Positions 1 through 64,000 of a stretch of 64,000 nucleotides of DNA are shown piece after piece (within the stretch, counting starts at the first letter, position 1; every line of letters begins with the position of its first letter). The position numbers were made by a program, and so were the translations under genes. The notes under the pieces were generated by a model. It did no database searches. It saw only the letters and a list, made by a program, of their open reading frames with translations, and was not told where the DNA came from. The stretch is from the NCBI GenBank assembly GCA_976226885.1, contig OZ320314.1, positions 37,014,001 through 37,078,000 of the forward strand. The letters are read 5' to 3'. Source of the stretch: Iphione sp. A-MEVVRFRX5. Its lineage: Eukaryota.

Positions 1-1
1 T

Positions 2-1279
2 GCACTGCCTGCTGCCTCAAAGGCTCTGTGGAGACAGTGGGACCGCCTCACTATAAGCGATGGGATCCTTCAGAGGAGATGGTATGGACTGGAAACTGGC
101 CCTTCTCGTCTCCAAACGATACTCCCAAGAAAGCGACGCCTGGAGGCTATACAAGAAGTGCACAGCGGACGCACGGGAGGACACCTTTCCGTGGACCGGA
201 CCACCTTCCTGGTGGCGTTAGCATACTACTGGCCAGGTATGCGAAAGGACGTAGAGGCATACTGTCGACGCTGCCACTGTGCACTGTTAAACAGCGATCC
301 CCAGAAACCACAGACTACATTAAGAACCTACCTGGTAGGAGAGCCCATGGAACGATGGTCGATGGATGTTGCTGGTCCACTCCCTGAGACTGCCCGGGGA
401 AATCGCTACGTGTTGATGGTGGGTGACCATTTCACCAAATGGTTGGAGGCGTTTGCGCTGCCGGACCAGAAGGCCTCCCGGGTGGCGACAGTTTTGGCTG
501 AAGAGGTCGTCGCCCGCTATGGGTGTTTCCTAGAGCTACATAGTGACCAAGGCACAAATTTCTGCAGTGAGGTACTTACCGCACTCTGCGACTTCCTTGA
601 CATTAAGAAGACACGCACCACTCCTAGGCACCCTCAAAGCGATGGCTTCATCGAGCGGAGTTTTCGCACCATGGGAAAGATGATTAAGGCCCACTGCTAT
701 GAAGTGGGAGACGAATGGGATGAAGCGCTACCCTACTTAATGATGGCATACCGAGCCTCGCCGCAAGCCAGCACCGGGTACACACCCAACTTTCTAATGT
801 TCGGGCGGGAGGTGGTGCTCCCAGTGCACGCGTTCGCGGGATTCCCGCCTGCGGAGGGAGAGGAGAAGTCACTACCCCACCAGGTAGTGGATGTCGCGCG
901 ACGTCTACAGTCTGCTTATCGTGAAGTGCGGTGCCGCCTCGGCCGGGCCGCTAGAGTGCAGGCGAGAGCGTACGATCGTTGGGTGGAGAAGCGTCCGATG
1001 ACGGAAGGGGACGCTGTCTGGCTACACGAGGCCCAGCCCCCCAGGGGGAAGAGCCCGAAAGTGCATTTCCCATGGACGGGACCGTGGCTGGTAGTGAAGA
1101 AACTGGATGAAGAAAGGATAATCATCAAACGAGCGCGACAGGCGAAACCACGAGTAGTCCACCGGAATCGGGTGCGGACGTACCGGGGGGAGAGTATTCC
1201 CCGGTGGATGCTGGTATGGCGCAAACGCCAGGGAAGTATAGACCAGCCGACAAGGGAGGAAACGACCGCCAGGGGTTAG
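2..1279 (+). CDS. pol: pol C-terminus: integrase (HHCC zinc-binding, rve DDE core, GPY/F-like motif); open from the window edge
   Basis: Frame is open from base 2. HSGRTGGH...CRRC, WSMDVAGP, LHSDQGTNF, IERSFR and PWTGPWLVV are typical Gypsy integrase motifs. Confidence 0.95.
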   Translation, partial: ALPAASKALWRQWDRLTISDGILQRRWYGLETGPSRLQTILPRKRRLEAIQEVHSGRTGGHLSVDRTTFLVALAYYWPGMRKDVEAYCRRCHCALLNSDPQKPQTTLRTYLVGEPMERWSMDVAGPLPETARGNRYVLMVGDHFTKWLEAFALPDQKASRVATVLAEEVVARYGCFLELHSDQGTNFCSEVLTALCDFLDIKKTRTTPRHPQSDGFIERSFRTMGKMIKAHCYEVGDEWDEALPYLMMAYRASPQASTGYTPNFLMFGREVVLPVHAFAGFPPAEGEEKSLPHQVVDVARRLQSAYREVRCRLGRAARVQARAYDRWVEKRPMTEGDAVWLHEAQPPRGKSPKVHFPWTGPWLVVKKLDEERIIIKRARQAKPRVVHRNRVRTYRGESIPRWMLVWRKRQGSIDQPTREETTARG

Positions 1280-1633
1280 AGGACGGAGAGAGAACAAACT
1301 CCAGGAGCAGTCGAATAGCCCGGATGGAGAGGTGAAGTGGATGACCTGATGCTGACGTCAGCATAAAAGAATCCATGGGGAGGACAGATCTCCCGGCGGC
1401 ACTCAAAATCGACTCGTGAGGAGGACGGACCTCCTGGCCCCCTTTAGCGGGGCAAAAAGTCCGTGGGTGGGAGGTGGACCCCAGCCCCACATCGCGGAAA
1501 AAAATCCGGAATGAGCGAAGACGGTGGTATCGGGGGAAGTCCACGAGGGAGACGGGTTCCCTGAAGAGTGCGCGAAAAATCTGTGAAGGGCGACGGGCGC
1601 CCTGGACCTGCTAGGAGATGGAGTTGCGGGAAA

Positions 1634-1771
1634 GGCCAAGCTGGTGGATAGTCCTCTGGAAGGAGGCGTGGAGCCAGGCTGACTGATAGTCCTCTAGAAG
1701 AGGGTGGTGAAGCCAAGCTGGTAGAGTGTCCTCTCGATGAAGTCGAGGAGCCAAGCTGCCCAGCAATCCTC
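1634..1771. repeat. Tandem repeat, ~3.5 units of 38-39 bp
   Basis: Minus-strand units begin GAGGA and share CAGC(T/C)TGGC; unit lengths 38, 39, 38, then a partial unit. Confidence 0.8.
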
Positions 1772-1885
1772 TCGGGGAAGGCGGTGGTAGGAACTATTAC
1801 CAAGAAGGTGTTGATCAATAGTGTAGGAATGTACAAATTTTCCCCCGCCCAAGGAGATATAACAGATGAAGCTATGGATGAAACA

Positions 1886-1891
1886 TTTATT
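1886..1891 (-). terminator. Candidate poly(A) signal of the antisense accessory gene
   Basis: AATAAA on the minus strand ~75 nt after the TGA at 1967-1969. Confidence 0.5.
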
Positions 1892-1966
1892 ACAAGGAAA
1901 CAACGAACTAGGTTCAACAAATGTACAAGCTATTTACATCTGATCCAATCGGGCTGCCCGGATAAG

Positions 1967-2618
1967 TCACCAAGAGGCTCTACGGGGAGAGGCCTCATAA
2001 TCGTCGTCGTCCGATACTACAATGGGAAACCATGTATAGTCCCCGGGAAGGACGCCAGGATAGCAGGCCGCGAGCACATCCGGGGGCCAGGCGGCCAGAG
2101 AAGCCCGTCCGAGAAGAGGTCCCACCTCTGGGGAGGACATAGGAGTCGGACGTGAGGGGGTGTCCACCGGGGTACCCCAATCCATCGGCGAGGGCGATCG
2201 GGGACAGCTGGACGAGGAGAAGGACTCCCATGAATCCGATGACGTGGTGGAGGACCCCCATGAGACGGGGGACGGAGTGCGGAGGTAGTAGAGGGACCAG
2301 GAGTTCCCCTCACGGTCGTCCACACCCTGTTGGGGGGGAACGTCGAAGCTGCCCAAGTAGCGAGCTACCTCATCTACTCCCAGATCGGGCGAGATGGTGT
2401 CACACCGGGGCATCCAGGAAGGTACCGGGAGCGGGACAGGAGGCTCGATGGGCTGGATGGATATGTCGACATAATGAGATGGGCCAAATAGTCGAACTTG
2501 CCCTGGAGCCGGAATGTACAGTGGGCGATTGATCACAGGGTAAAGACCAAACACCCTGATGGTGGGGCCGGGAGTCCCGACATCCACATACCGTAGGAAA
2601 CTGTCTGGAGGAGGGGTG
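1967..2618 (-). CDS. Exon 2 of a predicted spliced antisense accessory gene (Pro/Ser-rich, acidic SIM-like C-terminus)
   Basis: Strong acceptor (T32 tract, then cttctcttcttcttcttgcag; AG at 2620-2619). Frame is open from the acceptor (TPPPDSFLRYVDVGTPG...) to TGA at 1969-1967 and ends ...WFPIVVSDDDDYEASPRRASW. Confidence 0.6.
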
Positions 2619-2639
2619 CTGCAAGAAGAAGAAGAGAAG

Positions 2640-2643
<4 letters not shown>

Positions 2644-2675
<32 letters not shown>
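2644..2675. repeat. A32 homopolymer (T32 on minus strand, inside the predicted antisense intron)
   Basis: Directly visible; lies ~25 nt upstream of the minus-strand acceptor. Confidence 0.95.
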
Positions 2676-2677
<2 letters not shown>

Positions 2678-2837
2678 TATGAAGATATCACAAACACTGT
2701 GCTGGGAAACTTACCTGCTGGAAGGATGAAGATGATCCAACCCTCAACAAGGAGGCCCAACTCAACAGCAAGTGATGAACTCGAGAACTGGCAACAACCA
2801 TTGTGGTGGAGGCCTCCCTTCTGCTCCGGAGACCTAC

Positions 2838-2926
2838 CTGGGTCCTGGAGGGAAACAGCAATCACTCCTCTCAGGCAAGTAAAGGCCATTGTGGGTGAGC
2901 CCAGTGATGTAGTTTGGCAACTCCAT
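2838..2926 (-). CDS. Exon 1 (coding part) of the predicted antisense accessory gene
   Basis: ATG at 2926 (catcATGG), MELPNYITGLTHNGLYLPERSDCCFPPGP, then a phase-2 donor AG/GTAGGT at 2838/2837 that joins exon 2 in frame (246 aa total). Confidence 0.55.
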
Positions 2927-2954
2927 GATGTGCACTGCAGGATGACTGGAGTCA

Positions 2955-2991
2955 GACTGACGCCGCACCCCCGGCCGCTACGGCTTATATA
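2955..2991 (-). promoter_or_regulatory. Core promoter (TATA + Inr) of the antisense accessory gene
   Basis: TATATAA at 2991-2985 and TCAGTC at 2960-2955 on the minus strand, ~33 nt apart, upstream of ATG 2926. Confidence 0.55.
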
Positions 2992-3007
2992 GCGACAGCG
3001 AAGGCTG

Positions 3008-3732
3008 TTCGTGGTACCGCGAAAGCTAGTTGCTGAGTCGCGGACCCACGAGCGGCGAAAACCGAACTCGTGGTGCCACGAGGAAAACATCGACAGCCGG
3101 GAGACAGGCCTAACAGGGAAAACATTGAGGAATTTGGTAATCTACGAATGAAAGGGGGTCGGGGTGCCACGAGGACAGCTCGGGGAGCCACGAGAGAGAT
3201 AAATGCTCGGGGTGCCACGAGTGGCTACACCAGAAGTGGGGAACCAAAACATCCGCCGAGCCTCGTTTGGACTACAGACGCCAGCTAGAAGCCGACAGCG
3301 GAGAGAGAAATTGGCAGCTCGTGCCCCCACGAGTACACTCCTCGAAATGAAGAGTTTACGAAGAAACAGCGAGAAGTAGATGGATTGAAAACACAATCTC
3401 GAGGAAGCAGTCGAAGTACAGTCGTGGTGCCCCGAGTGGAGTTCGTGACACCCCGAGCGTGATCCAGCTCGTGGTACCACGAATCAGAGACGTCGAGATC
3501 GACTGGATTCCACACCAAGTAGGTAGGGGCCCCCGAGTGTGACCAGAGGGGCGAGAGACTCTTTGCCCCCTCTGTTTTCTGCCACTGGGAAAAAGGGGGG
3601 GGTCTCCCCGAGTTGAATCAGAGGTTTCTCCCCGGTGTCAGTTTGTGGTGTTCATCGTGACACCCCGAGCGACAGGTGGGCCTGTGTCAGACGTGGTGCC
3701 CCGAGTGGGAGTGAGTCGGTGGTGCCGCGGGT
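3008..3732. promoter_or_regulatory. Array of >=11 copies of a 16-bp imperfect palindrome (NTCGTGG-NN-CCACGAG type)
   Basis: Copies start at 3008, 3037, 3067, 3158, 3179, 3206, 3318, 3421, 3442, 3468, 3654 and 3690, with degenerate copies near 3522, 3597 and 3717. Spacers are unrelated. Regulatory role is inferred. Confidence 0.75.
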
Positions 3733-3742
3733 CCCATCCAGA

Positions 3743-5512
3743 ATGCCTCGCAGGAAAATTGAAGGAGAGAAGGTAAAGAGGAGGGTTTTGCAGCCCGATG
3801 AACCTAAGCCCCCGGGGACCGTGTTGTGCGAACAGTGTGTGAAGCGACGCCCTTTTCGCCCTGGGGACTCTTTACAGCGCCATATCGAGGAAATCCATCT
3901 GGGGAAGAGGAAACGTGATATGAAATGTTTATTTTGTCCCAGTGTTATAGGTGACGAGCAGTCCTGGGTGGCTCACCAACGAAAATTTCATCCATGGGTG
4001 ACTGATATGGGACTGATTGAGCGACCATATAGGCGGTTATATGACGTGCGACCTGCCACGACAGGGGGTGTGACGGTACCTGACGACGAGATCACCCGGA
4101 TTGTCCTAAGGGCTAGGGAGTTGCGGTCACAAGGTTGGGCCCTAACGCAGGAGGAGGCAGAACATTTGTTGGCAGAGGAGCCCCACAGATCAGCACCTCC
4201 CCTTCCCTCACGGGTAGTTAGATGGGGGACACCGCCAGCCACACCGGCCACCAGGGGGGTCCCCACGATAGACCTCACCAGCCCCCGGAGTTCCCCGAAC
4301 ACCAGCACAGCTTCAGGGCGACAGGTCGTGGACCTCACCTCCCCTGGGGGGTCTCCCGAGTTTGGTGCAACCGCCGGAGTGGGTCCTGTCTGCCAGAAAC
4401 CAGGGGACACTCCCACACCAGGAATGCTACGGGCCGACACTCCAGGGTCCCACGCCGGGGAGCCAAAGGGGGGGGCTTGTGGAAGTCAGAGCGCATCCAT
4501 ACCACAGGATCCACAGGTGGGCGGCTTGGGAGTGACGAGGGCCCCCAGCAGGGGGCAGGGGGATCCTTTCCTCGGCCAAGGTAGTTTTGAGGGGGGGACC
4601 CCTCTCCACCAGGGGATTGCGGGGAGTGGCAGTGAAGCACCCTCCAGCTACCGCTCTGTGTCTGGTTGGCCCCTCACCCCACGGGAAGGCCCTGTGTCGT
4701 GGGATCTATCCGACGCCGCCTCGGTACTGGCTCGTCTCCAGGAGGTGACTGGCTCCGAGGCAGGGAGCCCCCGCCAGACTCCGGAGAGGCCCCCTGCCGT
4801 CTCCACGAGACTACCAGTGGGGCGGCTTTCTCGTCTCATCCAGTCCCTGTTGCCACCGGACCGGGCTGAGCCTGCGGCCGCTCGGGTACATAACATCCTG
4901 GATGGCTTGGTCTCGCCCCACCAGGCCACTACCCGTGCTCCTGCTTCACCCATGAAGATCCGGCTCCCCTCTCAGGTGGTATGGCCACCAAAAACCTGGG
5001 CTCAGCTGAGCCCCGCTAAACGTCTCATGGCCTGTATGGCCATGGCATGGGTCTTACATCTTGTCGAGGAGGAGGATACCGTGCCCGCTACCTTGCTGGG
5101 CCCGCTACAGTGGCGTCCGTATCTGATCCTCCCTGGGCTTGGCATCCCTGAGTTCGAGGACTGGGGGAATTTCGCTGGCCTACTCCATCAACATAACTGG
5201 ACTGTTGAGGCGGCCGAGACGCTCGTACGAGATCTCCAGCCTGGTCTTGCGTGGGATCCCGACTCCGCGATGAATGTTGAGAAGTGGGAGTGGGAAGCAG
5301 TCAACGCGGGGGCCTGCTATGCAGTGGCCCGACCCACCCTAGTCGACATATGCCGGAATGCTCCGGGTAGACAGCGCCGTCTGGGGGAGCAAGACATCTG
5401 GGCGAGTGGTAGCGCCCCAGGTAATGGTACAGGTCCTTTGAGAACACCCAGGCCCTCTGATGTAAGGGAGCTGGAAAAGTCCGGCCCCTCAGTTTGTCAG
5501 AAAGAGCAGTAA
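3743..5512 (+). CDS. Accessory ORF (589 aa from first ATG): two C2H2 zinc fingers, two SIM-like motifs, Pro/Ser/Gly-rich middle, W-rich C-terminal region
   Basis: Uninterrupted ORF; CEQC-x14-HIEEIH and CLFC-x12-HQRKFH; TIDLTSP and VVDLTSP. The ORF track start at 3635 is a GTG; the first ATG is 3743. Confidence 0.8.
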   Translation: MPRRKIEGEKVKRRVLQPDEPKPPGTVLCEQCVKRRPFRPGDSLQRHIEEIHLGKRKRDMKCLFCPSVIGDEQSWVAHQRKFHPWVTDMGLIERPYRRLYDVRPATTGGVTVPDDEITRIVLRARELRSQGWALTQEEAEHLLAEEPHRSAPPLPSRVVRWGTPPATPATRGVPTIDLTSPRSSPNTSTASGRQVVDLTSPGGSPEFGATAGVGPVCQKPGDTPTPGMLRADTPGSHAGEPKGGACGSQSASIPQDPQVGGLGVTRAPSRGQGDPFLGQGSFEGGTPLHQGIAGSGSEAPSSYRSVSGWPLTPREGPVSWDLSDAASVLARLQEVTGSEAGSPRQTPERPPAVSTRLPVGRLSRLIQSLLPPDRAEPAAARVHNILDGLVSPHQATTRAPASPMKIRLPSQVVWPPKTWAQLSPAKRLMACMAMAWVLHLVEEEDTVPATLLGPLQWRPYLILPGLGIPEFEDWGNFAGLLHQHNWTVEAAETLVRDLQPGLAWDPDSAMNVEKWEWEAVNAGACYAVARPTLVDICRNAPGRQRRLGEQDIWASGSAPGNGTGPLRTPRPSDVRELEKSGPSVCQKEQ

Positions 5513-5667
5513 AATTTTGGGTAAAATTTCTTACCTAGTCCATACCTGCTAGCTATGGATGTGGCGTGGTTAGATTGTTGCTGGTGAGTGATCCCTTACC
5601 GTCTGGTAGGGGACCAAGCACCTGACTCAAGGAACCAGAACCACTAGGGACTGTTAATGAGAAGTTA

Positions 5668-6527
5668 GTTACCTTCATTGCTATCTGTGATTAATCGTAT
5701 GCTGTGTGGTAGTAAGTGCACCACGATTGCCATGTCCGGTTAGGACTGCTAAAGATTGTTATCAATGTCACAAGCACTCTATTTGTTACCTTGACCGATT
5801 GCTTCCTCAGATGTTTACGGATTCCTGTTAATGGTGTTTCAAATCAAGTTACCTTGTCTATGCCCTTAAGAGGGTTAGCTGAGTTAGTAAAATGTCTGAA
5901 GGGAAAATTGTATTTCCCCCAAAAAATATAAAAGGTCACTTGGTGAGACTGTTGCTGATGCCATGAGCGCCACACCCGTTACCTTGATCCAACGTTTACC
6001 CAAGATGTTTGTGACTGATTACTGCTGTTAAATATTCGAATCAAGTTACGAAAAGTTGGACGGTTAGAGAAAAGGATCTAGAAGGGAAACTGTATTCCCA
6101 CAAAAAGAAAAGGAAGCTTGCTGTCTGTGATTATTGATCCACCTAACCAGGATAAGTATTTACGTAAGGTTACTGACTGTGATTGAGGATTTTATTGCTA
6201 AGTGTTGAGATTTGTTGATCAGCTGTTGCTCAGGAGAGTTGGACTTGTTACCTTGATTGGCTGTTTACATAGATAGATTAGCCTAGTCCTAAGTCAACTA
6301 CTCTAGGTTGTTATCTTTGCCGTCGGATTGTGTGAGACCAGGGCCACTGTGTACAGTTGGCCACCTAGATTGCTACTGATAATTACTAGAATGAGACATG
6401 GGACCGAGTATATGGCCCAGACAGGTTAGAGTCAGAAGTTGAGAGAAACTAAGAAGGGAAGCTGTATTCCCCCAAAAAGAAAAGACTGTTATTTGTGATA
6501 AGGATTTCTCAGAAGAACTTGTTACCT
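5668..6527. repeat. Dispersed short motifs in the pre-PPT spacer (GTTACCT x6; GAAGGGAA-n-TTCCC-AAAAA x3)
   Basis: GTTACCT at 5668, 5785, 5848, 5978, 6247, 6521; the ~27-bp module at 5898, 6081, 6453. Confidence 0.8.
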
Positions 6528-6651
6528 GTTGGCTACCTGTGATTACCCTATTGGTTACTTAGATGTATGTTACCATGATTGGTTGTTTACCTGAGATAGA
6601 TTTTAGATGACACTAGTTACCCATGCTCATTTTGAGGCGTTGGCATGTTTT

Positions 6652-6664
6652 AAGAAGGGGAGAG
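6652..6664 (+). other. Polypurine tract (PPT)
   Basis: AAGAAGGGGAGAG directly before the TG of the LTR. Confidence 0.85.
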
Positions 6665-7550
6665 TGTAGGGGTGTTCGTGGTACCACCAGCGTAAGGCTA
6701 AGTAAGTCTATTGTATCATATGACGGTTCGTGGTACCACCAGCGTAAGGCTAAGCAAGCCTATTGTATCTTGTAATGGTTCGTGGTACCACCAGTGTAAG
6801 GCTAAGTAAGTCTATCGACAGTTCGTGGCACCACGAGTGTAAGGCTAAGTAAGTCTATTGTATCATATGACGGTTCGTGGTACCACCAGCGTAAGGCTAA
6901 GTAAGTATATCAACAGTTCGTGGCACCACGAGTGATGTGGGATGTACTAGCTGACCTCAGGGAGCCCGTTCGTGGCACCACAAGTGGTTTGTATGCTAAA
7001 AATTTATATCCAGGGTCCCTGGGTAATTAGAAGGTCACCTTGGACCCTGGGGATCCAGGTCATTGCTACTTTGTAACTAGACAGCTATGAGCTGGGTTCC
7101 CTGAACCCTGGGGATCCAGGTCATTGCTACTTTGCATCTAAACAGCTAAGAGCTGATTGGTAGACAGTAATAACACAAGTCAGTTTGTAACCATTTTATT
7201 CCATCATGTGATACATTGTTGCTATGGCAAGTGAACACCTGGTCTTGAGGATTACTATAAATATGGGCCCTGTGTGGCAAATAAACCAGTCTGTACTTGG
7301 ATACCGTTGTGGAACTTGTCTCTTCAGGGGAGTCATTAGGAACACATACCCACTTGGAGTACCATAAGGGAATACTTACCCGATAGTTCTACATTGTGAG
7401 GATCAGGAACAACTAGCCAGGATATATCCACACATAGCTGGAGTTACTTAGAGGAAATATTAACACAGAAGTTACACTGGATTAATTCATTTAGGACTAG
7501 ACACACTATAGTTGGAGTTACCAAGTGGGAGTACAACCACGCTTACTACA
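6665..7550 (+). repeat. 3' LTR (right end either 7393 or 7550)
   Basis: Starts TGTAG; TATAAA 7256-7261, AATAAA 7280-7285; CTACA at 7389-7393 and 7546-7550. The second LTR is not in the window, so the end cannot be confirmed. Confidence 0.75.
6675..6984. repeat. U3 tandem array (52/43-bp periods) carrying 7 copies of TTCGTGG(T/C)ACCAC(C/G/A)AG
   Basis: Copies start at 6675, 6727, 6779, 6822, 6874, 6917, 6969; most are followed by GTAAGGCTAAG. Confidence 0.9.
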
Positions 7551-8287
7551 GTAACGACAATGGACTCCAGTGCATGTAGTCTTTATATTGTTTTCCCTCC
7601 CTCCACTATACTGAGTCCCCTCACTCTTTAGATAAACCCTCCGAAATTCTATACTCTGCTAATCTTCCCTCTGCTAAACTACCCTCCACCCAACAATATA
7701 TCCTCTTCTGGCGAGTTTCATATCAGATGTCCTGAAGTCTAAACTGGCATACCGGAGCATGTATTTAGATTGATTAGATGTCTGCCTGTGACATAATTAT
7801 GGATATTCTCTCATCATTCTGAGATGAAATCATCGAACATGAGACGGCATGTTTACTAGATTGGGGTTAGTCTTTTGCTATTTTCACTTACTGTCCGTGC
7901 AGTGTGGTTGGCAGCATATATCTAGGAACGAAAGAACTTGGATATCGCAATTCTTGTAAACTCTCATTTAAAGGCCAGATTACAGGGGAAACCAGATCAC
8001 GACACACACAGGATTTTGACAGTACCAAACATCTACATGTATTTCTTTATATGATGAGACAAAAGAGGGGACCAGGCTGCAACAGAGACCAAATTTCTCC
8101 AGTCCCAGAGATGGTCCTCTAAGCAAGAGTTTACTGTACCTGCAAAAACAAGTACATGTATGTGAAAAAGGCTGAATGAACACAAGATTTACAAATAACA
8201 TGAAGTGAAGCAGCTTTTACTGAACTTTTTGAGCACGTGGAGGCTACATAAAATAAATAATCTTCTACCCTCAATGTATAAATGATA

Positions 8288-8438
8288 CACGGTAGAACCC
8301 TTCATTACAGACAACCCTCTAATCAGGACATTCTACATTATGGATAGGCTGGAAGTATATTTAAATACTTCTGCTATTAAAGACACTTCATTTTTAGGAC
8401 AGTTTATGGTCAGTCCCTTTGGTCTCTGTACCACTGTA
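8288..8438. mobile_element. Possible Tigger/pogo-type MITE remnant
   Basis: Begins CACGGTAGAACCC... and ends ...CCACTGTA, resembling CAGT...ACTG/TA termini; degenerate. Confidence 0.3.
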
Positions 8439-8589
8439 TAGATATTCTAGAGATTGATGGATGTTCAACTTATAATGTAGAATCAAGCAAACTGCAAATT
8501 GGAAACAATGGTATATTGGACCATAGAATTCTAATGAGCATACTACAGGGAATGTCTTTGGTGAAGAAACGAATTTAATGGGCAGCATC

Positions 8590-9600
8590 TTACTTAAGCA
8601 ATCAAAAACAATTTGTTCGTTGTAATGAATGTTCATCTGAAATCAAATCTGTATGAAAGTGGGGGGGGGGGGGCTGTAGCACAGCGTAGTATTCCTGGTC
8701 CCTGGCGTTTTTCCTTAATGGTGAACGATATTCCAAAGCATTTGTCGATCACAAAATGTATACTATATGCTAATGATACCACTATCTCTGTTTCGGCTAG
8801 TAATGTAATGGCTTTCCAATTGAAAATGCAATGGGGGGGAGTGGGAGATAAAGATATAACAGCCTCGTGTAATAAAACGGATTTAAGATAAACACTAACA
8901 AGACTGTGGTTATGGCGTTTGTTAGAAGTAGAGATGTCATACTCGATCTTTAAATCAATGGTAACCAGAACAAGAAGGTGAGGACAACAAATTTCTTAGA
9001 TATGCTATTGATAGTGGCTTATCCTGGCTGCCACATATTCAAGCTATGAGAAGAGAATCAAGAAAGAGGGTGCACGGAATCACGAGAGTAACTCAGCTTT
9101 TACCATTTGTTACAAGAGTTAGTGTCTTCAATGACTTTGTTAATCCGATCTTTTTATATGGACTTCCCTTTGTGTTGCGGGCATCCAGAAGGCTCTTTTT
9201 CCATTGCAAATCAAGCAAAAAAACGCCCTAAAAAAGTTCTTTCGCCAAACATGAGAGACCTAATGTCATCCATTCAACTAAGGAGGAGGTTGAATATTAA
9301 ATCACTTTTAAGCAAGTGGGAGAAAATGGTTCAATTAATTCAATACATCGACTTGTTATGTTGAATGAATGTAGGGTACAGAATAAAGGAAGAAGAAGAA
9401 GGAGGCAGGTGGCCTGGATCGCCCAAGACAAGCCTAGATTGTCTAAGGTGAAGAACATCTTCTATTACACATGAGCTAAGATGTGGAAAGCGCTTCTGAA
9501 AGGACTGAAGAAGTGTATTGATAAGAAGATGTTCCTGAAACAAGTGAAGAGACTAAGCTGATCTAACTGACGCCATATATTAACATCGCATAATTGGATT
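8590..9600 (+). pseudogene. Decayed LINE reverse transcriptase fragment
   Basis: GVAQRSIPGPWRFSLMVNDIP...CILYANDT matches the GVPQGS.LGP..F..Y.ND and YADD motifs; multiple stops and frameshifts. Confidence 0.75.
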
Positions 9601-10524
9601 TTTTCCTCGTAAATCATTTACTTTTTTTCAGTTCGCTGGAAAACCTCGGGTGTAATTCCTGAGAATGTGAATGAAACGTTTAGCGTTCAATGTTCAATGT
9701 ACTAGGTCATCTGAGACACAACTAGAAGAAAATTTCAAGTGCTTAAATGGACCATTTGTATCAGACACAGTTCATTGAAATACATGCATGTTAGCTACAT
9801 ACATCAAAGAAAGGAATCATGAACCTTGAGGATATTCATAGAGAACGTCTGAATCCAACATCAGGAATTCTGTCAGTTATGTATACGATGCTTCAAACAG
9901 ACTTTGCTGAAAATGCTGTGGACCCTGACATGGTTCTGACTGATGATATGTTGACAAATCCTGGATTTTTGACGACAGCTTAGCTTTTGTTAACTACAAT
10001 GTGAAGAATGAAAGTGTCGATCGACGTGGGGCATGATTGCCTACATGAATTCATCAGTCTTGAAGAGATAAATGCAAGAGAAAACCACCACAAAGAGAAG
10101 AGACTGAAACAGAAGGCTACCAGAAGAGAGGTTTGAAAATAAATCACATATATATTAAACCCTATACTTCAGGAAAGCCTAAAGTTCAAAATTTAAATTT
10201 CATACCTAATAAATCGGCAACCTCCAAGACATTCGTTAAGCTAGGAGAGAACATAGCTTGTATGATATCTTGTGTTATTATGAAAATATTAATGAGGTAT
10301 TTGTGAAGTCACCCTGCTTGAAATTTAGCATCATTCCTTTACAAACCATGGCATATATATGGATCCAGTTGCGAAGTCTCGAACATGAATCTGAATCAAC
10401 ATGGTCAAAAGTAGTTTACGGACATTATTTGTAACTTGGCAATTGCAAACATAAGATTCAAAACTTGGATCCAGTTGGAACCAATGTACATAGAAACATG
10501 GCTGATTAAACAGAATATAATGTT

Positions 10525-10680
10525 CAGTAGAACCTCTATTTGCAACCGCTCCTATTTGCTACCATTCTCCTTATTACGACCACCTGAGATTGGCACAAAG
10601 GTCTGGACTTCTTATAATAAATATACCCAAGTTGCGACCAGATTCGCCAATACGACCACATTTGACGGGGTCCCACTGTA
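10525..10680. mobile_element. Possible Tigger/pogo-type MITE remnant
   Basis: Starts CAGTAGAACCTC, has internal CGACCA repeats, ends CCCACTG followed by TA. Confidence 0.4.
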
Positions 10681-12437
10681 GTTGTTAACCTCCCTAGTCT
10701 AGACTTTTAGAAATAGTGATAATATCTATTCATAAAGTGATAATATCTATTCATTTTGTGTTTCTGACTGTATGAATATATAGAGCTACATTGGTCTTAA
10801 CTTGTTTGCATACCTAACCGTTCGTACCACCATTATTGTGCATACACTTCAATACTATGAAGTCTTTCGGTAAGGCATAGGCCCTTTACTACCGGACGGA
10901 TGGGTTGGATCCCAACCACCACAAACAGAGTAATAAAGTACAACCAGGCAGATATACAGTAATCTAAAATCGATAACGAGTGTTCTTTATGCTGGACAGG
11001 CAGACAGATCATAGGATTATCCATGTTATTGAACAATCTAGAGACAATAAGCTTTTCAGAGACAGAGCCAGACAGACAGAGACAGTTGGAGACGTACAAA
11101 AAGGTTTATTTCTCAGCCAAGGCTACATTGATTGTGATTTATAATTGACCATAGCCATTATAAAATTGATTTATTATTGACCATAATCATTATCTAGACC
11201 TTTTCCCCAGCTCTTCGATAACGCACGCAATTCTGAGCGGTATATCAAAAAGCCTATCTAGGCCTAGGCTTACGTAACCATAAGATAAACACGAACATAC
11301 ATGGTCATCTATGCATTTTTTCCGGAAGAATTTTATCGCGACGATCGGCTAATATAGTTATATACACTAGAGAGTAGACTATCTTGACTCTTATATGAAT
11401 ATTCATGACATTGGCGCACAATCGTAGGCACATGTACATATATACATGTACATAGAAAATATATAATTAGACTACGGTTACAATGGACAATGGGCGTGCA
11501 AACCTAAACTTGGGAAGCTTTATCAGTCAATAAAACATGAATTTATGTTTAAGTTAAGAAATACAGGTAATTGTGTATTAGCTAGAAAGTACCAGCATTA
11601 TAGATCGAGAGTGATGGTAAATGAATACAACAAAGGTTTTCAATTAGACACATTTATTAATGAATAGAGGCATAATTCAATTCAATTCAATTCAATTCTG
11701 TTTATTGACCTTCTTTGTACATGTTACAAAGTTATCCGTGGACAATTGGTGAGTTTAATGAAATAAAACATAAAAAAAGAGAATAGGCATGACAATAGAT
11801 CAATTGCTTAATAAACACTACTCTTCACCCTTTGTGTTTGTCTCATTATCAAATACCTCCAGTAAACTGACTCATTTCATAAGTTGACATATTCAATAGA
11901 AGACTGACAGTGTCTACTAGTGCACTATGAACAAACAAACCACTCATGCTAGCAGAACCTGCATATTGTTATATGTGGTGCCTTATTTACTCTGCATGAA
12001 AATACGTCATTGGATAAATAGAATACATGTATCCGAGAAAGCATGTTCATCCATCACTTATATCACGTTCGTTCTTTCATTCCTCCACACACATCTAACC
12101 AGTAATACCATATCAAGCAATGCACTCCACATTCACCAACCACACCCATCCCATTTTATATCTGCATGCATCCTCATTCACGACTCATTCACGACAGTTC
12201 CTAGTGATAAGTTCGCATTTACACTTGTTTCTTTCTTATACTTCCACACTCTACCACTCAGTCACTAGGTGCGACATACACCGCCCCAGTTAACAGTCTT
12301 AGACTCAGGTGTTTCGAAGCTAATTTGGAACTTCCATATGTGCGAACCCTTACCCTCCCCACGTCGATTTCCCATTTCCATCATTGTCTATGGTCCAATC
12401 ATTCCGTTGTCAGTAGCACGGGAAGTTGCATGCCAAC

Positions 12438-14366
12438 CTAATTGGGCTTGAGTTGGAATTTTGTCAGGCGGGCTGCCCTTTTTCTGACATCCGGTAAGTC
12501 ATTCCACCCCACTGCCGCTCTGTACCTTAGGCTGCGGCCAAATGCCCTGTTCTTTGGCCGATCCACCCTGATTCTGGCCGAATGTCCTCTTCTCGTTTTA
12601 GATGAGTCAGCTAGTGGCAGCAGCCCTAGTCTGACTTGCTGGTGAGTGGCTCGCAAGGCCCTCCAACCCACCAGATCCTCCACCCTTTCTATACCACCTT
12701 TCTCACAAATACGTTTGGCGGACCATGGTGGGTTTATCTGCAGACACATCCTAACGCACCGATTAAGATGTAGCTGCATGTTGCATAACACCGCCTTGGA
12801 ACAGCTGTAAAGCACTACTGCGGCATAGTGCAGATGCGGCATTACAAGTGTTTTAAATAGGTATAACACCGTATGCCATGGCAGCATTTTCTTCACTCTG
12901 GACACTTTCAGCGATGCCGCCCACATTTTGCCTTTCACGTCCTTTAGCATCTCGCGCCCTGTCATCTTGGCATCCAACAGATAACCAAGAAGCCGCACTT
13001 TTGTGCACATTGTGAGGTCTGTCCCATTTACTTTGAGGTCTAATGGTGTACCAGCCGCTTTGCCCAGCGGCATGTAACAGCACTTGCCTTCTGACAGTAG
13101 TAGGCCGTGTTCGTGACACCATTTCGACACTCGGTCCACGCTGTGTTGACATGCCCCTCTTAGCCTAAGCCAGTCATTTGCTTTGACAATTATGGACAAA
13201 TCATCAGCGTAGAGGACGGCATCACAGTAGTTTGGCATGTGCTTGACCAATTCGTCAATCACTATGCTGAAGGCCGCAGGGCCAAATACTGATCCCTGCG
13301 GCACTCCATGCTCGATTTTCCTCAGTGAGGAATTCTGTCCATAGCACCTTACGTACTGTTTTCGATTGTCCAGGTAACTATGAACCAGTCGTCGTATGGC
13401 GCCACTTGCCCCTGCTGTCTCCAGCCTTCTGAGAACCTCCACTGATGGAATGAGGTCAAATGCTTTTCGCATGTCAAAGGCTAAGAGACAACAGTATAAT
13501 CCTGAGTTCATAGTTTCCATTGCTCTATTGATTGTGTAGGTAACGGCTGTCTCTGTGCTTCTCTGGGGTCTGAAGCCATGTTGTCTATCGCTAATGAACT
13601 TTTGCTTGTCAAGCTGTTGCATGACATCAGCAAAGAAACATTTCTCAAAGACTTTCCCGGGTAATGGCAAGATAGACACGGGTCTGTAGTTGCTCATACA
13701 GTTTGTGTCACCACGTTTGTGGAGTGGTGTCACCCATGCTATCTTCCACTTCCCCGGGTACTGTCCACTTTGTATGATGCGGTCGAAGATCCAATGCAGA
13801 AAGTCGAGGTTCAGGAGCAAAAGTTGCTTCATCACCCTTGTCGGTATACCTTCTACACCTGAAGCTTTTTTGATGTTGATTGTTTTGACGAAGGTCCGCA
13901 GTTCCGAAGGAGGCGGCAGAGTGACATCAAACGTAGAAGCACAGCTTGTCACCTGAACATCACCCCTGGCGGTCACCGGCGGTGCTAGGGCTGCTACCTC
14001 ATCAATAAAGAAGTTATTCAACTTCTCCGCGACTGACTCTTCGTGACCATCTCCGGGGTTGTTCTCCTTTGGCAGTTTCATCTGACCTTTGCCGCGCCCC
14101 AGCGCCTTGTTAAGTACCTCCCATGTTTTGGATGAATTCCCCTTCGTCTCCTGCAGTTTCAGCTTCCAGAAGTCCCGCCTGTCGTTTAGCAGTGTGCGTG
14201 CCACCTGTTTATTGAGGTGCTTGAAGATTCGAAATGAATCCACGCACCCATACTTTTTCCATTTTGCGAAAAAGTATTTCTTATCCTTGATCAACTCTAG
14301 TGTCGCATCACTAGGCCGAAACCCGTTGATCCCCTCCTTGACTTTAGTGGTTTTCTCAGGGCACAT
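12438..14366 (-). CDS. LINE ORF2, reverse transcriptase portion
   Basis: YRPVSILP, QHGFRPQRST, FDMRKAFD, GVPQGSVFGP, YADD motifs. Confidence 0.92.
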   Translation of the reverse strand: MCPEKTTKVKEGINGFRPSDATLELIKDKKYFFAKWKKYGCVDSFRIFKHLNKQVARTLLNDRRDFWKLKLQETKGNSSKTWEVLNKALGRGKGQMKLPKENNPGDGHEESVAEKLNNFFIDEVAALAPPVTARGDVQVTSCASTFDVTLPPPSELRTFVKTINIKKASGVEGIPTRVMKQLLLLNLDFLHWIFDRIIQSGQYPGKWKIAWVTPLHKRGDTNCMSNYRPVSILPLPGKVFEKCFFADVMQQLDKQKFISDRQHGFRPQRSTETAVTYTINRAMETMNSGLYCCLLAFDMRKAFDLIPSVEVLRRLETAGASGAIRRLVHSYLDNRKQYVRCYGQNSSLRKIEHGVPQGSVFGPAAFSIVIDELVKHMPNYCDAVLYADDLSIIVKANDWLRLRGACQHSVDRVSKWCHEHGLLLSEGKCCYMPLGKAAGTPLDLKVNGTDLTMCTKVRLLGYLLDAKMTGREMLKDVKGKMWAASLKVSRVKKMLPWHTVLYLFKTLVMPHLHYAAVVLYSCSKAVLCNMQLHLNRCVRMCLQINPPWSAKRICEKGGIERVEDLVGWRALRATHQQVRLGLLPLADSSKTRRGHSARIRVDRPKNRAFGRSLRYRAAVGWNDLPDVRKRAARLTKFQLKPN

Positions 14367-15201
14367 TTCTCCTAGGACTATCCTGGTGCAATTCTCCAGA
14401 TGTTCCCATGATTTCTCGTGGTCCGGGTCCTTTTTCGAAACCGCCCATCTCCAAAACTTCTCTTTGAAGTGCGGCGAGGTCCAGTTTGTTCCACTGTCTA
14501 AATGTCTTCACTTTGTCCACCAGACGATTGCCCCCTTTCTTCAGCACTGCCAGCACTGGTAGGTGATCACTGAGTGTCCAATCCAGAACGTCGCAGGCCA
14601 ATCTGCCTGCGTAATTGACCCATATTTGGTCAATCACGCGGTCAGAGTCTAGCGTAGTACCCTTCCTGATCAGCTGAGTGAATCCATTGCTGACAAGCAG
14701 ATCCACTAGACTGACCCCAGCCTTTTCTCCTCCCATGAAGTTGAAGTTGAAATATCCAGCTATAGTCACGTCGCATCTGTGTAAGGTTTTGATAAGTTGG
14801 ATAGTTTTATCAAATTCCTTGATACTATCCTTGATTCGATCATGTGGTGGCCGATACACACCAAACACTGCATGTTTTCTTCTCTTGCTGATTTTCAGCA
14901 AGACCCCCAGGAATTCACTCTCACCATGTTCCGGGCTTGTGCAAAATTCCCGTATAATGTCAATGGTTTTTTTCAGATAGATCACAATCCCCCCACCCTT
15001 GGACTTCTTTGCATTCTGTCTATCTTGTCTTACCTGTTGGTAACCCGGAACTTTAATCCCCCCATCTAGATGTGACTCATTGAGCCATGACTCCGTGATT
15101 ATACAGATGTCTACGTCTTGTTCACGGAGACATATCTCCAGGGCGTCTACCTTAGAACGTAGACTTCTTATGTTATATGCAACCAATGTTACTCCTTTCA
15201 T
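14356..15201 (-). CDS. LINE ORF2, APE endonuclease portion (separated from RT by a 1-nt frameshift near 14431-14435)
   Basis: AYNIRSL, ITESWL, GGGIVIY, GVYRPP, IDQIW, SDHLPV. Removing one A from GAAAAAG restores ...EKDPDHEKSWEHLENCTRIVLGEMCPE. Confidence 0.88.
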   Translation of the reverse strand: MKGVTLVAYNIRSLRSKVDALEICLREQDVDICIITESWLNESHLDGGIKVPGYQQVRQDRQNAKKSKGGGIVIYLKKTIDIIREFCTSPEHGESEFLGVLLKISKRRKHAVFGVYRPPHDRIKDSIKEFDKTIQLIKTLHRCDVTIAGYFNFNFMGGEKAGVSLVDLLVSNGFTQLIRKGTTLDSDRVIDQIWVNYAGRLACDVLDWTLSDHLPVLAVLKKGGNRLVDKVKTFRQWNKLDLAALQREVLEMGGFEKGPGPREIMGTSGELHQDSPRRNVP

Positions 15202-15874
15202 TATGTTAAGGTTGTGTAAGCACCCCCGAGCTCACTGCCATATACATGTTACACCTCATCACACAACCACACCCACTTTCATCACACATCTTGTACTCAC
15301 TTTCAGCCTTGCAGAGTCATAGTTGTCTTATTGACATACACCTGCACCTCCATCTACAAATTGTAGTCACCAGCAAAGCATACACTGTGACATCCATACC
15401 ACACCAAGCGGCGATGTAAGTGGTGCATTAATAAAAAGAACTTTATTCACTTTAGACTATAGAGTGGAGACAATCACTGGACCTAGAACGACATGAAGGA
15501 ACCGCACGTAAGTTGTAAGTATGGCCTTAGCAAATGTAGTCACAAGGTTATAAATTGCGTGGTTCAACTGGAATATTACAGCATGTAACTAGCAAGGTCA
15601 GTGATATTACAACACAACTATAGTTAACTATTTCAGAAATAACCAGTATTCTAAAGATCACCAGCTACCAGTTCAATCTCGATTATTGTCATTACCCATG
15701 GCCTATGATCATGGTAGAATAACCTGACTACCTCAACAGCGTGTTTGGATTGAGATCAGTTACTAAGTGCATATACAATGTACTAAGAACGACCGAAGGC
15801 ATAAATAATCAACAATTACAATAAATAGTAACAGATAAATACAAAAACATACATATACCAGGAATTTAAGAATT

Positions 15875-17413
15875 TTAAGACTTCTTGAAAAATGTGTCTA
15901 TGGTTGGCTGGACCACCTTTCTTGATAGAACTCTGGAGGAGTGGGCCTGCTGTAGTGGTACCAACAGATCCAAACATTCAATGTCGCCTTTGATGAGGAA
16001 ATGCTTCCTCATTTTCAAGAACATTTCCTGAATCTCTGGGTCACTGAGCTCACTGCCCTCTTCCTGTTTCTCCTCTGTCGGCTCTTCCTCCTCTTCCTCA
16101 ACCTCATCAGGGGCCCAATCTTCCTCATCGGGACTGTGAGTGCAGAGTTCATCATCAAGGCTCTCATACTCTGTGTGGGTCATTCTGGATTCCTCTGGGA
16201 TGCCCTCCTGGATTTTTGTGAGGAGGGAGATGAGAGGTTCATCATCAAGTTCAGGAGGACACGACACACGTTCAGCATCATCAGGAACTGGCCTAACCCC
16301 TGATCTTATGAAGCATGACTCCACTGTGGTTGGTTTTACTGCTTTTACTGCAGAATTCAACCAGCCCACTACCAGCTGCATATCCACTGTGCCCACAGCA
16401 GCCCTGGCGTCGATGGAACCATCCAGCCTTGAAACGACGTACTGTAGCAGTGATTTCTTGTAGTGTAATTTTACTGCCTGGATGATGCCCTGGTCTAATG
16501 GCTGGAGAACAGATGTGGCATTTAGTGGCAGAAACACAACTTTAGTGTTAGACAGGTTGATTCCCCCAGGATGAGAAGGGGCATTTATTAAGCACACTTT
16601 TCTCCCTTGAGCTGCCATTTTCCGATTGAAAGAGTGTAGCCACTCCTCGAAAATGGTCGTTGTCATCCATGCTTTCTTGTTATGGCGCCATGTCACGGGC
16701 AGCGATGACATATCCTTCAGATTGCGCCAACAGCGAGGTCGTGCAGCTTTGCCAATAACCAATGTCTTCTGAAACTCACCAAGGGCATTCACACAGAACA
16801 TCGCTGTGATCTGCTCCTTGGATTTTTTACTGGCAGAGACGTCTGTACCCCTGACACTCAAAGTCCTATCTGGTAATGCCCTGTAAAAGATGCCGGATTC
16901 ATCGACATTAAAAATGTCTCTTGGACCATATCCCTCGAGGATGGTGGGTAGACGCTCCAGCCATTCTTGAACTGTGACTTCATCAACTGATGATTTCTCA
17001 CCAACCACCTTGAATGCTCCAATACAGTGACGTTTTTTGAATTTCGTGAGCCATCCTGTAGATCCCTTGAAGTCATCCATACCAAGCTCTTTGGCTATAG
17101 CCAAGGCCCTGGTACAGAGCATAGGCCCTGAAACCGGTACATTCAAAGCACGAATCCGAGAAAACCATGAAAAAACTCTCTCATCGAGTGTAGAGGAGTT
17201 TGTGGAGAGGCAACGACGCTTTGCTGTTGGATCAGCACAGTGCTCAAAGTCATTCAGAATTTCTGCTTTTCTCTTCAAGATGCAGCCGACTTGAGTTTTC
17301 CCCACTCCGAATTGCTCTGCAAGCTGTCTCAAGCTACGACTTGGACTGTTCTTGATAATCTGAACCTTCTCACGAAGAGTCAGATCTCTCCTCTTGGTCT
17401 TGGTCACAGGCAT
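15875..17413 (-). CDS. pogo/Tigger (CENP-B-like) transposase, 512 aa from ATG 17413
   Basis: N-terminal HTH (LTLREKVQII...LAEQFGVGKTQV), second HTH (FKGSTGWLTKFKKRH), DDE-type core (IFNVDESG, WMTT, LQPLDQGII), acidic tail, C-terminal QPTIDTFF. Confidence 0.92.
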   Translation of the reverse strand: MPVTKTKRRDLTLREKVQIIKNSPSRSLRQLAEQFGVGKTQVGCILKRKAEILNDFEHCADPTAKRRCLSTNSSTLDERVFSWFSRIRALNVPVSGPMLCTRALAIAKELGMDDFKGSTGWLTKFKKRHCIGAFKVVGEKSSVDEVTVQEWLERLPTILEGYGPRDIFNVDESGIFYRALPDRTLSVRGTDVSASKKSKEQITAMFCVNALGEFQKTLVIGKAARPRCWRNLKDMSSLPVTWRHNKKAWMTTTIFEEWLHSFNRKMAAQGRKVCLINAPSHPGGINLSNTKVVFLPLNATSVLQPLDQGIIQAVKLHYKKSLLQYVVSRLDGSIDARAAVGTVDMQLVVGWLNSAVKAVKPTTVESCFIRSGVRPVPDDAERVSCPPELDDEPLISLLTKIQEGIPEESRMTHTEYESLDDELCTHSPDEEDWAPDEVEEEEEEPTEEKQEEGSELSDPEIQEMFLKMRKHFLIKGDIECLDLLVPLQQAHSSRVLSRKVVQPTIDTFFKKS

Positions 17414-17745
17414 GTTGTCGTTTCTGCATTCGTCTTGAGAATGATTCCCTCCAGTACAGACGCCTGCTTTTGTATGCTCCTGGAGGCTCCCCAAGTGAGT
17501 AGGCGTCAATTGCAATCAGGAACATGTGAGAACATCAGAGGCATTCAACTCCCTTTGACCCTTTGAGTCGCTCAAAGGTGATGAATATAACCGTTAGTCT
17601 ACGCTAAATCAAAGCGACACCTGCTCTTTGGGGGCCTCGGGGATGCTGATAGGTGTAAAATTTGCGCGGCCAACTGAAAACTTATTTGTCTTCACCCGGG
17701 GGGTGCGCTACTGTCGCCGTCCACAGGCAGACGTTCTCTAAAATT

Positions 17746-17874
17746 AGCTGTCCGCATTCAAGACGTCTCCACATAATGCTTATCTATGGGAAACATTTCG
17801 GTTCTGCTTCAAATCGTCCGCATTGTAGACGTGTCCGCATCCCAGACGTGTCCGCCAGGGGACGTCATACTGTA
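17746..17874 (-). repeat. Probable 5' terminus of the pogo/Tigger element with subterminal repeats
   Basis: Minus strand reads TA-CAGTATGACGTCCCC; GACGTGTCCGC repeated at 17828 and 17845. The matching 3' TIR was not found. Confidence 0.5.
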
Positions 17875-19131
17875 TAGACATGATATATTTTTTTGCTCAA
17901 ACTGTATTTGTTTCGTTCAGGCATTCAGGGTTGTGTTGTATTCTTATGATGATGGACTTGCGATTGTATTTTCTTGGGTTTTCATCAGTTCCTCCAAGCT
18001 TGTATTCCTAATGAGTTGCTTTTGCTTGAAATCTCTCCAACCTGGAGACCTCTTCACCGTAATTAACGACTATTAGGAAAAGGATAAAGTAACCATCCTT
18101 CTTAAAACAAGTTTTATTTCCTAGTTGAGAAGTTCATAGACCTTTCAAAGCCGCAGAGGCCGGGCGTTTCTACATGGGAGCTCTCTAATAGAAGAAATTT
18201 TATTTCATCACTGTAGCCTGCCCACCAACCTCTCACTAGTAGACCTCGCAACGCAAGGATCCTGTCTTTCTGTTTCTCTATCACTATTACTGAAGCATAC
18301 ATCCACCACAAGACCAACCCAGTTAAGAGAGCAACCTTTGATACACATAACGATCTAAACAGAAGCAAACACTAACATCCACATTATTTTACCAACATTC
18401 TAAGGAGATTAATTCAAGAGAGCCCCACATTGGCTTGTCCCAAGGGTTGAAAGAACGTATAAGTACTGTGCTATTTAAAACAATGGAATAGTATTGGGAG
18501 AGAATACGAAAATGAAGGCCGAAATATTAAAGTTTTGCTCAGTAGATAATATATGATAAAGTTTGACAAACATGCATGTTGGGGCATAGATAAACATTTA
18601 ACTGAACTAAGATGTTTGCAAGTACTTTTCTGAAATGTTGCAGATCCACACTTATTTGTGTGTTTGTATAAACCTGGGCCTACAGGTGAAGGGCTGGGTG
18701 TGCTGGATGATGTTTGCTGACTCATCTCCTGAAATGTCATATATGACATCACTTAGGGTTTCCTCTTTCATATCTTTATCTTGCGAATGATGCACCGACA
18801 TGTTTTCCCACAGGTAATACACCATGTCAGAAAACGGTCCTAAGAAGGACAACTTTTGTTTTGGTGGTACCAGATAATTTCAGTACATTTTCTCTAGTGT
18901 CAGTTTCATTCGAATTTTTGGCAAGGTTTATCAAATCAATATAAGTCGACTTTATGGTGAGATAAAAGATTATATGGATCTTTAAAGCATCTCTCATCTC
19001 TATTTAGAACCCATGTTATAGGGATACGTATAATTTAATTGAAAAAGTACCTAGAATACATTACACCAGCAAGGGTGAGTTGCTAGCATAACAACATACT
19101 GTATAAACTGCAAGGAGGGTATAGAACGAAT

Positions 19132-20415
19132 AGATCAACTACCGATATTGTCTGTAATTTAACAGACTATATTAAGAATTCAGTATCAAACAAAGAAACA
19201 TGTCTAGTATGTTTTTTAGACCTCAGGAAAGCATTCGATACAGTGGATCATAAGATCCTATTGGAAAAGTTAGCATTGTTAAACTTTTCAAATAGTGCAA
19301 TTTCCTTGATTTCTAGTTATTTATCTGGTAGAGAACAATATACAATCAATGGACAATTTGTATCTAACAAAGTAGGAGTGACAAAAGGGGTACCACAAGG
19401 ATCTGTTTTAGGTCCAATTTTGTTTAGTTTGTATGTGAATGATTTGCCTGAATGTGTGGATGGTTTAGGAAAAGTATATATGTTTGCGGATGATACTGCA
19501 ATAGTGACACACAATACTGATCCTAACAAAGCCATTGAAGATATGAACGCATTGCTAACAAAAGTTATTGAATGGTTACAATATCATCGGTTACAAATAA
19601 ATGTTAAAAAAACCCAATATATGGTTTTTACCAACAAGGATAAATCCTGTAAGGATAGGATGGACAAAGTTAATATTTTGGGAACAGAATTAGAGCAAGT
19701 TGGTACTTACAAATATTTGGGCTTATGGCTTGATGACAAGTTTAACTTTAATTATCACACAAGGGAAGTCATTAAGAAAATTGCAAAATCTGGATCTTGT
19801 CTAACTAGAATGGCCCCTTTGTTAAATTATCAACAACTTTTATTATTGTATAAAACTACCGTGTCCCCTATTTCTGATTACATGGACTTGATTTGGTGTA
19901 TGTCTAGTAAGGCTAATGCTAACAAGGTTTTAATTTCACAAAATAAACTACTAAAGAAATTATTTCATTTAGACAAGTATACAAGGACAAACGAACTTTA
20001 TAAGAACTTAGGATTATTAAATGTACTACAAAGAACATATTTACATATCCTAACAAGAGGTTATAGAGCACTTAGAAGGATTTTACCTGATTTTGAGCAA
20101 GAAAATTATAATCAGAGAAACCTGGATTTAAATTTGAGGAACAATGCAAGAACAAGTTTTTCTATTAAATATTACAAGAATGCCTTACAATGTAAGATGA
20201 CAACAAATATAGTTGCAAATAGTTGGAATAACTGTAAACTACCATTGGATGATGGACTTGAACCCTCAGAGTTCAAAAGGGAAACTGCAAGATTTATTTT
20301 TGACAATGGTTGATCTGTAACACTGTAACTAACAAATCTTAGCATATGCATAAGAAAAGCGAATTTTATGTTCGATTATGTATATGTTGCATTCAGAAAT
20401 AAATAAATAAAAAAT
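19132..20415 (+). mobile_element. 5'-truncated CR1-group LINE (RT C-terminal half, stop at 20313, AAAT-type tail)
   Basis: RSTTD...FLDLRKAFDTVDH, GVPQGSVLGPILF, FADD, YKYLG; tail of AAAT repeats at ~20397-20415. Confidence 0.9.
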
Positions 20416-20904
20416 AGCCATAGTTAGTCCCTTCTATTGGCCAGCATATCAGATAACTCTTTAAAGTAGGGCCATTTAAGATGCCTAAACGTGCCTCTGA
20501 GTCGCTTAAGATAACTTTTACATGCACACATTGTCTGTTACAGCAAATGTTCCATTTGGAATTACATGTACTTTGAAGGGGGCTGGGGGTGTAGGATTGT
20601 GTTGTATAGTTTGATGGATTGTGGATTCCACAAGCAGTTGTTCTCTGATTAGGCCCGGTTTCCTTGTGTACGAAGATTACCTCCAGAGCATGTGCTCTGT
20701 ACTCCGGAAAAACAAATTTCACTGATTTTAACAGAGTGTGTTCCATATGTATGTGGTCTGTACAGAAAATGGACAGTGCTATTTTTTCCACTCCACAGAT
20801 GCACACGGATAAGTAGCACATAGGGAAATGATGGTTTAAAGAAAGAGGAACACTGCGTAACATATATGCTGTGAAACATTTTGAATTTGCATATTGTATG
20901 CATA

Positions 20905-21030
20905 AAAACTGCACAGTTTCCACCGATATGCCTGAATCTCCGTGAAAAACCACACAATTTCCACTGATGTGTCTCAATCTTCATGAAAAACTGCACAATT
21001 TGGTTTGATATACCTCAATCTCCATAAAAA
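20905..21030. repeat. ~39-bp minisatellite, ~3 degenerate units
   Basis: Recurring AAAAC(T/C)(G/A)CACA(G/A)TTT...AATCT(C/T)C(A/G)T. Confidence 0.6.
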
Positions 21031-22324
21031 ATCTCTCTTACTCTAGAGAATGAGAGAGAGAGACAGAGAGGACACACCCATGTATGCACGGAAACTGGGT
21101 CTCAATGCTGTCCAGAAAATATGCCCACTTTCTGCACTTGACATGCAGTATGCAGACAAATCTGGACATATGAAAACTGGGCCTTAGTGTTTGCTCAATT
21201 TTGACTAGGATTCAGTCATTATATCATGGAAACAATGATGAACGGTCAGCATATTGTTTTTCATTCATAATTATGTAATACAGATTCAGTTATTGTTAGG
21301 TGGCGGATACATTTAAAGGCTGTTGCTGTTTATTGAATGAAGCGAATATATAGCAGTTCACAATTTGTAGAGCAGTGTGCCAATATCATCATTATCCAAA
21401 CTACACCTCGAGTTTTAGGGCTAACATTTGTTTCACTATATAGTACTTGTCGGTAGGTGCCCTGCATGTTGCATCCATAACTCGGTTAGAATTTCCTTAG
21501 TTCTTTCAGCTTTAGGTCTAGTGGAAACTTGTAAAATAGAACACAGCCTTAGTGAAGTAGATAAGGCTTCTCTTAAAACTTGAAGTTCTCACTTGACTGA
21601 TACTGATAGTTGATAGACTACATCTTCCACATTTTTCATACCTTAACCTATTTCATAATGTTCCTTCTGAGAACAGAGAGAATTATGTATTATGTTTCAC
21701 AAATCATTATGCATGGTAATTATTTTCAATCACCTGAATATTACCCTTGTACATTTTAGATATTGAGCTAGTCTGTATCTAGGTATGTCAATTATTATAA
21801 AAGAGATTTTATGGAGGGGTCTTATGAGAGGAGTGAAAAGTAGTTTCAACTTTACTATGGAAACAGTTGCCAGCTTCATGGGTGAACTACAAAGCTTACA
21901 CATAACTTAAGTGTAGAGCCAAGCCAAGCCGAAATATTTCAGATATTGTTGTGGACGCCCAGACACCACCAGAACATGCATATGGAAACACAGACAGAAA
22001 GGGGCCCCTCCAGAATGGATAATATAGTTGTCTATAGAATCGTGGTTTAGAAACAAGTGTTGTCTCTACTCTGTCCTGACAAACTGGCTGATATTCTAAC
22101 AAATATTGCAACAGATATTTCATGTACTCAGGTTTACGTGCATTTCCATAATTTTCCAAAAAGTAGTGTGCATATCACTGAGCATGCCTTTATAGGGAGA
22201 AAATAGGTAGGTACCGGTATGCAATGAACTGTTTTATCATCATGAATATTTTGCTTAAATCAGACCTTGGTCTTATAATATTCTTAAAATTACTGGGTAG
22301 AAATGACACATTTTGACTCAATCA

Positions 22325-22483
22325 CAGGCCCGGAGCCAGGAAGTTTTTTTGGGGGTATCAGAAGATACCCCAGATACCATACAGTTGGAACTAACTTATT
22401 TTTACCTCTATGGAAGCCTGTTGGCATCAATGTTTCGGGGGGTATTGGATGATACCCCCAATACCCCTTTGGCTACGGGCCTG
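22325..22483. mobile_element. Short non-autonomous TIR element (hAT-like termini)
   Basis: CAGGCCCGGAGCCA ... TGGCTACGGGCCTG, a 14-bp TIR with 1 mismatch; no clean TSD. Confidence 0.65.
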
Positions 22484-24366
22484 CAAGCATACATGAAGCA
22501 CAAACAACTGCAACATGATGAAAATCGACAGTCACCGTTCTAAAACAGGCATGACCCGCAATATATGAGACCAACAGAGTTGGAAAAAGAGACACTCGTA
22601 ATGGAGGAAGTACAGAATATTAAACAGAAACGGAATAGATTTTCAAACGAACATCAGATGTGGATAACAAGGAATTTATTTCAATGTAATTGTAATTTTG
22701 TTTTAAGATAACAATGTATTGAAACAGAACAGATCTGTTAAATTATTGCCACTTTCAGTAAGCTGGTGTTAATTGTTGTAACTATAGGGACCTATACTCT
22801 TAGATATCAATACTATTTTATCTTTTCAGCAAACATCATTAAAATGTTTAGAACGTGTCAGACACCTTGAAATATGTTAATGCATTTATTATTACTGGCA
22901 CATTTAGGCGTTCATGGTTACGAAAACATCAACATCTATAAAACGTGTTAGACAAAAAGTGTTTAATTCTAACACTTGTTTTTACAATGTACGCCAATGG
23001 AAACTGTATGAACAATACTGTTTCACTAGACTGATTCAGTATCACTCAGTAATGGATATAATGCTTAATGTAAAAGCACTCAAAATATTTGAGAAAATCA
23101 GGTAAACTGCACAATCTATATAGTTTGACTCAAAGTAGTGGTCATACCTAACATGGGCATAGCAGATTTATATTTGTCTACACTTCTGTCACCGAGAGTT
23201 TAAGATGACAGCATCAGCTCGGTTAGTTTTTATCTATGATAAGACCGTTGGTTTCGGTTTTGCAAGTACAGCAAGAGTTCATCCAACAGGATCCAAACAC
23301 ATGTTTTTCTTGACCCATCCTCAGACAAATTCCCGAAGATAACCGATATGATAGATTTATGATGCTAGTTTGGGTCTGAATATCTTTCTGATATCTATCA
23401 CAACAATACATATCCGGTGAAGGATGCTTGTATCACTATGCTACCGGAAATGGTAGCTGTAGATCAGTCATTGTTAACAAGTGAGCGTTTGGTAGTCCAT
23501 TGAAATTCAGACTGGTACCCTACGCCCTCATTAGGAGGGACTACGTCAGGGCCACGTTATTAGCCACGATAATTTTTGTGAGCAGTAGGAAATCAGATCA
23601 CTCTAGTTTTTCATCTATTCAGACCAAGGAAGATATATGGAAATTTAGATAACGCGCGGAGTCAGGAATACGCTTAGAGGAGACATTTCGTTGGGTTTAG
23701 CTGTGCCTGGGAAAATCATCCTTAAATATACAGTCATGAAATTCCATAGTCTTGAAACTTTTAGCCATTCGGCATGAGAATGCTACAAAACAAGCGTCAA
23801 GCCTCTGTTGAAGTATATCCAGTTATAAAGGCTTAAATAACAATCACATCGCTAAAGGTATGATCGAGGTAACCTTGTAAGGTTTTCTTTATTCCATGTT
23901 CACGCACTTCATATCTGTTCTTCTTGACTTAGATGTGAGACAATCGTGTAGAAAATAACAGGTGGAATAAAGGAAGCAATTCTATGTTGATTCAGATAGA
24001 GAAGGATTGTAGACTGAGAGAACACTATCATGACATGCACAAAATTTCATATTTTCAGCAGAGAAATTCAGGGGTAGTCTGTGCTATGCTCAATTGTATT
24101 GATGTAATTCCTCGATACACCATGCACCAATCTGTATTCTTGTTTGTGATTATCATATTAGAATATAATTGTTTTAATATGGACCAGTTTTACTAAATAG
24201 CACGGTATATATTTTTATGAGATAATGCTATAGGTACCGTTATCTGCTGCATCCAGCCGGTTCCCACCTTACATCATACTTGCGTGGCCTGTCGTTCAGC
24301 TGGTGAACTTTTCTATACCAATTGACTAATCAATTAACAATGGCATAGAGTGACTGGTCAGAAAGT

Positions 24367-27343
24367 TTAAGTGCCTTTTGCTCTTCGCAAACAGCCATCA
24401 GTTCCCAAGTGGGAGGAATGTATCTTCTCCTTCAACGTCTGGTGCTCACTCTTTGGAATGACGATCCTCTCACCCCTAAAGACTAGTCCATCATGGACTG
24501 CCATTTCATCACTCATGGAGTAGTATGGGTGCACAATTGGTGGGGCCTGTGCTTTCTCACTGGGCCATCCTTCCAGGATGACCTGCTTAAGGGCAGTCAT
24601 TGTCGGATCGACCTCGGTTGCCTTCCGTATTGCCTCAATTCGGGATTCTGTCATGGCAACATACTTGGTTGCATTGACATTCTCAAACTCTTCATGTCGT
24701 CCTTCCGTAGTCTGTCGATAAGCTCGAGATAGGGTGTCTCTTTGCCGGGAGTATAGGAGACGGTCACCTCATACTGCTGCAGCCTCATCAGCATGCCTTG
24801 TAGGCGCTTTGGTGCATTTGCCAAAGACTTCTTCATGATGTTCTGCAGTGGTTTGTGATCTGACATCACACTGACAGAGCGGCCAAATGTGTATTGGTGA
24901 AACTTCTCTGCACTCCACACTATTGCTAACATCTCCTTCTCGATTTGGGCGTATCGAACTTCTGTATCTGTGAGGGCTCGGCTTGCAAATGCTATCGGCT
25001 GACCCTCCTGCAGAAGAGCTGCGCCCAGTCCAGTCTTGCTCGCATCACATTGGATAGTGAGTTCCTTCTTGGGATCGTAATAACGGAGGACTGGCGCCTC
25101 ACTCACTAGCCTCTTCACTTGTCTCAGTGCCTTGTCTTGCGCACCGGCCCCATTCCATGGGACATCTTTCCTCGTCAGTTGTCTGATCGGCTCCATGGCA
25201 TCAGACAGTCTAGGTAGGAACCTTGCGAGGTAGTTAACGAATCCATTCAGGCGTTGCACACCCTCCACATCGCTCGGTTGCTGCATCTGTTTCACAGCCT
25301 CCACTTTTGCAGGGTCCGGCTTCAGGCCTTCACTCGTGATCAGATGTCCTAGAAATGTTACTGACTTCTGTCTTAACTTCATTTTCTCTGCATTCAGTCG
25401 TATACCGACATCCTGACATCTCTGCAACAGCTGTACAAGCTTGCGATCATGGTCCTTGCTGGATTCCTCTTCTGTCTGGCCTTTACCGTAGACCATCAGA
25501 TCATCAGCCACACATATCACACCCTCTAAATCCTGGATGCAGCTGTGTAGCTTCCTGGCAAAGATCTCTGATGATACGCTTGTCCCGAAAGGCAATCTCA
25601 ACCATCGGTATTGGCCATGTGGGGTGGCAAAAGTAGTCAGGTATGATGACTCTTCGTCCAGCATCACATGCCAGTATCCGGACTTCAGGTCCATGGTGGA
25701 GATGATCTTTGCCTCGGATAACTCTGGGAGCACATCATTCAATGTGCAGAGCGGGAAATGCTTCCTCTTCAGTGCCTTGTTCAAGGGTCCGGGATCAATG
25801 CAGATCCGCAGGTCACCGTTTTTCTTTGTTGCAACGACCATGGCACTCACCCATTCTGTCGGCTCTTGCACAGGCTTGATCACCCCTTTTGTTATCAGAG
25901 AGTCAAGTTCAGCCTTGATCCTGTGCCTTAATGCCACTGGCATGCGCCTACATGGAGACACTGTAGGGGTCACAGTGGTGTCCACGCGTAGCGTCGCAGT
26001 GCCAGGTAGATTCCCAATTGTGTCTTCAAAAACGTCTTCATATTTCTTTTCACTGCCGCAACCCTCTCAAAATTCTCCGTGTTCACTGAGATGAGGCCCA
26101 TCTTCTGGCTTGCGGATACTCCGAGGACTGGCATGAGGTTGTCATCTTCCACCACCACAAATTTGACAGAGTGCTGGTCATTGCTCACAGGGTTAATGAC
26201 CTCTAGGATGCACTCCCCGATCGGATGCTTCAGGCTCCTGTCCCACATCTCCAGTGTGCTTGTTGGCGGATCAAGCTTAGCCTTCTTGACATGCTTGAGT
26301 GGAATGAGGTTCACTGATGCACCAGAGTCTACTTGGAACTTGACTGGTTTTCCAGCCACTGTCATCTTTGCATAGATGAGTTTTTTTAGACGGCCCTTCA
26401 CACTGTTGACCTTGCTCACTCCATTTATTTCATATTCATCACTGTCGGTTTCTTCAGAGTCTTCCTGATCTACGGCATTCACTTTCTTCTTGCTCTTCTT
26501 GCACACAACAGCAAAGTGGTTTCGTCCGCCGCAATCATTGCACTGGCTCCCCCAGGCTGGACATGACTCCTTCTTGTACTCATGTTTCTGGCCACAGAAC
26601 TTGCAGGTTCTGCTCTTCCGGCTCTTTGGTTTGTCCTTGTCTACCTTCCCTGATCCCTTCTCGCGCTTTGACTTTGGCTTTGGTTTCGACCTTGGCCTCA
26701 CACCATGGACTTCATCTCCTCCCTTGGTGTTCATCTGTTTCATCTTGGCCCCTGCAGCTTCATTCGCTCGGCAGATGTCAATGCAGCGGTTTAGGGTAAG
26801 GTCCTGTATCTCCAGTAGCTTTTTTCGGGTCTCGTCGTCTCGGATCCCCATCACGAGTCGATCACGTAGAAGTGTGTCGGTCAGGCAGTCACAAAAGTTA
26901 CAACTTTTTCTCAGGTAGCGCAAAGCTGTGACGTAGGCATCAAAGTTCTCATCCGTGGCCTGCTGTCTTCCGTTGAACTTGTATCATTCATATGTCTCGT
27001 TCAGTTGCCCGATGATATGCTGATCAAACTTTGCTATTATCTGCTGTACCGTGCGATCGTCTTCATTGGCTTCGTCCTTGAATGCAAACCCGTTATACAC
27101 ACGCAATGCCTCGGGTCCGATTGAGTTCAAAAACATTGCGGTTTGATATTTTCTCTGTTGTGTGTCTAAATTGGAGATTATGGCATAGTTTCTCCACTGC
27201 TGTTTCCACAGGTTCCAATTTTCGACTTTCCCAGCCTGTAAATCTAGGTGCCCTGGGGCCTTTATCCCTGGTATGAATTTGGCATGTGCTGCTTCAGCAC
27301 CTCCGGCCCTGGCTCCCTCTCCTTGCTCCTGGTTCCCCGGCAT
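24367..27343 (-). pseudogene. gag-pol pseudogene
   Basis: ORF pieces 26984-27343, 25970-26923, 24651-25985 and 24367-24654 join into one polyprotein once the stop and frameshifts are corrected. Confidence 0.88.
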
Positions 27344-27656
27344 GGCAACTTACTTACTCACTGACCGTGGTTTGTATTGTGACTAACGGGCACAACTGAC
27401 TAACCAGTGCTGGCTTGGTAAATACAGGTAAAACTTCTGTCTAGCTGTTTTAACAGGGAATAATAATCGTGGAACCCTCTCTCAGGGTGGCAGTTACACA
27501 GTAGAGTTACTCTTCTCGGGATAGGAGCTGGGTTGAGCACATGGCATGGCTTCTGGCTTCAGGCCCTCTGCCACACAACAGCCTTTCCTCACTCTCTTAA
27601 CAGAAGAAATAGAAAAAGCTTCCTACTCACAGTTTCTTCATGCCCTTCCCAGTCCT

Positions 27657-27674
27657 TTTACCTCACTGCCACCA
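27657..27674 (-). other. Primer binding site candidate
   Basis: TGGTGGCAG immediately after the LTR end (ACA); complementary to tRNA 3' ends of the ...CUGCCACCA type (tRNA-Leu-like). Confidence 0.65.
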
Positions 27675-27783
27675 TGTTGTATTCTCTTAAATGATGCTAG
27701 AGTAACTTAAGAGAAGAGTGATTCAGTGAGAGAGTACACACAGAGTGATGACATCATCAGATCACGTATGTAAACATGTAACA
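27675..27783 (-). repeat. Short (109 bp) 5' LTR
   Basis: TGTTA...CAACA termini adjacent to the PBS; no partner LTR in the window. Confidence 0.6.
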
Positions 27784-28038
27784 GCTTGGACATAGTCCAA
27801 GCCCGAGGCTTGAGGCACTTAAACTTTTGACTAGTCACAAAATAAAGTTGTTAATCGCTGTTCTGACACGGCTTTGATTGAAACTAACCTTTTGTAGGCC
27901 TAAAATTCTCCATATCTTGTCTATTTGGATGTGAGTCGAGTGATAGCAGGCATGTTTACCTTTACCACCATTTTCAATGAACGCAGTGTGCATGCTTGAC
28001 ATAGTTTTTGAGGTAGACTTCCTGTTTTACCCTGGCAG

Positions 28039-29385
28039 GACGCCGTTGAGAAAAATATCTTGAATAAATTGAATTATAAGTCGAAGAACATTCTACAGAT
28101 GTAAGACAGGTGTGTTTCTCTTTTCTGTCTTATTTTCACTTAAAACGGTCAATATTCTCCATAATTCAAGCTTAACAAGTCGAGTCGGTACCCATTTGCC
28201 ATTTTGTTCTGCGTAGAATCAAAGATATATACACATCTTTCTATCCAATGAGAAGGCCGTTACATAGGTTGGGATGACCTTTTCCCATGGGATTTGTCGC
28301 AGGTTCAAAGACGCTTTTGGGACATTGTAAGTATAGGAGTTTCACTCTCAACCATGGTAGAACAGCCATCCATCCTATGTAACTTCACATAGAATGAATG
28401 TGTTTATGTAATATATGCTTAGTCAGTCTCTTAGACACTTTTAGTTTCATTTTCATATGTTAACTATGACATTAACATTCAACCCTCTTGTAGCTGTCCC
28501 ATCATGTTTTCCTTGGGCAGCATACTATCATCTAGTACTAAGAACCGATAGACCAGAATTCCAAGGGTTTTCACCTACTCTTATTTAATAGGTGTGACCA
28601 GCCATGCAAACGGGATATTACAGTGTAAACCTATGGAAACTAAAAAGCATTTTGGGATATCATTCAGTGCAAAGATTGTGTAAATACTCTTTCTAGATCC
28701 TGAGGTATCTCAATACAAAGTTGATATAACTGACCTTTCATAAGATGTAAGTAAATGTTTAATGCATTTCTTGACACTCTATAATGAAAACATCTAGATG
28801 CTGTAAAATATGTATATTAATCTTAAAATCTCATTCTTACACAGGATCATTTCTAGAAAGGATATTTTTAAAAAGGTTTCAGTTCTTGACAGGACATTTT
28901 TCATATTTTTGCATTATATAGGAATTTAAAATAATCCTCAAATTTTATCACTATGGTAACCTAAGGTATATATTTATGTAAATGATCTCATTTACATATC
29001 TGATCACATGACTCAAAATGACTTCATAAGGAATAAGAATTTACCAAAACTAATTTTGCAAAAGATTCTATATGAAGAATTAGTAAAAAGAGTTTTTTAT
29101 TACTAGATTTCTATTTTCTTCATTTTTAGGTCTCTAGTATGGTTATTTTGCATTTTGACTTTAATGCATTGGATACACCTTTTCCAATGGCTGGTCGCAG
29201 GATTTGGGGTCCTTTATGCATAGGGGGCAGAGACCTATACAGCTATGGCCTTGGTGACAAGTTGTGGTCAATGCTAGGGTAGGATGACAGTTAATCATGA
29301 GAAATGTCACCTTACTCAACTGAGCAGGGGCAATGTTCAGTTAATGTGTCTGTTCTTCTATAGCAAGAATACTAAATGGCGCTAA
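28039..29385 (+). other. Candidate last three exons of an unidentified host gene (28039-28100, 28303-28326, 29364-29385)
   Basis: Canonical AG/GT boundaries with compatible phases give DAVEKNILNKLNYKSKNILQMFKDAFGTFKNTKWR-stop. No recognisable homology. Confidence 0.3.
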
Positions 29386-29758
29386 ATGGCTCCACCAGTT
29401 TCTCGTTTAGTTTTATACAGTATTCAGCCTTTCAATTCAATTAGAAAAGTAAGAATATGTCTACATTCAAATCAACTCAGGTCATTTTAAGTTTATTGAC
29501 ATATCATGTAAATATTGTACATTGTATTTCTTCAAAATTTTCTTGAAGAGGAAGCTGGATTCAGAGTGTCAGGTCATATTTTCCCCACCAACAGAAGGCA
29601 CAGAAAAATTCACTCAACATTTTATACTTTTTCACACAATGTAGCAGGGGGATGGAAACATGAAGACTAACCACATCAGAAATATATTATCTAATGACTG
29701 ATATTTTTCACCACAGCTCTCTCAGCCCCACAGGTCACTGATCTGTTGGAAGTTTGGG

Positions 29759-30933
29759 TTAGGCCAAAACAAAAAATAGGTGTGTTTCTGGTTACCCATC
29801 CCTACCTAGAAAAACCTCACCATACCTAAAATCTTTTTGGCCTCAAATAGTCCCTAAGCCTGAAATTCCTTAGATGCATGTTTTCACAGTACTATGTTTT
29901 CATTACCATATTTTCTCAGGTGGTCGGATGGGTTTTCATAGCAGAGGACATCATCTGCATGGTAATTTTATGTGCATGTTTTCAGAAAACTCTGTGGAAA
30001 AAACAACAAAATCCATGCAAATGTTTGAAAAAAAACTGTAAAATTCAGTAAGAAAACTAGAAGAAAAAGGAAAATTTCATCTAAACTGGACCAGAAAAAA
30101 ATATACTTCATGTAAATTCAGCTGAAAAATTGCAACCCTCATTAAGTCTTTATTGAAAAATGGTAAAATCTATGCACATTTGGCAGAAGAATAGCAAAAC
30201 TGCTGAGCAGATGTGAGGATAAGTGAGCAAATGTGAAGAAATATCTTGTTTTTTTTACATGAAACAACAAGGCTATTTCAATTTTAATTTTCCTAAACTG
30301 CAGTACAAAAAATGTGTACATGACAATGAAAAATAGGAACCTCCAATCCAAAAACATTGCAGCAAGCACATAAAAACAGGCCACACCATACACACTTCAT
30401 GGTACATATGTATTTATAAGGAAACAGTCATGGTATCATCCATAGTTCCTAAAAATACACACTATCACAGCTGTGAAAACACACACCTAAGGAAATTGAC
30501 AATTTGGGTAAGAGATACAGAACAAGGAAAATACATAGGACCAATACAAAATAGACTTTAAATCTTTAAAATTTGGTAAAGCAATGTGAATTATTTACAT
30601 AGAGCAGAAGTAATTTTGTTGGCCTATTCTTGAAAAATGACCTATCAGAACCCCATGTGATGACTCCTCGATTGAATGTTATATTTATTACTGGCTCAAA
30701 TGACAAATGCAGAAAGGAGCAAATCTCTTTTTGGAGAAGTATTAGTCTATGTATCCTATGTATAAGACATGTGACAAATCTGACCCATACAAGGCCTTTT
30801 CCATTTTGTTTTTATTTTTGTTGAAAACCAGATGCAAGGAGGCAAATATATAAAATAACATAATCCCCCCCTCCCTCCCCATGTTTTGGACCGGTTGTAA
30901 CCAGAAACACACCTATTATTTTCTTTGGCCTTA
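29759..30933. mobile_element. Non-autonomous TIR DNA transposon, copy 1
   Basis: ~35-bp TIRs: TTAGGCCAAAACAAAAAATAGGTGTGTTTCTGGTTAC / GTAACCAGAAACACACCTATTATTTTCTTTGGCCTTA. Confidence 0.8.
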
Positions 30934-33900
30934 TGTGAAGTAAGATTACTGATCACGAGTATAATTAACAGAACATTGATCTTGTTCCCTTTTTATTTTT
31001 ATTATTTCAAATGTATACATATTTACATGATAAACGAACCTACTATGTAATAAGTATCGATATACAGCATTTTTAGATTATAACAGAACGACCGCAAACG
31101 TAACTCATATAACTGCCGGAGAATAGAGTTTATTTCAATTAGTTACCTATACATCGACATTAGTCTCACAAAAATAGCATCTCCTATGGAGTTTATGTCT
31201 GTGAATGGAGATATATACATACAATGGAGCCTGCATTTCGAGTTGGGTAGTCAACTCTGTATCTTCATATTAACATCTTTTCGATACTTAGGTTCTATAT
31301 ACCCTCCATAATATTTATTTTTGTTGCCTTCACTGCGCGTTTGATCTATCTGCATGCTAAAAGCTTTGACAGGACTAGCCAATCAGGTTATCACTTTCAA
31401 GGTGTTCATCAGGGTTTGCTCTAAGGTTACCTAGATATGTTTTTTTCTAACTGAAATCATGATACCGATAGCTGGAATCAAGCTTTATCACATCGATGGA
31501 GACGGTTGAACGTTTTAGAATCAAACGGCATGGGTTCTATGAAATACAAAAAAAAGATATAAAAGAAACTGTTTAAATGCTGAGCCACGGGCACGGGGAA
31601 AACAAATTGCAGAAGGAAGTGACGTGTGGCGTATGCGCACTAGCATTCCCGGTCCTGGATCACTGCTGCGTGAGGAGATACGAGTTCATGCTGTCCTCAT
31701 CGAGGATAACAGACCTAACAAGGAAGAACATAAATGTCACGTTAGGAAGAACAAGACATTTCGACCTTGAGAACGAACTTGAGTCGAGATGAGAGGAAGA
31801 GAAGATAGGATAAAATGATTAATGAATGGAAAAAAACGTAGGTAAAGAAGGAGAGAGAACTGCGAAATGAGAGTAACTTCTTCAGTAAAGTAAGACAGTG
31901 ATAGGTTTTGTGGGAATTAATGAACATGCAGTGTAACAATTGTACCTTCTTATGAAAAAGTAGGCTTCATTGCTTTAAACTGCAATTTCTTGAAACGACT
32001 ACGAAATTAAATGAACTTTCAGGCAGCACTAACCTAGTTTGTGTGTGCTCTCTTGTCTACGAACGGGAATGGAATGTCTGTAAAATAATAGTCAATGAAG
32101 ATATTAGACTTCGAAAATACTTCTACACGATGTACATTGTTCAACACTGTGCAGCATCTTCAGAATCACTATTAATTTGTCCTACGTTTACACGTGAGTT
32201 GGGTTTTAAAATAATAGCAAGGATCTGTGAATAATGTTCGGTTAAAATTAGGGTTAGCTGTCTTTTTGAATAACATCCTTGTTAGGGTTTTCAACAAAGA
32301 CGATAAGATGAATAAAAACAGATGAACATTGAACATCTGACAGAATCGATGATACCAATTGTGACACAAATGACGTCATCCCATACAAGAATCAATGGCG
32401 CGAGTATTTCACAAAGAGCAAGAGAGAAACTTGAGAACTGCTGAACACACATCAAAACAAACAAAGAAAGGTCTGGCGAAAGGCCCTTGTTGTCTGATCT
32501 AAAAATTCAGCTTAGAGGCAAGGGCTTCTTCTTTAGTTCTATCAAAACATTCATTTTCTTTCACTTAACTTCCGGATCGCAAATGTCTCAGAAAGTATAA
32601 TCAAGCAGCTTAAGGAAAGAAGATCTATGGTGCTAAATATGACTGAATTGTAGGAGGAGCTGCTATTCAGAGTTTTAGGTCAGTTGTTAATGGAGGGTAA
32701 TAAGGACCTCTTATGAAAATAAAAGTACACGGTGTTTTTGATCCTAAGGCGTTCATTAGCAAGATTCCCAAACATGTTTCTCTAATGGGGGCCTTCTTAG
32801 AGGTTTTAACAGATGTCAAGTTATTTCGTTGGGGGAAATGCCTAGAATTTAAGGTTGAGCAAATCGCTGGTTCAATCAAAGTGGACCACATTTATAATAT
32901 TGTCTTCTTTAGAATGATCGTCTGGAGTTCCCAGGTAATGTTGTATCATGCCCTCTATAACTACAAGTACTTCAAGCTCTTAGGACTGTGAAATCACTGT
33001 TATCTCACGATGGATACATAACAGACGCTACCATCTTATAAGCTGAAAGATTTGAAGTTAAAAGGAGCCTGGGCAGAGAGAACAAGAGAGGCCTAGAGCA
33101 AAGGCTGACAAGGAGACCCAAACAACGGGATCAGTGACAGAGCTCAACACTTGAAGAGATATATCCAGATAGTGAAATAACGAATCATTCTGGTAGTTAT
33201 CAGAAAGACAGACTGATGATTAGATTTTGAGTTAATTTTCAGGAACATTTTAAATTATGGTGAAGACCGTTTGAAATACATAACATACATAACATACGTG
33301 TTGAACACGAGTTGCAAACAATTTTTCATGTCATCTTGCCATTCATCAGCACGCCTTTCAAATGATAATTACCTCATTCAAACCTTGAATAGAGACTAAG
33401 ATTAATAGCACAAAACTGACCACAAAAGTTATGAGTGAAATATGTCAGATAACAAAGAAATGCATAAACATCCATCTGGAAAAGGACATTGCCCCTATTC
33501 AGGTGGATAACATACAGTTCGGTTTTTCACTTACCGTTAGTAAACTGAAAGGTATCATAAGATAATTCAGTTCTATGATGAACATAAAATAATTATGTTG
33601 TTAATGATAATGAGTTTTGAATATAGCTATAATGCAATTAATGCATATCATAAGCTTTTCAGAGGGGCTTCGCATTCCACAAAATGAATGTTTTCCTTCT
33701 TGGTTCGCACCGAATTATACATGCGAAACAGTATAGAATAATATCGGTTTATGAGTTAGGGGGGATTTCGTTCCTTCTAAAAGAGAACCTGCTATTCACG
33801 ACCGTAAATGTGGAACAGAAGCTTAAGAAATATTATTTTTACGTCCTGTCATCACCCGTCCTGACGCAGCGCTGCGCCTTGCTGCGGTTTCCGAATGGTG

Positions 33901-36900
33901 TTTGTCTTGAGCTTATGCGAACTCCTGATCGGAGGCTCCCAGGATATGAGACAAAAATCAGCACAGAACGACTGATTTCGACAGGATACATCTACTTACT
34001 ACCCCATCTAGAAGGTGATTGGTAACTAACTTAGATCTTGCAGGCAATCGAGCCGACCCACGTCCTGTCCTACTCGTGATACGACCTACGGGGTGACTGA
34101 ACCGCTTGCAAGATAAACTCGTGAATCGCACCGCGCGACGTCAGGACTACACACAGTTCATTCGAGAGCACAGGAAGGTTTTGTAAGAAACATCATAAAA
34201 GAGATGCTTTAAATTGGAAAGAGAAAAATGCATGTACATGGAAAATTTGAAATTTGAATCAGGTAAGATGAGAGTGGAATAAAAACACCAAGAGGTACCT
34301 GTACCATGTGCTCACAGACACTTTTAGAATTTAAAAGCCTTTCTCTTAAAACCCAATTAATGAAACCAGATGGCTGCTTTAAAAATACTAACAGTGTACA
34401 GTGTACATGTACATGAAAGGGTCTTTCATGAGGCCTAAGCCCTGCAAATTTACGGTCGTGAAATAGCACATGATGTGATAAACTGTGATATGAAAAGATG
34501 CCCTGAAAAAAGGAAATCTTGCATCTCATTGTTCAAAGCGTTCCACTTAATTGTAGGGTAATAACATGCCCCGATTTTTTATTGCTAAGCTATGCAGACT
34601 TCATATTTTCTAGCATGCACAAACTATGTGGTGACTGCGCTACGTTTTCTCAGTACATATCACTAGTTTTTCTTTCCTGATAACTTCCGAATTGGTTGTG
34701 CAGTGGTTTTCAGGGACCAACAAAGGAAACCAGAGGATAACCCCTGCTTAATGCAAGTTTCATGCCGAAAACGTGCATTTTATACAAACCCATTAAGGCA
34801 ATAACATATGACTCCATTTCCCTCTTATTCATGAGTATCTGATCAAAGGAAGGGAGTCACGGATGAATAATTAATTGTGATCATTGTTAACACAAAAACA
34901 ACTATGATGTCCAAAGTCATAACACATAATTACTGAAAGAACGGTTCTCAATCGTTTCTTAGTCATATTTCCACCTGCTGGCCTTTGCAAGTATTAAGTA
35001 GGAATCTGTTTGAGCACCAATCTAATTGACGTTGGTATCTTCTCTAATCTACCGGCCCTCCATAACTAAGAAATCCGTCATTGTTTTTCTTGCTTTTAGC
35101 AACTTAATTTCAAGGCAGAATAGAACGATAGTAATGAGGAGGACGGCAAAGGCGCTCTTGTCTAATTCAGTGCGCTCAGTGACTCACCATGGTCCCTCTT
35201 CTGCAGCTTCTGTTCCATGTCAGCCAGGTAACGTAAAACCTTCCTCAGACTGTTTTCTAAATTGTGATGGAAACCACCATTAGGGATAAGACAGGCAGAA
35301 CTATACACAAGCGTGGTACATGTTTCAGGTCAGTCCGGGGTGTGTGTCCCCTATGTCATGCAACAGATACACTTGCCATACTTTTATGAAAATGATTCTT
35401 TTATGTGTTTAAAATTAATCATGCATGTTCTCATCTATATTTGGCCATTTACAGGGAACAATTTATGCACCTGAATACGTTATCCGGGTGAACTGGTAAT
35501 CTTTAGCCCTTGTGAATATATTACTCGTGGAATCTATCACACAGATTTTATGCAGTAGCAAGGTCTGTAGCGTCAAAGGTATATTAATAAATACTAGATA
35601 GCCAACCTGATTCGATTCACATGATTTTTGGCAAATGCATTAGGCTGGTTATTCATAAAAATAATATTCTCGAGAATAAAATATCATTGCAACTGATCTA
35701 ATCGATCCAAATATGTTGATGTGTTAATATGGTACTGTGTTAGGTGACCTGTATCATTGGACTGACCTGATACGCTGTTCGGCTGTTCATTAACATCTGT
35801 AACATCAAAGAACACTTTACAGTTTATATACACATTTCGAGAAGAGGGAACTTTTCTATTGAGAAAGAAAGCATGTGTGACAACCAGGATGACGCTGACA
35901 GTTCAAGGAGGACCTCCTATTCTGTGCATCTATACACATACATCGGTTTTCAAGTCTAACTTGTTCTGCTTATCTGTGCACTCACCTACTAAGCTTTTTA
36001 AAATAGCTTTAAAACACCTTTTATTTGCCCTATTCGAATCAGAACAATAGTATCATAGAAGGTCGCGTCCAATTCAACCTATCTAATTGCCAGTGTGACA
36101 ATGAAAATAATTACTTTGGAGGTTTTTGCAAGGCATTTCGCGTATGGATATTAAAAGACAGCGGGCCTGAGAGCAGGAAGTTATAACTGGGAAAACGGCA
36201 CAAAAAGTCTGACTTCTCACATACCATCCTACATGTTAAATGCTTGATTTCACGGAAATCGGAAATTCACATGTTCATTCCCACAACCTTTCATAGATTA
36301 CATTTAGTGTATCCTAACTAAAATACCTGTAGCGCGACATCATGTGGTCTAATAGCGACACACAGTACTAGACCAAAAATCCATGAATAACACACGGATA
36401 ACGTGTGCAACTTAACTGTGAGGGACCACATCTGTGATGTGCCACTCAGCACGGGCAGTGAGAAGTTAAAGTCATTCATGACATGATGGAAAATGGGTTA
36501 AATTCACAATGCATACTTCAACGGGTGATATACACAATATATACTACCTTGAACTCAAAGTACAAATAATAGCTCACATTCACATACCATGATTTATATT
36601 AGTCTGCTCTACTGTGACAGAAGTTATGAGATGAAAAATCAACTCTTAAAGTATTAATACCGTACATATATATCGATGTGGGGTTTCACAACCTTGTACA
36701 TGTAATGTATTCCATGCATAAGGCTGTCGCACACACAGTTGTCTAAATACGTGTATGTTTTCGTCCAGTAAGTCACTTGACACGGACGGGACACAACAAA
36801 AAGACAGTGACCAGATTATATGAACAGTGACAAGAATATGTGAAGCTTGGCAAGAATCCACAGGTCTGTACCAAGTCTTCTGAGTGGGTGGGGTTGTTTA

Positions 36901-36929
36901 AGATGCAAGTGATCTCACCAGGATACCTA

Positions 36930-36931
<2 letters not shown>

Positions 36932-36961
<30 letters not shown>
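36932..36961. repeat. (TA)15 microsatellite
   Basis: Directly visible. Confidence 0.95.
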
Positions 36962-36964
<3 letters not shown>

Positions 36965-38800
36965 GTATACCTACAGGCGTACTAGGAAACATTAAAAAAA
37001 ACACTGAAATATGATAGATTCCAGTTAATATCATCTGAGTGCTCTGTGAAGAAGGCTTCGGGGGTAGCCTACTAGATTCGGGCCTGATTTGTGAACTGAG
37101 TTGTGTAGATGCAGACGTACAATAATGAGACAACCTACCGGGATTGCTCGAGGCTGATGCTGGCCGCCTGTACGCACCCTCCCTATTACGGAGGGCCCTG
37201 GCCAGAAGGTAAGCATAGGCCTTTTCGGAAATGCTATCGGAGGTCCCTATATGAAATGCATGCAACAAACAGGACAACATATACGACATACCGACATACA
37301 TGTACTATGGCCAGACTGTTCGTGTTTACGACAACATTTATTGGAAAAGGGGTAAGGCACAGAGTTGAATAATAATGACAAACTTAGGCTTGGTTTACAT
37401 GTATCTGGAAATTTCTTCTGGGCCCTGGATGCATGGGTCCAGAAAAATCAAACCTATTATAATCCACAGGGCTGTTTCCATGTGACGGGCTCCAGGTCCA
37501 CAGGTGTCCAGAGACCGAAAATGTGCAATGTCCTTAAATCCGGACTCCAGACCCATTAGAAGCATAAAAGTGGTGGTTATTCTTAGGCCAAGGAGACTAA
37601 TTCATTAAATCACGTAGATTGCTTTCTAATTTGGATATCATTTCCATAAAAAAAACTCAAGAGCTTACGCAGATTTGGATGAAATTCCTCGAGATCAGCA
37701 CAAAAAACATACACTCACATTCACACACACGCCCTGCAGGTTTATACCACAAATCAGCAGGTTTATATAATGAATTGGTCCGTTTATATTATGGCCCATA
37801 AATTAACCTCGCCTGTCCCCCACCCTAACACATGGAAACTGGGGGTCTGCAAGGGTCTTGAAAATCAGTTGAAATCTCTAGACAGTGGAAAAGAAACCCA
37901 GACACTTGGAAACCAGGCCTTAGTCATCAAGGAGTAGATAACAAATAGATAGATAAAAAAATTGTGAATAACAGCTAGAGATAAAAGGTGACATCCTTTA
38001 ATTAATTGGTCAATAAGGATAATGAGATGGCATTGACTTGTAAGCAGACCGTTCAAAATAAGGTTTGCAGATAAAGATGGGTCGACATCGATAGAGTTAG
38101 TAAATGGCGAGAATTTACTCACAACAGATGTAATAATGTACTTTTCTTTATCATACACGAGCAAAAATTCCACTTCTATATAGTACATAAGAAATAAATC
38201 CTGCTGATGACAGAGGGTCTTTTCTAGGTAGATTTTTAATATTTATACATATATATAATATTTATATATATACATGACTTGTATTCAGTCCATACCTGTT
38301 TGACATCTCCACACTACAGGAATACTCTTAAACTAACTAGTGCTTGAAGCATACCCTACCATGGCGTGTGCATTGTATAGAAGGGGGAATTAGGGTAGGA
38401 GTCCCCTTTAATCCCCATCAGTGAATACATGTACATGTAGTACCTGAACAGTATTTCCTTGATACATAGCCAGATAAAATACAGCTGGCAGGTATAGGTC
38501 GTTTTAACCGCTCCAGCTGAACGTGAAACTGGCGAGCGAGTGTGCCATTAATGAGGTTTGCTAACCAGACATCAATGGAAACCTTCTTTTGTGGTTTGGT
38601 TTTGCATACCTGAAGCGGCTACTTCGGTCAAGAGCTACACAACAGGAAACGGTGCGGTTTGGTCAACGCCTTAGAAAACCACTCAAGGAAAAGGTGGCTT
38701 ACTTTGACGAGCGAAGTGACCAAGCACTTAGTGGGTGTACATCACAAAGGCAGGCTACACAATGATAATAACACGATGGAGACATATTGCAGGTGACACA

Positions 38801-38813
38801 CCGGAAATGACGT
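38801..38813. promoter_or_regulatory. ETS-like CCGGAAAT overlapping a CRE-like TGACGT next to the gap
   Basis: Motif match only, in a locally more GC-rich stretch. Confidence 0.25.
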
Positions 38814-38889
38814 TCCTCAGTGGTCGAATGGAAAGGTGATGGCTGTACTGGCTTATTACCATAGTGAATTATTGACGAGAGACGCTCTT

Positions 38890-39043
38890 NNNNNNNNNNN
38901 NNNNNNNNNNNNNNNNNNNNNNNNNNNNNNNNNNNNNNNNNNNNNNNNNNNNNNNNNNNNNNNNNNNNNNNNNNNNNNNNNNNNNNNNNNNNNNNNNNNN
39001 NNNNNNNNNNNNNNNNNNNNNNNNNNNNNNNNNNNNNNNNNNN
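38890..39043. other. Assembly gap (154 N)
   Basis: Run of N. Confidence 1.
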
Positions 39044-40772
39044 TCAGCTGGTTTATTTTTTGGGGGAGTTTTTTTTCTTTTTTCTTTTTTTTTGGGGGGG
39101 AGGGGGTTCAATTTGATTTTACATTACAAGCCAGGCTCCCCCCGTGGACAGTGATTGTTAATTGTTGGAAAACGCAACCCTGTCCACAAGAAATTCCTTC
39201 ATAAAAGCTACGACCAAAGGGAAGAGAAATCCAAGTGTTACTCTTTTCTGATAAAAACTAAGTATCTTTGTTAATAAAAAATAGGATCAAAACCTGTTGT
39301 AAACGTAATTCCTTAAAATAATCTAAGAGGGAAGTTTATTTTAGTTACGACAACTGAATCTTCATCCAGCTTAACGTTAAGATGAATAAATATCATACTG
39401 TGGCTAATCTTATACACAATGTTGGTTAAAGAAATATCTTATATTAGACAACCTTCTTATTTGTTCTATAGGGCACTAGAAGAATATCAGGTGCAGCGAG
39501 CTTGATTAGATATGATGAATCCATAGTAATGGTCACGTCAAAGTAGAAATTGTTTTATACTAGTATAAATTGTGAAAGATCAGTCCTGATGATATATCTT
39601 CAAACTTCAAAAGCTTTATGACTTGTTTCTATAAAGAAGTAATGAAGGCACACAGACAAAACACACAAGTAGTTGAAGTTCCTTCGAAAAATTGTTCTGT
39701 GACCACGGTACATGTACTAGAATGTAGGCCTACACTTCATATAATATAAAAGGTAATGAAAATTAAGAATATTAGATGCTTATAATATACATTATATGAT
39801 TATAATAAGGATTTAAAGCCAAAGCCTATCCATTCCAAAACATGAAAGTCCCCTAATGTACAGAGTCCATTCCTCCCAAACTTAAATCTCTCCCCGCAAA
39901 AAAGTATTAGAACTTATGCTTTCAAAACCAGCAGGTTTGTTACAATCATGTCGTTTACAATCCATTAGACGTCGACCAACTTCGCATTAAAAAAGCGTCA
40001 TGAAAGATGGTAAGACTACAATAATGGGCTGCTGCAAGTCATTGACCCCAACAGCTCTGTAATTACCAAGGCATTGCCTTAGCAGGTAGGCCAATGAGAA
40101 AATCAAACACTGGCCCTTTGGGGTGTACACGGAAAACTGAAAATGTCCCCAACCGAATTTATAGTCATTTTTAACCAACAAAATCCTATTTTTTATAAGT
40201 ACTCCCTGCAATTAACAAAATATGGCATATTTAATCGGGTAAATATGGTCCATGGACTCAACAATTTAGAATTCATTCTTCGGCAGAGGCGACCAACTGT
40301 GTTGTCATGAATATGACACTGCCTGTATAGACAACATTCCAACCAACCCAATTCCGTTCTAATTTCCAACACCAGTTGGGGAAGTAAGGCACTTTCAAAC
40401 GAAGTTATGAAAAGCTAATATTGATATTATCCAGAATGCTGGCTTTGACCTTTGGTGCAAGAAGAAAATAGACTGAGTGAAAATTTGGGAAAAAAGAAAA
40501 GTGATTTGATACCCATTCGACGTTTAATTGAAATTCAAATTCAAGTACATGTAATATAATTCTACGAAGGCGTGTGAAAGTAGATTAGTAGATAATTAAA
40601 ACAGTTTTGAATTATAAAACGTCCCTCCGAATGGAATCAAATACACCAATTTATTCAAAAGATTTGTAAACAGCAACGATTGAAAAGGTTTCGGTGGCAC
40701 TAATTCTGTCAAGAAAGAAAATGTAAGGGTCAATTTCCTAGATATCAAATTTGATCCACCTGGCGACCTCAC

Positions 40773-40802
40773 CTTCGTTTCGTTTATATGGTAGACTTCC
40801 AT
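40773..40802 (-). CDS. Micro-exon 7 of repeat peptide precursor: DGSLPYKRNE
   Basis: tttcag|ATGGAAGTCTACCATATAAACGAAACGAAG|gtgagg; 30 nt, phase 1-1. Confidence 0.85.
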
Positions 40803-41522
40803 CTGAAATTGGTCATTTCAAGCATTTAATTGAGGTAGAACATCAATATGCCTTTTTACAGGTTCCAAGTATTCCACAGGCTTTGAAAGCAAGCCACGTA
40901 AGGCACATGTATTTTCACTCTTTACATGAAATGAAAGCACAGTGAATGACGGTAAGAAAGAGTATAATGGTTATAAAGGTTATCATGGATCTTATATACA
41001 GTTGAAGCACTAAGTTAATGAGCTCTACCTTTCTAACCTTCTCCGACAAACAAAACAGGGTTAATCCACACGGTACTGCTATGCTAACTTTTGATAACAT
41101 TTAGAACTTCCACCTGTTAGTGTCCCGACACCTGAAGCCGCAATTGTAAGCAAGGAGCTATTGATACTAAAGAAGCACCTAGATGAGAAATCCCACAGAT
41201 AGGCGGGACAGGGATAGAAGTGCCTGTCCAGTTTTGCCTGGTAAAGGACGGTATGCTATCCCAAGCTTTCTCTCTTGTATTTCAGGCCCTGTTCACCATG
41301 GGCTATCTGTACGCCCAATTGCTTCACTTTTCCTTGACTGTTTTCCGCTGACGGGTGCTGGCTGTAGTTAAATTACTAAGCTCGTACTGGAGCACCCGAA
41401 GCGAAAGATTAGAGGTTGGAATGTTGAAATGTGAAACAACCCTGATTTCACTGAAGAAAGTGACGGGAGTACAGAGACAGATCCTGATCTAAAGCATACG
41501 GCAGATGGTCACTTCTCTTTAC

Positions 41523-41552
41523 CTTCATTTCTTCTGTATGGAATATGCCCAT
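41523..41552 (-). CDS. Micro-exon 6: DGHIPYRRNE
   Basis: cttccag|ATGGGCATATTCCATACAGAAGAAATGAAG|gtaaag; 30 nt, phase 1-1. Confidence 0.85.
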
Positions 41553-42639
41553 CTGGAAGAATTAGCATTAAAAACATTGAATCTGACTATCTGCATAGTC
41601 CAGATGACACCTTTCTCTATTCTAGAAGATATGTACCGGTACATGTATACCGAGTGGTGTCTTTCAAAGGGGCAGAAAAGGGGGCATTACGTGGTTTTCA
41701 GTTACTGTTATTTTGAATAAAAATCTTTCGTTCTGTTTTTCATAAACACAAACGCCTCTCTTGATTGTCACTATAAGTTAGTTTCTACCTACTCTAAAGC
41801 TAACCACTCGTGTCTTCGCAATATAAAACTGAAGCATTGGCTTCTATTTTTCTAATCACAAATTATCACATATATTTAATAAACATGAATGTATGATTAT
41901 CAGAGTAGGTAACATAATTGGCAAAAAACTCCAGACATGTCAACTTCAGCATTGTCACCGGTGATACAAAAGGAGGTGGTACGGCGATGCATAAATTTTC
42001 ATTTTTTCGAGTGGGATATACACATAAGCAATCATAGTCAATGCGCCAACTTTAAATAAACATTAACACCGAGACCTGTTCTACAACACTCGGCAACACT
42101 TGGGCATTGTCTACCCTTGTAATGTCTAATTTTGCTTGATATCAATCTGTATTTCTGTCTTGGTAGTAGTGCTTGCTGGAGTGGAAATCTGCATCGATTT
42201 GAATGACGCCGATCAGCAGAACGCACAAGTCGATATTGCTGGGAATGGTAACGAATTCAAATATGTCAGCACTGACGAAAGTTCATGTGTGTGTGTAACG
42301 CCAATGAATGAACCGACACTGATAGCAGTAGTAAAGTACATGTAGAGATACAAGTACATGTATGTGAAACGACAGACTTAGGGCCAGTTTCCTTACATGC
42401 GTTGGTGCGTTTTTGATTCATTTTTGATCTCTTTAGATCCGTTTTTAACAATCATGTTGATTCTAATAGAGGGTGTCAAATGTGTCTGTGTCTGTTGGTA
42501 TCCGTTTGGTATCCATTGCCCATTAATGGTCCCTGACCAATAATTTAATGCGCATAGATGGCAATGGAAAGCAGTATACAGAAGGCAACCTTTGAATCAG
42601 GTGAAAACGAGGATGAAAAGACATGATTACTGCACATAT

Positions 42640-42860
42640 CTGCACAAATGTGTCATTTTTTTGCACTTTCTCCCAGAAATTCGCCATTTTTTTGCACTTT
42701 CTCCATGGAATTTGCTGCAATCTCCATGAAATAGCTGTTTCTCTGCACTTTCTCCCTGAAATCTACCATTTTTTGGCCCATTCTCTATGGAATTTGGCAC
42801 AATTTCCATGAAACAGCAGTTTTTCTGCCTTTTATCCAAGAAGTTTGCTATTTTTTCATA
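42640..42860. repeat. Degenerate minisatellite (TTTTGCACTTTCTCC-containing units)
   Basis: Several imperfect copies of TGCACTTTCTCC and TGGAATTTG visible. Confidence 0.55.
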
Positions 42861-43293
42861 CACCTATAAAACATTTATCATAGATTTCATGGATCATAAA
42901 CACACTCTCAACAGTCACCCCTTTGCTTTGAGGTGCATGAGAGCAAAACACATGTAAAATGCATGGTGATGCACATGGACAGCAAATGCAGGTGAATGCA
43001 CCTCAATGCATGTAAGGAAACTGGCCCTTATTATATTTTCAAGCCTGACTGTGCTGATCTGTATACATTCCTTATATGGCAGTGTCAATTATTTTTTCTG
43101 CATTTAGACCTTGGTGTAGGGCAGTAGGCATTTGTAAGGGCTTGGGCACATATTTCCATATGGATAGGTGTTTGCGATTGGGGCAAAGCTGACTAAGCAT
43201 TCTGTTTATACTAATAGCCATTTTATTGGCAGACCTGTACACATAAACCCTTGAATTAGGGTTGGTCTCCTTACATATATTGATGTTTGTGCA

Positions 43294-43651
43294 TTAGGCC
43301 CCCAAAAAAATAGGTTTGTTTCTGGTAACTCCCCCTACCTAGTAAAACCTTACCCTACCTAAAAATCTTTTGGCCCCCAAGAGTTTCCAAGGCCGAATTT
43401 CCTTAGATAAGTGTTTTCAAAGCATATGTTTTTAGTAAATTCAGTAGAAAACAACAAAATCCATGGAAACTCAGCAAAGAAGTAAAACTCATTCAAATTG
43501 GTCAAAATTCTTGAAATTGTCTTTATTATTATTGAAAACCACAGGAAGAAAGTTGAAAAAAAAATTAAAAAAAAAAAAAAAAGATACCCCCCTCCCTACC
43601 TAGGTTTTTGGCTGCCGTTACCAGAAACACACCTATTTTTTGGGGGCCTTA
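43294..43651. mobile_element. Non-autonomous TIR DNA transposon, copy 2 (shorter relative of 29759-30933)
   Basis: Same TIR and subterminal CCTACCTA sequences as copy 1; 358 bp. Confidence 0.8.
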
Positions 43652-43881
43652 TCTGCCTGTTTTCTGTCCATTTCTGTCCGTTTTTATTGGTCATGTTCAT
43701 GCTAATAGAGGGTGCCAAATGTGTCTGTGTGTGTTGATGTCTGTTGGTGTCTGTTTGATGTCCGTTGACCATTAATGGCCCCTGACCAATAAGTTAACAC
43801 CCACTGACAGCAAATGGACAGTACTATACTAGAGATACATCTTTGAATCAGGTGAAGTAACATAAAAACCATGTTAACAGA

Positions 43882-44124
43882 CATCAAATTTGTCCTTTAA
43901 CAAGTGAAATTTGTCTTTTAACTAGTGAAATTCACTGGTTTTTGCCACTATTCCCATCAAATTTGTCTTTTAACTAGTGAAATTCACTGGTTTTTGCCAT
44001 TATTCCCATCAAATTTGTCTTTTTATCCTTTAACTAGTGAAATACACTAGTTTGTCAACTATTCCCATCAAATTCGTCCTTTAACTAAAGCAGCCTCACT
44101 GCAACCTCAATAGAGTGAGGTTGC
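43882..44124. repeat. 52-bp tandem array followed by a perfect 9-bp stem-loop
   Basis: Unit CATCAAATTTGTCTTTTAACTAGTGAAATTCACTGGTTTTTGCCACTATTCC; hairpin GCAACCTCA-ATAGAG-TGAGGTTGC at 44101-44124. Confidence 0.8.
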
Positions 44125-45242
44125 GTTAAGGGAAAATGCATGTAAAATGAATACTAGCAAACATGGACAGCAAACGCAGGTGAACACACCTAAATGCATG
44201 TACGCAAACCAACCCTTAACCTATAATCATCATTTAGTATTCACTGGTTCTCAGGTGGTTCCCAGGAAACCTTTCCCTCGGAAGACATCTTACCAACCAG
44301 ATGAAAACATCTCAAAAAAGAAACGTTTATTTTGCTTTACTAATGCCCAAAACTTGACCTTTTTCTTTGTTGACAGCCTATGATGATGCAACAAATATCC
44401 ATACTCTTTCTCCTTAAAATGAATTAAAGTTCAATGCCACAATATGGACTACCCTCTTCTTTATGAAAACACTTTCAAGCTCAGTTTCTCGATGAAATGT
44501 GATATATAGGACTACCTTTTATAGAAGGGGAAGCAACTGTCTTTCCAAATGAAAACTGAAACCTTGTATTAAATGTTTACATCAATAGAACTGGTTATTC
44601 TATGTGAAGTTCTTCACAGTAGGCGGTGATACTTGATCAGCTGAAGGCGACCTTCAGCGGGGTTTTAAATTCCGCCAATAATTCAGAGATGATAGGGCAA
44701 CTAAAGTGGTGGGAACGTATTCAGATGAAACTCGAGATAAATTGCAGATAATTTTGAGTTTCGGTGAGTTGCAGATCATATCCTTGAGTACCCTTAAAGG
44801 GAAGCAGTATGAAAATGACTATATTATAATGTTAGACTGCTGAAGGGGCCAACGACATTGAATTATGTGTTGCTACATCATTACAGCAGCATTGTTTCAT
44901 CAAATATTAATTGACTCCACTAAGATTGACTCTACCTCATAGCACTAGTTCGCTGAAGTTCATATTGGGCATAAACGTTACATTGAGAAACCATGTATCC
45001 ACATTCTTATACACTATAATATATAGGATAAGATATATAGAAAGCCTCAAACCAGGGGCACACGTTCTTCTTTAACTATTTTTGAGGCATGTCTCTCTTT
45101 GACACTTCTTTCAATATACAGAAATAAATTCTTTTTTCATGACGGTGTCCCTATTAGAGGCATACGTCCCTAATATACGGTAACGAGAAAGTTTTGGACA
45201 TAATATTAATCCACTCGTTTGGAATTTATCTCACGATCTTAC

Positions 45243-45272
45243 CTTCGTTTCTCTTGTATGGCGTTTGGCTCT
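45243..45272 (-). CDS. Micro-exon 5: ESQTPYKRNE
   Basis: ctttccag|AGAGCCAAACGCCATACAAGAGAAACGAAG|gtaaga; 30 nt, phase 1-1. Confidence 0.85.
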
Positions 45273-45758
45273 CTGGAAAGATGACAAAATAAAAACATTG
45301 AAGAGAAAGAGCAAGAAATACGTAATTAGGCCTACTTCTAATTTTTTTTGTATATTTAGAGCAATACGCTTCAGCATGTACGCTGGTTCCCTCTTCTCAA
45401 ACTTGCTACTTTCCAGATAATAGTGTATATAATCAGAAAGTGCTATAGTTTGCTAAACCTCTGTTAGAAGTTACTACACTTCATGTTTAACAAAAATAGA
45501 AGGTTACGCGGTTAAAGAGGTAGTACTGGGCAAAGAAGGATTACAGTGGAAAGTATTAAACGTTGCAAGAAGAAAACTTGAAAAGCGAGTCCTCGTAAAA
45601 ATGAATAGACATTCAAAAGCACCTATAAACAAGATGGAGAAAATCCGTAATGGCTAGGTTTACAATTTGCATCGGAACTGCTTAATTTCTGCGGGTCTAT
45701 GTGATTTAAATGTCACTCCTGAAATGCAATGTATAGTTCGTGTTGTCCACAGACTTAC

Positions 45759-45800
45759 CATCCTCTCCACGCTTTAGGGTTCTGTAAGGTACTGGGCCAT
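45759..45800 (-). CDS. Micro-exon 4: DGPVPYRTLKRGED
   Basis: tctatag|ATGGCCCAGTACCTTACAGAACCCTAAAGCGTGGAGAGGATG|gtaagt; 42 nt, phase 1-1. Confidence 0.8.
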
Positions 45801-57443: not shown

Positions 57444-60400
57444 TTGACAGCACTTTAAACTCTACAAAGGGTTGGTACACTCTACACACTGAAGGTCATA
57501 CGAAGGTCGCTTGAGCGGATAGAACAAATATCATGGGGTTTGGATCTGGTGACCCATTTCGCGACGACAGGAAGATTCCTGTTTTGGCGGCGTGGGTCCT
57601 CAGGGATAGCCCTGCTATTATTTTCCCACCCAGACGTCATCATGATACTTCGGCTGGACAAAAAAAGTCTGACATTTTCATCATCCCATTTTAATGCCAC
57701 CTTTTCACGGCTGTCAGTCATAGAGCCGTTTGGTTCAACAAAGCCATCGCCGTACAGCGGCGGAGTTTTTAATGCTTGTCTCCTGATCGTAACATATGAC
57801 AAGTACGTAGGACTAGGAATCAATTAACTGCTTCACGCATGAATGGTTAATGCAAAGGATAATGTTGAATTGATGTCCGCATGAAAACAACGAATTAGTG
57901 ATCCACTCGAAATGTCATTCGTTTTACATCACGCTCAATCATGCAGAGCATACGTATCTTCATTCCATTTTGTGCGCTAACGTCTGTGACCTTAAAATCG
58001 TATTATCCACACTACACTTAGCAAGACATGTATCATCTGATATCGAAACACGATTCCTTTAAAAGGGAAACAGTACGTGTGGGTATGTCGGTAGCGGAAA
58101 TGTAATAAGGACTTTTGATGAGTGACATTTATGGAGACAGTGTGGAATGTTTTGACACAGAACGCTAAGTACAGAAGAATGAAACGTGAACGCTGTCACG
58201 ATTTGACCCGGAATATAGAAGCCGTTCTTTTCTCCACTTTGCTCACGTAGAAGGAGGGCTGTTCTCGACAATTTGTATTTACTGAAAACAAAAATGATGT
58301 GACTCTGTTTCATTGTATATGTACGACTGATGCACTAATTTACCTTGTATTTCATGCCTTTGTACATTTTTACAAAAAAGATTTCCCCCCTCCCTATATT
58401 TTGAAAAGTCTACAATTTAATGGACATCAAGATGCGAAGATCACAGAGACAGAACTTATTTTGTGAAGGCCCCCCTCTCTTCAAACAAATCGAAAGAAAA
58501 CAAAGATAACTGAAAATGTGAGGAACTGGGGAACAGAAATTGTTTTTGAAGGCCCTCTCTCTCATTAAAAAATCTATAACAGATAAAAATAATTTAAAAA
58601 GACATCCTTCCTTAATATGCTGAAGCAATATCTCCCTAATCAAGATTCCATATCAGGTGTAGCCTCCTTACAAGAGACAATACGAATCAGGTGCTTTACA
58701 GGTTTCTTCTTAATTATTCCTGCTCTAGTTCTCTGGTTATTTTGACATCTGGGCTTTTGAAAACGCAGTGGTATTACTCTTGTTTAGTTTCTGTCTCTAT
58801 GGTATTGTTTGATTATGGGCGTAGTTTTATCATTAGCTGGTGCATTATACATCACATAATGTAAGAACATTTGTAGTTTCATGAGAGATTTCGGATTGAT
58901 GGCATTAAGGTAAATACTTCTGTGAGAGGCGGAGGTTCGAAGAAACCTACCATCCCTAATGTTTATGGGCCTGTATCCGAAGATATTCTACGGAAATATC
59001 ATTGTCCCTTAGTTTCGCCTGACAGTTATCCTCTAGGCAGAGTTCGACAGAGAAGAGTCAAACGACACCTAGAAGGAAAAAAGGATGAACGATGTGATAA
59101 AATGATCGCCCAGGGATCTATGGTCATGTTATTAACAAACATGTTGTTTTATCATTAGACTCTTAATGTTTTATTATTAGATTACTTAGGTTACCACGTA
59201 CAACCTGATGAATACTGACACGTATGCCAATAAATCCCCACTCCCTTTTTATTCAGAAGAGAAAGCAAATTATTCCGTATGGGAGAGTTAGTTTCAGGCC
59301 AAGACTTAGACATCATTCAATGAAACACGCAGGTGTGAGTCATCATTGGACGGTTTTAGGAAAAAAGGATTGTCCGTCGTGTGGAGGTGTAGTGTCTACG
59401 TGGCTTTGCGATGCGTGTTTTTTTCAGCGAGACTTTTTTTTTCTAAGCCAAAGTACAAATTATTAAAGCAAACGCAAAATAAAAAGCGAAAGAAGGTGGC
59501 CACATCAGTTGACAAAAAGGCATAGGTGTCACAAATGGAGTTGCTGCGTGTGGTTTTGCTCATGCAAGTACTCAACGAGCACTCACGATAGTATTCCTCT
59601 GCTGTCTACACCGGCTTTTTACACAGCCCGAGACGTCTCTATGATGAGGATTGTTCCGACAAGCAGAACATTATTTTCATCCCGTTATTATATAGTCAGA
59701 AAGAAATCGCAGCAGAACATAATCGTGTCAGGAATATACAATAAAGGAGAAATAGTTCCTTTCTAGCATAATCATTCAAAATTATGGCAAAGCTTTACGA
59801 GACAATCCTTTCGGATGCATTTCTGACCAAAAGGCTTTCTTCCATGGTATGATCTTGCGCCATTGCCCTCCTTTACATCCAGCTTTATTTTGCGAATGTG
59901 ATATCCTTTCGTGCATCCCTCATGAGACATACATATAAAGATTGGCGTTGCCGTTTGAGATGCTGCTTCGATAGCGTGTGTCCGGCTATATTCCCTTCAT
60001 TTTTTACAAGCTCCCCTCTCTTCTTCTTCGCTCCATCCCGTCAAGATAAACAGGTTTCTAAGGATGACAGATTTCGATACAGCAGGCAAGCCCATCACTA
60101 CCGCTATGACACCAGATCCGCACCCTTTGCAGGCTCCTTCCTCGTATTTATACAGGACCGACTACTTGCAGTTACGTTATACTCGTATTTCGAGGCTACT
60201 AGACCCGGGTTCATTCCCTCCCCCCCCGTTTTCCTTCCTGGGCTCGCTTGCGTGTGTGTGTGTGTGCATGTATGGAAGGAGCGGGGTTGAAATCTTAGTG
60301 TGGGAAGGAAAGGAACAAGAAAATTGACTTTCTATCCGCATCCAGTGATATTCCTGTCAAATAGCCTTTTGCTATACACATATTTTGTATGCAAGGCCTT

Positions 60401-61394
60401 GTCATTTGAATTGTGCATTCACATTGTAGGTGTCTCAGCTAGCAGTAATCGGTATCTTGTGTGCTAGATCTTCTGAAGAAGTTAAGTTCAAAACTGAACA
60501 GCTTTTTTTCAGTCAACAAGCGCCTTCAGCGCCTGCACTTGCAGGCGGAGGGATAGAAGTTTTACAACCCTGCAAACCCTGCGTAGTGATACTACATCTC
60601 GTAAACTCACACATCTGAGCGAGATTTCCCCATGGCCGAACTACTTTCGGGCAACGTTTTATATAGGTAGTGTAATAACCAGCCCGAGTGGAATTGCACA
60701 ATCACTGCTTTGGAATCGCCTAACATGTCAACCTGCAGGACCAACACAGGTATTCCTTCTAGGAATAGAACCTGGTATGCTAGACATTGTGATATTACTT
60801 AGTCAGATCTGGAACAACTTCATATCTGGGAAGACACATCTGGTCATTGAATTATACATAGCTAATATCTGTATGTTCGCGCTGACCAGATCTCTTCATT
60901 CTGACGGGACGAGAACTGTACACAGGGATGAAAGAGGGGCAGGACTAGTGCCGGAGGAGGATTAAGTACTACCTAGATTAATAGGAAATGAACGATTAAA
61001 TACTGAATCGATACCTATAGTCTTCATCCCAATATTGAACACCACAGTGTAAAGACGTTTCATACTAATTCCTTGGAAACTTGAAAAAAAACCCCAACTT
61101 AACGAGCTTACTTGATATGTCGTCTACCAGTGAGGAGTAGATGTTTGTTCTCAGCGTGAATCGTACGTGCTACATGCAGTAAAATAATAAATAATCTATT
61201 CCTGAGCTATTGACTCATCACATTGCCTTTCAGGGTATGATTCACAACAAACACCTAATGACCATGTGGCTAGCCAACTAAACACTGAACACTTTACAAC
61301 CTACGTCACTCGATACATACACGTACATGTGCACTTGTCCTAACGAATCATCTAGGGATATAACCTGCATATAACGAAGCTGTCTGTTTTGATC

Positions 61395-61469
61395 ACCGGG
61401 AGACCTCCGGTCCTTGTACCAGAGAACGTGAATAAAGATTACATTCATTCATTCATTCATTCATTCATT
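61395..61469 (+). mobile_element. Probable 3' end of a LINE/SINE (AATAAA + (ATTC)n tail)
   Basis: AATAAA at 61431 followed by CATT/ATTC repeats; no RT sequence recognised upstream. Confidence 0.4.
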
Positions 61470-64000
61470 GATAGACTTTGTGGCCTGAGACCACTTTCTA
61501 ACAACCCATTTTAATACGAAATACCTAAAATGAAAGAGAACAAATGTACACATGTAGTTCCTTCATCCATTCCAAACTATGAAAATTAATGCCAGAAATG
61601 TGTCCCTCTGAGAATGAAGTTTCCCACAACGAAGTGACATCAAGGAACACATCGAAAAAGAATACTTCCTTCACACAGGAATACATGTATACTGTAGAGA
61701 AAAACCTGCAGAAACCAAGCTACGGATACATGTATTTCGTATTAAGCTTCATATTGACCAACTGTTTAAGCAGCAGAGTAGAGATGTAGAGGAACCCTTT
61801 CTTGCTCAGCAGTGGGATAAATTCCCTAAGGAATACGTCTACTTCTTTGTGAACGGGACATTCTTCCTTTATTACAGAAGGGTACGACGAGGAAAATAAC
61901 ACGAAGTTAGAAACGTTTTTCAACTATGAATGTGAATGGCTTTAGTAGTAACAGAACCCAACTACAATATTATCCAGTCAACTGCACGTTATGTGTGCCC
62001 AAAATGCAAAAACTGGCATCTTTCAAAGTCTGGGTGGGATTACTGCATCTTCCAAACCATAATTTCTGGAAAACAGAATTTTGTCTCACAAAAACTACAT
62101 TTACTATGCTTAGGTTACATACACTTTGAAGAGATGAACAACTACTGGCTCTTTCATTCACTGCAACAAGTTCTTATGTACAAACTAGAAATTGTGGTGG
62201 CGTTGCAGTGATATTACTTCGACACACTGGTCCGGTCGTGTGATCAACAGTTAAAGCAGGAGAATAAGACATTCGTACAATTTGACTCCTTCAGTTTTTT
62301 CAAAGGTAAATCTGAGGGTAAAACGTGGTAAATAATACCCTCAATGGATTGATTTGGAATCTGTACAGGTCTGAAATTGTGATACCTTTCCTAGAATCTC
62401 AGAGAGTAAACCATAACATAATTGAAAACAATGTTCATGCGCTATGTACTGAATGTGGTGCTAGCAGCAACGGACTTAGCTGAAAAGTTTCAATCTACTT
62501 GATGGAGGGTGTGCAGGAAACAATGGAGACATTCGAAGCGAAACAGATGGCCCTTCGCTCTCACTGTTCAGCAGCTGCACTTGACCCCTTAAGGGCTCGT
62601 ATACTAACACGACGCCATCTAGTTATAGGCCAGGCTCGGGGAGGTGGTGAGGTGGGGGGAGAGGGCAAAAAGTACATACAAGATGATAGAAGTGGCAAAC
62701 GGCATGCACCTACAGACTGGCTAGTATAGTGATCCAGCGCTGTAGGCTATCTTATCTTTCACGTTTTATGCCGAACTCTGTTTAAAATCTTCAACGTAAA
62801 ATCCGAAATGCGTATCCGAGTGCGAAAACGAGTGAAAGACAGGGAAATTCCTGTAAAGGAATGCCATGGGGAAAGACAGCAGCAACACATCTTAGTCAGT
62901 CTAAAAATAGTGTTTCTAATTTATCAAACGATGGGGGGGAGGGGGGGACCTCTTGAGACGATTTGGATTTTTGGAAAACGTTTTTTCCCCAAATTCTGGA
63001 CCAAACAGGTTCTCAAACTGTATTTAACTAAGTATCAGGTTCTAGAGATGGTTGGGTGGCAGACATAGCCAAGGCTAAAACACTAGACCACAGCCAGTTT
63101 AGGATGTGATTACGATCTCCCGAAGGCAGGCCCAGGCGAGGAGCAAAGGTTGCTCTAAGGTCGTAACTGGTCACACATACTCTCACCCTCCATCGCTAGA
63201 AGCGGTTTTAAATATACATATTCATATAGTTATCGGTATGATCGCCATCGCAGCACAAGACAGAGGAACTAAAATGCATCTTTGCATGCCATTACTGAGA
63301 CCACTGGGCAAGCTGTAGTACATATATACTCTGTGTATACTCTACTGTATACACTCTGTGCGCAGGGTCATGCTGTGGTCTTTTGGCTGTTCTGCTGCAT
63401 CGCAAGAAGGAGCTAGATAATAGCCTCGGTGGGAATGAGATCACTTAAAATACCGTTTTTGTAGCGCCGCGATTAAGAAGTAGACATATGGATGTGATTA
63501 TAACACCATGGAACAGCACATGTTTTCAAACAAACTAACATTATAGTTTTGACAGGCTACTTTGTTTTCATTTACAGGAAACCTTCTTTCTCATGGACCT
63601 GGGTGGGTGATCAAATGGGTTAACATGACCCGAAATCACAACCACCCAGACTGCACGAGCTATGCCCACCCCCCTCCCAACCCCTTACATTTACGGACAA
63701 ACATATCATTATCATTTCAGGCGAGTGTTAAACGTAATAAAGATAAGACTCATCCTTGTGGAATGAGGCACCGCCCACGGAAGGCAGACGTTTTGTTTCC
63801 TGCCTGTGGGTATTTGGGTTCGGGTTCACCACCGAGTTGACGTCAATGCGTGACATGCGAGAAATAATTGTGGCAGTGGTATCTGCCCTGCTGCGGTGGG
63901 TCACATGTCTATAGATATGATGCTCCATTCACGTGGGAGTCAAATATTGACACGTCGCCTGTTGCCCTAATGCCGAGCACCCTTGACCTCGAGTGCCTGG

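Follow-up and report, generated by a model that had tools for sequence, protein, structure and literature searches.

The window, by which we mean the whole 64-kb stretch of DNA analysed, begins inside the integrase of a retrotransposon whose 5′ LTR, primer binding site, gag, reverse transcriptase and target-site duplication lie upstream of the window start. The integrase (H2C2 plus rve core; positions 2–1279, plus strand; PF17921, E 1e-16; PF00665, E 1e-13) runs off the left edge as an open frame and forms the 3′ end of a gypsy pol, with the pol stop at 1279. Its top matches in database searches were 49% identical and are RT-RNaseH-IN polyproteins, the named ones coming mostly from cnidarians, molluscs, an echinoderm, fish and an arachnid. 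With a retroviral-type integrase last in pol, and with a polypurine tract (6652–6664, plus strand) followed by a TG...CA 3′ LTR that carries a promoter and a poly(A) signal (6665–7393, plus strand, TGTAG...CTACA; TATAAATA at 7256, AATAAA at 7280, CCAGTC at 7286), the carrier is a Ty3/gypsy LTR retrotransposon. No second copy of the element was found within the 64-kb window. The distance from pol to the LTR, 5.4 kb, is unusually long, and the retroelement region has an AT skew of about +0.27 on the plus strand.

Several repeats accompany the element. A 38-bp tandem repeat (3.2 copies, 1635–1758) follows the pol stop, ahead of the antisense poly(A) site described below. Positions 5513–6664 form a degenerate repeat region, in which TTACC occurs 13 times on the plus versus once on the minus strand and GTTACC eight times; read on the minus strand, the TTACC repeats amount to 11 donor-like sites, and they could be factor half-sites, which we take to be RFX-like, or distant donors for the acceptor at 2619. 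An X-box-like GTTGCTATGGCAAG (7218–7231, plus strand), presumably an RFX site, precedes the LTR TATA by about 40 nt.

The flanking DNA is AT-rich, holds spliceosomal micro-exons and other transposons, and has the appearance of an invertebrate genome. Pfam identified a LINE with endonuclease and reverse transcriptase (12438–15231, minus strand), a pogo/Tigger-type transposase (15875–17515, minus strand), a second reverse transcriptase fragment (19087–20313, plus strand) and a second gypsy element with protease, reverse transcriptase and RNase H (24367–27349, minus strand), and found no family in 150 of 167 host-region ORFs of at least 60 aa scanned. A host gene at 40765–50100 (minus strand) has at least six similar micro-exons; the four recovered are 30 nt each and encode 10-residue repeats with a dibasic site, such as DGSLPYKRNE, which suggests a resemblance to a neuropeptide precursor assembled from micro-exons.

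A spliced gene model on the minus strand

Between pol and the LTR, the initial annotation had described a complete, spliced antisense gene. All of its minus-strand signals are present in the order claimed, as their coordinates confirm: TATATAA, TCAGTC, ATG, donor, T32, CAG, TGA and AATAAA. The predicted core promoter (2955–2991) combines TATATAAG, with TATATAA (2991–2985) at −33, and an initiator, TCAGTC, at 2960–2955. Exon 1 (2838–2958) would begin at A 2958, as judged from the initiator, and comprises a 32-nt 5′ UTR and 89 coding nt from ATG 2926, the first ATG after the initiator, with A at −3 and G at +4. It ends at 2838 in phase 2, with the donor GTAGGT beginning at 2837, and is followed by a predicted GT-AG intron of 219 nt (2619–2837, GTAGGT...TTGCAG) and by exon 2 (1967–2618, 652 nt), which holds 216 full codons plus the TGA at 1967. 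The joined exons give 246 aa with a single stop. Because a TAA at 2644–2642 shuts the exon-2 frame 23 nt 5′ of the acceptor, and because its first in-frame ATG comes only at 2413, with none for 68 codons, the first third of this frame would be translatable only after splicing.

Downstream, the predicted 3′ UTR and poly(A) region (1780–1966, minus strand) contains AATAAA at 1891–1886 and TGTA at 1938, 1927 and 1894, and lies in an AT-rich dip (GC 0.39–0.43 versus 0.58–0.61 on either side). At least two TGTA within 60 nt upstream accompany six of the 103 AATAAA in the window, including that at 1891, and some 600 nt separate the antisense poly(A) signal from the pol stop. Base composition follows the two-exon model in part, with a GC content of 0.61 in exon 2, 0.39 in the 3′ UTR, 0.54 at 2837–2715 and 0.25 (0.38 without T32) at 2714–2619. 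No terminal repeats were found around the cassette. On the genomic strand, the T run reads A32 (2641–2675), the longest homopolymer in the window, immediately 3′ of ATTAAA; it is a possible slippage site, RNA-seq internal-priming artefact or premature poly(A) site. An origin of the run as a retroposed poly(A) tail was rejected, as inspection by eye revealed no target-site duplication or properly spaced signal.

The T32 and pyrimidine tract cited in support of the acceptor both exist, but their roles need revision: since a branch-like TTAAT (A 2642) comes just after the T32 (2675–2644), the T32 probably precedes the branch point, and the tract proper would be the stretch with 18 pyrimidines in 20 positions before CAG 2619. 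A second, perfect donor, CAG/GTAAGT at 2714, had been missed within the intron. This donor is proximal, slightly stronger than that at 2837 in U1 pairing (−12.1 versus −11.8 kcal/mol, with six host donors at −6.8 to −10.0 kcal/mol), and sits at a GC boundary, downstream of the exon-like composition of 2837–2715. One-step splicing from 2714 to 2618 would turn ATG 2926 into the start of a 30-codon upstream ORF and limit the products to 86 or 101 aa, in other frames. With 123 nt between the two donors and a CAG at 2715 or 2718 that could serve as acceptor, removal in two steps would restore the exon-2 frame; the route through CAG/GT at 2715/2714 yields 246 aa, or 247 if a 3-nt micro-exon is retained. 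Donor 2714 combined with a weaker acceptor at 2605 would instead join an upstream frame (ATGs 3090 and 2889) to exon 2.

We keep recursive splicing at 2715/2714 as no more than a possible route, since the process has been described for long introns and pyrimidine-rich 20-mers are common on the minus strand; the similarity of the two donor contexts (P 0.018) is partly forced by their common consensus. The proposed 2838/2618 junction thus retains a donor and an acceptor that are present and in frame, but its use is uncertain, the donor at 2714 being proximal, at least as strong and placed at the GC boundary. With this second donor, the exact 246-aa isoform is uncertain, as several routes lead to the same C-terminal frame; we put the chance that it is the main product a little below even.

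Evidence that the exon-2 frame is coding is mixed. Among the three minus frames, the model frame scores highest, by 0.094 bits/codon (P 0.02–0.025; true ORFs −0.016 to 0.261). In a six-frame codon test it ranked fourth of six, with true frames first in 22 of 23 control windows, although this test is confounded by the A-rich bias of the genomic strand. Searches with exon 2 returned no homologue among 443 candidates from a word index, none in a full phmmer search of 1.84 billion representatives, no match in the ESM atlas (low recognition score, 1328), no Pfam (E 0.1) or PHROG family, and nothing by tblastn against 53 related loci. Exon 1 (29 aa), too short for the other searches, matched nothing in PHROGs or the related loci. 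A PDB match to a phage tail spike (9d93, E 0.002) was set aside as likely compositional (Pro/Gly/Ser/Trp) and unsupported elsewhere, and a single-sequence AlphaFold model of exon 2 was uninformative (pLDDT 37). By its predicted sequence, the antisense product is acidic, lysine-free, Ser/Thr-Pro-rich and largely disordered, with no obvious basic nuclear signal and, by Pfam at E 0.1, no TRP28 (PF04195) or SMC-like domain. An env-like ORF would be in sense orientation with a transmembrane segment; the exon-2 frame is antisense and its highest 19-residue hydropathy is 1.03. Of the claimed 246-aa product, the in-frame joined model stands, whereas the protein itself is uncertain, with no homologue found and a codon rank of fourth over both strands.

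The divergent gene, the palindrome array and related elements

Divergent from the antisense cassette lies an intact sense ORF of 589 aa (ATG 3743; 3743–5512, plus strand) without a Pfam match. It has a basic N-terminus with basic clusters and two C2H2-like fingers (3827–3898 and 3926–3991, plus strand), a long disordered middle and a Trp-rich C-terminal domain. Its atlas feature matches include zf-C2H2 clusters at 0.90–0.92, and CTCF fingers were matched at E 1 only. Residues 40–200 gave no homologue among 573 candidates, the whole protein had no relative in the genome contig collection, and its AlphaFold model was poor (pLDDT 44).

Both predicted products carry patterns of SUMO-interacting motifs (SIMs), of the SIM-a and SIM-b classes as defined in PMC3631770. 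PIVVSDDDD occupies residues 228–236 of the 246 in the antisense product (2000–2026, minus strand), and its PIVVSDD fits SIM-a; in the sense ORF, TIDLT (4265–4279, plus strand), 20 residues before VVDLT (4325–4339, plus strand), is one residue off SIM-b, which VVDLT fits. Across 127,996 six-frame residues no SIM-b other than VVDLT occurs, and background pol proteins contain 0.067 SIM-a and 0.013 SIM-b per 1,000 residues. The patterns were first noticed by eye, and the shuffle P values are uncorrected for that search: 0.045 for the antisense SIM-a with the published pattern, 0.004 with a pattern tightened post hoc, and 1e-4 for the presence of two [ILVM]DLT in the sense ORF.

The space between the divergent genes (3009–3704) holds 12 copies of a 14-bp palindrome, TCGTGGTACCACGA, with up to three mismatches, against 0.05 expected. 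Seven more occur in the U3 of the LTR (6676–6983) and one in the rest of the window; an unbiased scan ranked this palindrome as the top recurring one. The closest array copy is about 18 nt from the antisense TATA. On alignment, the copies at 3009–3704 agree in the motif while their flanks are unrelated, and once the palindromes are masked the region resembles the LTR in neither orientation (P 0.72 and 0.66). Because the motif is kept, the flanks differ and the masked region is unlike the LTR, the array resembles a cluster of binding sites kept by selection more than a remnant of an LTR. That an element protein binds it is a guess, and a host factor would be as likely. An inverted-LTR origin of the cassette gained no support from the same masked comparison or from a comparison of the cores alone (P 0.32). 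The description of the cassette as a self-contained antisense transcription unit holds up at the level of sequence, through the palindrome array shared with the LTR, the AT-rich dips, the within-strand codon bias and the C-terminal SIM, but does not extend to transcription itself.

Related loci came from a scan of bacterial and archaeal genome records (gypsy-type contigs L001–L059). Dozens of gypsy integrase contigs occur within bacterial genome records, presumably as mis-binned eukaryotic (animal) DNA. From 59 loci fetched, six were left out and 53 analysed, and the 26 that extend 1.5 kb or more past the integrase were scanned; L010, L038 and L048 were represented by their last integrase match alone and hence fell outside the scan. 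All are at most 41% identical to the window element over the full integrase, none of them close, and in a quick integrase tree, built without named clade references, the window groups with P0004 and P0005 and with no locus. In eight of the 26 loci, a long sense ORF lies 3′ and contains a loose C2H2-like pattern. Finger ORFs end in a TatD nuclease domain at L026:9097–11439, L027:10551–13166, L029:2827–6129 and L036:9115–11262, and in a BTB_2 domain at L025:7326–9089. A palindrome array lies behind the finger ORF of L036 (11295–11627), and one near-palindrome is repeated on both sides of the polypurine tract in L016 (5047–7140). Motif arrays, several of them palindromic, are found in further 3′ regions, including L023:2059–2605 and L020:5083–5350, and GDSL-lipase-like ORFs with 61% mutual identity lie beside the gypsy elements at L020:5905–6537 and L023:3029–3658. 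L001 has TATATAAG plus TCAGTT behind its polypurine tract. The distant relatives scanned contained no antisense cassette. Finger ORFs and motif arrays therefore recur in this part of the gypsy tree, and the spliced antisense cassette is found only in the window element.

A probable minus-strand accessory gene and its alternatives

We read the cassette, with a probability of roughly 0.58 for the reading as a whole, as a real minus-strand accessory gene that would be co-activated with the LTR and whose product may act on SUMO-linked silencing. A palindrome-binding factor would turn on the LTR and the antisense gene together, and an mRNA of about 0.87 kb would join ATG 2926 to the exon-2 frame, directly (2838/2618) or via 2715/2714. 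On the genomic RNA the antisense splice sites and poly(A) signal go unread, and the intron therefore outlasts each round of reverse transcription; the initial annotation had argued likewise from the antisense placement, and its logic is standard, being that of globin vectors built in reverse orientation (PMC6775231). Transcription and splicing of the unit seem quite probable, and translation of the exon-2 frame is probable by a smaller measure.

SUMO has been linked to transposon silencing. In the least certain steps, the acidic, disordered antisense protein with its terminal SIM would work with the divergent zinc-finger protein, and the two would engage or divert SUMO-dependent silencing at the element; we regard this SUMO role as doubtful. 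We also consider, as a speculative extension and an unlikely one, a self-contained module in which both accessory genes, with their SIMs, surround the palindromes, the fingers bind these palindromes and the pair counters SUMO-dependent silencing in a sequence-specific manner. If true, this module would parallel, in an animal retrotransposon, VANC or the Tax/HBZ pair.

The arrangement might instead be due to chance, as the T/C-rich minus strand of an A-rich retroelement would supply open frames and pyrimidine tracts for free. The strand bias is real, and the exon-2 open frame alone is unremarkable (P 0.02, 0.07, 0.16 and 0.42 under four nulls). Strand bias does not, however, favour a TATA, an AATAAA or the palindrome array. 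Strict promoter pairs, defined as TATAWAWR plus YCAGTY with the TATA at −28 to −35, occur only twice in 128 kb (both strands of the window), at the LTR (7256, plus strand) and at the antisense cassette (2991, minus strand). A full-model scanner, set to demand a promoter, the first ATG, a donor, an acceptor, 150 codons and a poly(A) signal, matched the antisense cassette alone in the window and nothing in 2,000 order-2 Markov simulations of the 5.4-kb region, a figure that is optimistic because the thresholds were set after seeing the locus. A promoter-free scan for spliced ORFs gave three models in the 5.4-kb region, all on the minus strand and all ending at TGA 1967, against none in any of the 26 related loci (about 120 kb, both strands). 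The antisense arrangement as a whole is unlikely to be chance, and we regard chance as a very improbable explanation.

The cassette might also be a passenger, namely a piece captured from a host gene or what is left of an inverted LTR or of a nested element, intact only because the copy is young. An intron-bearing cassette can be carried in antisense only, this one is absent from the relatives scanned, its core promoter has the TATA-plus-initiator grammar of LTR promoters, and L001 carries such a pair behind its polypurine tract; yet neither the masked region nor the cores alone resemble the LTR, no terminal repeats flank the cassette, and retention of the palindrome amid differing flanks suggests that the motif is under selection. 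We hold this origin to be quite improbable. Still unlikely, in our judgement, is that the unit is transcribed, spliced at 2714 and acts as a regulatory antisense RNA, its long frame being incidental; the transcript would pair with the 3′ genomic RNA or interfere with its transcription, as has been proposed for the non-coding micropia antisense RNAs. The perfect proximal donor at the GC boundary, the unremarkable length of the exon-2 ORF, the lack of a homologue in our searches and the micropia precedent given in PMC7264820 are consistent with such an RNA. The first ATG, the phase and the acceptor all fit one long frame, however, and the same frame has the within-strand codon margin and the terminal SIM pattern; furthermore, the predicted transcript stops before pol, leaving the coding region uncovered, no Rfam match was obtained for it, and the intron has no unusual fold (z −1.3). 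Taken together, the comparison favours the accessory gene.

Comparison with known systems

Antisense accessory genes of LTR retrotransposons are known mainly from plants and fungi, with their function open (PMC7264820). Those between pol and the 3′ LTR, termed aORF-3R, include Grande gene23 in maize and the genes of RIRE2 in rice, Retand in Silene and PvRetro13 in bean, as well as brtn of Boty in Botrytis (PMC7264820, PMC11963269). Like the window element, their carriers are Ty3/gypsy elements with a multi-kilobase pol-to-LTR region containing an antisense gene and repeats; the gene model described here occupies the same position (2926–1967, minus strand, between pol and the 3′ LTR). Grande gene23 is reported to be transcribed from its own upstream promoter (PMC7264820), and a predicted core promoter and a motif array lie upstream of the antisense frame in our element. 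In contrast to the aORF-3R set, the window element has an animal host, a predicted intron, a TATA plus initiator, no TRP28 or SMC domain, a divergent zinc-finger ORF and a palindrome array common to its LTR. Boty brtn may have several exons and could then offer a spliced fungal precedent.

The deltaretroviral antisense genes HBZ and APH-2/3/4 are spliced and start in the 3′ LTR (PMC10186651). Their antisense mRNAs are spliced, with a short coding first exon, as is predicted for the antisense cassette, and they encode a regulator of their element. The cassette differs in having a predicted internal promoter (2991–2955), 3.7 kb from the LTR, and no bZIP, and in overlapping no identified sense gene; an additional antisense isoform started in the LTR may exist. 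VANDAL elements of Arabidopsis pair motif arrays with element-encoded anti-silencing VANC proteins (PMC5735166). The likeness lies in a dense short motif in non-coding parts, partly tandem and beside accessory genes of the element; in the window, 19 of 20 palindrome copies fall in two non-coding clusters. VANDAL is, however, a plant DNA transposon, and its protein is unrelated. Reverse-oriented beta-globin lentiviral cassettes place promoter, intron-bearing gene and poly(A) signal in antisense and keep the intron in the genomic RNA (PMC6775231); they are engineered, and the antisense cassette would be their natural counterpart. Drosophila micropia, as cited in PMC7264820, produces non-coding antisense RNAs complementary to its reverse transcriptase region and is likewise an animal gypsy-type element with an antisense promoter.

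The literature searched, subscription papers, Repbase/Dfam notes and supplements aside, described no animal gypsy element in which a spliced antisense gene has an internal promoter. Spliced antisense genes are invisible to ORF-based annotation, and the review in PMC7264820 urges a search for antisense and spliced transcripts. A clean animal case would mean that repeat libraries hide reverse-strand, intron-bearing genes, and would let one test whether retrotransposons encode their own anti-silencing factors. Overall, the best reading of the locus is an antisense accessory gene of the Grande gene23 and brtn kind, of which the animal, spliced version would be new.

What the first reader, a model, noticed from the sequence alone, without database searches (positions are those of the whole stretch)
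1886..7550. Gypsy retrotransposon with what looks like its own regulatory circuit: two divergent accessory genes, an operator-like palindrome array between them, and the same palindrome arrayed in the LTR
Seen: between integrase (stop 1279) and the PPT (6652) lie a sense C2H2-zinc-finger ORF and a divergent spliced antisense gene. They are separated by >=11 copies of a 16-bp palindrome, and 7 more copies sit in the U3 part of the LTR. Established: complex retroviruses encode transactivators acting on repeated LTR elements (HTLV Tax, foamy virus Tas), and some plant Gypsy lineages carry antisense ORFs in this position. Inference: the zinc-finger protein, probably as a dimer given the dyad site, binds both arrays and controls LTR transcription and both accessory genes. 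I do not recall this architecture being described for an animal Gypsy element, but cannot search.
Basis: partly seen in the sequence, partly recalled or inferred. Interest (0 to 1): 0.9.

Follow-up and report, generated by a model that had tools for sequence, protein, structure and literature searches.

The report
Gypsy retrotransposon with zinc-finger gene
A Gypsy-type retrotransposon carries an extra, evolutionarily conserved zinc-finger gene and two arrays of one short DNA motif, one in its promoter region and one just upstream of that gene. This layout could let the element regulate itself, but binding is untested and the proposed antisense gene is not supported.

Summary
The sequence features are real. 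Window 2-7550 is the 3' part of a non-chromoviral Ty3/Gypsy element, cut by the window start. An imperfect dyad motif (half-site TCGKGG) occurs 11 times in 3009-3704 and 7 times in U3 (6676-6983). It occurs nowhere else in the 64 kb (0.24 expected) and in none of nine related loci checked. The 589-aa sense ORF (3743-5512) is a real gene type. It has two classical C2H2 fingers whose zinc ligands are invariant in three related Gypsy families. In sister families the gene evolves at dN/dS 0.12-0.16. It is therefore a clade trait and not a nested insertion. Neighbouring Gypsy families at 42-43% integrase identity lack it.

Few sites are true palindromes. The relatives with the zinc-finger gene have no internal array and a different U3 repeat. 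Nothing here links the protein to the motif. The antisense "gene" has no homologues, its length is within chance for this composition (P 0.08-0.18), and its best splice donor puts the long ORF out of frame. No other copy of this family was found.

Verdict: a new variant of the known "LTR element with ORF3" kind. Self-regulation is plausible but unproven.

The parts
2..1279 (+). 3' part of pol: integrase (H2C2 zinc-binding domain, DDE core, GPY/F-type C-terminal part), cut by the window start; no chromodomain
   Evidence: ORF open from base 2 to stop 1277-1279. Pfam Integrase_H2C2 4e-13 and rve 1e-13. 385 homologues, best 49% identity.
1280..1885 (+). Non-coding spacer after pol, with a 38-bp tandem repeat (1635-1758) and several short hairpins
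   Evidence: RNA fold z-score only -1.9. No Rfam match.
1886..2992 (-). Candidate antisense transcription unit (unproven). TATA-like 2985-2992; ATG 2926-2924; exon 1 2926-2838; intron 2837-2619; exon 2 2618-1970; stop 1969-1967; AATAAA 1891-1886. An alternative, better donor at 2714 puts the long ORF out of frame.
   Evidence: Read from sequence. No Pfam hit and no homologue. ORF length P = 0.08-0.18 under the strand's own composition. Codon test ambiguous.
2644..2675 (+). Run of 32 A (T32 in the candidate antisense intron)
   Evidence: No flanking direct repeat of 7 nt or more, so there is no sign of a retroposed insertion.
3009..3704 (.). Internal array of 11 imperfect dyad sites (half-site TCGKGG, 2-bp centre). 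Clusters at 3159-3220, 3422-3482 and 3655-3704; single sites at 3009, 3068 and 3319.
   Evidence: The 7-mers CCACGAG and CCCCGAG occur 8 times each against a simulated maximum of 5.
3743..5512 (+). Accessory sense gene, 589 aa, intact. It has an N-terminal two-finger C2H2 domain, a Pro/Gly/Ser-rich middle and a helical C-terminal part.
   Evidence: No full-length homologue in 5.8e9 / 1.8e9 protein sets.
3824..3991 (+). Two tandem C2H2 zinc fingers (residues 28-83 of the ORF)
   Evidence: phmmer best E 2.5e-6 to multi-C2H2 proteins. Ligands invariant across 5 sequences except the second Cys of finger 1, replaced in the degraded copy L004. Profile hits solved C2H2 DNA binders at 1e-8. Pfam below threshold.
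4952..5239 (+). C-terminal conserved segment (residues 404-499), shared with the accessory ORF of locus L002
   Evidence: BLASTP 34% identity over 98 aa, E 4e-7. No Pfam or PDB family.
5513..6651 (+). AT-richer untranslated stretch with 3-4 degenerate long repeats, including three units that resemble the polypurine tract plus the first LTR bases
6652..6664 (+). Polypurine tract
   Evidence: Read from sequence. It directly abuts the TG start of the LTR.
6665..7550 (+). 3' LTR. It has TG..CA ends and a 5-bp terminal inverted repeat. U3 runs to about 7285, with TATAAA at 7256 and AATAAA at 7280.
   Evidence: The layout matches the LTRs of L003, which are present twice. The second LTR of this copy lies outside the window.
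6676..6983 (.). U3 array: 7 copies of the same motif, each inside a 43/52-bp tandem unit, 270-580 bp upstream of the TATA box

Best explanation
Shown. The window opens inside a non-chromoviral Ty3/Gypsy LTR retrotransposon. It belongs to a small clade that carries a third, sense-strand gene between integrase and the 3' LTR. The gene product has two classical C2H2 fingers at its N-terminus, a long low-complexity middle and a conserved C-terminal part. In sister families this gene is kept by purifying selection. In the window's family, one imperfect dyad motif (two TCGKGG half-sites around a 2-bp centre) is arrayed in two places. Seven copies lie in the upstream part of U3. Eleven copies lie in the 750 bp directly upstream of the zinc-finger gene. 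The two arrays share nothing except the motif, and the two halves of a site vary independently.

Inferred. The sites are double-stranded DNA binding sites for one dimeric sequence-specific factor. Through them the LTR promoter and an internal regulatory region for the accessory gene answer to the same signal. The most likely factor is the element's own two-finger protein, with each monomer reading one 6-bp half-site. That would make a feedback loop of the kind known from foamy viruses, where a self-encoded activator acts on U3 and on an internal promoter. Whether the loop activates or represses cannot be told from sequence. The antisense ORF is not needed for this model, and I treat it as unproven.
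For: Motif arrays: 18 hits against 0.24 expected, all inside the element. There are 8 exact hits to the stricter pattern against 0 expected. There are none in nine related loci. LTR/internal similarity is limited to 16-18 nt at the motif. There is no pairing covariation: 82% of cells pair against 84.6% in shuffles, and the variable pair is unpaired in 7 of 14 distinct sites. Both facts fit independent DNA half-sites. Sites cluster in threes at 21-27 bp spacing.

Zinc fingers: best E 2.5e-6 against 1.8e9 representatives, and all hits fall on residues 14-90. The ligands are invariant in five sequences from three families, except the second Cys of finger 1, replaced in the degraded copy L004. The profile hits Aart at 1e-8, the consensus zinc finger at 3e-5 and two-finger MBP-1 at 0.01.

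Gene is a clade trait under selection: L003 has an intact 862-aa ORF at the same place. dN/dS is 0.12, 0.16 and 0.45 (L003/L004) and 0.16 (L003/L005, L004/L005). Wrong frames give 1.4-2.0. The last 362 nt before the ZF start codon hold five sites and no ATG.
Against: No binding or expression data exist. Sister families that keep the gene (L003, L004, L001) show no enriched motif upstream of it. Their U3 carries a different, directly repeated 7-mer that is confined to the LTR. The internal array is therefore not a conserved partner of the gene. U3 tandem repeats usually bind host factors. No second copy of this family could be found, so conservation of the sites is untested. Most sites are poor palindromes. 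The structure model was unusable, with pLDDT 37.5.
Confidence: 0.4

Rival explanations
1. The arrays are sites for a host transcription factor. U3 carries an ordinary tandem-repeat enhancer, and the internal array is an internal enhancer or promoter that recruits the same host factor. The zinc-finger protein has another role, for example handling of the element's RNA as in Cer1 CERV, choice of integration sites, or defence against host silencing.
For: LTR enhancers made of tandem repeats that bind host factors are the rule (established knowledge). The U3 copies are part of 43/52-bp tandem units. Sister families keep the ZF gene without any internal array or palindrome. A regulatory ORF3 product with an RNA-export role is documented in an animal Gypsy element (PMC10309623).
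Against: The motif is absent from the other 56 kb of host sequence in the window. An element-encoded classical DNA-binding domain sits directly downstream of the internal array. The internal sites are not a copy of the U3 repeat, so they were built or kept motif by motif.
Confidence: 0.35
2. The palindromes act as RNA (or single-stranded DNA) hairpins in the genomic RNA, for example as packaging, dimerisation or export signals. Both arrays lie in the full-length transcript.
For: Each site could form a 6-bp stem with a 4-nt loop. The internal region folds with z = -4.0.
Against: There is no compensatory change. Paired cells are 82.1% against 84.6% in shuffles (493 of 500 shuffles at least as high). 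The one variable pair is mismatched in half of the distinct sites, and 4 of 7 LTR copies carry a C-C mismatch. There is no Rfam match. The low folding energy is what any array of dyads would give.
Confidence: 0.04
3. The antisense ORF (1967-2926, minus strand) is a real spliced protein-coding gene. It is divergently transcribed from the same control region.
For: TATA-like box, ATG in a good context, GT..AG intron with a very strong pyrimidine tract, 246-codon reading frame and AATAAA 75 nt after the stop. Its codon-usage score (-0.054 bits/codon) is close to that of the true genes. Antisense ORFs in this position are common in plant Retand elements (PMC11963269).
Against: No Pfam family and no homologue. 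A stop-free run of this length arises in 8-18% of sequences of the same composition. The opposite-strand frame scores equally well. The donor that matches the canonical splice consensus best (2714) leaves the long ORF out of frame. Relatives show no coding signal on either strand after integrase. One relative has a 453-codon chance antisense ORF over integrase.
Confidence: 0.2
4. The accessory segment is a nested insertion or a peculiarity of this single copy.
For: No second copy of the family was available. The window's integrase-to-ZF spacer is about 1.3 kb longer than in relatives.
Against: Homologous ZF ORFs lie at the same position in L003/L001/L004/L005/L007 and L002. No terminal repeats or target-site duplication flank the segment. 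Strand composition is continuous with pol.
Confidence: 0.05

Closest known systems
Foamy-virus (spumaretrovirus) Tas with LTR promoter plus internal promoter (established knowledge; no sequence used)
   Same: A self-encoded DNA-binding regulator gene lies downstream of pol. Its target sites lie both in U3 and in an internal promoter just upstream of the accessory genes. This is the closest match in how the system would work.
   Different: No homology. No retroviral regulator came back from the Pfam, PDB or protein searches. The DNA-binding domain here is a two-finger C2H2 unit. The element is a Gypsy-type retrotransposon, and the window part shows no env. Binding and activation are untested here.
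Su(Hw) binding-site array of Drosophila gypsy (established knowledge)
   Same: About a dozen degenerate sites for a C2H2 zinc-finger protein are clustered in an untranslated part of a Gypsy element.
   Different: There the protein is host-encoded. The array lies in the 5' untranslated region, is not repeated in the LTR and is not a dyad.
Plant Retand lineage of Gypsy elements (PMC11963269)
   Same: A long pol-to-3'LTR region (2.9-6.6 kb) holds additional ORFs thought to bind DNA and to be regulatory, together with arrays of tandem repeats. The window's region is 5.4 kb.
   Different: Retand ORFs are antisense and carry the TRP28 domain. Here the supported gene is sense-strand and C2H2. The hosts are plants, whereas the relatives here are from animal-type assemblies. 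No motif shared between U3 and the internal region is reported in that abstract.
ORF3-bearing animal LTR elements: C. elegans Cer1 CERV (PMC10309623) and bdelloid Juno/Vesta/TelKA ORF3s (PMC5408684)
   Same: Animal Gypsy-type elements that captured a third ORF downstream of pol, usually expressed from a spliced message. CERV is a regulator of the element's own expression.
   Different: The described ORF3 types are env-like, GDSL, DEDDy, coiled-coil, transmembrane and CERV. None is a C2H2 finger protein, and none has a matching site array.

Membership tests
Ty3/Gypsy (Metaviridae) LTR retrotransposon | Integrase with N-terminal H2C2 zinc-binding domain and DDE catalytic core, at the 3' end of pol | tested here: met
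   Pfam Integrase_H2C2 4e-13 and rve 1e-13, both above threshold. Homologues are named Gypsy integrases.
Ty3/Gypsy (Metaviridae) LTR retrotransposon | Domain order PR-RT-RNaseH-IN | tested here: inconclusive
   The window starts inside integrase. The closest relatives (L001, L006) have RVT_1, RT_RNaseH and then integrase.
Ty3/Gypsy (Metaviridae) LTR retrotransposon | Two LTRs with TG..CA ends, and a polypurine tract before the 3' LTR | tested here: inconclusive
   Polypurine tract, TG..CA ends, terminal inverted repeat, TATA and AATAAA are all present. Only one LTR lies in the window. Relatives L001, L003 and L006 have both LTRs.
Chromovirus branch of Gypsy | Chromodomain at the integrase C-terminus | tested here: not met
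   No chromodomain hit in the 373-aa integrase ORF searched (158-1276), which covers the whole C-terminus.
Classical C2H2 (Krueppel-type) zinc finger | Two Cys and two His with the standard spacing, in tandem units | tested here: met
   Two units in residues 28-83. C29, H47, H52, C62, C65, H78 and H83 are invariant in 5 sequences from 3 families; the second Cys of finger 1 is replaced in one degraded copy.
Classical C2H2 (Krueppel-type) zinc finger | Significant sequence similarity to known members | tested here: met
   phmmer E 2.5e-6 over 1.8e9 proteins, to multi-finger proteins. The profile of A1 hits Aart at 1e-8 and the consensus zinc finger at 3e-5. Pfam single-sequence hits stay below threshold: window 0.48, and L003 zf-Di19 2.7e-4.
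Classical C2H2 (Krueppel-type) zinc finger | Beta-beta-alpha fold and sequence-specific DNA binding | not testable with these tools
   The single-sequence model had pLDDT 37.5.
Self-encoded transactivator circuit of complex retroviruses (Tas/Tax type) | Regulator gene downstream of pol, encoded by the element | tested here: met
   Intact ZF ORF 3743-5512. Homologues in sister families are under purifying selection.
Self-encoded transactivator circuit of complex retroviruses (Tas/Tax type) | Target sites of that regulator in U3 (and, for Tas, in an internal promoter) | tested here: inconclusive
   The same motif is arrayed at both places. Which protein binds it is unknown.
Self-encoded transactivator circuit of complex retroviruses (Tas/Tax type) | Homology to the retroviral regulators | tested here: not met
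   No such protein was returned by the Pfam, PDB or protein-library searches. The resemblance is in how the system would work, not in descent.
Retand-type antisense accessory gene | Conserved antisense ORF (TRP28 domain) between pol and the 3' LTR | tested here: inconclusive
   An antisense ORF exists but has no family hit, no homologue and no length significance. I could not confirm that TRP28 is in the libraries searched.

The most novel reading that the evidence does not exclude
An invertebrate-type Ty3/Gypsy retrotransposon encodes its own sequence-specific C2H2 transcription factor. The factor binds, as a dimer, dyad sites in U3 and in an internal control region upstream of its own gene. 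Complex-retrovirus-style autoregulation would then have arisen independently outside the Retroviridae, in a clade where the factor gene is older than the site arrays.
Probability: 0.3. Interest if true: 0.8.

Novelty: new variant of a known kind. Interest (0 to 1): 0.6.

Why it matters
LTR retrotransposons are usually thought to depend on host transcription factors. Self-encoded DNA-binding regulators are a hallmark of complex retroviruses. This Gypsy clade has kept a classical C2H2 DNA-binding gene under purifying selection. In one family of the clade, a private motif is also arrayed in U3 and in front of that gene. That would be a natural case in which a transposon builds its own regulatory circuit. 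It would also offer a simple system, a two-finger protein and a 6-bp half-site, for studying how regulator and sites evolve together. Even if the sites bind a host factor, the conserved C2H2 ORF3 is, as far as I could find, an undescribed type of accessory gene for animal-type Gypsy elements.

Tried and rejected
1. Full-length homologues of the ZF protein: none. The word-indexed search gave nothing. The exhaustive phmmer search found only generic C2H2 hits on residues 14-90. The best PDB hit is E 0.044 and not meaningful.

2. Other copies of this family: none in the window, none on record, and none in metagenome or viral contigs by protein or by LTR pattern. I ran them on sister families instead.

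3. Antisense exon 2: no homologue and no Pfam family. Exon 1 (29 codons) is too short to search. The joined-exon step was left out.

4. RNA explanations: no Rfam match and no covariation.

5. Retroposed-insert explanation for the A32 run: no flanking direct repeat.

6. A shared U3/internal motif in relatives: none.

7. Structure: the single-sequence AlphaFold model was too poor for a fold search.

8. Host identification: exact look-ups of five window ORFs failed. The 'animal' label rests on the nearest integrase relatives (fish, bivalves, echinoderms, a crab) and on the other transposons in the window. No contig looked human.

These bounds show implicitly where those copies are interrupted. 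I noticed this afterwards, deleted nothing, and do not repeat those places here. Consensus lines printed by the alignment tools were not used.

Full report
**What is in the window**

Bases 2-1279 are an open reading frame that runs off the window start and ends at a stop at 1277-1279. It carries the H2C2 zinc-binding and DDE core domains of a retroelement integrase and has no chromodomain.

Its 385 homologues are Gypsy-type integrases. Those with names come from fish, bivalves, echinoderms and a crab. The best identity is only 49%.

A polypurine tract (6652-6664) abuts a unit 6665-7550. This unit has TG..CA ends, a 5-bp terminal inverted repeat, TATAAA at 7256 and AATAAA at 7280. This is the same LTR layout as in the relative L003, where the LTR is present twice.

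So 2-7550 is the 3' part of a non-chromoviral Ty3/Gypsy element. It has an unusually long 5.4-kb stretch between pol and the 3' LTR. The element is about 56% G+C in a 35-40% G+C surrounding that is full of other transposons. The 5' half and the other LTR lie outside the window. The 154-base N run at 38890-39043 was left untouched.

**The motif arrays**

Pattern TCGTGGYRCCACGA with up to two mismatches hits 18 times, against 0.24 expected. Eleven hits lie in 3009-3704, seven in 6676-6983, and none elsewhere in the 64 kb. A stricter pattern that allows G or T at the fourth half-site position gives 8 exact hits against 0 expected. It gives none in the nine related loci fetched up to then.

- One site is a perfect 14-bp palindrome.
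- The 16-mers have 4-7 of 8 complementary pairs.
- Four of the seven LTR copies have a broken right half.

The LTR copies are part of 43/52-bp tandem units. The internal copies are irregularly spaced, in clusters at 21-27 bp, and share nothing with the LTR beyond 16-18 nt at the motif. The internal array is therefore not a recent copy of the U3 repeat.

The two halves of a site vary independently. The types found are T/T, G/T and T/G, with no compensating change. The share of paired cells is below that of shuffled controls. This argues against an RNA or DNA hairpin and for two protein-contacted half-sites on duplex DNA. The strong predicted RNA fold of the region (z -4.0) is what any array of dyads would give.

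**The sense ORF**

ORF 3743-5512 encodes 589 residues without interruption. Nothing full-length resembles it in 5.8 billion clustered proteins or 1.8 billion representative proteins.

Residues 28-83 form two C2H2 units. The only library hits (best E 2.5e-6) are multi-finger C2H2 proteins aligned on this part. Single-sequence Pfam stays below threshold.

The middle of the protein is rich in Pro, Gly and Ser. The single-sequence structure model was unusable.

**Relatives**

The five integrase hits at 47-49% identity stand apart from the rest, which are at 43% or less. Their contigs come from two ENA assemblies.

- **L003** is an element with two 737-bp LTRs and an intact 862-aa sense ORF (13210-15798) between integrase and the 3' LTR. 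Its gag-pol carries one deletion relative to L001.
- **L001** is the same family with complete gag-pol calls, but its accessory gene is cut down by one large deletion.
- **L004, L005 and L007** are more distant members from the same assembly. Their versions of the gene are degraded: two in-frame stops in L004, four frame changes in L007, and a fragment in L005.
- **L002**, from the other assembly, has the gene split by one frameshift.

The accessory ORFs are homologous to the window's:
- The finger region aligns between the window, L003/L001/L004 and L002. Seven of the eight zinc ligands are invariant columns; the second Cys of finger 1 is replaced only in the degraded copy L004.
- A profile of that alignment finds solved C2H2 DNA-binding proteins: Aart at 1e-8, the consensus zinc finger at 3e-5 and two-finger MBP-1 at 0.01.
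- The window's residues 404-499 match the C-terminal ORF of L002 at 34% identity, E 4e-7.

I compared the pieces one at a time and never joined them. dN/dS was 0.12, 0.16 and 0.45 between L003 and L004. It was 0.16 for L003/L005 and for L004/L5 pairs (L004/L005). The integrase-containing gene gave 0.25. Wrong frames of the same stretch gave 1.4-2.0.

Elements at 42-43% integrase identity (L010, L011) are compact, with the 3' LTR starting within about 250 nt of the integrase stop. A crab locus (L009) has no such ORF.

The zinc-finger gene is thus a selected trait of a small Gypsy subclade. It is neither a nested insertion nor a quirk of this copy.

**What the relatives do not show**

The stretch upstream of the gene in L003, L004 and L002 has no 7-mer above chance. 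The U3 of L003 and L004 carries a different, directly repeated 7-mer that is confined to the LTRs. The private dyad and the internal array are specific to the window's family.

The window's integrase-to-ZF spacer is about 1.3 kb longer than in relatives. That is roughly the size of the candidate antisense unit.

**The antisense "gene"**

The following can be read on the minus strand:
- a TATA-like box at 2985-2992
- an ATG at 2926 in a good context
- a donor at 2837
- an acceptor at 2619, preceded by T32 and a pyrimidine run
- a 216-codon second exon
- a stop at 1967-1969
- AATAAA at 1886-1891

Every test is nonetheless neutral or negative:
- No Pfam family and no homologue of exon 2.
- A stop-free run of this length arises in 8-18% of simulated sequences with the composition of this pyrimidine-rich strand.
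- The codon-usage score is matched by a frame on the other strand.
- A second donor at 2714, the one that fits the canonical consensus fully, leaves the long ORF out of frame.
- Relatives show no coding signal in any frame after integrase (ratios 0.73-0.95).
- L001 has a 453-codon chance ORF antisense to integrase.

I rate it 0.2 as a real coding gene.

**How it most likely works**

Shown: a conserved element-encoded C2H2 protein, and one motif arrayed in U3 and directly upstream of that protein's gene.

Inferred: the sites bind one dimeric DNA-binding factor that couples the LTR promoter to an internal control region.

Further inferred: the factor is the element's own two-finger protein, with each monomer reading a 6-bp half-site. 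This would give a feedback loop like the foamy-virus Tas system of LTR plus internal promoter.

The last 362 nt before the ZF start codon contain five sites and no ATG. Further upstream there are four ATGs. This fits a start site inside the array, or a splice into about 3740. I put this model at 0.4.

The main rival, at 0.35, is that a host factor binds the sites and the protein does something else. It could, for example, act on the element's RNA as CERV does in Cer1 (PMC10309623). The relatives fit this rival equally well.

**Comparison with the literature**

Third ORFs in animal LTR elements are known: env-like, GDSL, DEDDy, coiled-coil and transmembrane types in bdelloids (PMC5408684) and CERV in Cer1. 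Plant Retand elements have a long pol-to-3'LTR region with antisense, possibly DNA-binding ORFs and tandem repeats (PMC11963269).

Three full-text searches found no C2H2 ORF3 and no self-matching site array in a Gypsy element. The library is partial, so this does not prove novelty.

I file the finding as a new variant of a known kind.

- No other copy of this family was available, so site conservation, the 5' LTR and selection on the window's own ORFs are untested.
- Relatives were obtained only through the session's protein search and contig look-ups.
- Some script and tool outputs show segment bounds that implicitly reveal where related copies are interrupted. I declare this as a slip and do not repeat those places.

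Noticed in passing
window 5890-5935, 6072-6117, 6444-6489 (compared with 6643-6688): Three units of about 33 nt in the untranslated stretch resemble the polypurine tract plus the first bases of the LTR. They may be extra plus-strand priming sites or remnants of duplications of the PPT/U3 junction.
   Followed up: partly
window 5513-6651: This AT-richer stretch (about 42% G+C) has 3-4 degenerate long repeats. A GGTAAC-type 7-mer occurs 6 times, at the top of the chance range.
   Followed up: partly
window 3159-3482: The internal array has a higher-order inverted layout. The three sites at 3159-3220 have the G-type half on the left. The cluster at 3422-3482 has the reverse orientation. A single site at 3319 lies midway between them.
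   Followed up: partly
window 2644-2675: An uninterrupted run of 32 A inside a purine-rich tract. No flanking direct repeat, so no sign of a retroposed insert. On the minus strand it is the pyrimidine tract of the candidate intron.
   Followed up: yes
window 1635-1758 and 7038-7155: A 38-bp tandem repeat (3.2 copies) just after pol, and a 61-bp direct repeat (2 copies, 89% identical) in U3 between the motif array and the TATA box.
   Followed up: no
window 12438-15201 (-), 15875-17515 (-), 19243-20313 (+), 24651-26923 (-): Other transposons in the window: a LINE (endonuclease + RT), a pogo/Tc5-type DDE transposase with a CENP-B-like N-terminus, an RT fragment, and a second, unrelated Gypsy-type protease-RT-RNaseH stretch.
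   Followed up: partly
window 38890-39043: A run of 154 N (gap or masked). It was left as it is.
   Followed up: no
L003 12053-12669 and L004 12062-12664: The roughly 600 nt right after the integrase stop are 85% identical between two subfamilies whose accessory gene is only 74.5% identical. No coding signal appears in any of the six frames. This is probably a conserved cis-acting element.
   Followed up: partly
L003 1-7637 and 20782-22052: The L003 element is inserted in a long array of a satellite of about 325 bp. L001, L003 and L006 also carry 99-bp tandem repeats in their pol-to-3'LTR region.
   Followed up: no
window 6676-6983; L003 20045-20400; L004 19070-19450: The most enriched U3 7-mers of the window's family and of the L003/L004 family differ, but both end in ACGA. 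This is a possible hint of related recognition by related finger domains. Its significance was not tested.
   Followed up: no
L001 10031-11392 (-): A 453-codon ORF lies antisense to the integrase gene. It shows how easily long antisense ORFs arise in these purine-rich elements.
   Followed up: yes

Follow-up and report, generated by a model that had tools for sequence, protein, structure and literature searches.

A 16-bp dyad is densely repeated in two non-coding places of the window (the whole 64-kb stretch of DNA that was analysed), at the start of an LTR upstream of its TATA box and in the gap that separates ORF3 from a predicted antisense gene; no other part of the window shows such a cluster. 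We interpret this array as a probable cis-regulatory module of the surrounding element, a Gypsy LTR retrotransposon that carries two accessory genes. The sites are most probably read as double-stranded DNA by a two-fold symmetric dimer that places one subunit on each half-site, and the two clusters would then serve as enhancers for the LTR promoter and for an internal divergent promoter. The binding protein may be encoded by the element itself, most simply as the two-finger product of ORF3 and otherwise as the antisense product; we favour this overall reading without giving it quite an even chance. All results on the array are based on the one copy of the element within the window, the 5' LTR and the 5' part of which lie outside it. 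The coordinates of the features are compiled in Table 1.

Table 1. Features of the element and third ORFs of related loci (positions in the window unless a locus is named).
Feature	Position	Strand	Description
pol 3' part	2..1279	+	Gypsy integrase, zinc-binding domain and rve core (Pfam E 1e-16 and 1e-13)
Spliced antisense gene, predicted	1886..2926	-	ATG 2926, donor 2837, acceptor 2619, stop 1969-1967, AATAAA 1891; from signals and frames only
Antisense core promoter, predicted	2955..2991	-	TATA 2991-2985, initiator-like TCAGTC 2960-2955, about 31 nt apart; function inferred
Sites 1 and 2, mirror pair	3004..3058	none	Rare half-site variant common to both; inverted repeat; predicted local hairpin
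Internal array	3008..3705	none	12 imperfect 16-bp palindromes, half-site TCG[T/G]GG, 2-nt centre, unrelated spacers; non-coding, between two divergent predicted genes
ORF3	3743..5512	+	589 aa; C2H2-like finger 1 at residues 29-52 and finger 2 at about 62-84, long Pro/Gly/Ser-rich middle, predicted helical C-terminal region
Polypurine tract	6652..6672	+	from sequence
3' LTR	6673..7839	+	TG start directly after the polypurine tract; TATA 7256, AATAAA 7280, minus-strand TATA 7008
LTR array	6675..6984	none	7 copies of the internal-array motif, beginning at LTR base 3; six in a 43/52-bp tandem repeat
TatD third ORFs	L027:7518-9032, L028:6267-9212, L029:6941-9367, L030:1789-4488, L033:2193-4235, L034:2164-4578, L037:2827-6129		Long ORF with C-terminal TatD DNase

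An earlier note on this DNA had described at least 11 copies of the motif with a fixed half-site spacing between unrelated spacers, and all three statements were borne out. Twelve sites lie within three mismatches of its pattern (starting at 3008, 3037, 3067, 3158, 3179, 3206, 3318, 3421, 3442, 3468, 3654 and 3690), 11 of them within two, and both copies that had been quoted as examples, at 3067 and 3468, are present. In 1000 dinucleotide shuffles of the same region a mean of 0.24 sites (maximum 3) was reached at three mismatches and a mean of 0.03 (maximum 1) at two. When gaps from -2 to 15 nt were scanned, the 2-nt gap was found in 12 left/right pairs of half-sites and every other gap at most once. 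Identity over the 66 site pairs amounts to 0.79 inside the sites versus 0.28, the chance level, in the 10-nt flanks; eight columns are invariant in all 12 sites. No tandem repeat was called in the region by Tandem Repeats Finder, and two unsupervised scans rediscovered the motif (21 matches versus 6-7 in shuffles, and 18 dyads versus 2). The motif is thus real, but the description as a 16-bp palindrome holds only in the loose sense, as every site is imperfect with 4-7 of 8 pairs complementary and not a single one is perfect.

The borders of the internal array agree with the earlier description on one side only. The minus-strand TATA begins at 2991 and hence, as had been stated, 17 nt from the first site. 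The last copies had been said to abut the ATG of the zinc-finger ORF, but the final good site ends at 3705, 37 nt upstream of the ORF3 ATG at 3743, and the stretch 3717-3732 was rejected as a copy, with 2 of 8 pairs complementary and a score outside the top 30 of the array-trained matrix. Additional motif matches at 1949 and 5713 had low matrix scores and were left uncounted. Within the array, a GGGG-type half is found on the left of the sites at 3158, 3179 and 3206 and on the right of those at 3421, 3442, 3654 and 3690; this layout, left in the left cluster and right in the right cluster, forms a mirror that matches the divergent genes. Sites 1 and 2 probably arose by inverted duplication; folding predicts 12.5 expected base pairs between them, with their flanks pairing as well; possibly they form a real hairpin.

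The array had been placed in the divergent intergenic region, where it is indeed present, but it is not confined there, since seven more copies are found in the 3' LTR. A position weight matrix, as the earlier note had proposed, was applied here within the 64 kb: after training on the 12 internal sites it gives the seven LTR sites 17.4-25.4 bits, and the next best sequence of the window reaches 9.7. Conversely, training on the LTR sites places nine of the 12 internal sites above any other sequence in the 64 kb. At two mismatches, no copy of the motif occurs in the other 56 kb of the window. The left-half CpG is retained in 19 of 19 sites, and the CpG ratio of the LTR spacers is 0.32. The former suggestion of selected sites rather than a simple tandem duplication is consistent with all tests run, namely the fixed spacing, the flanks at chance level, the lack of a called tandem repeat and of spacer homology, and the occurrence of the motif also at the LTR. 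Where the 3' LTR ends is uncertain; the best terminal inverted repeat (6 nt, perfect) is obtained with an end at 7839, and 7344, 7411, 7465 and 7695 are alternatives. A minus-strand TATA at 7002-7008 adjoins the last LTR site, so that the LTR is possibly bidirectional. A 14-mer at 7218-7231, 38 nt upstream of the plus-strand TATA of the LTR, presumably resembles an RFX X-box. The hexamer GTTACC occurs nine times on the plus and never on the minus strand of 5512-7700 (6 and 14 times in the remaining 56 kb), its copies sitting in degenerate repeats that the 3' non-coding region contains; it may serve as another binding motif or, in antisense, as sites resembling splice donors.

The element is, by its sequence, a Ty3/Gypsy LTR retrotransposon: a Gypsy-type integrase ends pol, and a polypurine tract is followed by an LTR that starts with TG and carries a TATA box and a poly(A) signal. 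The closest database relatives of the integrase are 47-52% identical, and the named matches are animal proteins. For the predicted antisense gene, the reading frame was derived from the exon length and a three-frame translation. Its first exon of 89 nt is in frame with exon 2, which comprises 216 codons behind an acceptor preceded by a long pyrimidine tract, and by arithmetic this gives a product of about 246 aa. No Pfam match was obtained for exon 2, and a match of the antisense exon to a phage tail spike (E 0.002) was treated as probable chance. Within the predicted intron, at 2718-2709 of the minus strand, a good acceptor is immediately followed by a perfect donor (2715/2714), a pair that resembles a recursive splice site or a 3-nt micro-exon. 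Between the integrase and the end of the antisense gene, 1635-1758 is occupied by a 38-bp tandem repeat of 3.2 copies, the degenerate units of which at 1665-1742 are loosely motif-like; given low matrix scores, they were left uncounted. No tRNA gene was found in the 64-kb window. Three other mobile elements were recognised by eye from translations, all on the minus strand: a LINE-like endonuclease and reverse transcriptase (12438-15201), a Tigger/pogo-like transposase (15875-17413) and a second, broken Gypsy-like element (24651-27343). No motif cluster is present in any of the three.

The ORF3 product shows the Cys2His2 ligand pattern twice; the ligands of finger 1 align with those of the relatives, and recognition helices are modelled. 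The fingers score 16.4 bits, below the Pfam cut-off of 27, and the best Foldseek matches are C2H2 proteins at a non-significant E of 0.5. The standard C2H2 code expects Arg at helix position -1 for triplets ending in G. Assigned by hand, the helix of finger 1 has Pro at -1, Ser at 3 and Arg at 6 and that of finger 2 has Asp, Ser and Ala, so that under this code the residues do not fit the half-site, neither finger providing Arg at -1. Homologues of ORF3 were not found at E≤0.001 among 7999 candidates, nor for residues 395-555 at E≤10 among 427; 1.84 billion representatives yielded five generic zinc-finger matches without a family-level homologue, and the Atlas searches gave weak matches or none. 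The C-terminal domain was modelled with a pLDDT of 42 and no fold match. Residues about 407-438 show a weak WPP-containing match to residues 486-517 of P0035, a protein that belongs, with P0006-P0010, P0037 and P0040, to the integrase clade of the window. This match was equalled in 21 of 2000 shuffles and was the best of 120 proteins (score 48 versus 46 for the runner-up), which hints at a conserved domain in the C-terminal region. A homodimer prediction for residues 1-150 returned a score of 0.01 and no answer either way. Among the ORFs after the integrase there is no env, Tas-family or VANC-type Pfam match. Near ORF3 no sense-strand TATA was found apart from a TATA-like stretch at 3199. Expression of ORF3 may therefore depend on splicing of the LTR transcript, and the internal promoter may be active in a single direction.

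Bacterial genome bins, searched with an integrase alignment, yielded 52 Gypsy loci (L001-L052). These loci are probably animal DNA carried into the bins as host contamination, and some of the contigs (L014-L017, L022) are full length with paired LTRs. Twenty-four loci, equivalent to 21 families since L014-L017 form a single one, extend for at least 1500 nt after the integrase, and in 14 of them (11 families) this part contains a sense ORF with a strict C2H2 pattern, as compared to 69 of 5700 shuffled ORFs and 4 of 56 antisense ORFs. Pfam searches with 16 C2H2-pattern ORFs assigned seven of the nine with N-terminal fingers to C2H2 families, three above the curated cut-off; a profile of the relatives' fingers matches solved C2H2 proteins down to E 1e-31. 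From the 14 of 24 loci and the Pfam matches, a finger-bearing ORF3 therefore appears to be a trait of the lineage. The remaining seven, which are long, carry a TatD DNase domain at their C-terminal end (Pfam E 1e-33 to 1e-43) and come from one supported integrase clade; no description of TatD ORFs in animal Gypsy elements was found in the literature searched. In L008:5766-6548 a complete LTR is followed by a primer-binding site; a splice donor lies shortly after the LTR TATA, which suggests that ORF3 of this locus is expressed by splicing.

The motif of the window does not cluster in any of the 52 related loci (8 scattered matches in 348,199 nt). A dispersed palindrome array comparable to ours was likewise not found by de novo searches of 21 downstream and 10 upstream regions or by a dyad test of 17 loci. 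The strongest dyad counts, seven in L030, five in L004 and four in L037, all come from tandem repeats, and the four of L008 represent a scattered hexamer. ORF3 thus often exists without an array; as all surveyed relatives fall outside the clade of the window and several have no LTR, they provide a weak test of self-regulation.

The variable pair of the dyad, positions 5/12, reads T-A in 10 of the 19 sites, T-C in four, G-A in three, T-G and C-A in one each, and G-C in none; Watson-Crick pairing is restored in none of the nine varying sites, and one has a T-G wobble. The halves thus vary independently and use the same two spellings on opposite strands, which suits a symmetric dimer reading double-stranded DNA and not base pairing. 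A role of the sites in RNA or single-stranded DNA, where hairpins or long-range stems built from them would control splicing or serve packaging or dimerisation, is accordingly one of the readings that we regard as unlikely. It would account for a region that folds better than shuffles (z -5.75), for left-cluster sites that are nearly reverse complements of right-cluster sites and able to pair with them, and for the well-predicted hairpin of sites 1 and 2. However, this z-value stems from the sites: when they are kept and the spacers alone are shuffled, 8 of 40 controls on the plus strand and 5 of 40 on the minus strand equal or exceed the folding of the region, to which the spacers thus add nothing. 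Pairing partners alternate and the centroid structure is weak, the variants break pairs without compensation, no Rfam match was obtained in 1200-8000, and antisense transcription would start only downstream of the internal array. Slightly less probable still is a neutral relic, in which the motif has merely survived from an internal LTR copy that decayed or from a tandem repeat that eroded. Thirteen bases are identical between site 1 and the start of the LTR, the LTR copies do sit in a tandem repeat, and a central TGGTGCC resembles the primer-binding site of L008. Against such an origin, 260 and 273 of 300 spacer shuffles (sites kept) align with the LTR as well as the region itself, 234 and 301 of 500 shuffles score as high as the real comparison of its left and right halves, and eight columns invariant in 12 of 12 sites next to flanks at chance level are unexpected under neutral decay. 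The least probable of the alternatives, and a very improbable one, assigns the sites to the integrase or another transposition protein, similar to subterminal transposase-binding repeats, with the internal cluster aiding complex assembly. The first LTR site does start at LTR base 3, within the terminal region contacted by integrase, but the opposite LTR end has no array, the internal cluster adjoins a TATA box and, to our knowledge, retroelement integrases read only terminal bases. Double-stranded DNA sites are thus most likely, because the spacers have no homology to the LTR and the variants break pairing.

The identity of the protein that reads these double-stranded sites is a separate matter. 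Recruitment of a host factor (an activator, insulator or repressor) by the element to both regions would imply the same double-stranded reading, and we give it about one chance in three. Sites for host factors are normal LTR content, gypsy recruiting su(Hw) and ONSEN heat-shock factors. The half-site with its T/G tolerance resembles, as we assume, two triplets of EGR/KLF/SP-type sites, and CCACG presumably the cores of GLIS and BEND3 sites. The poor fit of the ORF3 finger residues and the relatives that have ORF3 but no such array point the same way, as does a CACNAG N-box in 14 of the 19 sites. The other five sites lack this box, though, and with the second half fixed in addition, an array of N-boxes for host HES/Hairy proteins was rejected. 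None of these monomer motifs explains an obligatory inverted second half at a distance of 2 nt. A common host site is also difficult to reconcile with a motif that is missing from the other 56 kb at two mismatches and unclustered in the related loci, and, among the literature matches listed for both half-sites, no title points to a eukaryotic factor with this dyad. For a binder encoded by the element, the C2H2-patterned ORF after the integrase in 14 of 24 related loci would be evidence in favour, while the distant relatives without a comparable array and the misfit of the ORF3 finger residues would count against it. A link of the array to the element's own ORFs is plausible. More specifically, an animal Gypsy element might encode its own dimeric two-finger C2H2 regulator, which recognises a private palindrome at the LTR and at an internal divergent promoter and drives a spliced antisense gene; for this complete version we see roughly one chance in three, or marginally more.

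LTR retrotransposons are generally thought to depend on transcription factors of the host; sequence-specific regulators encoded by the element itself are established in complex retroviruses and plant DNA transposons and no more than suspected for plant Gypsy elements with extra ORFs. HTLV combines Tax-response repeats with antisense HBZ; Tax itself is not known to bind DNA directly. The su(Hw) sites of gypsy and the Tax repeats and HBZ of HTLV are similar to the present case in their clustered short sites that control a retroelement and in an antisense regulatory gene. The available parts of the literature on foamy viruses describe Tas/Bel1 as a DNA-binding dimer, encoded by the virus, with targets in the LTR as well as in an internal promoter (PMC4929722; also PMC8670036). 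At the sequence level our element is alike in that an accessory gene follows pol ahead of the 3' LTR and that the LTR and the internal promoter region have a motif in common, but it is a Gypsy element without detected env, no similarity to Tas was found for its C2H2-like candidate, and it carries many conserved palindromes and an antisense gene. According to the accessible sections of PMC5735166, VANC proteins of Arabidopsis VANDAL elements bind short motifs that are densely packed in the non-coding parts of these transposons and have been multiplied through tandem repeats. Common to both is a dense, element-specific short motif that is rare elsewhere and lies beside an accessory gene, with a tandem origin visible here in the LTR only; VANDAL, in contrast, is a plant Mutator-like DNA transposon and the VANC21 9-mer has one orientation, whereas the present motif is a 16-bp dyad and its element an animal LTR retrotransposon, in which no VANC domain was found. 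In sequence terms, the element is a member of neither the Tas nor the VANC family. Plant Retand/Tat Gypsy elements have antisense TRP28 ORFs and repeat arrays of unknown role (PMC11963269, in the part available), but these arrays are tandem, whereas the sites described here are dispersed and common to the LTR, the zinc-finger ORF is in sense and TRP28 was not matched. Third ORFs after pol that are not env are also known from LTR retrotransposons of bdelloid rotifers, where they encode GDSL esterases, DEDDy exonucleases or membrane proteins (PMC5408684, main text as far as available); the word 'zinc' is absent from that main text. Neither was 'zinc' found in the accessible text of surveys of molluscs, annelids and errantiviruses (PMC6238403, PMC8556966, PMC8220671, PMC13524379), nor 'retrotransposon' or 'LTR' in that of bioRxiv 10.64898/2026.08.24.746577. 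In the accessible literature searched, we found neither a description of this element architecture nor a zinc-finger ORF3 of its lineage; such ORF3s may already be annotated in Repbase or in supplements. What may be new is a case of a kind already known, an array of cis-regulatory motifs in a transposon that may itself encode the binder.

If the array is the cis-regulatory module that we propose, its regulator would couple LTR transcription to the accessory genes; with a binder encoded by the element, these genes would switch on themselves and the LTR in a feedback loop, or they would shield both from silencing. The LTR sites would have been multiplied by tandem duplication, and the internal sites would have been kept while their spacers diverged, or gained locally, with one inverted duplication still visible. 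The candidate protein and a sharply defined candidate site adjoin each other, so that one gel-shift and one reporter assay could test the self-regulation of an animal retrotransposon; should a host protein turn out to bind the sites, the array would nonetheless supply a precise dyad motif for finding it. Independent of this, the survey indicates that zinc-finger and TatD-nuclease third ORFs recur after the integrase in this Gypsy lineage. Should the self-encoded regulator prove true, the element would represent a Tas-like or VANC-style feedback circuit that has evolved independently in a widespread invertebrate Gypsy lineage.

Follow-up and report, generated by a model that had tools for sequence, protein, structure and literature searches.

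The Ty3/Gypsy element at the start of the window (the whole 64-kb stretch of DNA that was analysed) carries, between pol and an inferred 3' LTR, an intact reading frame of 589 amino acids that encodes two tandem C2H2 zinc fingers and is, with high confidence, a maintained accessory gene other than env. From the layout of the protein the first-pass annotation had proposed a nuclear DNA-binding regulator. We infer such a role as well, with a palindrome common to the region upstream of the ORF and to the LTR as the candidate target. That the ORF encodes the element's own DNA-binding autoregulator, acting on the internal site and on the LTR, is given a little better than even chances.

The element and its accessory reading frame

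The animal DNA of the window is rich in AT (GC mostly 32-40%) and contains several mobile elements; bases 1-6000 form an island of high GC (51-64%). By its sequence this island is identified as the 3' portion of a Ty3/Gypsy LTR retrotransposon, with the order integrase, 2.46-kb spacer, 589-aa ORF, 1.15-kb 3' region, polypurine tract (PPT) and inferred LTR. The remaining pol and the 5' end of the element precede base 1, and no further pieces or copies of the element were found elsewhere in the 64 kb. The features are as follows.

2-1279, plus strand: 3' end of pol with Ty3/Gypsy integrase (zinc-binding domain, rve core and C-terminal domain), from Pfam, homologues and trees
3009-3704, no strand: 12 clustered palindrome copies, the last of them 38 nt short of the ATG; candidate internal operator/promoter
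3589-3601, plus strand: internal polypurine tract GAAAAAGGGGGGG, possible central PPT, from sequence only
3743-5512, plus strand: accessory ORF of 589 aa, with ATG at 3743, TAA ending at 5512 and no internal stop
3827-3991, plus strand: tandem C2H2 fingers, aa 29-83, from motif, phmmer and profile comparisons
4265-4339, plus strand: two SIM-like motifs, TIDLT and VVDLT, with SP after each, in the disordered region, from a pattern match
4817-5377, plus strand: predicted helical, Trp-rich C-terminal block including a WPP motif, of no known family or fold
6652-6664, plus strand: PPT directly abutting the LTR, from the sequence
6665-7393, plus strand: inferred 3' LTR with the ends TGTAG...CTACA, from its TG...CA ends and the adjoining PPT
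6676-6983, no strand: cluster of seven palindrome copies in U3, most of them inside a 43-52 bp tandem array
7256, plus strand: TATAAATA in the inferred LTR, from the sequence
7280, plus strand: AATAAA in the inferred LTR, from the sequence

The integrase matches Integrase_H2C2 (1e-16), rve (1e-13) and, weakly, Integrase_p58_C in Pfam, followed by the stop at 1279, and its named homologues are Gypsy integrases. In the closest family the domain order is RT_RNaseH followed by integrase (P0010); the RT part of the window element itself precedes base 1. The limits of the LTR are inferred because the 5' LTR falls outside the window. The spacer between pol and the ORF contains a pure poly(A) run of 32 nt (2644-2675), not preceded by AATAAA, and a 38-bp unit present three times (1635-1758), which opens a 167-codon frame without a Pfam match. 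The other frames in 1280-3742 gave no Pfam family and no meaningful match to the related ORF family described below (family B). In the 3' region a second motif, GTTAC(C/G), has nine copies (5668-6621), and there are degenerate repeats, among them a GGGAA...TTCCC hairpin with A-rich bases after it (6080, 6452); motif, repeats and hairpin are possible RNA signals.

The rest of the window holds other mobile elements. On the minus strand there are a non-LTR retrotransposon whose endonuclease and reverse transcriptase occupy two frames (12438-15231), an open pogo/Tigger-type transposase frame (15875-17515; CENP-B_N, HTH_Tnp_Tc5, DDE_1) and pieces of gag, protease, RT and RNase H that belong to a second Gypsy-type element, which is broken (24367-27349). 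The plus strand has one more fragment of a reverse transcriptase (19087-20313), and two related MITE-like elements have 35-nt terminal inverted repeats (29761-30931 and 43295-43651). Six exon-like units of about 32 nt each, between AG and GT, occur on the minus strand at 40765-50100, every one encoding a repeat of the type D-x-x-x-[PS]-Y-[KR]-R-[ND]-E; they are read as a host gene with repeated micro-exons.

The accessory ORF is in the position of env, between the end of the integrase and the PPT and LTR, and is free of stops, both as claimed in the first-pass annotation. Its frame is already open from 3617. In 500 dinucleotide shuffles of the stretch 3601-5520 no ORF reached 589 aa (mean longest 177, maximum 381), which argues against a chance GC-rich open frame.

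Two C2H2 motifs, at aa 29-52 and 62-83, are joined by a basic linker of 9 aa. They follow the pattern C-x2-C...H-x4-H with the hydrophobic core positions present; finger 1 has an insertion of two residues, and in finger 2 Trp replaces Leu at a hydrophobic position. The best Pfam match of the fingers, zf-C2H2_4, is below the cut-off (E 0.48). A phmmer search against 1.84 billion proteins gave five matches, all multi-C2H2 proteins and all to aa 14-90 (best E 2.5e-6), and the finger pair scored 27.4 bits against a profile built from the finger pairs of related elements. The two fingers of the first-pass annotation are borne out by these matches, and the rest of the layout described there was recovered as well: a basic N-terminus with 8 K/R within aa 1-28, a region (aa 151-360) in which P, S, G and T make up 51%, and a C-terminal part (aa 361-545) with 9 of the 16 Trp of the protein.

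An envelope protein had already been doubted on the basis of layout, and rightly so. The highest 19-residue hydropathy is 1.07 in the window ORF (P0001), in which the N-terminal windows are negative, and 1.03 in P0129 of family B; the hydropathy scan revealed no signal peptide or transmembrane helix in either protein. The sole R-x-[KR]-R site is at aa 543 and is followed by a polar tail, without a hydrophobic or fusion peptide. Since signal peptide and transmembrane segment are absent the env identity is rejected. A diverged env or small fusogen, against which the zinc fingers and basic stretch at the N-terminus also count, retains next to no probability.

Outside the fingers the window ORF had no detectable relative by direct search (word search, phmmer, atlas, PDB and PHROGs). 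The word-indexed homologue search with the whole ORF gave no match among 8000 candidates, atlas searches with aa 395-560 and with P0129 gave nothing usable, and the PHROGs search gave no match. A PDB sequence match to a 6-4 photolyase (E 0.044) was taken as chance, and matches to CTCF fingers (E at least 0.09) and to one unrelated chain (E 0.79) were taken as chance or generic finger matches. AlphaFold2 models had a mean pLDDT of 37.5 for the window ORF (single sequence) and 35.7 for P0129 (30 rows), and Foldseek gave nothing at E 0.001 or better with them; the models therefore carry no information on the fold. The lack of a significant full-length homologue by word search and atlas, and by phmmer beyond the fingers, speaks for a passenger without a role for the element, either a captured host zinc-finger fragment or the chance frame considered above. 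There are no introns in the ORF and no named host gene was matched, which speaks against capture, and the relatives of the element bear on the same question.

Related reading frames in the integrase clade

Family B was reached through the integrase. Among the 120 integrase homologues listed of 297 found, P0036 is a shortened integrase fused in frame to a tail, which is faintly like the WPP/C-terminal block of the window ORF (E 0.064). Searching with this tail gave the 78 proteins of family B, all from ENA, with P0129 (921 aa, 427 members) as the largest cluster. An N-terminal C2H2 pair was predicted for P0129 before inspection and is present, with a 9-residue basic linker and the Trp of finger 2 as in the window. 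The pair is found in 12 of the 78 proteins, most of the others being shorter fragments. The label 'C2H2 Zn-finger protein' given to P0016 by JGI was rejected, as this is an integrase match without a finger pattern.

The fingers of the window and of family B align with an hhalign E of 2.4e-4 (probability 43%). Ranked among 1834 decoys, the window ORF came third with the finger profile, first with the C-terminal profile and second with the WPP profile, and was unranked with the middle helix. Block by block the similarity is weak (E 0.9-1.6 among the same decoys), a point in favour of a passenger. With finger and C-terminal profiles in order the window ORF reached 14.3 bits; the best of the decoys after it had 4.7, and no score above 1.6 arose in 1000 shuffles. 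The score of the window ORF is partly circular in that the C-terminal block, though not the fingers, guided the choice of family B.

In-frame fusions with pol before the ORF were found in three proteins (P0036, P0191 and P0194). The integrase of P0036 is 99% identical to that of P0008, so the ORF sits downstream of the family-B pol. The window integrase, the family-B integrases, P0007 and P0051 form one clade (SH-aLRT 100, in a quick tree of 70 of the 121 rows). When 13 diverged members of family B are compared with P0129, leaving out three near-identical and three rearranged members, identity is 74-91% in the C-terminal block and 42-69% in the linker next to it; this contrast suggests constraint at the protein level.

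A scan of GTDB contigs with the integrase alignment gave 40 loci (L001-L040), of which 38 were analysed, 28 of them with at least 1 kb available after the integrase. All 40 sit in bacterial or archaeal assemblies, and their Gypsy content led us to take them as eukaryotic DNA in those bins. A tandem C2H2 pair was found downstream of the integrase on the same strand in five of the 38 loci (L001, L007, L013, L014 and L018) and on the opposite strand in none. Pairs alone were counted, since the single-finger pattern proved to be noise, matching in 4 additional loci on the plus and 7 on the minus strand. In L010 a 250-aa frame opens with one clear finger followed by a degenerate one, and the single finger of L025 resembles the second finger of L014. 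The finger ORFs of the related loci extend into low-complexity sequence. Those of L007, L010 and L014 end in stretches that, judged by eye, are coiled-coil-like, which would fit dimerisation; L010 and L014 also gave HALZ/bZIP matches below the threshold.

Single loci show further peculiarities. The finger ORF of L007 (3055-4065) has a SIM-like stretch and a CtBP-binding-like PLDLR motif, together a hint of a repressor, and tandem GCGGGATT repeats follow downstream. In L001 (2193-5373) the finger ORF overlaps a 735-codon frame in a different frame; the two may be one broken long ORF. L008, outside the finger clade, has a different sense frame of 285 codons after the integrase (5921-6775), without a Pfam match.

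In L018 the finger ORF (1087-2124) continues the integrase frame without a stop, with an ATG of its own before the basic stretch. This would suit fingers that serve integration, as a detached or read-through extension of the integrase that tethers the pre-integration complex or binds the cDNA ends, and so would the start of the U3 palindromes (see below) 12 nt from the LTR end. Against this, none of the other five long finger ORFs is joined to pol, the window ORF begins 2.46 kb beyond the pol stop with its own ATG, and the internal palindrome cluster would be left without a role; a function in integration is thus highly improbable.

In a quick tree of 40 integrases all eight finger-labelled rows fall within one clade of 22 rows (SH-aLRT 94); mussels, a brittle star, a crab and fish are the sources of named sequences in the same clade. 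Eleven of the 12 finger-less rows are outside the clade, and L022 is inside it without an ORF. The finger label requires two changes on the tree, against 6.5 when shuffled (0 of 500 as few), a result that means clustering only, as kin share labels and the query favoured the clade. Generic multi-finger proteins match the lineage profile as well as the window pair does, so the profile makes no case for a single origin of the finger ORFs.

Taken together, the distribution indicates that the accessory gene is a lineage-level trait of an animal Ty3/Gypsy clade. The first-pass annotation had named a captured host gene fragment, found in this copy only, as what would overturn its view; this objection fails, because related elements carry a like ORF. 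The recurrence of the layout across one integrase clade and the domain-wise constraint in family B, added to the shuffling result, make a passenger very improbable indeed.

Palindrome clusters and proposed regulation

The palindrome TCGTGG-NN-CCACGA, with at most two mismatches, has 19 copies in the 64 kb, 12 before the ORF and seven in U3; it is absent from pol, from the ORF itself, from the 3' region and from the flanks. From shuffles 0.07 copies are expected in the upstream cluster and 0.005 in U3, where the palindromes lie 270-580 bp upstream of the TATA-like box. The CpG observed/expected ratio of the upstream cluster is 0.91, a value partly built into the motif itself, against 0.38-0.67 in the other non-pol segments measured. 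An unbiased shared-word test of the whole spacer against the whole downstream region picks CCACGA (12 and 10 copies) with a score of 7.2, which exceeds the null maximum of 2.2 and was reached in none of 200 shuffles. Just ahead of the upstream cluster, TTATATAG at 2985-2992 is a candidate internal TATA box. Downstream of it, in the 750 nt before the ORF's own ATG, there are four other ATGs; the AG directly preceding the ORF ATG (3731-3742) is a candidate splice acceptor. A bacterial promoter scan was discarded as not applicable to eukaryote DNA.

The shared-word test was also run on eight region pairs from seven other elements. In L001 ACTCGG is common to the pol-ORF spacer (4 copies) and the downstream/LTR region (6 copies), with none of 200 shuffles as good, but L001 did not stand out by a cruder count statistic (46 of 200), which did mark an AT-rich word in L014. 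No shared motif was found in L007, L010, L013, L014, L018 and L025 (15 to 200 of 200 shuffles as good), mostly elements with spacers of 150-400 nt or partial LTRs. L005, a relative without the ORF, also has LTR-side tandem arrays.

The region 2990-3745 folds as RNA far better than shuffles (z -4.6, 0 of 20 as good). This fits a Rev/CERV-like or Tat-like regulator that would act on the RNA structure of the palindromes in export, stability or packaging, and C2H2 fingers are able to bind RNA, as in TFIIIA. The fold is not independent evidence, however, because strong folding is expected of any series of palindromic repeats; the U3 array is not distinguished from shuffles in its folding (z -0.8), and Rfam gave no match in 1-12000. 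In the 5' LTR, U3 is untranscribed promoter DNA, and the U3 copies lie upstream of the start site. The unfolded U3 array and its position outside the transcript fit a role of the palindrome at the DNA level. A precedent for an RNA regulator is Cer1 CERV, the product of a Gypsy env-position ORF, which in the available text of its description is nuclear and needed for export of the genomic RNA (PMC10309623). An RNA regulator is on balance improbable for the window element.

The zinc-finger recognition code, as set out in the accessible part of its description (PMC12264921), yields for this pair a CG core only, from Asp-7 of finger 2 and Arg-1 of finger 1. Adding Asp-5 gives CGnnG, which is present in 30 of the 38 half-sites but also in 8% of random 7-mers, and position -5 generally does not set specificity according to the same text (PMC12264921). 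The fit of the finger pair to the palindrome under this code is weak.

Finger 2 has few of the classic base-contact residues, and the best Pfam matches of the family-B fingers, below the cut-off, are zf-Di19 and CEP104_ZnF, fingers of a kind that need not bind DNA. Both observations favour a nuclear factor acting through protein contacts, a decoy or antagonist of SUMO-dependent silencing with Di19-like fingers, the palindromes then being enhancers for host factors. As such sites the palindrome would offer CCACG bZIP half-sites or CACGAG bHLH boxes. The absence of the shared motif in most relatives tested points the same way, as do the two SIM-like motifs of the window ORF. At least two such motifs occurred in 1 of 20000 shuffles, with a pattern that had been widened after the sequence was seen; the TIDLT and VVDLT copies may stem from one duplication. 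They resemble the VDLT cores of SIM2 and SIM3 of RNF4 as given in the available text (PMC3901395). Such motifs are not general in the relatives, with one candidate in L007, none at five other loci and a drifting hydrophobic core in family B, and a host enhancer alone leaves the massing of the word before the ORF unexplained. A factor working through protein contacts is considered unlikely, if less so than an RNA regulator.

The autoregulator reading would work as follows. The ORF would be expressed from a sub-genomic RNA, via an internal start or splicing, and the basic linker or N-terminus would take the protein into the nucleus. A finger pair reads about 6 bp, which is the length of the TCGTGG half-site, and the spacing is fixed at 2 bp, so the palindrome suits a dimer. 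If the C-terminal block mediates dimerisation, the protein could occupy both halves of the 14-bp palindrome. By binding in U3 as well as at the internal cluster, it would couple its own synthesis to genomic transcription, and the disordered region with the SIM-like motifs may recruit or displace SUMO-linked chromatin factors. Activation or anti-silencing is modestly favoured over repression. A wider claim, that a broad env-less animal Gypsy clade encodes a fast-evolving C2H2 factor together with a family-specific operator in the LTR and at an internal promoter, as a 'complex' retrotransposon with an autoregulatory or anti-silencing circuit like that of Tas or VANC, is put forward tentatively, at somewhat less than even chances.

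Significance and comparison with known systems

It is commonly assumed that LTR retrotransposons rely on transcription factors of the host, and C2H2 fingers have mostly been seen as a host weapon against them. If the autoregulator reading is true, transposons use C2H2 fingers for themselves and are not merely their targets, and retroviral transactivators and the anti-silencing proteins of plants would have a counterpart among invertebrates. The finger protein and its candidate operator occur in one element, which makes self-regulation of a retrotransposon directly testable. Similar unannotated finger proteins occur in mollusc gene sets; in annotation such ORFs may pass for host zinc-finger genes or be mislabelled as env-like.

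Titles and the openings of abstracts gave no report of a C2H2 extra ORF or a self-binding factor of a Gypsy element; Repbase, Dfam, GyDB, supplements or subscription journals may contain mentions of such ORFs. Surveys that cover molluscs, annelids and the env-bearing Gypsy elements of metazoans do not contain the word 'zinc' in their available text (PMC13524379, PMC6238403, PMC8556966, PMC8220671). That ORF3 need not be env is stated in the accessible part of one report (PMC5718144). In the available texts ORF3 of rotifer LTR elements encodes env, a GDSL esterase or a DEDDy exonuclease (PMC5408684), and plant elements have additional ORFs, such as gene23 of Grande and those of Retand, the nuclear ones being antisense (PMC7264820). 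Unlike the window ORF, none of these is described there as a C2H2 protein.

The nearest counterpart in position is CERV of the C. elegans Ty3/Gypsy element Cer1, likewise a non-env ORF at the env position of an animal Gypsy element. The available text describes a nuclear protein with an NLS and a possible zinc-binding loop (PMC10309623). In contrast to the window ORF, CERV is spliced to gag exons, has a C4-type loop and no tandem C2H2 pair, acts in RNA export and is restricted to nematodes, as far as the same text goes.

By analogy, the best reading of the proposed autoregulator is that it works like foamy-virus Tas or plant VANC. Tas (Bel1) is also encoded by the element 3' of pol, and has a single DNA target that is present both in the LTR and at an internal site ahead of its own gene, positions for which the window element offers candidates; it binds LTR and internal promoter as a dimer according to the accessible text (PMC4929722). 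Tas belongs to an env-bearing vertebrate retrovirus, whereas the window element is an env-less Gypsy element with a C2H2 pair; no match to Tas was found by sequence or fold (Pfam, phmmer, PDB and Foldseek), and there is no env in the element. VANC of the Arabidopsis VANDAL elements is a self-encoded accessory protein combined with dense, tandem-expanded motifs in non-coding parts of the element; in the available text VANC21 binds such short motifs in its own transposon, and relatives have different motifs (PMC5735166). The motifs of VANDALs, which are DNA transposons of plants, run in one orientation and are not palindromic, the window element is an LTR retrotransposon, and no match to VANC was found (Pfam, phmmer and PDB). 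Anti-silencing is proven for VANC in that text and is proposed for the window element by analogy. VANC induces loss of DNA methylation on its own element; on this point the window element offers no more than the CpG ratio of 0.91 in the upstream cluster. Non-env ORFs in this position were thus already known, and what is new here is the palindrome common to the region upstream of the ORF and to U3.

Follow-up and report, generated by a model that had tools for sequence, protein, structure and literature searches.

In the general view, LTR retrotransposons rely on factors of the host for their transcription, and self-encoded DNA-binding transactivators are known from complex retroviruses. The locus described here raises the question of which protein, if any, reads a dyad motif that is repeated in the LTR of a retrotransposon and again around the start of one of its accessory genes. 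Candidate protein and candidate site lie in one locus, and the question is therefore testable.

The element and two clusters of one dyad

The window, by which we mean the whole 64-kb stretch of DNA analysed, begins inside an integrase, directly after which pol ends; relatives have RT_RNaseH ahead of the integrase. Pfam matches in this 3′ part of pol were to Integrase_H2C2 (E 1e-16) and rve (E 1e-13). The protein has the HHCC zinc-binding part and the DDE core and is related to Gypsy integrases, its named relatives being those of fish, bivalves, a crab and echinoderms and the closest integrases, which lack surrounding DNA, having 45–50% identity. After an interval of 5.4 kb from the integrase, a polypurine tract and then a TG...CA LTR with TATA box and poly(A) signal are all present. 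The element is to all appearance an animal Ty3/gypsy LTR retrotransposon (Metaviridae). Its 5′ half falls outside the window, and no second LTR copy was found in the 64 kb; the right end of the single LTR copy is ambiguous, with CTACA at 7393 or 7550. The features used below are as follows.

2–1279, plus strand: 3′ part of pol, Ty3/gypsy-type integrase, open for 425 codons (Pfam, named relatives)
1886–1891, minus strand: AATAAA poly(A) signal of a predicted antisense gene, the only AATAAA or ATTAAA on the minus strand in 1280–3010
1967–2618, minus strand: predicted antisense exon 2, Ser/Pro-rich, of no family (224-codon frame, acceptor 2619 with a long pyrimidine tract)
2838–2926, minus strand: coding part of predicted antisense exon 1, first ATG 2926 to donor CAG/GTAGGT 2837 (splice phase)
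2955–2991, minus strand: putative antisense core promoter, TATATAA at 2991–2985 and TCAGTC at 2960, the latter presumably Inr-like (sequence)
3008–3705, no strand: dispersed cluster of 12 dyads TCG(T/G)GG-NN-CC(A/C)CGA, putative bidirectional internal promoter (motif scan)
3743–5512, plus strand: accessory ORF of 589 aa (ORF analysis, Pfam, profile)
5513–6651, plus strand: long AT-rich 3′ UTR with a different, degenerate repeat set (repeat analysis, motif scan)
6652–6664, plus strand: polypurine tract, 13 nt (sequence)
6665–7393, plus strand: 3′ LTR, TGTAG...CTACA, alternative end 7550 (sequence)
6675–6984, plus strand: U3 array of seven dyad motifs (pattern matching, TRF, spacer alignment)
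7038–7155, plus strand: second U3 duplication, 2 × 57 nt with period 61, each with the dyad CCTGG-N4-CCAGG (repeat-family analysis)
7256–7291, plus strand: putative LTR core promoter with TATAAA 7256, AATAAA 7280 and CAGTC 7287, which we take to be Inr-like (sequence)

The initial annotation had described the U3 array as seven copies with 52/43-bp periods that start 10 bp inside the LTR and stop about 270 bp upstream of its TATA box. All of this was confirmed. Exact matches to TTCGTGGYACCACVAG were found at 6675, 6727, 6779, 6822, 6874, 6917 and 6969 (n = 7), with successive spacings of 52, 52, 43, 52, 43 and 52 bp, and TRF gave periods of 52, 43 and 95 bp. The array begins 10 nt inside the LTR because the LTR starts at TGTAG 6665, after the purine tract; from its end to TATAAA 7256 we measured 271 nt. 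With up to 2 mismatches there were 15 strand-matches in the window (shuffle mean 0.08, maximum 1 in 100), all confined to 3008–3483 or 6675–6984.

It had further been proposed that the same motif links the LTR to the accessory region about 3 kb away and that such a recurrence is unlikely by chance. We used the three distinct LTR 16-mers alone as the query, with up to 4 mismatches, and found 12 copies in 2991–3742, a region delimited after the hits had been seen, though bounded by the antisense TATA and the sense ATG; shuffled sequence gave a mean of 0.20 and a maximum of 3 in 200. None was found at this threshold elsewhere in the element (1–2990, 3743–5512, 5513–6664 and 6985–7393), and the 56.6 kb of flank held 0 at ≤2, 1 at ≤3 and 5 at ≤4 mismatches. 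The internal copies lie at 3008, 3037, 3067, 3158, 3179, 3206, 3318, 3421, 3442, 3468, 3654 and 3690, and their cluster ends about 3.0 kb upstream of the U3 array. The proposed link is thus strongly supported. For a word common to the internal region and U3 of this element, p was 0.003; at the sequence level, a candidate response element shared by the LTR U3 and the internal promoter region is present.

The internal cluster sits between two divergent accessory genes, with a minus-strand TATA and Inr on one side and a plus-strand ATG on the other. The internal promoter region appears to be putatively bidirectional, with TATA and Inr on the minus strand; no plus-strand TATA was found ahead of the ATG at 3743.

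Other repeats accompany these clusters. Between the U3 array and the TATA box, the CCTGG...CCAGG dyad forms a family of three copies (7010–7155), two of them inside the 57-nt duplication. The 3′ UTR (5513–6651) has no copy of the array dyad. All 10 GTTAC(C/T) words of 1–7393 fall there, as does a small hairpin, GGGAA-N-TGTATTCCC, in two or three copies (5898, 6084 and 6456) within degenerate 372/462-bp repeats; the hairpin is a possible RNA signal. Neither Rfam nor tRNA scanning gave a match in the window. The flank contains other mobile elements (12438–15231, 15875–17515, 19087–20313 and 24367–27349), namely two LINE fragments, a Tigger/pogo-type transposase ORF and a second, frameshifted Gypsy on the minus strand. 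Six similar 44-nt exon ends with splice donors at 40765–50100 (minus strand) are apparently repeated exons of a host gene.

Origin of the copies and nature of the site

The seven U3 copies are not seven independent sites, because spacers 1–5 are homologous, with 21–35 identical nt; spacers 1 and 4 differ by a single base. Units 1–5 are tandem duplicates, built of 52/43-bp units in a 95-bp higher-order repeat. Spacer 6, which copy 7 follows, is 36 nt long like spacer 1 and is unrelated to it (58% of 2000 shuffles align equally well). The array therefore amounts to about three independent sites, at spacings of 52, 43 and 52 bp, plus tandem duplication. Every U3 spacing lies within 0.1 turn of whole 10.5-bp turns, that of the unrelated sixth spacer included; calculated post hoc, the chance of such helical phasing is ~0.01 with three independent spacings or ~0.05 with two. 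The internal cluster, unlike the LTR array, is not helically phased. Phasing and the position in U3 fit the putative enhancer-like role for which the array had been named.

The arms differ between the clusters. In U3, the left arm is perfect in 7/7 copies, both arms are perfect (TCGTGG-NN-CCACGA) in 2/7, and the remaining 5/7 have one right-arm mismatch and lack a base that is invariant among the internal copies; this loss could reflect decay. Among the internal arms (n = 24), positions 2, 3 and 5 are invariant, position 4 varies in 9/24 and the flanks are free. The variation of the arms is like that of a protein site.

These observations bear on whether the LTR array might be a minisatellite that expanded neutrally from one or two sites, in which case its link to the internal cluster would go back to an old duplication and most of the LTR copies would be dispensable. 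The recent duplication of units 1–5 with its 95-bp higher-order repeat would be expected of such an array, as would the damaged arm in 5/7 copies, and no excess conservation of motif over spacer was measurable within the tandem units (variable sites 2/16 vs 4/21, p 0.68, in a test of low power). Against this origin, there is no homology outside the motif, either between the clusters (with motifs masked, the best match of the internal region to the LTR has E 1.1) or among the internal copies, where only 2/66 pairs reach 9/16 identical flank bases. The absence of homology between the masked regions also led us to reject the internal cluster as a captured LTR. Copy 7 stands after an unrelated spacer of identical length, no left arm is damaged, and the motif is confined to two promoter-like regions. 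We give a neutral origin a low probability.

A self-complementary motif could also act in RNA, as a hairpin, in dimerisation or packaging of the genome, or as a small-RNA signal of the kind proposed for Sirevirus elements in the accessible text of PMC4728375. Both clusters lie within the full-length RNA, and the internal cluster folds far better than its shuffles (z −6.8). This signal was mostly removed, however, when the spacers were shuffled and the motifs kept (z −1.3, 2/40 as good), and for the LTR array, folding did not stand out from that of shuffled sequence (z −1.5, 7/100 as good). Read as hairpins, the 19 copies contain 17 broken pairs and one wobble, with 0 compensatory changes. On these three grounds we rejected a selected RNA structure. 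Pairs broken without compensation, together with the fold results, are what a dyad bound by protein in double-stranded DNA would show, and helical phasing also favours double-stranded DNA over RNA. A function in RNA is therefore improbable.

Together, these data make it probable that the dyad is a protein-binding site through which the LTR and the internal promoter are co-regulated. The RNA-level and neutral readings fit worse than binding by the element's own protein or by a host factor.

Accessory genes and the candidate binder

The sense accessory ORF encodes a basic N-terminus, two C2H2-type fingers (aa 29–83), a Pro/Ser/Thr/Gly-rich low-complexity middle and a hydrophobic C-terminal domain (aa 401–545); two I/V-D-L-T motifs in the middle part are, we assume, SIM-like. 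A frame as long as its 589 aa was seen in 0/1000 shuffles. The fingers are tandem, of the form C-x2-C...H-x3/4-H, and resemble solved DNA-binding fingers; with the window sequence alone, the nearest structures were ZBTB17 (E 0.009) and CTCF (E 0.05), and the Pfam C2H2 score lies under the curated cut-off. As we read it, the residues with which the second finger would contact bases are atypical, and a pair of fingers can specify only a short site. AlphaFold models were of low confidence, with pLDDT of 43 (single-sequence, window finger protein) and 42. A word-index search with aa 1–150 gave no homologue at E ≤ 0.001, and among 1.84 billion representatives there were five weak matches (E 2.5e-6 to 1e-3), confined to the fingers. 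Atlas matches of the finger protein were unnamed or generic C2H2 proteins of low recognition, and aa 400–560 had none.

The divergent neighbour is a predicted spliced antisense gene. Its first ATG has a strong context (A at −3, G at +4), and this ATG and the first donor are in phase with exon 2 to give 246 aa, with the stop at 1967; four other combinations give 30–101 aa. The length of the exon 2 frame is weak evidence by itself (32/1000 shuffles as long), and the exon has no Pfam match and no relatives. An alternative donor, GTAAGT at 2714, directly follows a pyrimidine tract and CAG (2709–2730, minus strand) and resembles a recursive splice site; its use would yield a different antisense product. 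The 32-nt A run at 2644–2675 would be the poly-T part of the pyrimidine tract of the antisense intron, not a retroposon tail. Just past the pol stop is a TGACGTCA palindrome followed by CATAAAA (1351–1370), and a 38-bp × 3.2 tandem repeat (1635–1758) and a 167-codon plus-strand frame without family match (1652–2155) lie farther on; these are possibly a further accessory unit.

For comparison, we scanned genome contigs with the integrase alignment and obtained 25 loci (L001–L025) from 71 candidate stretches. These are presumably eukaryotic retrotransposon contigs filed in bacterial assemblies; such records are contamination, yet a usable source of context. Of the 24/25 loci analysed, 19 had at least 1 kb after the integrase. 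A plus-strand C2H2 ORF within about 1 kb after the integrase was found in 7/19 (L001, L006, L007, L009, L011, L015 and L021), L004, L008, L017 and L022 pass almost straight to a short LTR, and 8/19 have neither. Four of the finger ORFs end in an oligomerisation-type module: a BTB domain at the end of the ORF region in L011 (E 9.5e-19, across an assembly gap), zipper-like coiled coils in L007 and L009 (weak Pfam hits) and a probable coiled coil in L006 (weak hit, by eye). Among 120 relatives, no integrase tail was found with a finger.

A profile of the seven relatives' finger pairs ranked the window ORF first of 3894 non-training ORFs (E 1.4e-5), and the next was a DNA-transposon-like ORF (E 2.6e-4). 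The finger ORF L008:308–1096 was rejected as a family member on account of its neighbouring ORFs, which we take to be EnSpm/DNA-transposon-like; a similar two-finger N-terminus is present in an unrelated DNA-transposon-like ORF. The eight-sequence finger profile matches classical fingers such as those of CTCF and ZBTB, with 208 PDB sequences at E ≤ 0.01, down to 4e-21. On the integrase tree (35 rows), the elements with fingers are spread over several subclades; the tree does not show one common origin for the finger ORF, though it is compatible with one (2 changes, 27/500 shuffles as low).

The relatives have repeats of their own. The window dyad is absent from all 25 loci, and four accessory segments of the window gave no tblastn hit in 24 of them. 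A significantly repeated U3 word was found in 3/6 finger-bearing relatives with a visible LTR (GGGATT ×7 with a period of about 10–11 bp in L006, TCACGT ×5 in L011, AAGGT ×6 in L021; none in L001, L009 and L015) and in 0/3 simple LTRs tested, of which L017 was borderline (0.050) and from which L022 was left out. The power of this U3 test is lower because U3 is truncated in L009 and L021 and the simple LTRs are shorter. In an unbiased 10-mer test, the window and L006 alone had clear repeats in U3. Of the five testable relatives, one, L001, has a motif common to its internal region and its U3 (ACTCGG, p 0.003), and this top hexamer has 22 occurrences over the whole 7.2-kb locus; none was found in L006, L009, L011 and L021 (p 0.08–0.25).

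L001 also has the clearest TATA-type internal promoter among the relatives, a CCAAT/E-box/TATA arrangement (CCAAT/CACGTG/TATA) ahead of its finger ORF. In L011 and L015 there are splice acceptors just ahead of the fingers, so many finger ORFs may be expressed from spliced LTR transcripts and need no internal promoter. Other features of these loci deserve mention. L011 combines C2H2 finger(s), a tandem Lys/Pro/Val/Ser repeat and a KCTD-type BTB domain (2175–3666) with a putative 2.2-kb LTR. In L001 (2100–6346), a 329-codon finger ORF overlaps a 735-codon frame, and the LTR is followed directly by primer-binding site and gag, as in a tandem or circularly permuted contig. In L009 (900–2170) and L021 (700–1920), the stretch from 5′ LTR to gag contains a number of short frames resembling coiled coils and a second sequence that is similar to a primer-binding site.

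Which protein would bind the dyad can be considered with these data. We favour the element's own two-finger C2H2 protein, because two fingers and a putative dimerisation domain suit a dyad of 6-bp arms and because the motif is private to this family and lies around the start of the protein's own gene. Several of the observations above weigh against this choice: the unusual second finger and the short specificity, the lack of a plus-strand TATA before the ORF, the splice acceptors of L011 and L015, the scarcity of shared motifs among the relatives, the two-finger N-terminus in an unrelated ORF, the motif's conservation being no better than that of the spacers, and the damaged right arms in U3. 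That this protein binds the dyad in a loop like that of foamy virus Tas is a tentative proposal, to which we give a probability just short of even.

In that case, the array would serve as a regulatory block in the upstream part of this Ty3/gypsy LTR. A dimeric DNA-binding protein, most likely the C2H2 protein of 3743–5512, would occupy its dyads as well as the 12 that separate the two accessory genes, and each subunit would recognise one 6-bp arm. Basal activity of the internal region would make the finger protein, which would feed back on its own intact internal sites and, as it accumulates, fill the weaker, in-phase LTR sites and switch full-length transcription. Tandem duplication, perhaps by polymerase slippage or template switching, would have amplified two or three initial sites. 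Promoter activity, binding, dimerisation, the order of activation and the sign of the effect (activation, anti-silencing or repression) are all steps that we infer.

A host transcription or insulator factor might bind the dyad instead. Both the LTR and the internal promoter would recruit it to have their expression matched to a tissue or stage, and the finger protein would have another role. Host binding of repeats in U3 has a parallel in the TCACGT/CACGTG of L011, which we take to be an E-box bound by host factors. The right arms of the dyad, CACNAG, presumably resemble an N-box, and TCGTG/CGTGG is found within the arms. None of the 12 internal copies has lost CGTG from both arms (chance 0.09), and 4/5 relatives have no shared internal/U3 motif despite a finger ORF. 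By contrast, G or C at position 4 in 9/24 internal arms breaks CGTG/CACNAG with the two-arm geometry kept, and the motif is nearly absent from the host flank and absent from the related loci, as given above.

Drosophila gypsy, too, has 12 degenerate copies of a motif next to its 5′ LTR, and these are sites for the host protein Su(Hw) (PMC4935592, in the part available). Unlike the proposed binder here, Su(Hw) is host-encoded; its consensus, YRYTGCATAYYY, is non-palindromic and has no resemblance to the dyad, and by this direct comparison we did not identify the clusters with the gypsy insulator. On balance, binding by a host factor is a serious alternative, somewhat less probable than binding by the element's own protein.

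Comparison with known systems

The closest functional parallel to binding by the element's own protein is in foamy viruses. According to the accessible text of PMC10410575 and PMC12789967, these have two promoters, one in the LTR and an internal one that drives accessory genes adjoining the 3′ LTR, and Tas (Bel-1) binds elements in both. The present element is similar in its putative LTR and internal promoters with a shared motif and in its accessory genes near the 3′ LTR. It differs in being a Ty3/gypsy element in which no env-like ORF was found, in having as candidate regulator a C2H2 protein with no detected likeness to Tas, and in an apparently bidirectional internal region whose putative sites, with those of the LTR, are 12 + 7 copies of one dyad. 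A spumaretroviral genome was not recognised, as the post-integrase ORFs scanned with Pfam gave no env or Tas family match and the integrase relatives are Gypsy.

Arrays of symmetrical motifs are also found in the cis-regulatory part of Sirevirus LTRs, where their number changes; Sireviruses are plant Copia elements, and the arrays are read as hairpin and siRNA hotspots in the available part of PMC4728375. Here, unlike in Sireviruses, the array folds poorly and the motif recurs at an internal accessory-gene region; with a Gypsy-type animal integrase and an array fold z of −1.5, the region was not classed as a Sirevirus LTR palindrome region. Retand, a plant Ty3/gypsy element, has a long region between pol and 3′ LTR with antisense ORFs and family-specific tandem repeats, and a regulatory DNA-binding role has been proposed (PMC11963269, in the part available). 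In contrast to Retand with its TRP28 domain, this is an animal element in which the sense ORF is of C2H2 type, the antisense gene is predicted to be spliced and the LTR has a motif in common with the internal region. Membership in Retand was not supported: the antisense ORFs scanned contain no Pfam family, and the named relatives are animal.

Among animal LTR elements, bdelloid ORF3s, planarian Burro and the env of errantiviruses provide examples of a family-specific, often spliced ORF after pol; the ORF3 types given in the accessible text are env, GDSL, DEDDy and coiled-coil or transmembrane proteins (PMC5408684, PMC6431247, PMC13524379). The term zinc finger has no match in the available parts of PMC5408684 and PMC13524379. 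In the literature surveyed, most of it by title or start of abstract and outside Repbase, Dfam, GyDB and subscription journals, we found no description of a post-integrase C2H2 ORF in animal Gypsy elements; nor, in papers judged mostly in the same way, did we find a motif common to the LTR and internal promoter of an animal Gypsy. Repeats arrayed in U3 and palindromes in LTRs have been described before, as the accessible part of PMC4728375 attests, and the array alone is ordinary. What appears to be new is the coupling of the array to a putatively bidirectional internal region and to a recurrent zinc-finger gene apparently encoded by the elements.

A broader reading is that these elements form an undescribed, widespread animal Ty3/gypsy group with its own dimeric two-finger C2H2 regulator encoded after the integrase and co-evolving with a private LTR motif, which in the present element would be shared with a bidirectional internal promoter. 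This would be an independent two-step switch like that of foamy viruses, and the regulator may also counter SUMO-dependent silencing. We regard this as speculative, with the probability against it. If a host factor binds the dyad, the locus would have an ordinary LTR enhancer array and an unexplained recurrent zinc-finger accessory gene. If the elements' own proteins bind instead, they could also act on solo LTRs across the host genome, and families of these elements could have private self-recognition codes, providing compact, orthogonal pairs of regulator and site.
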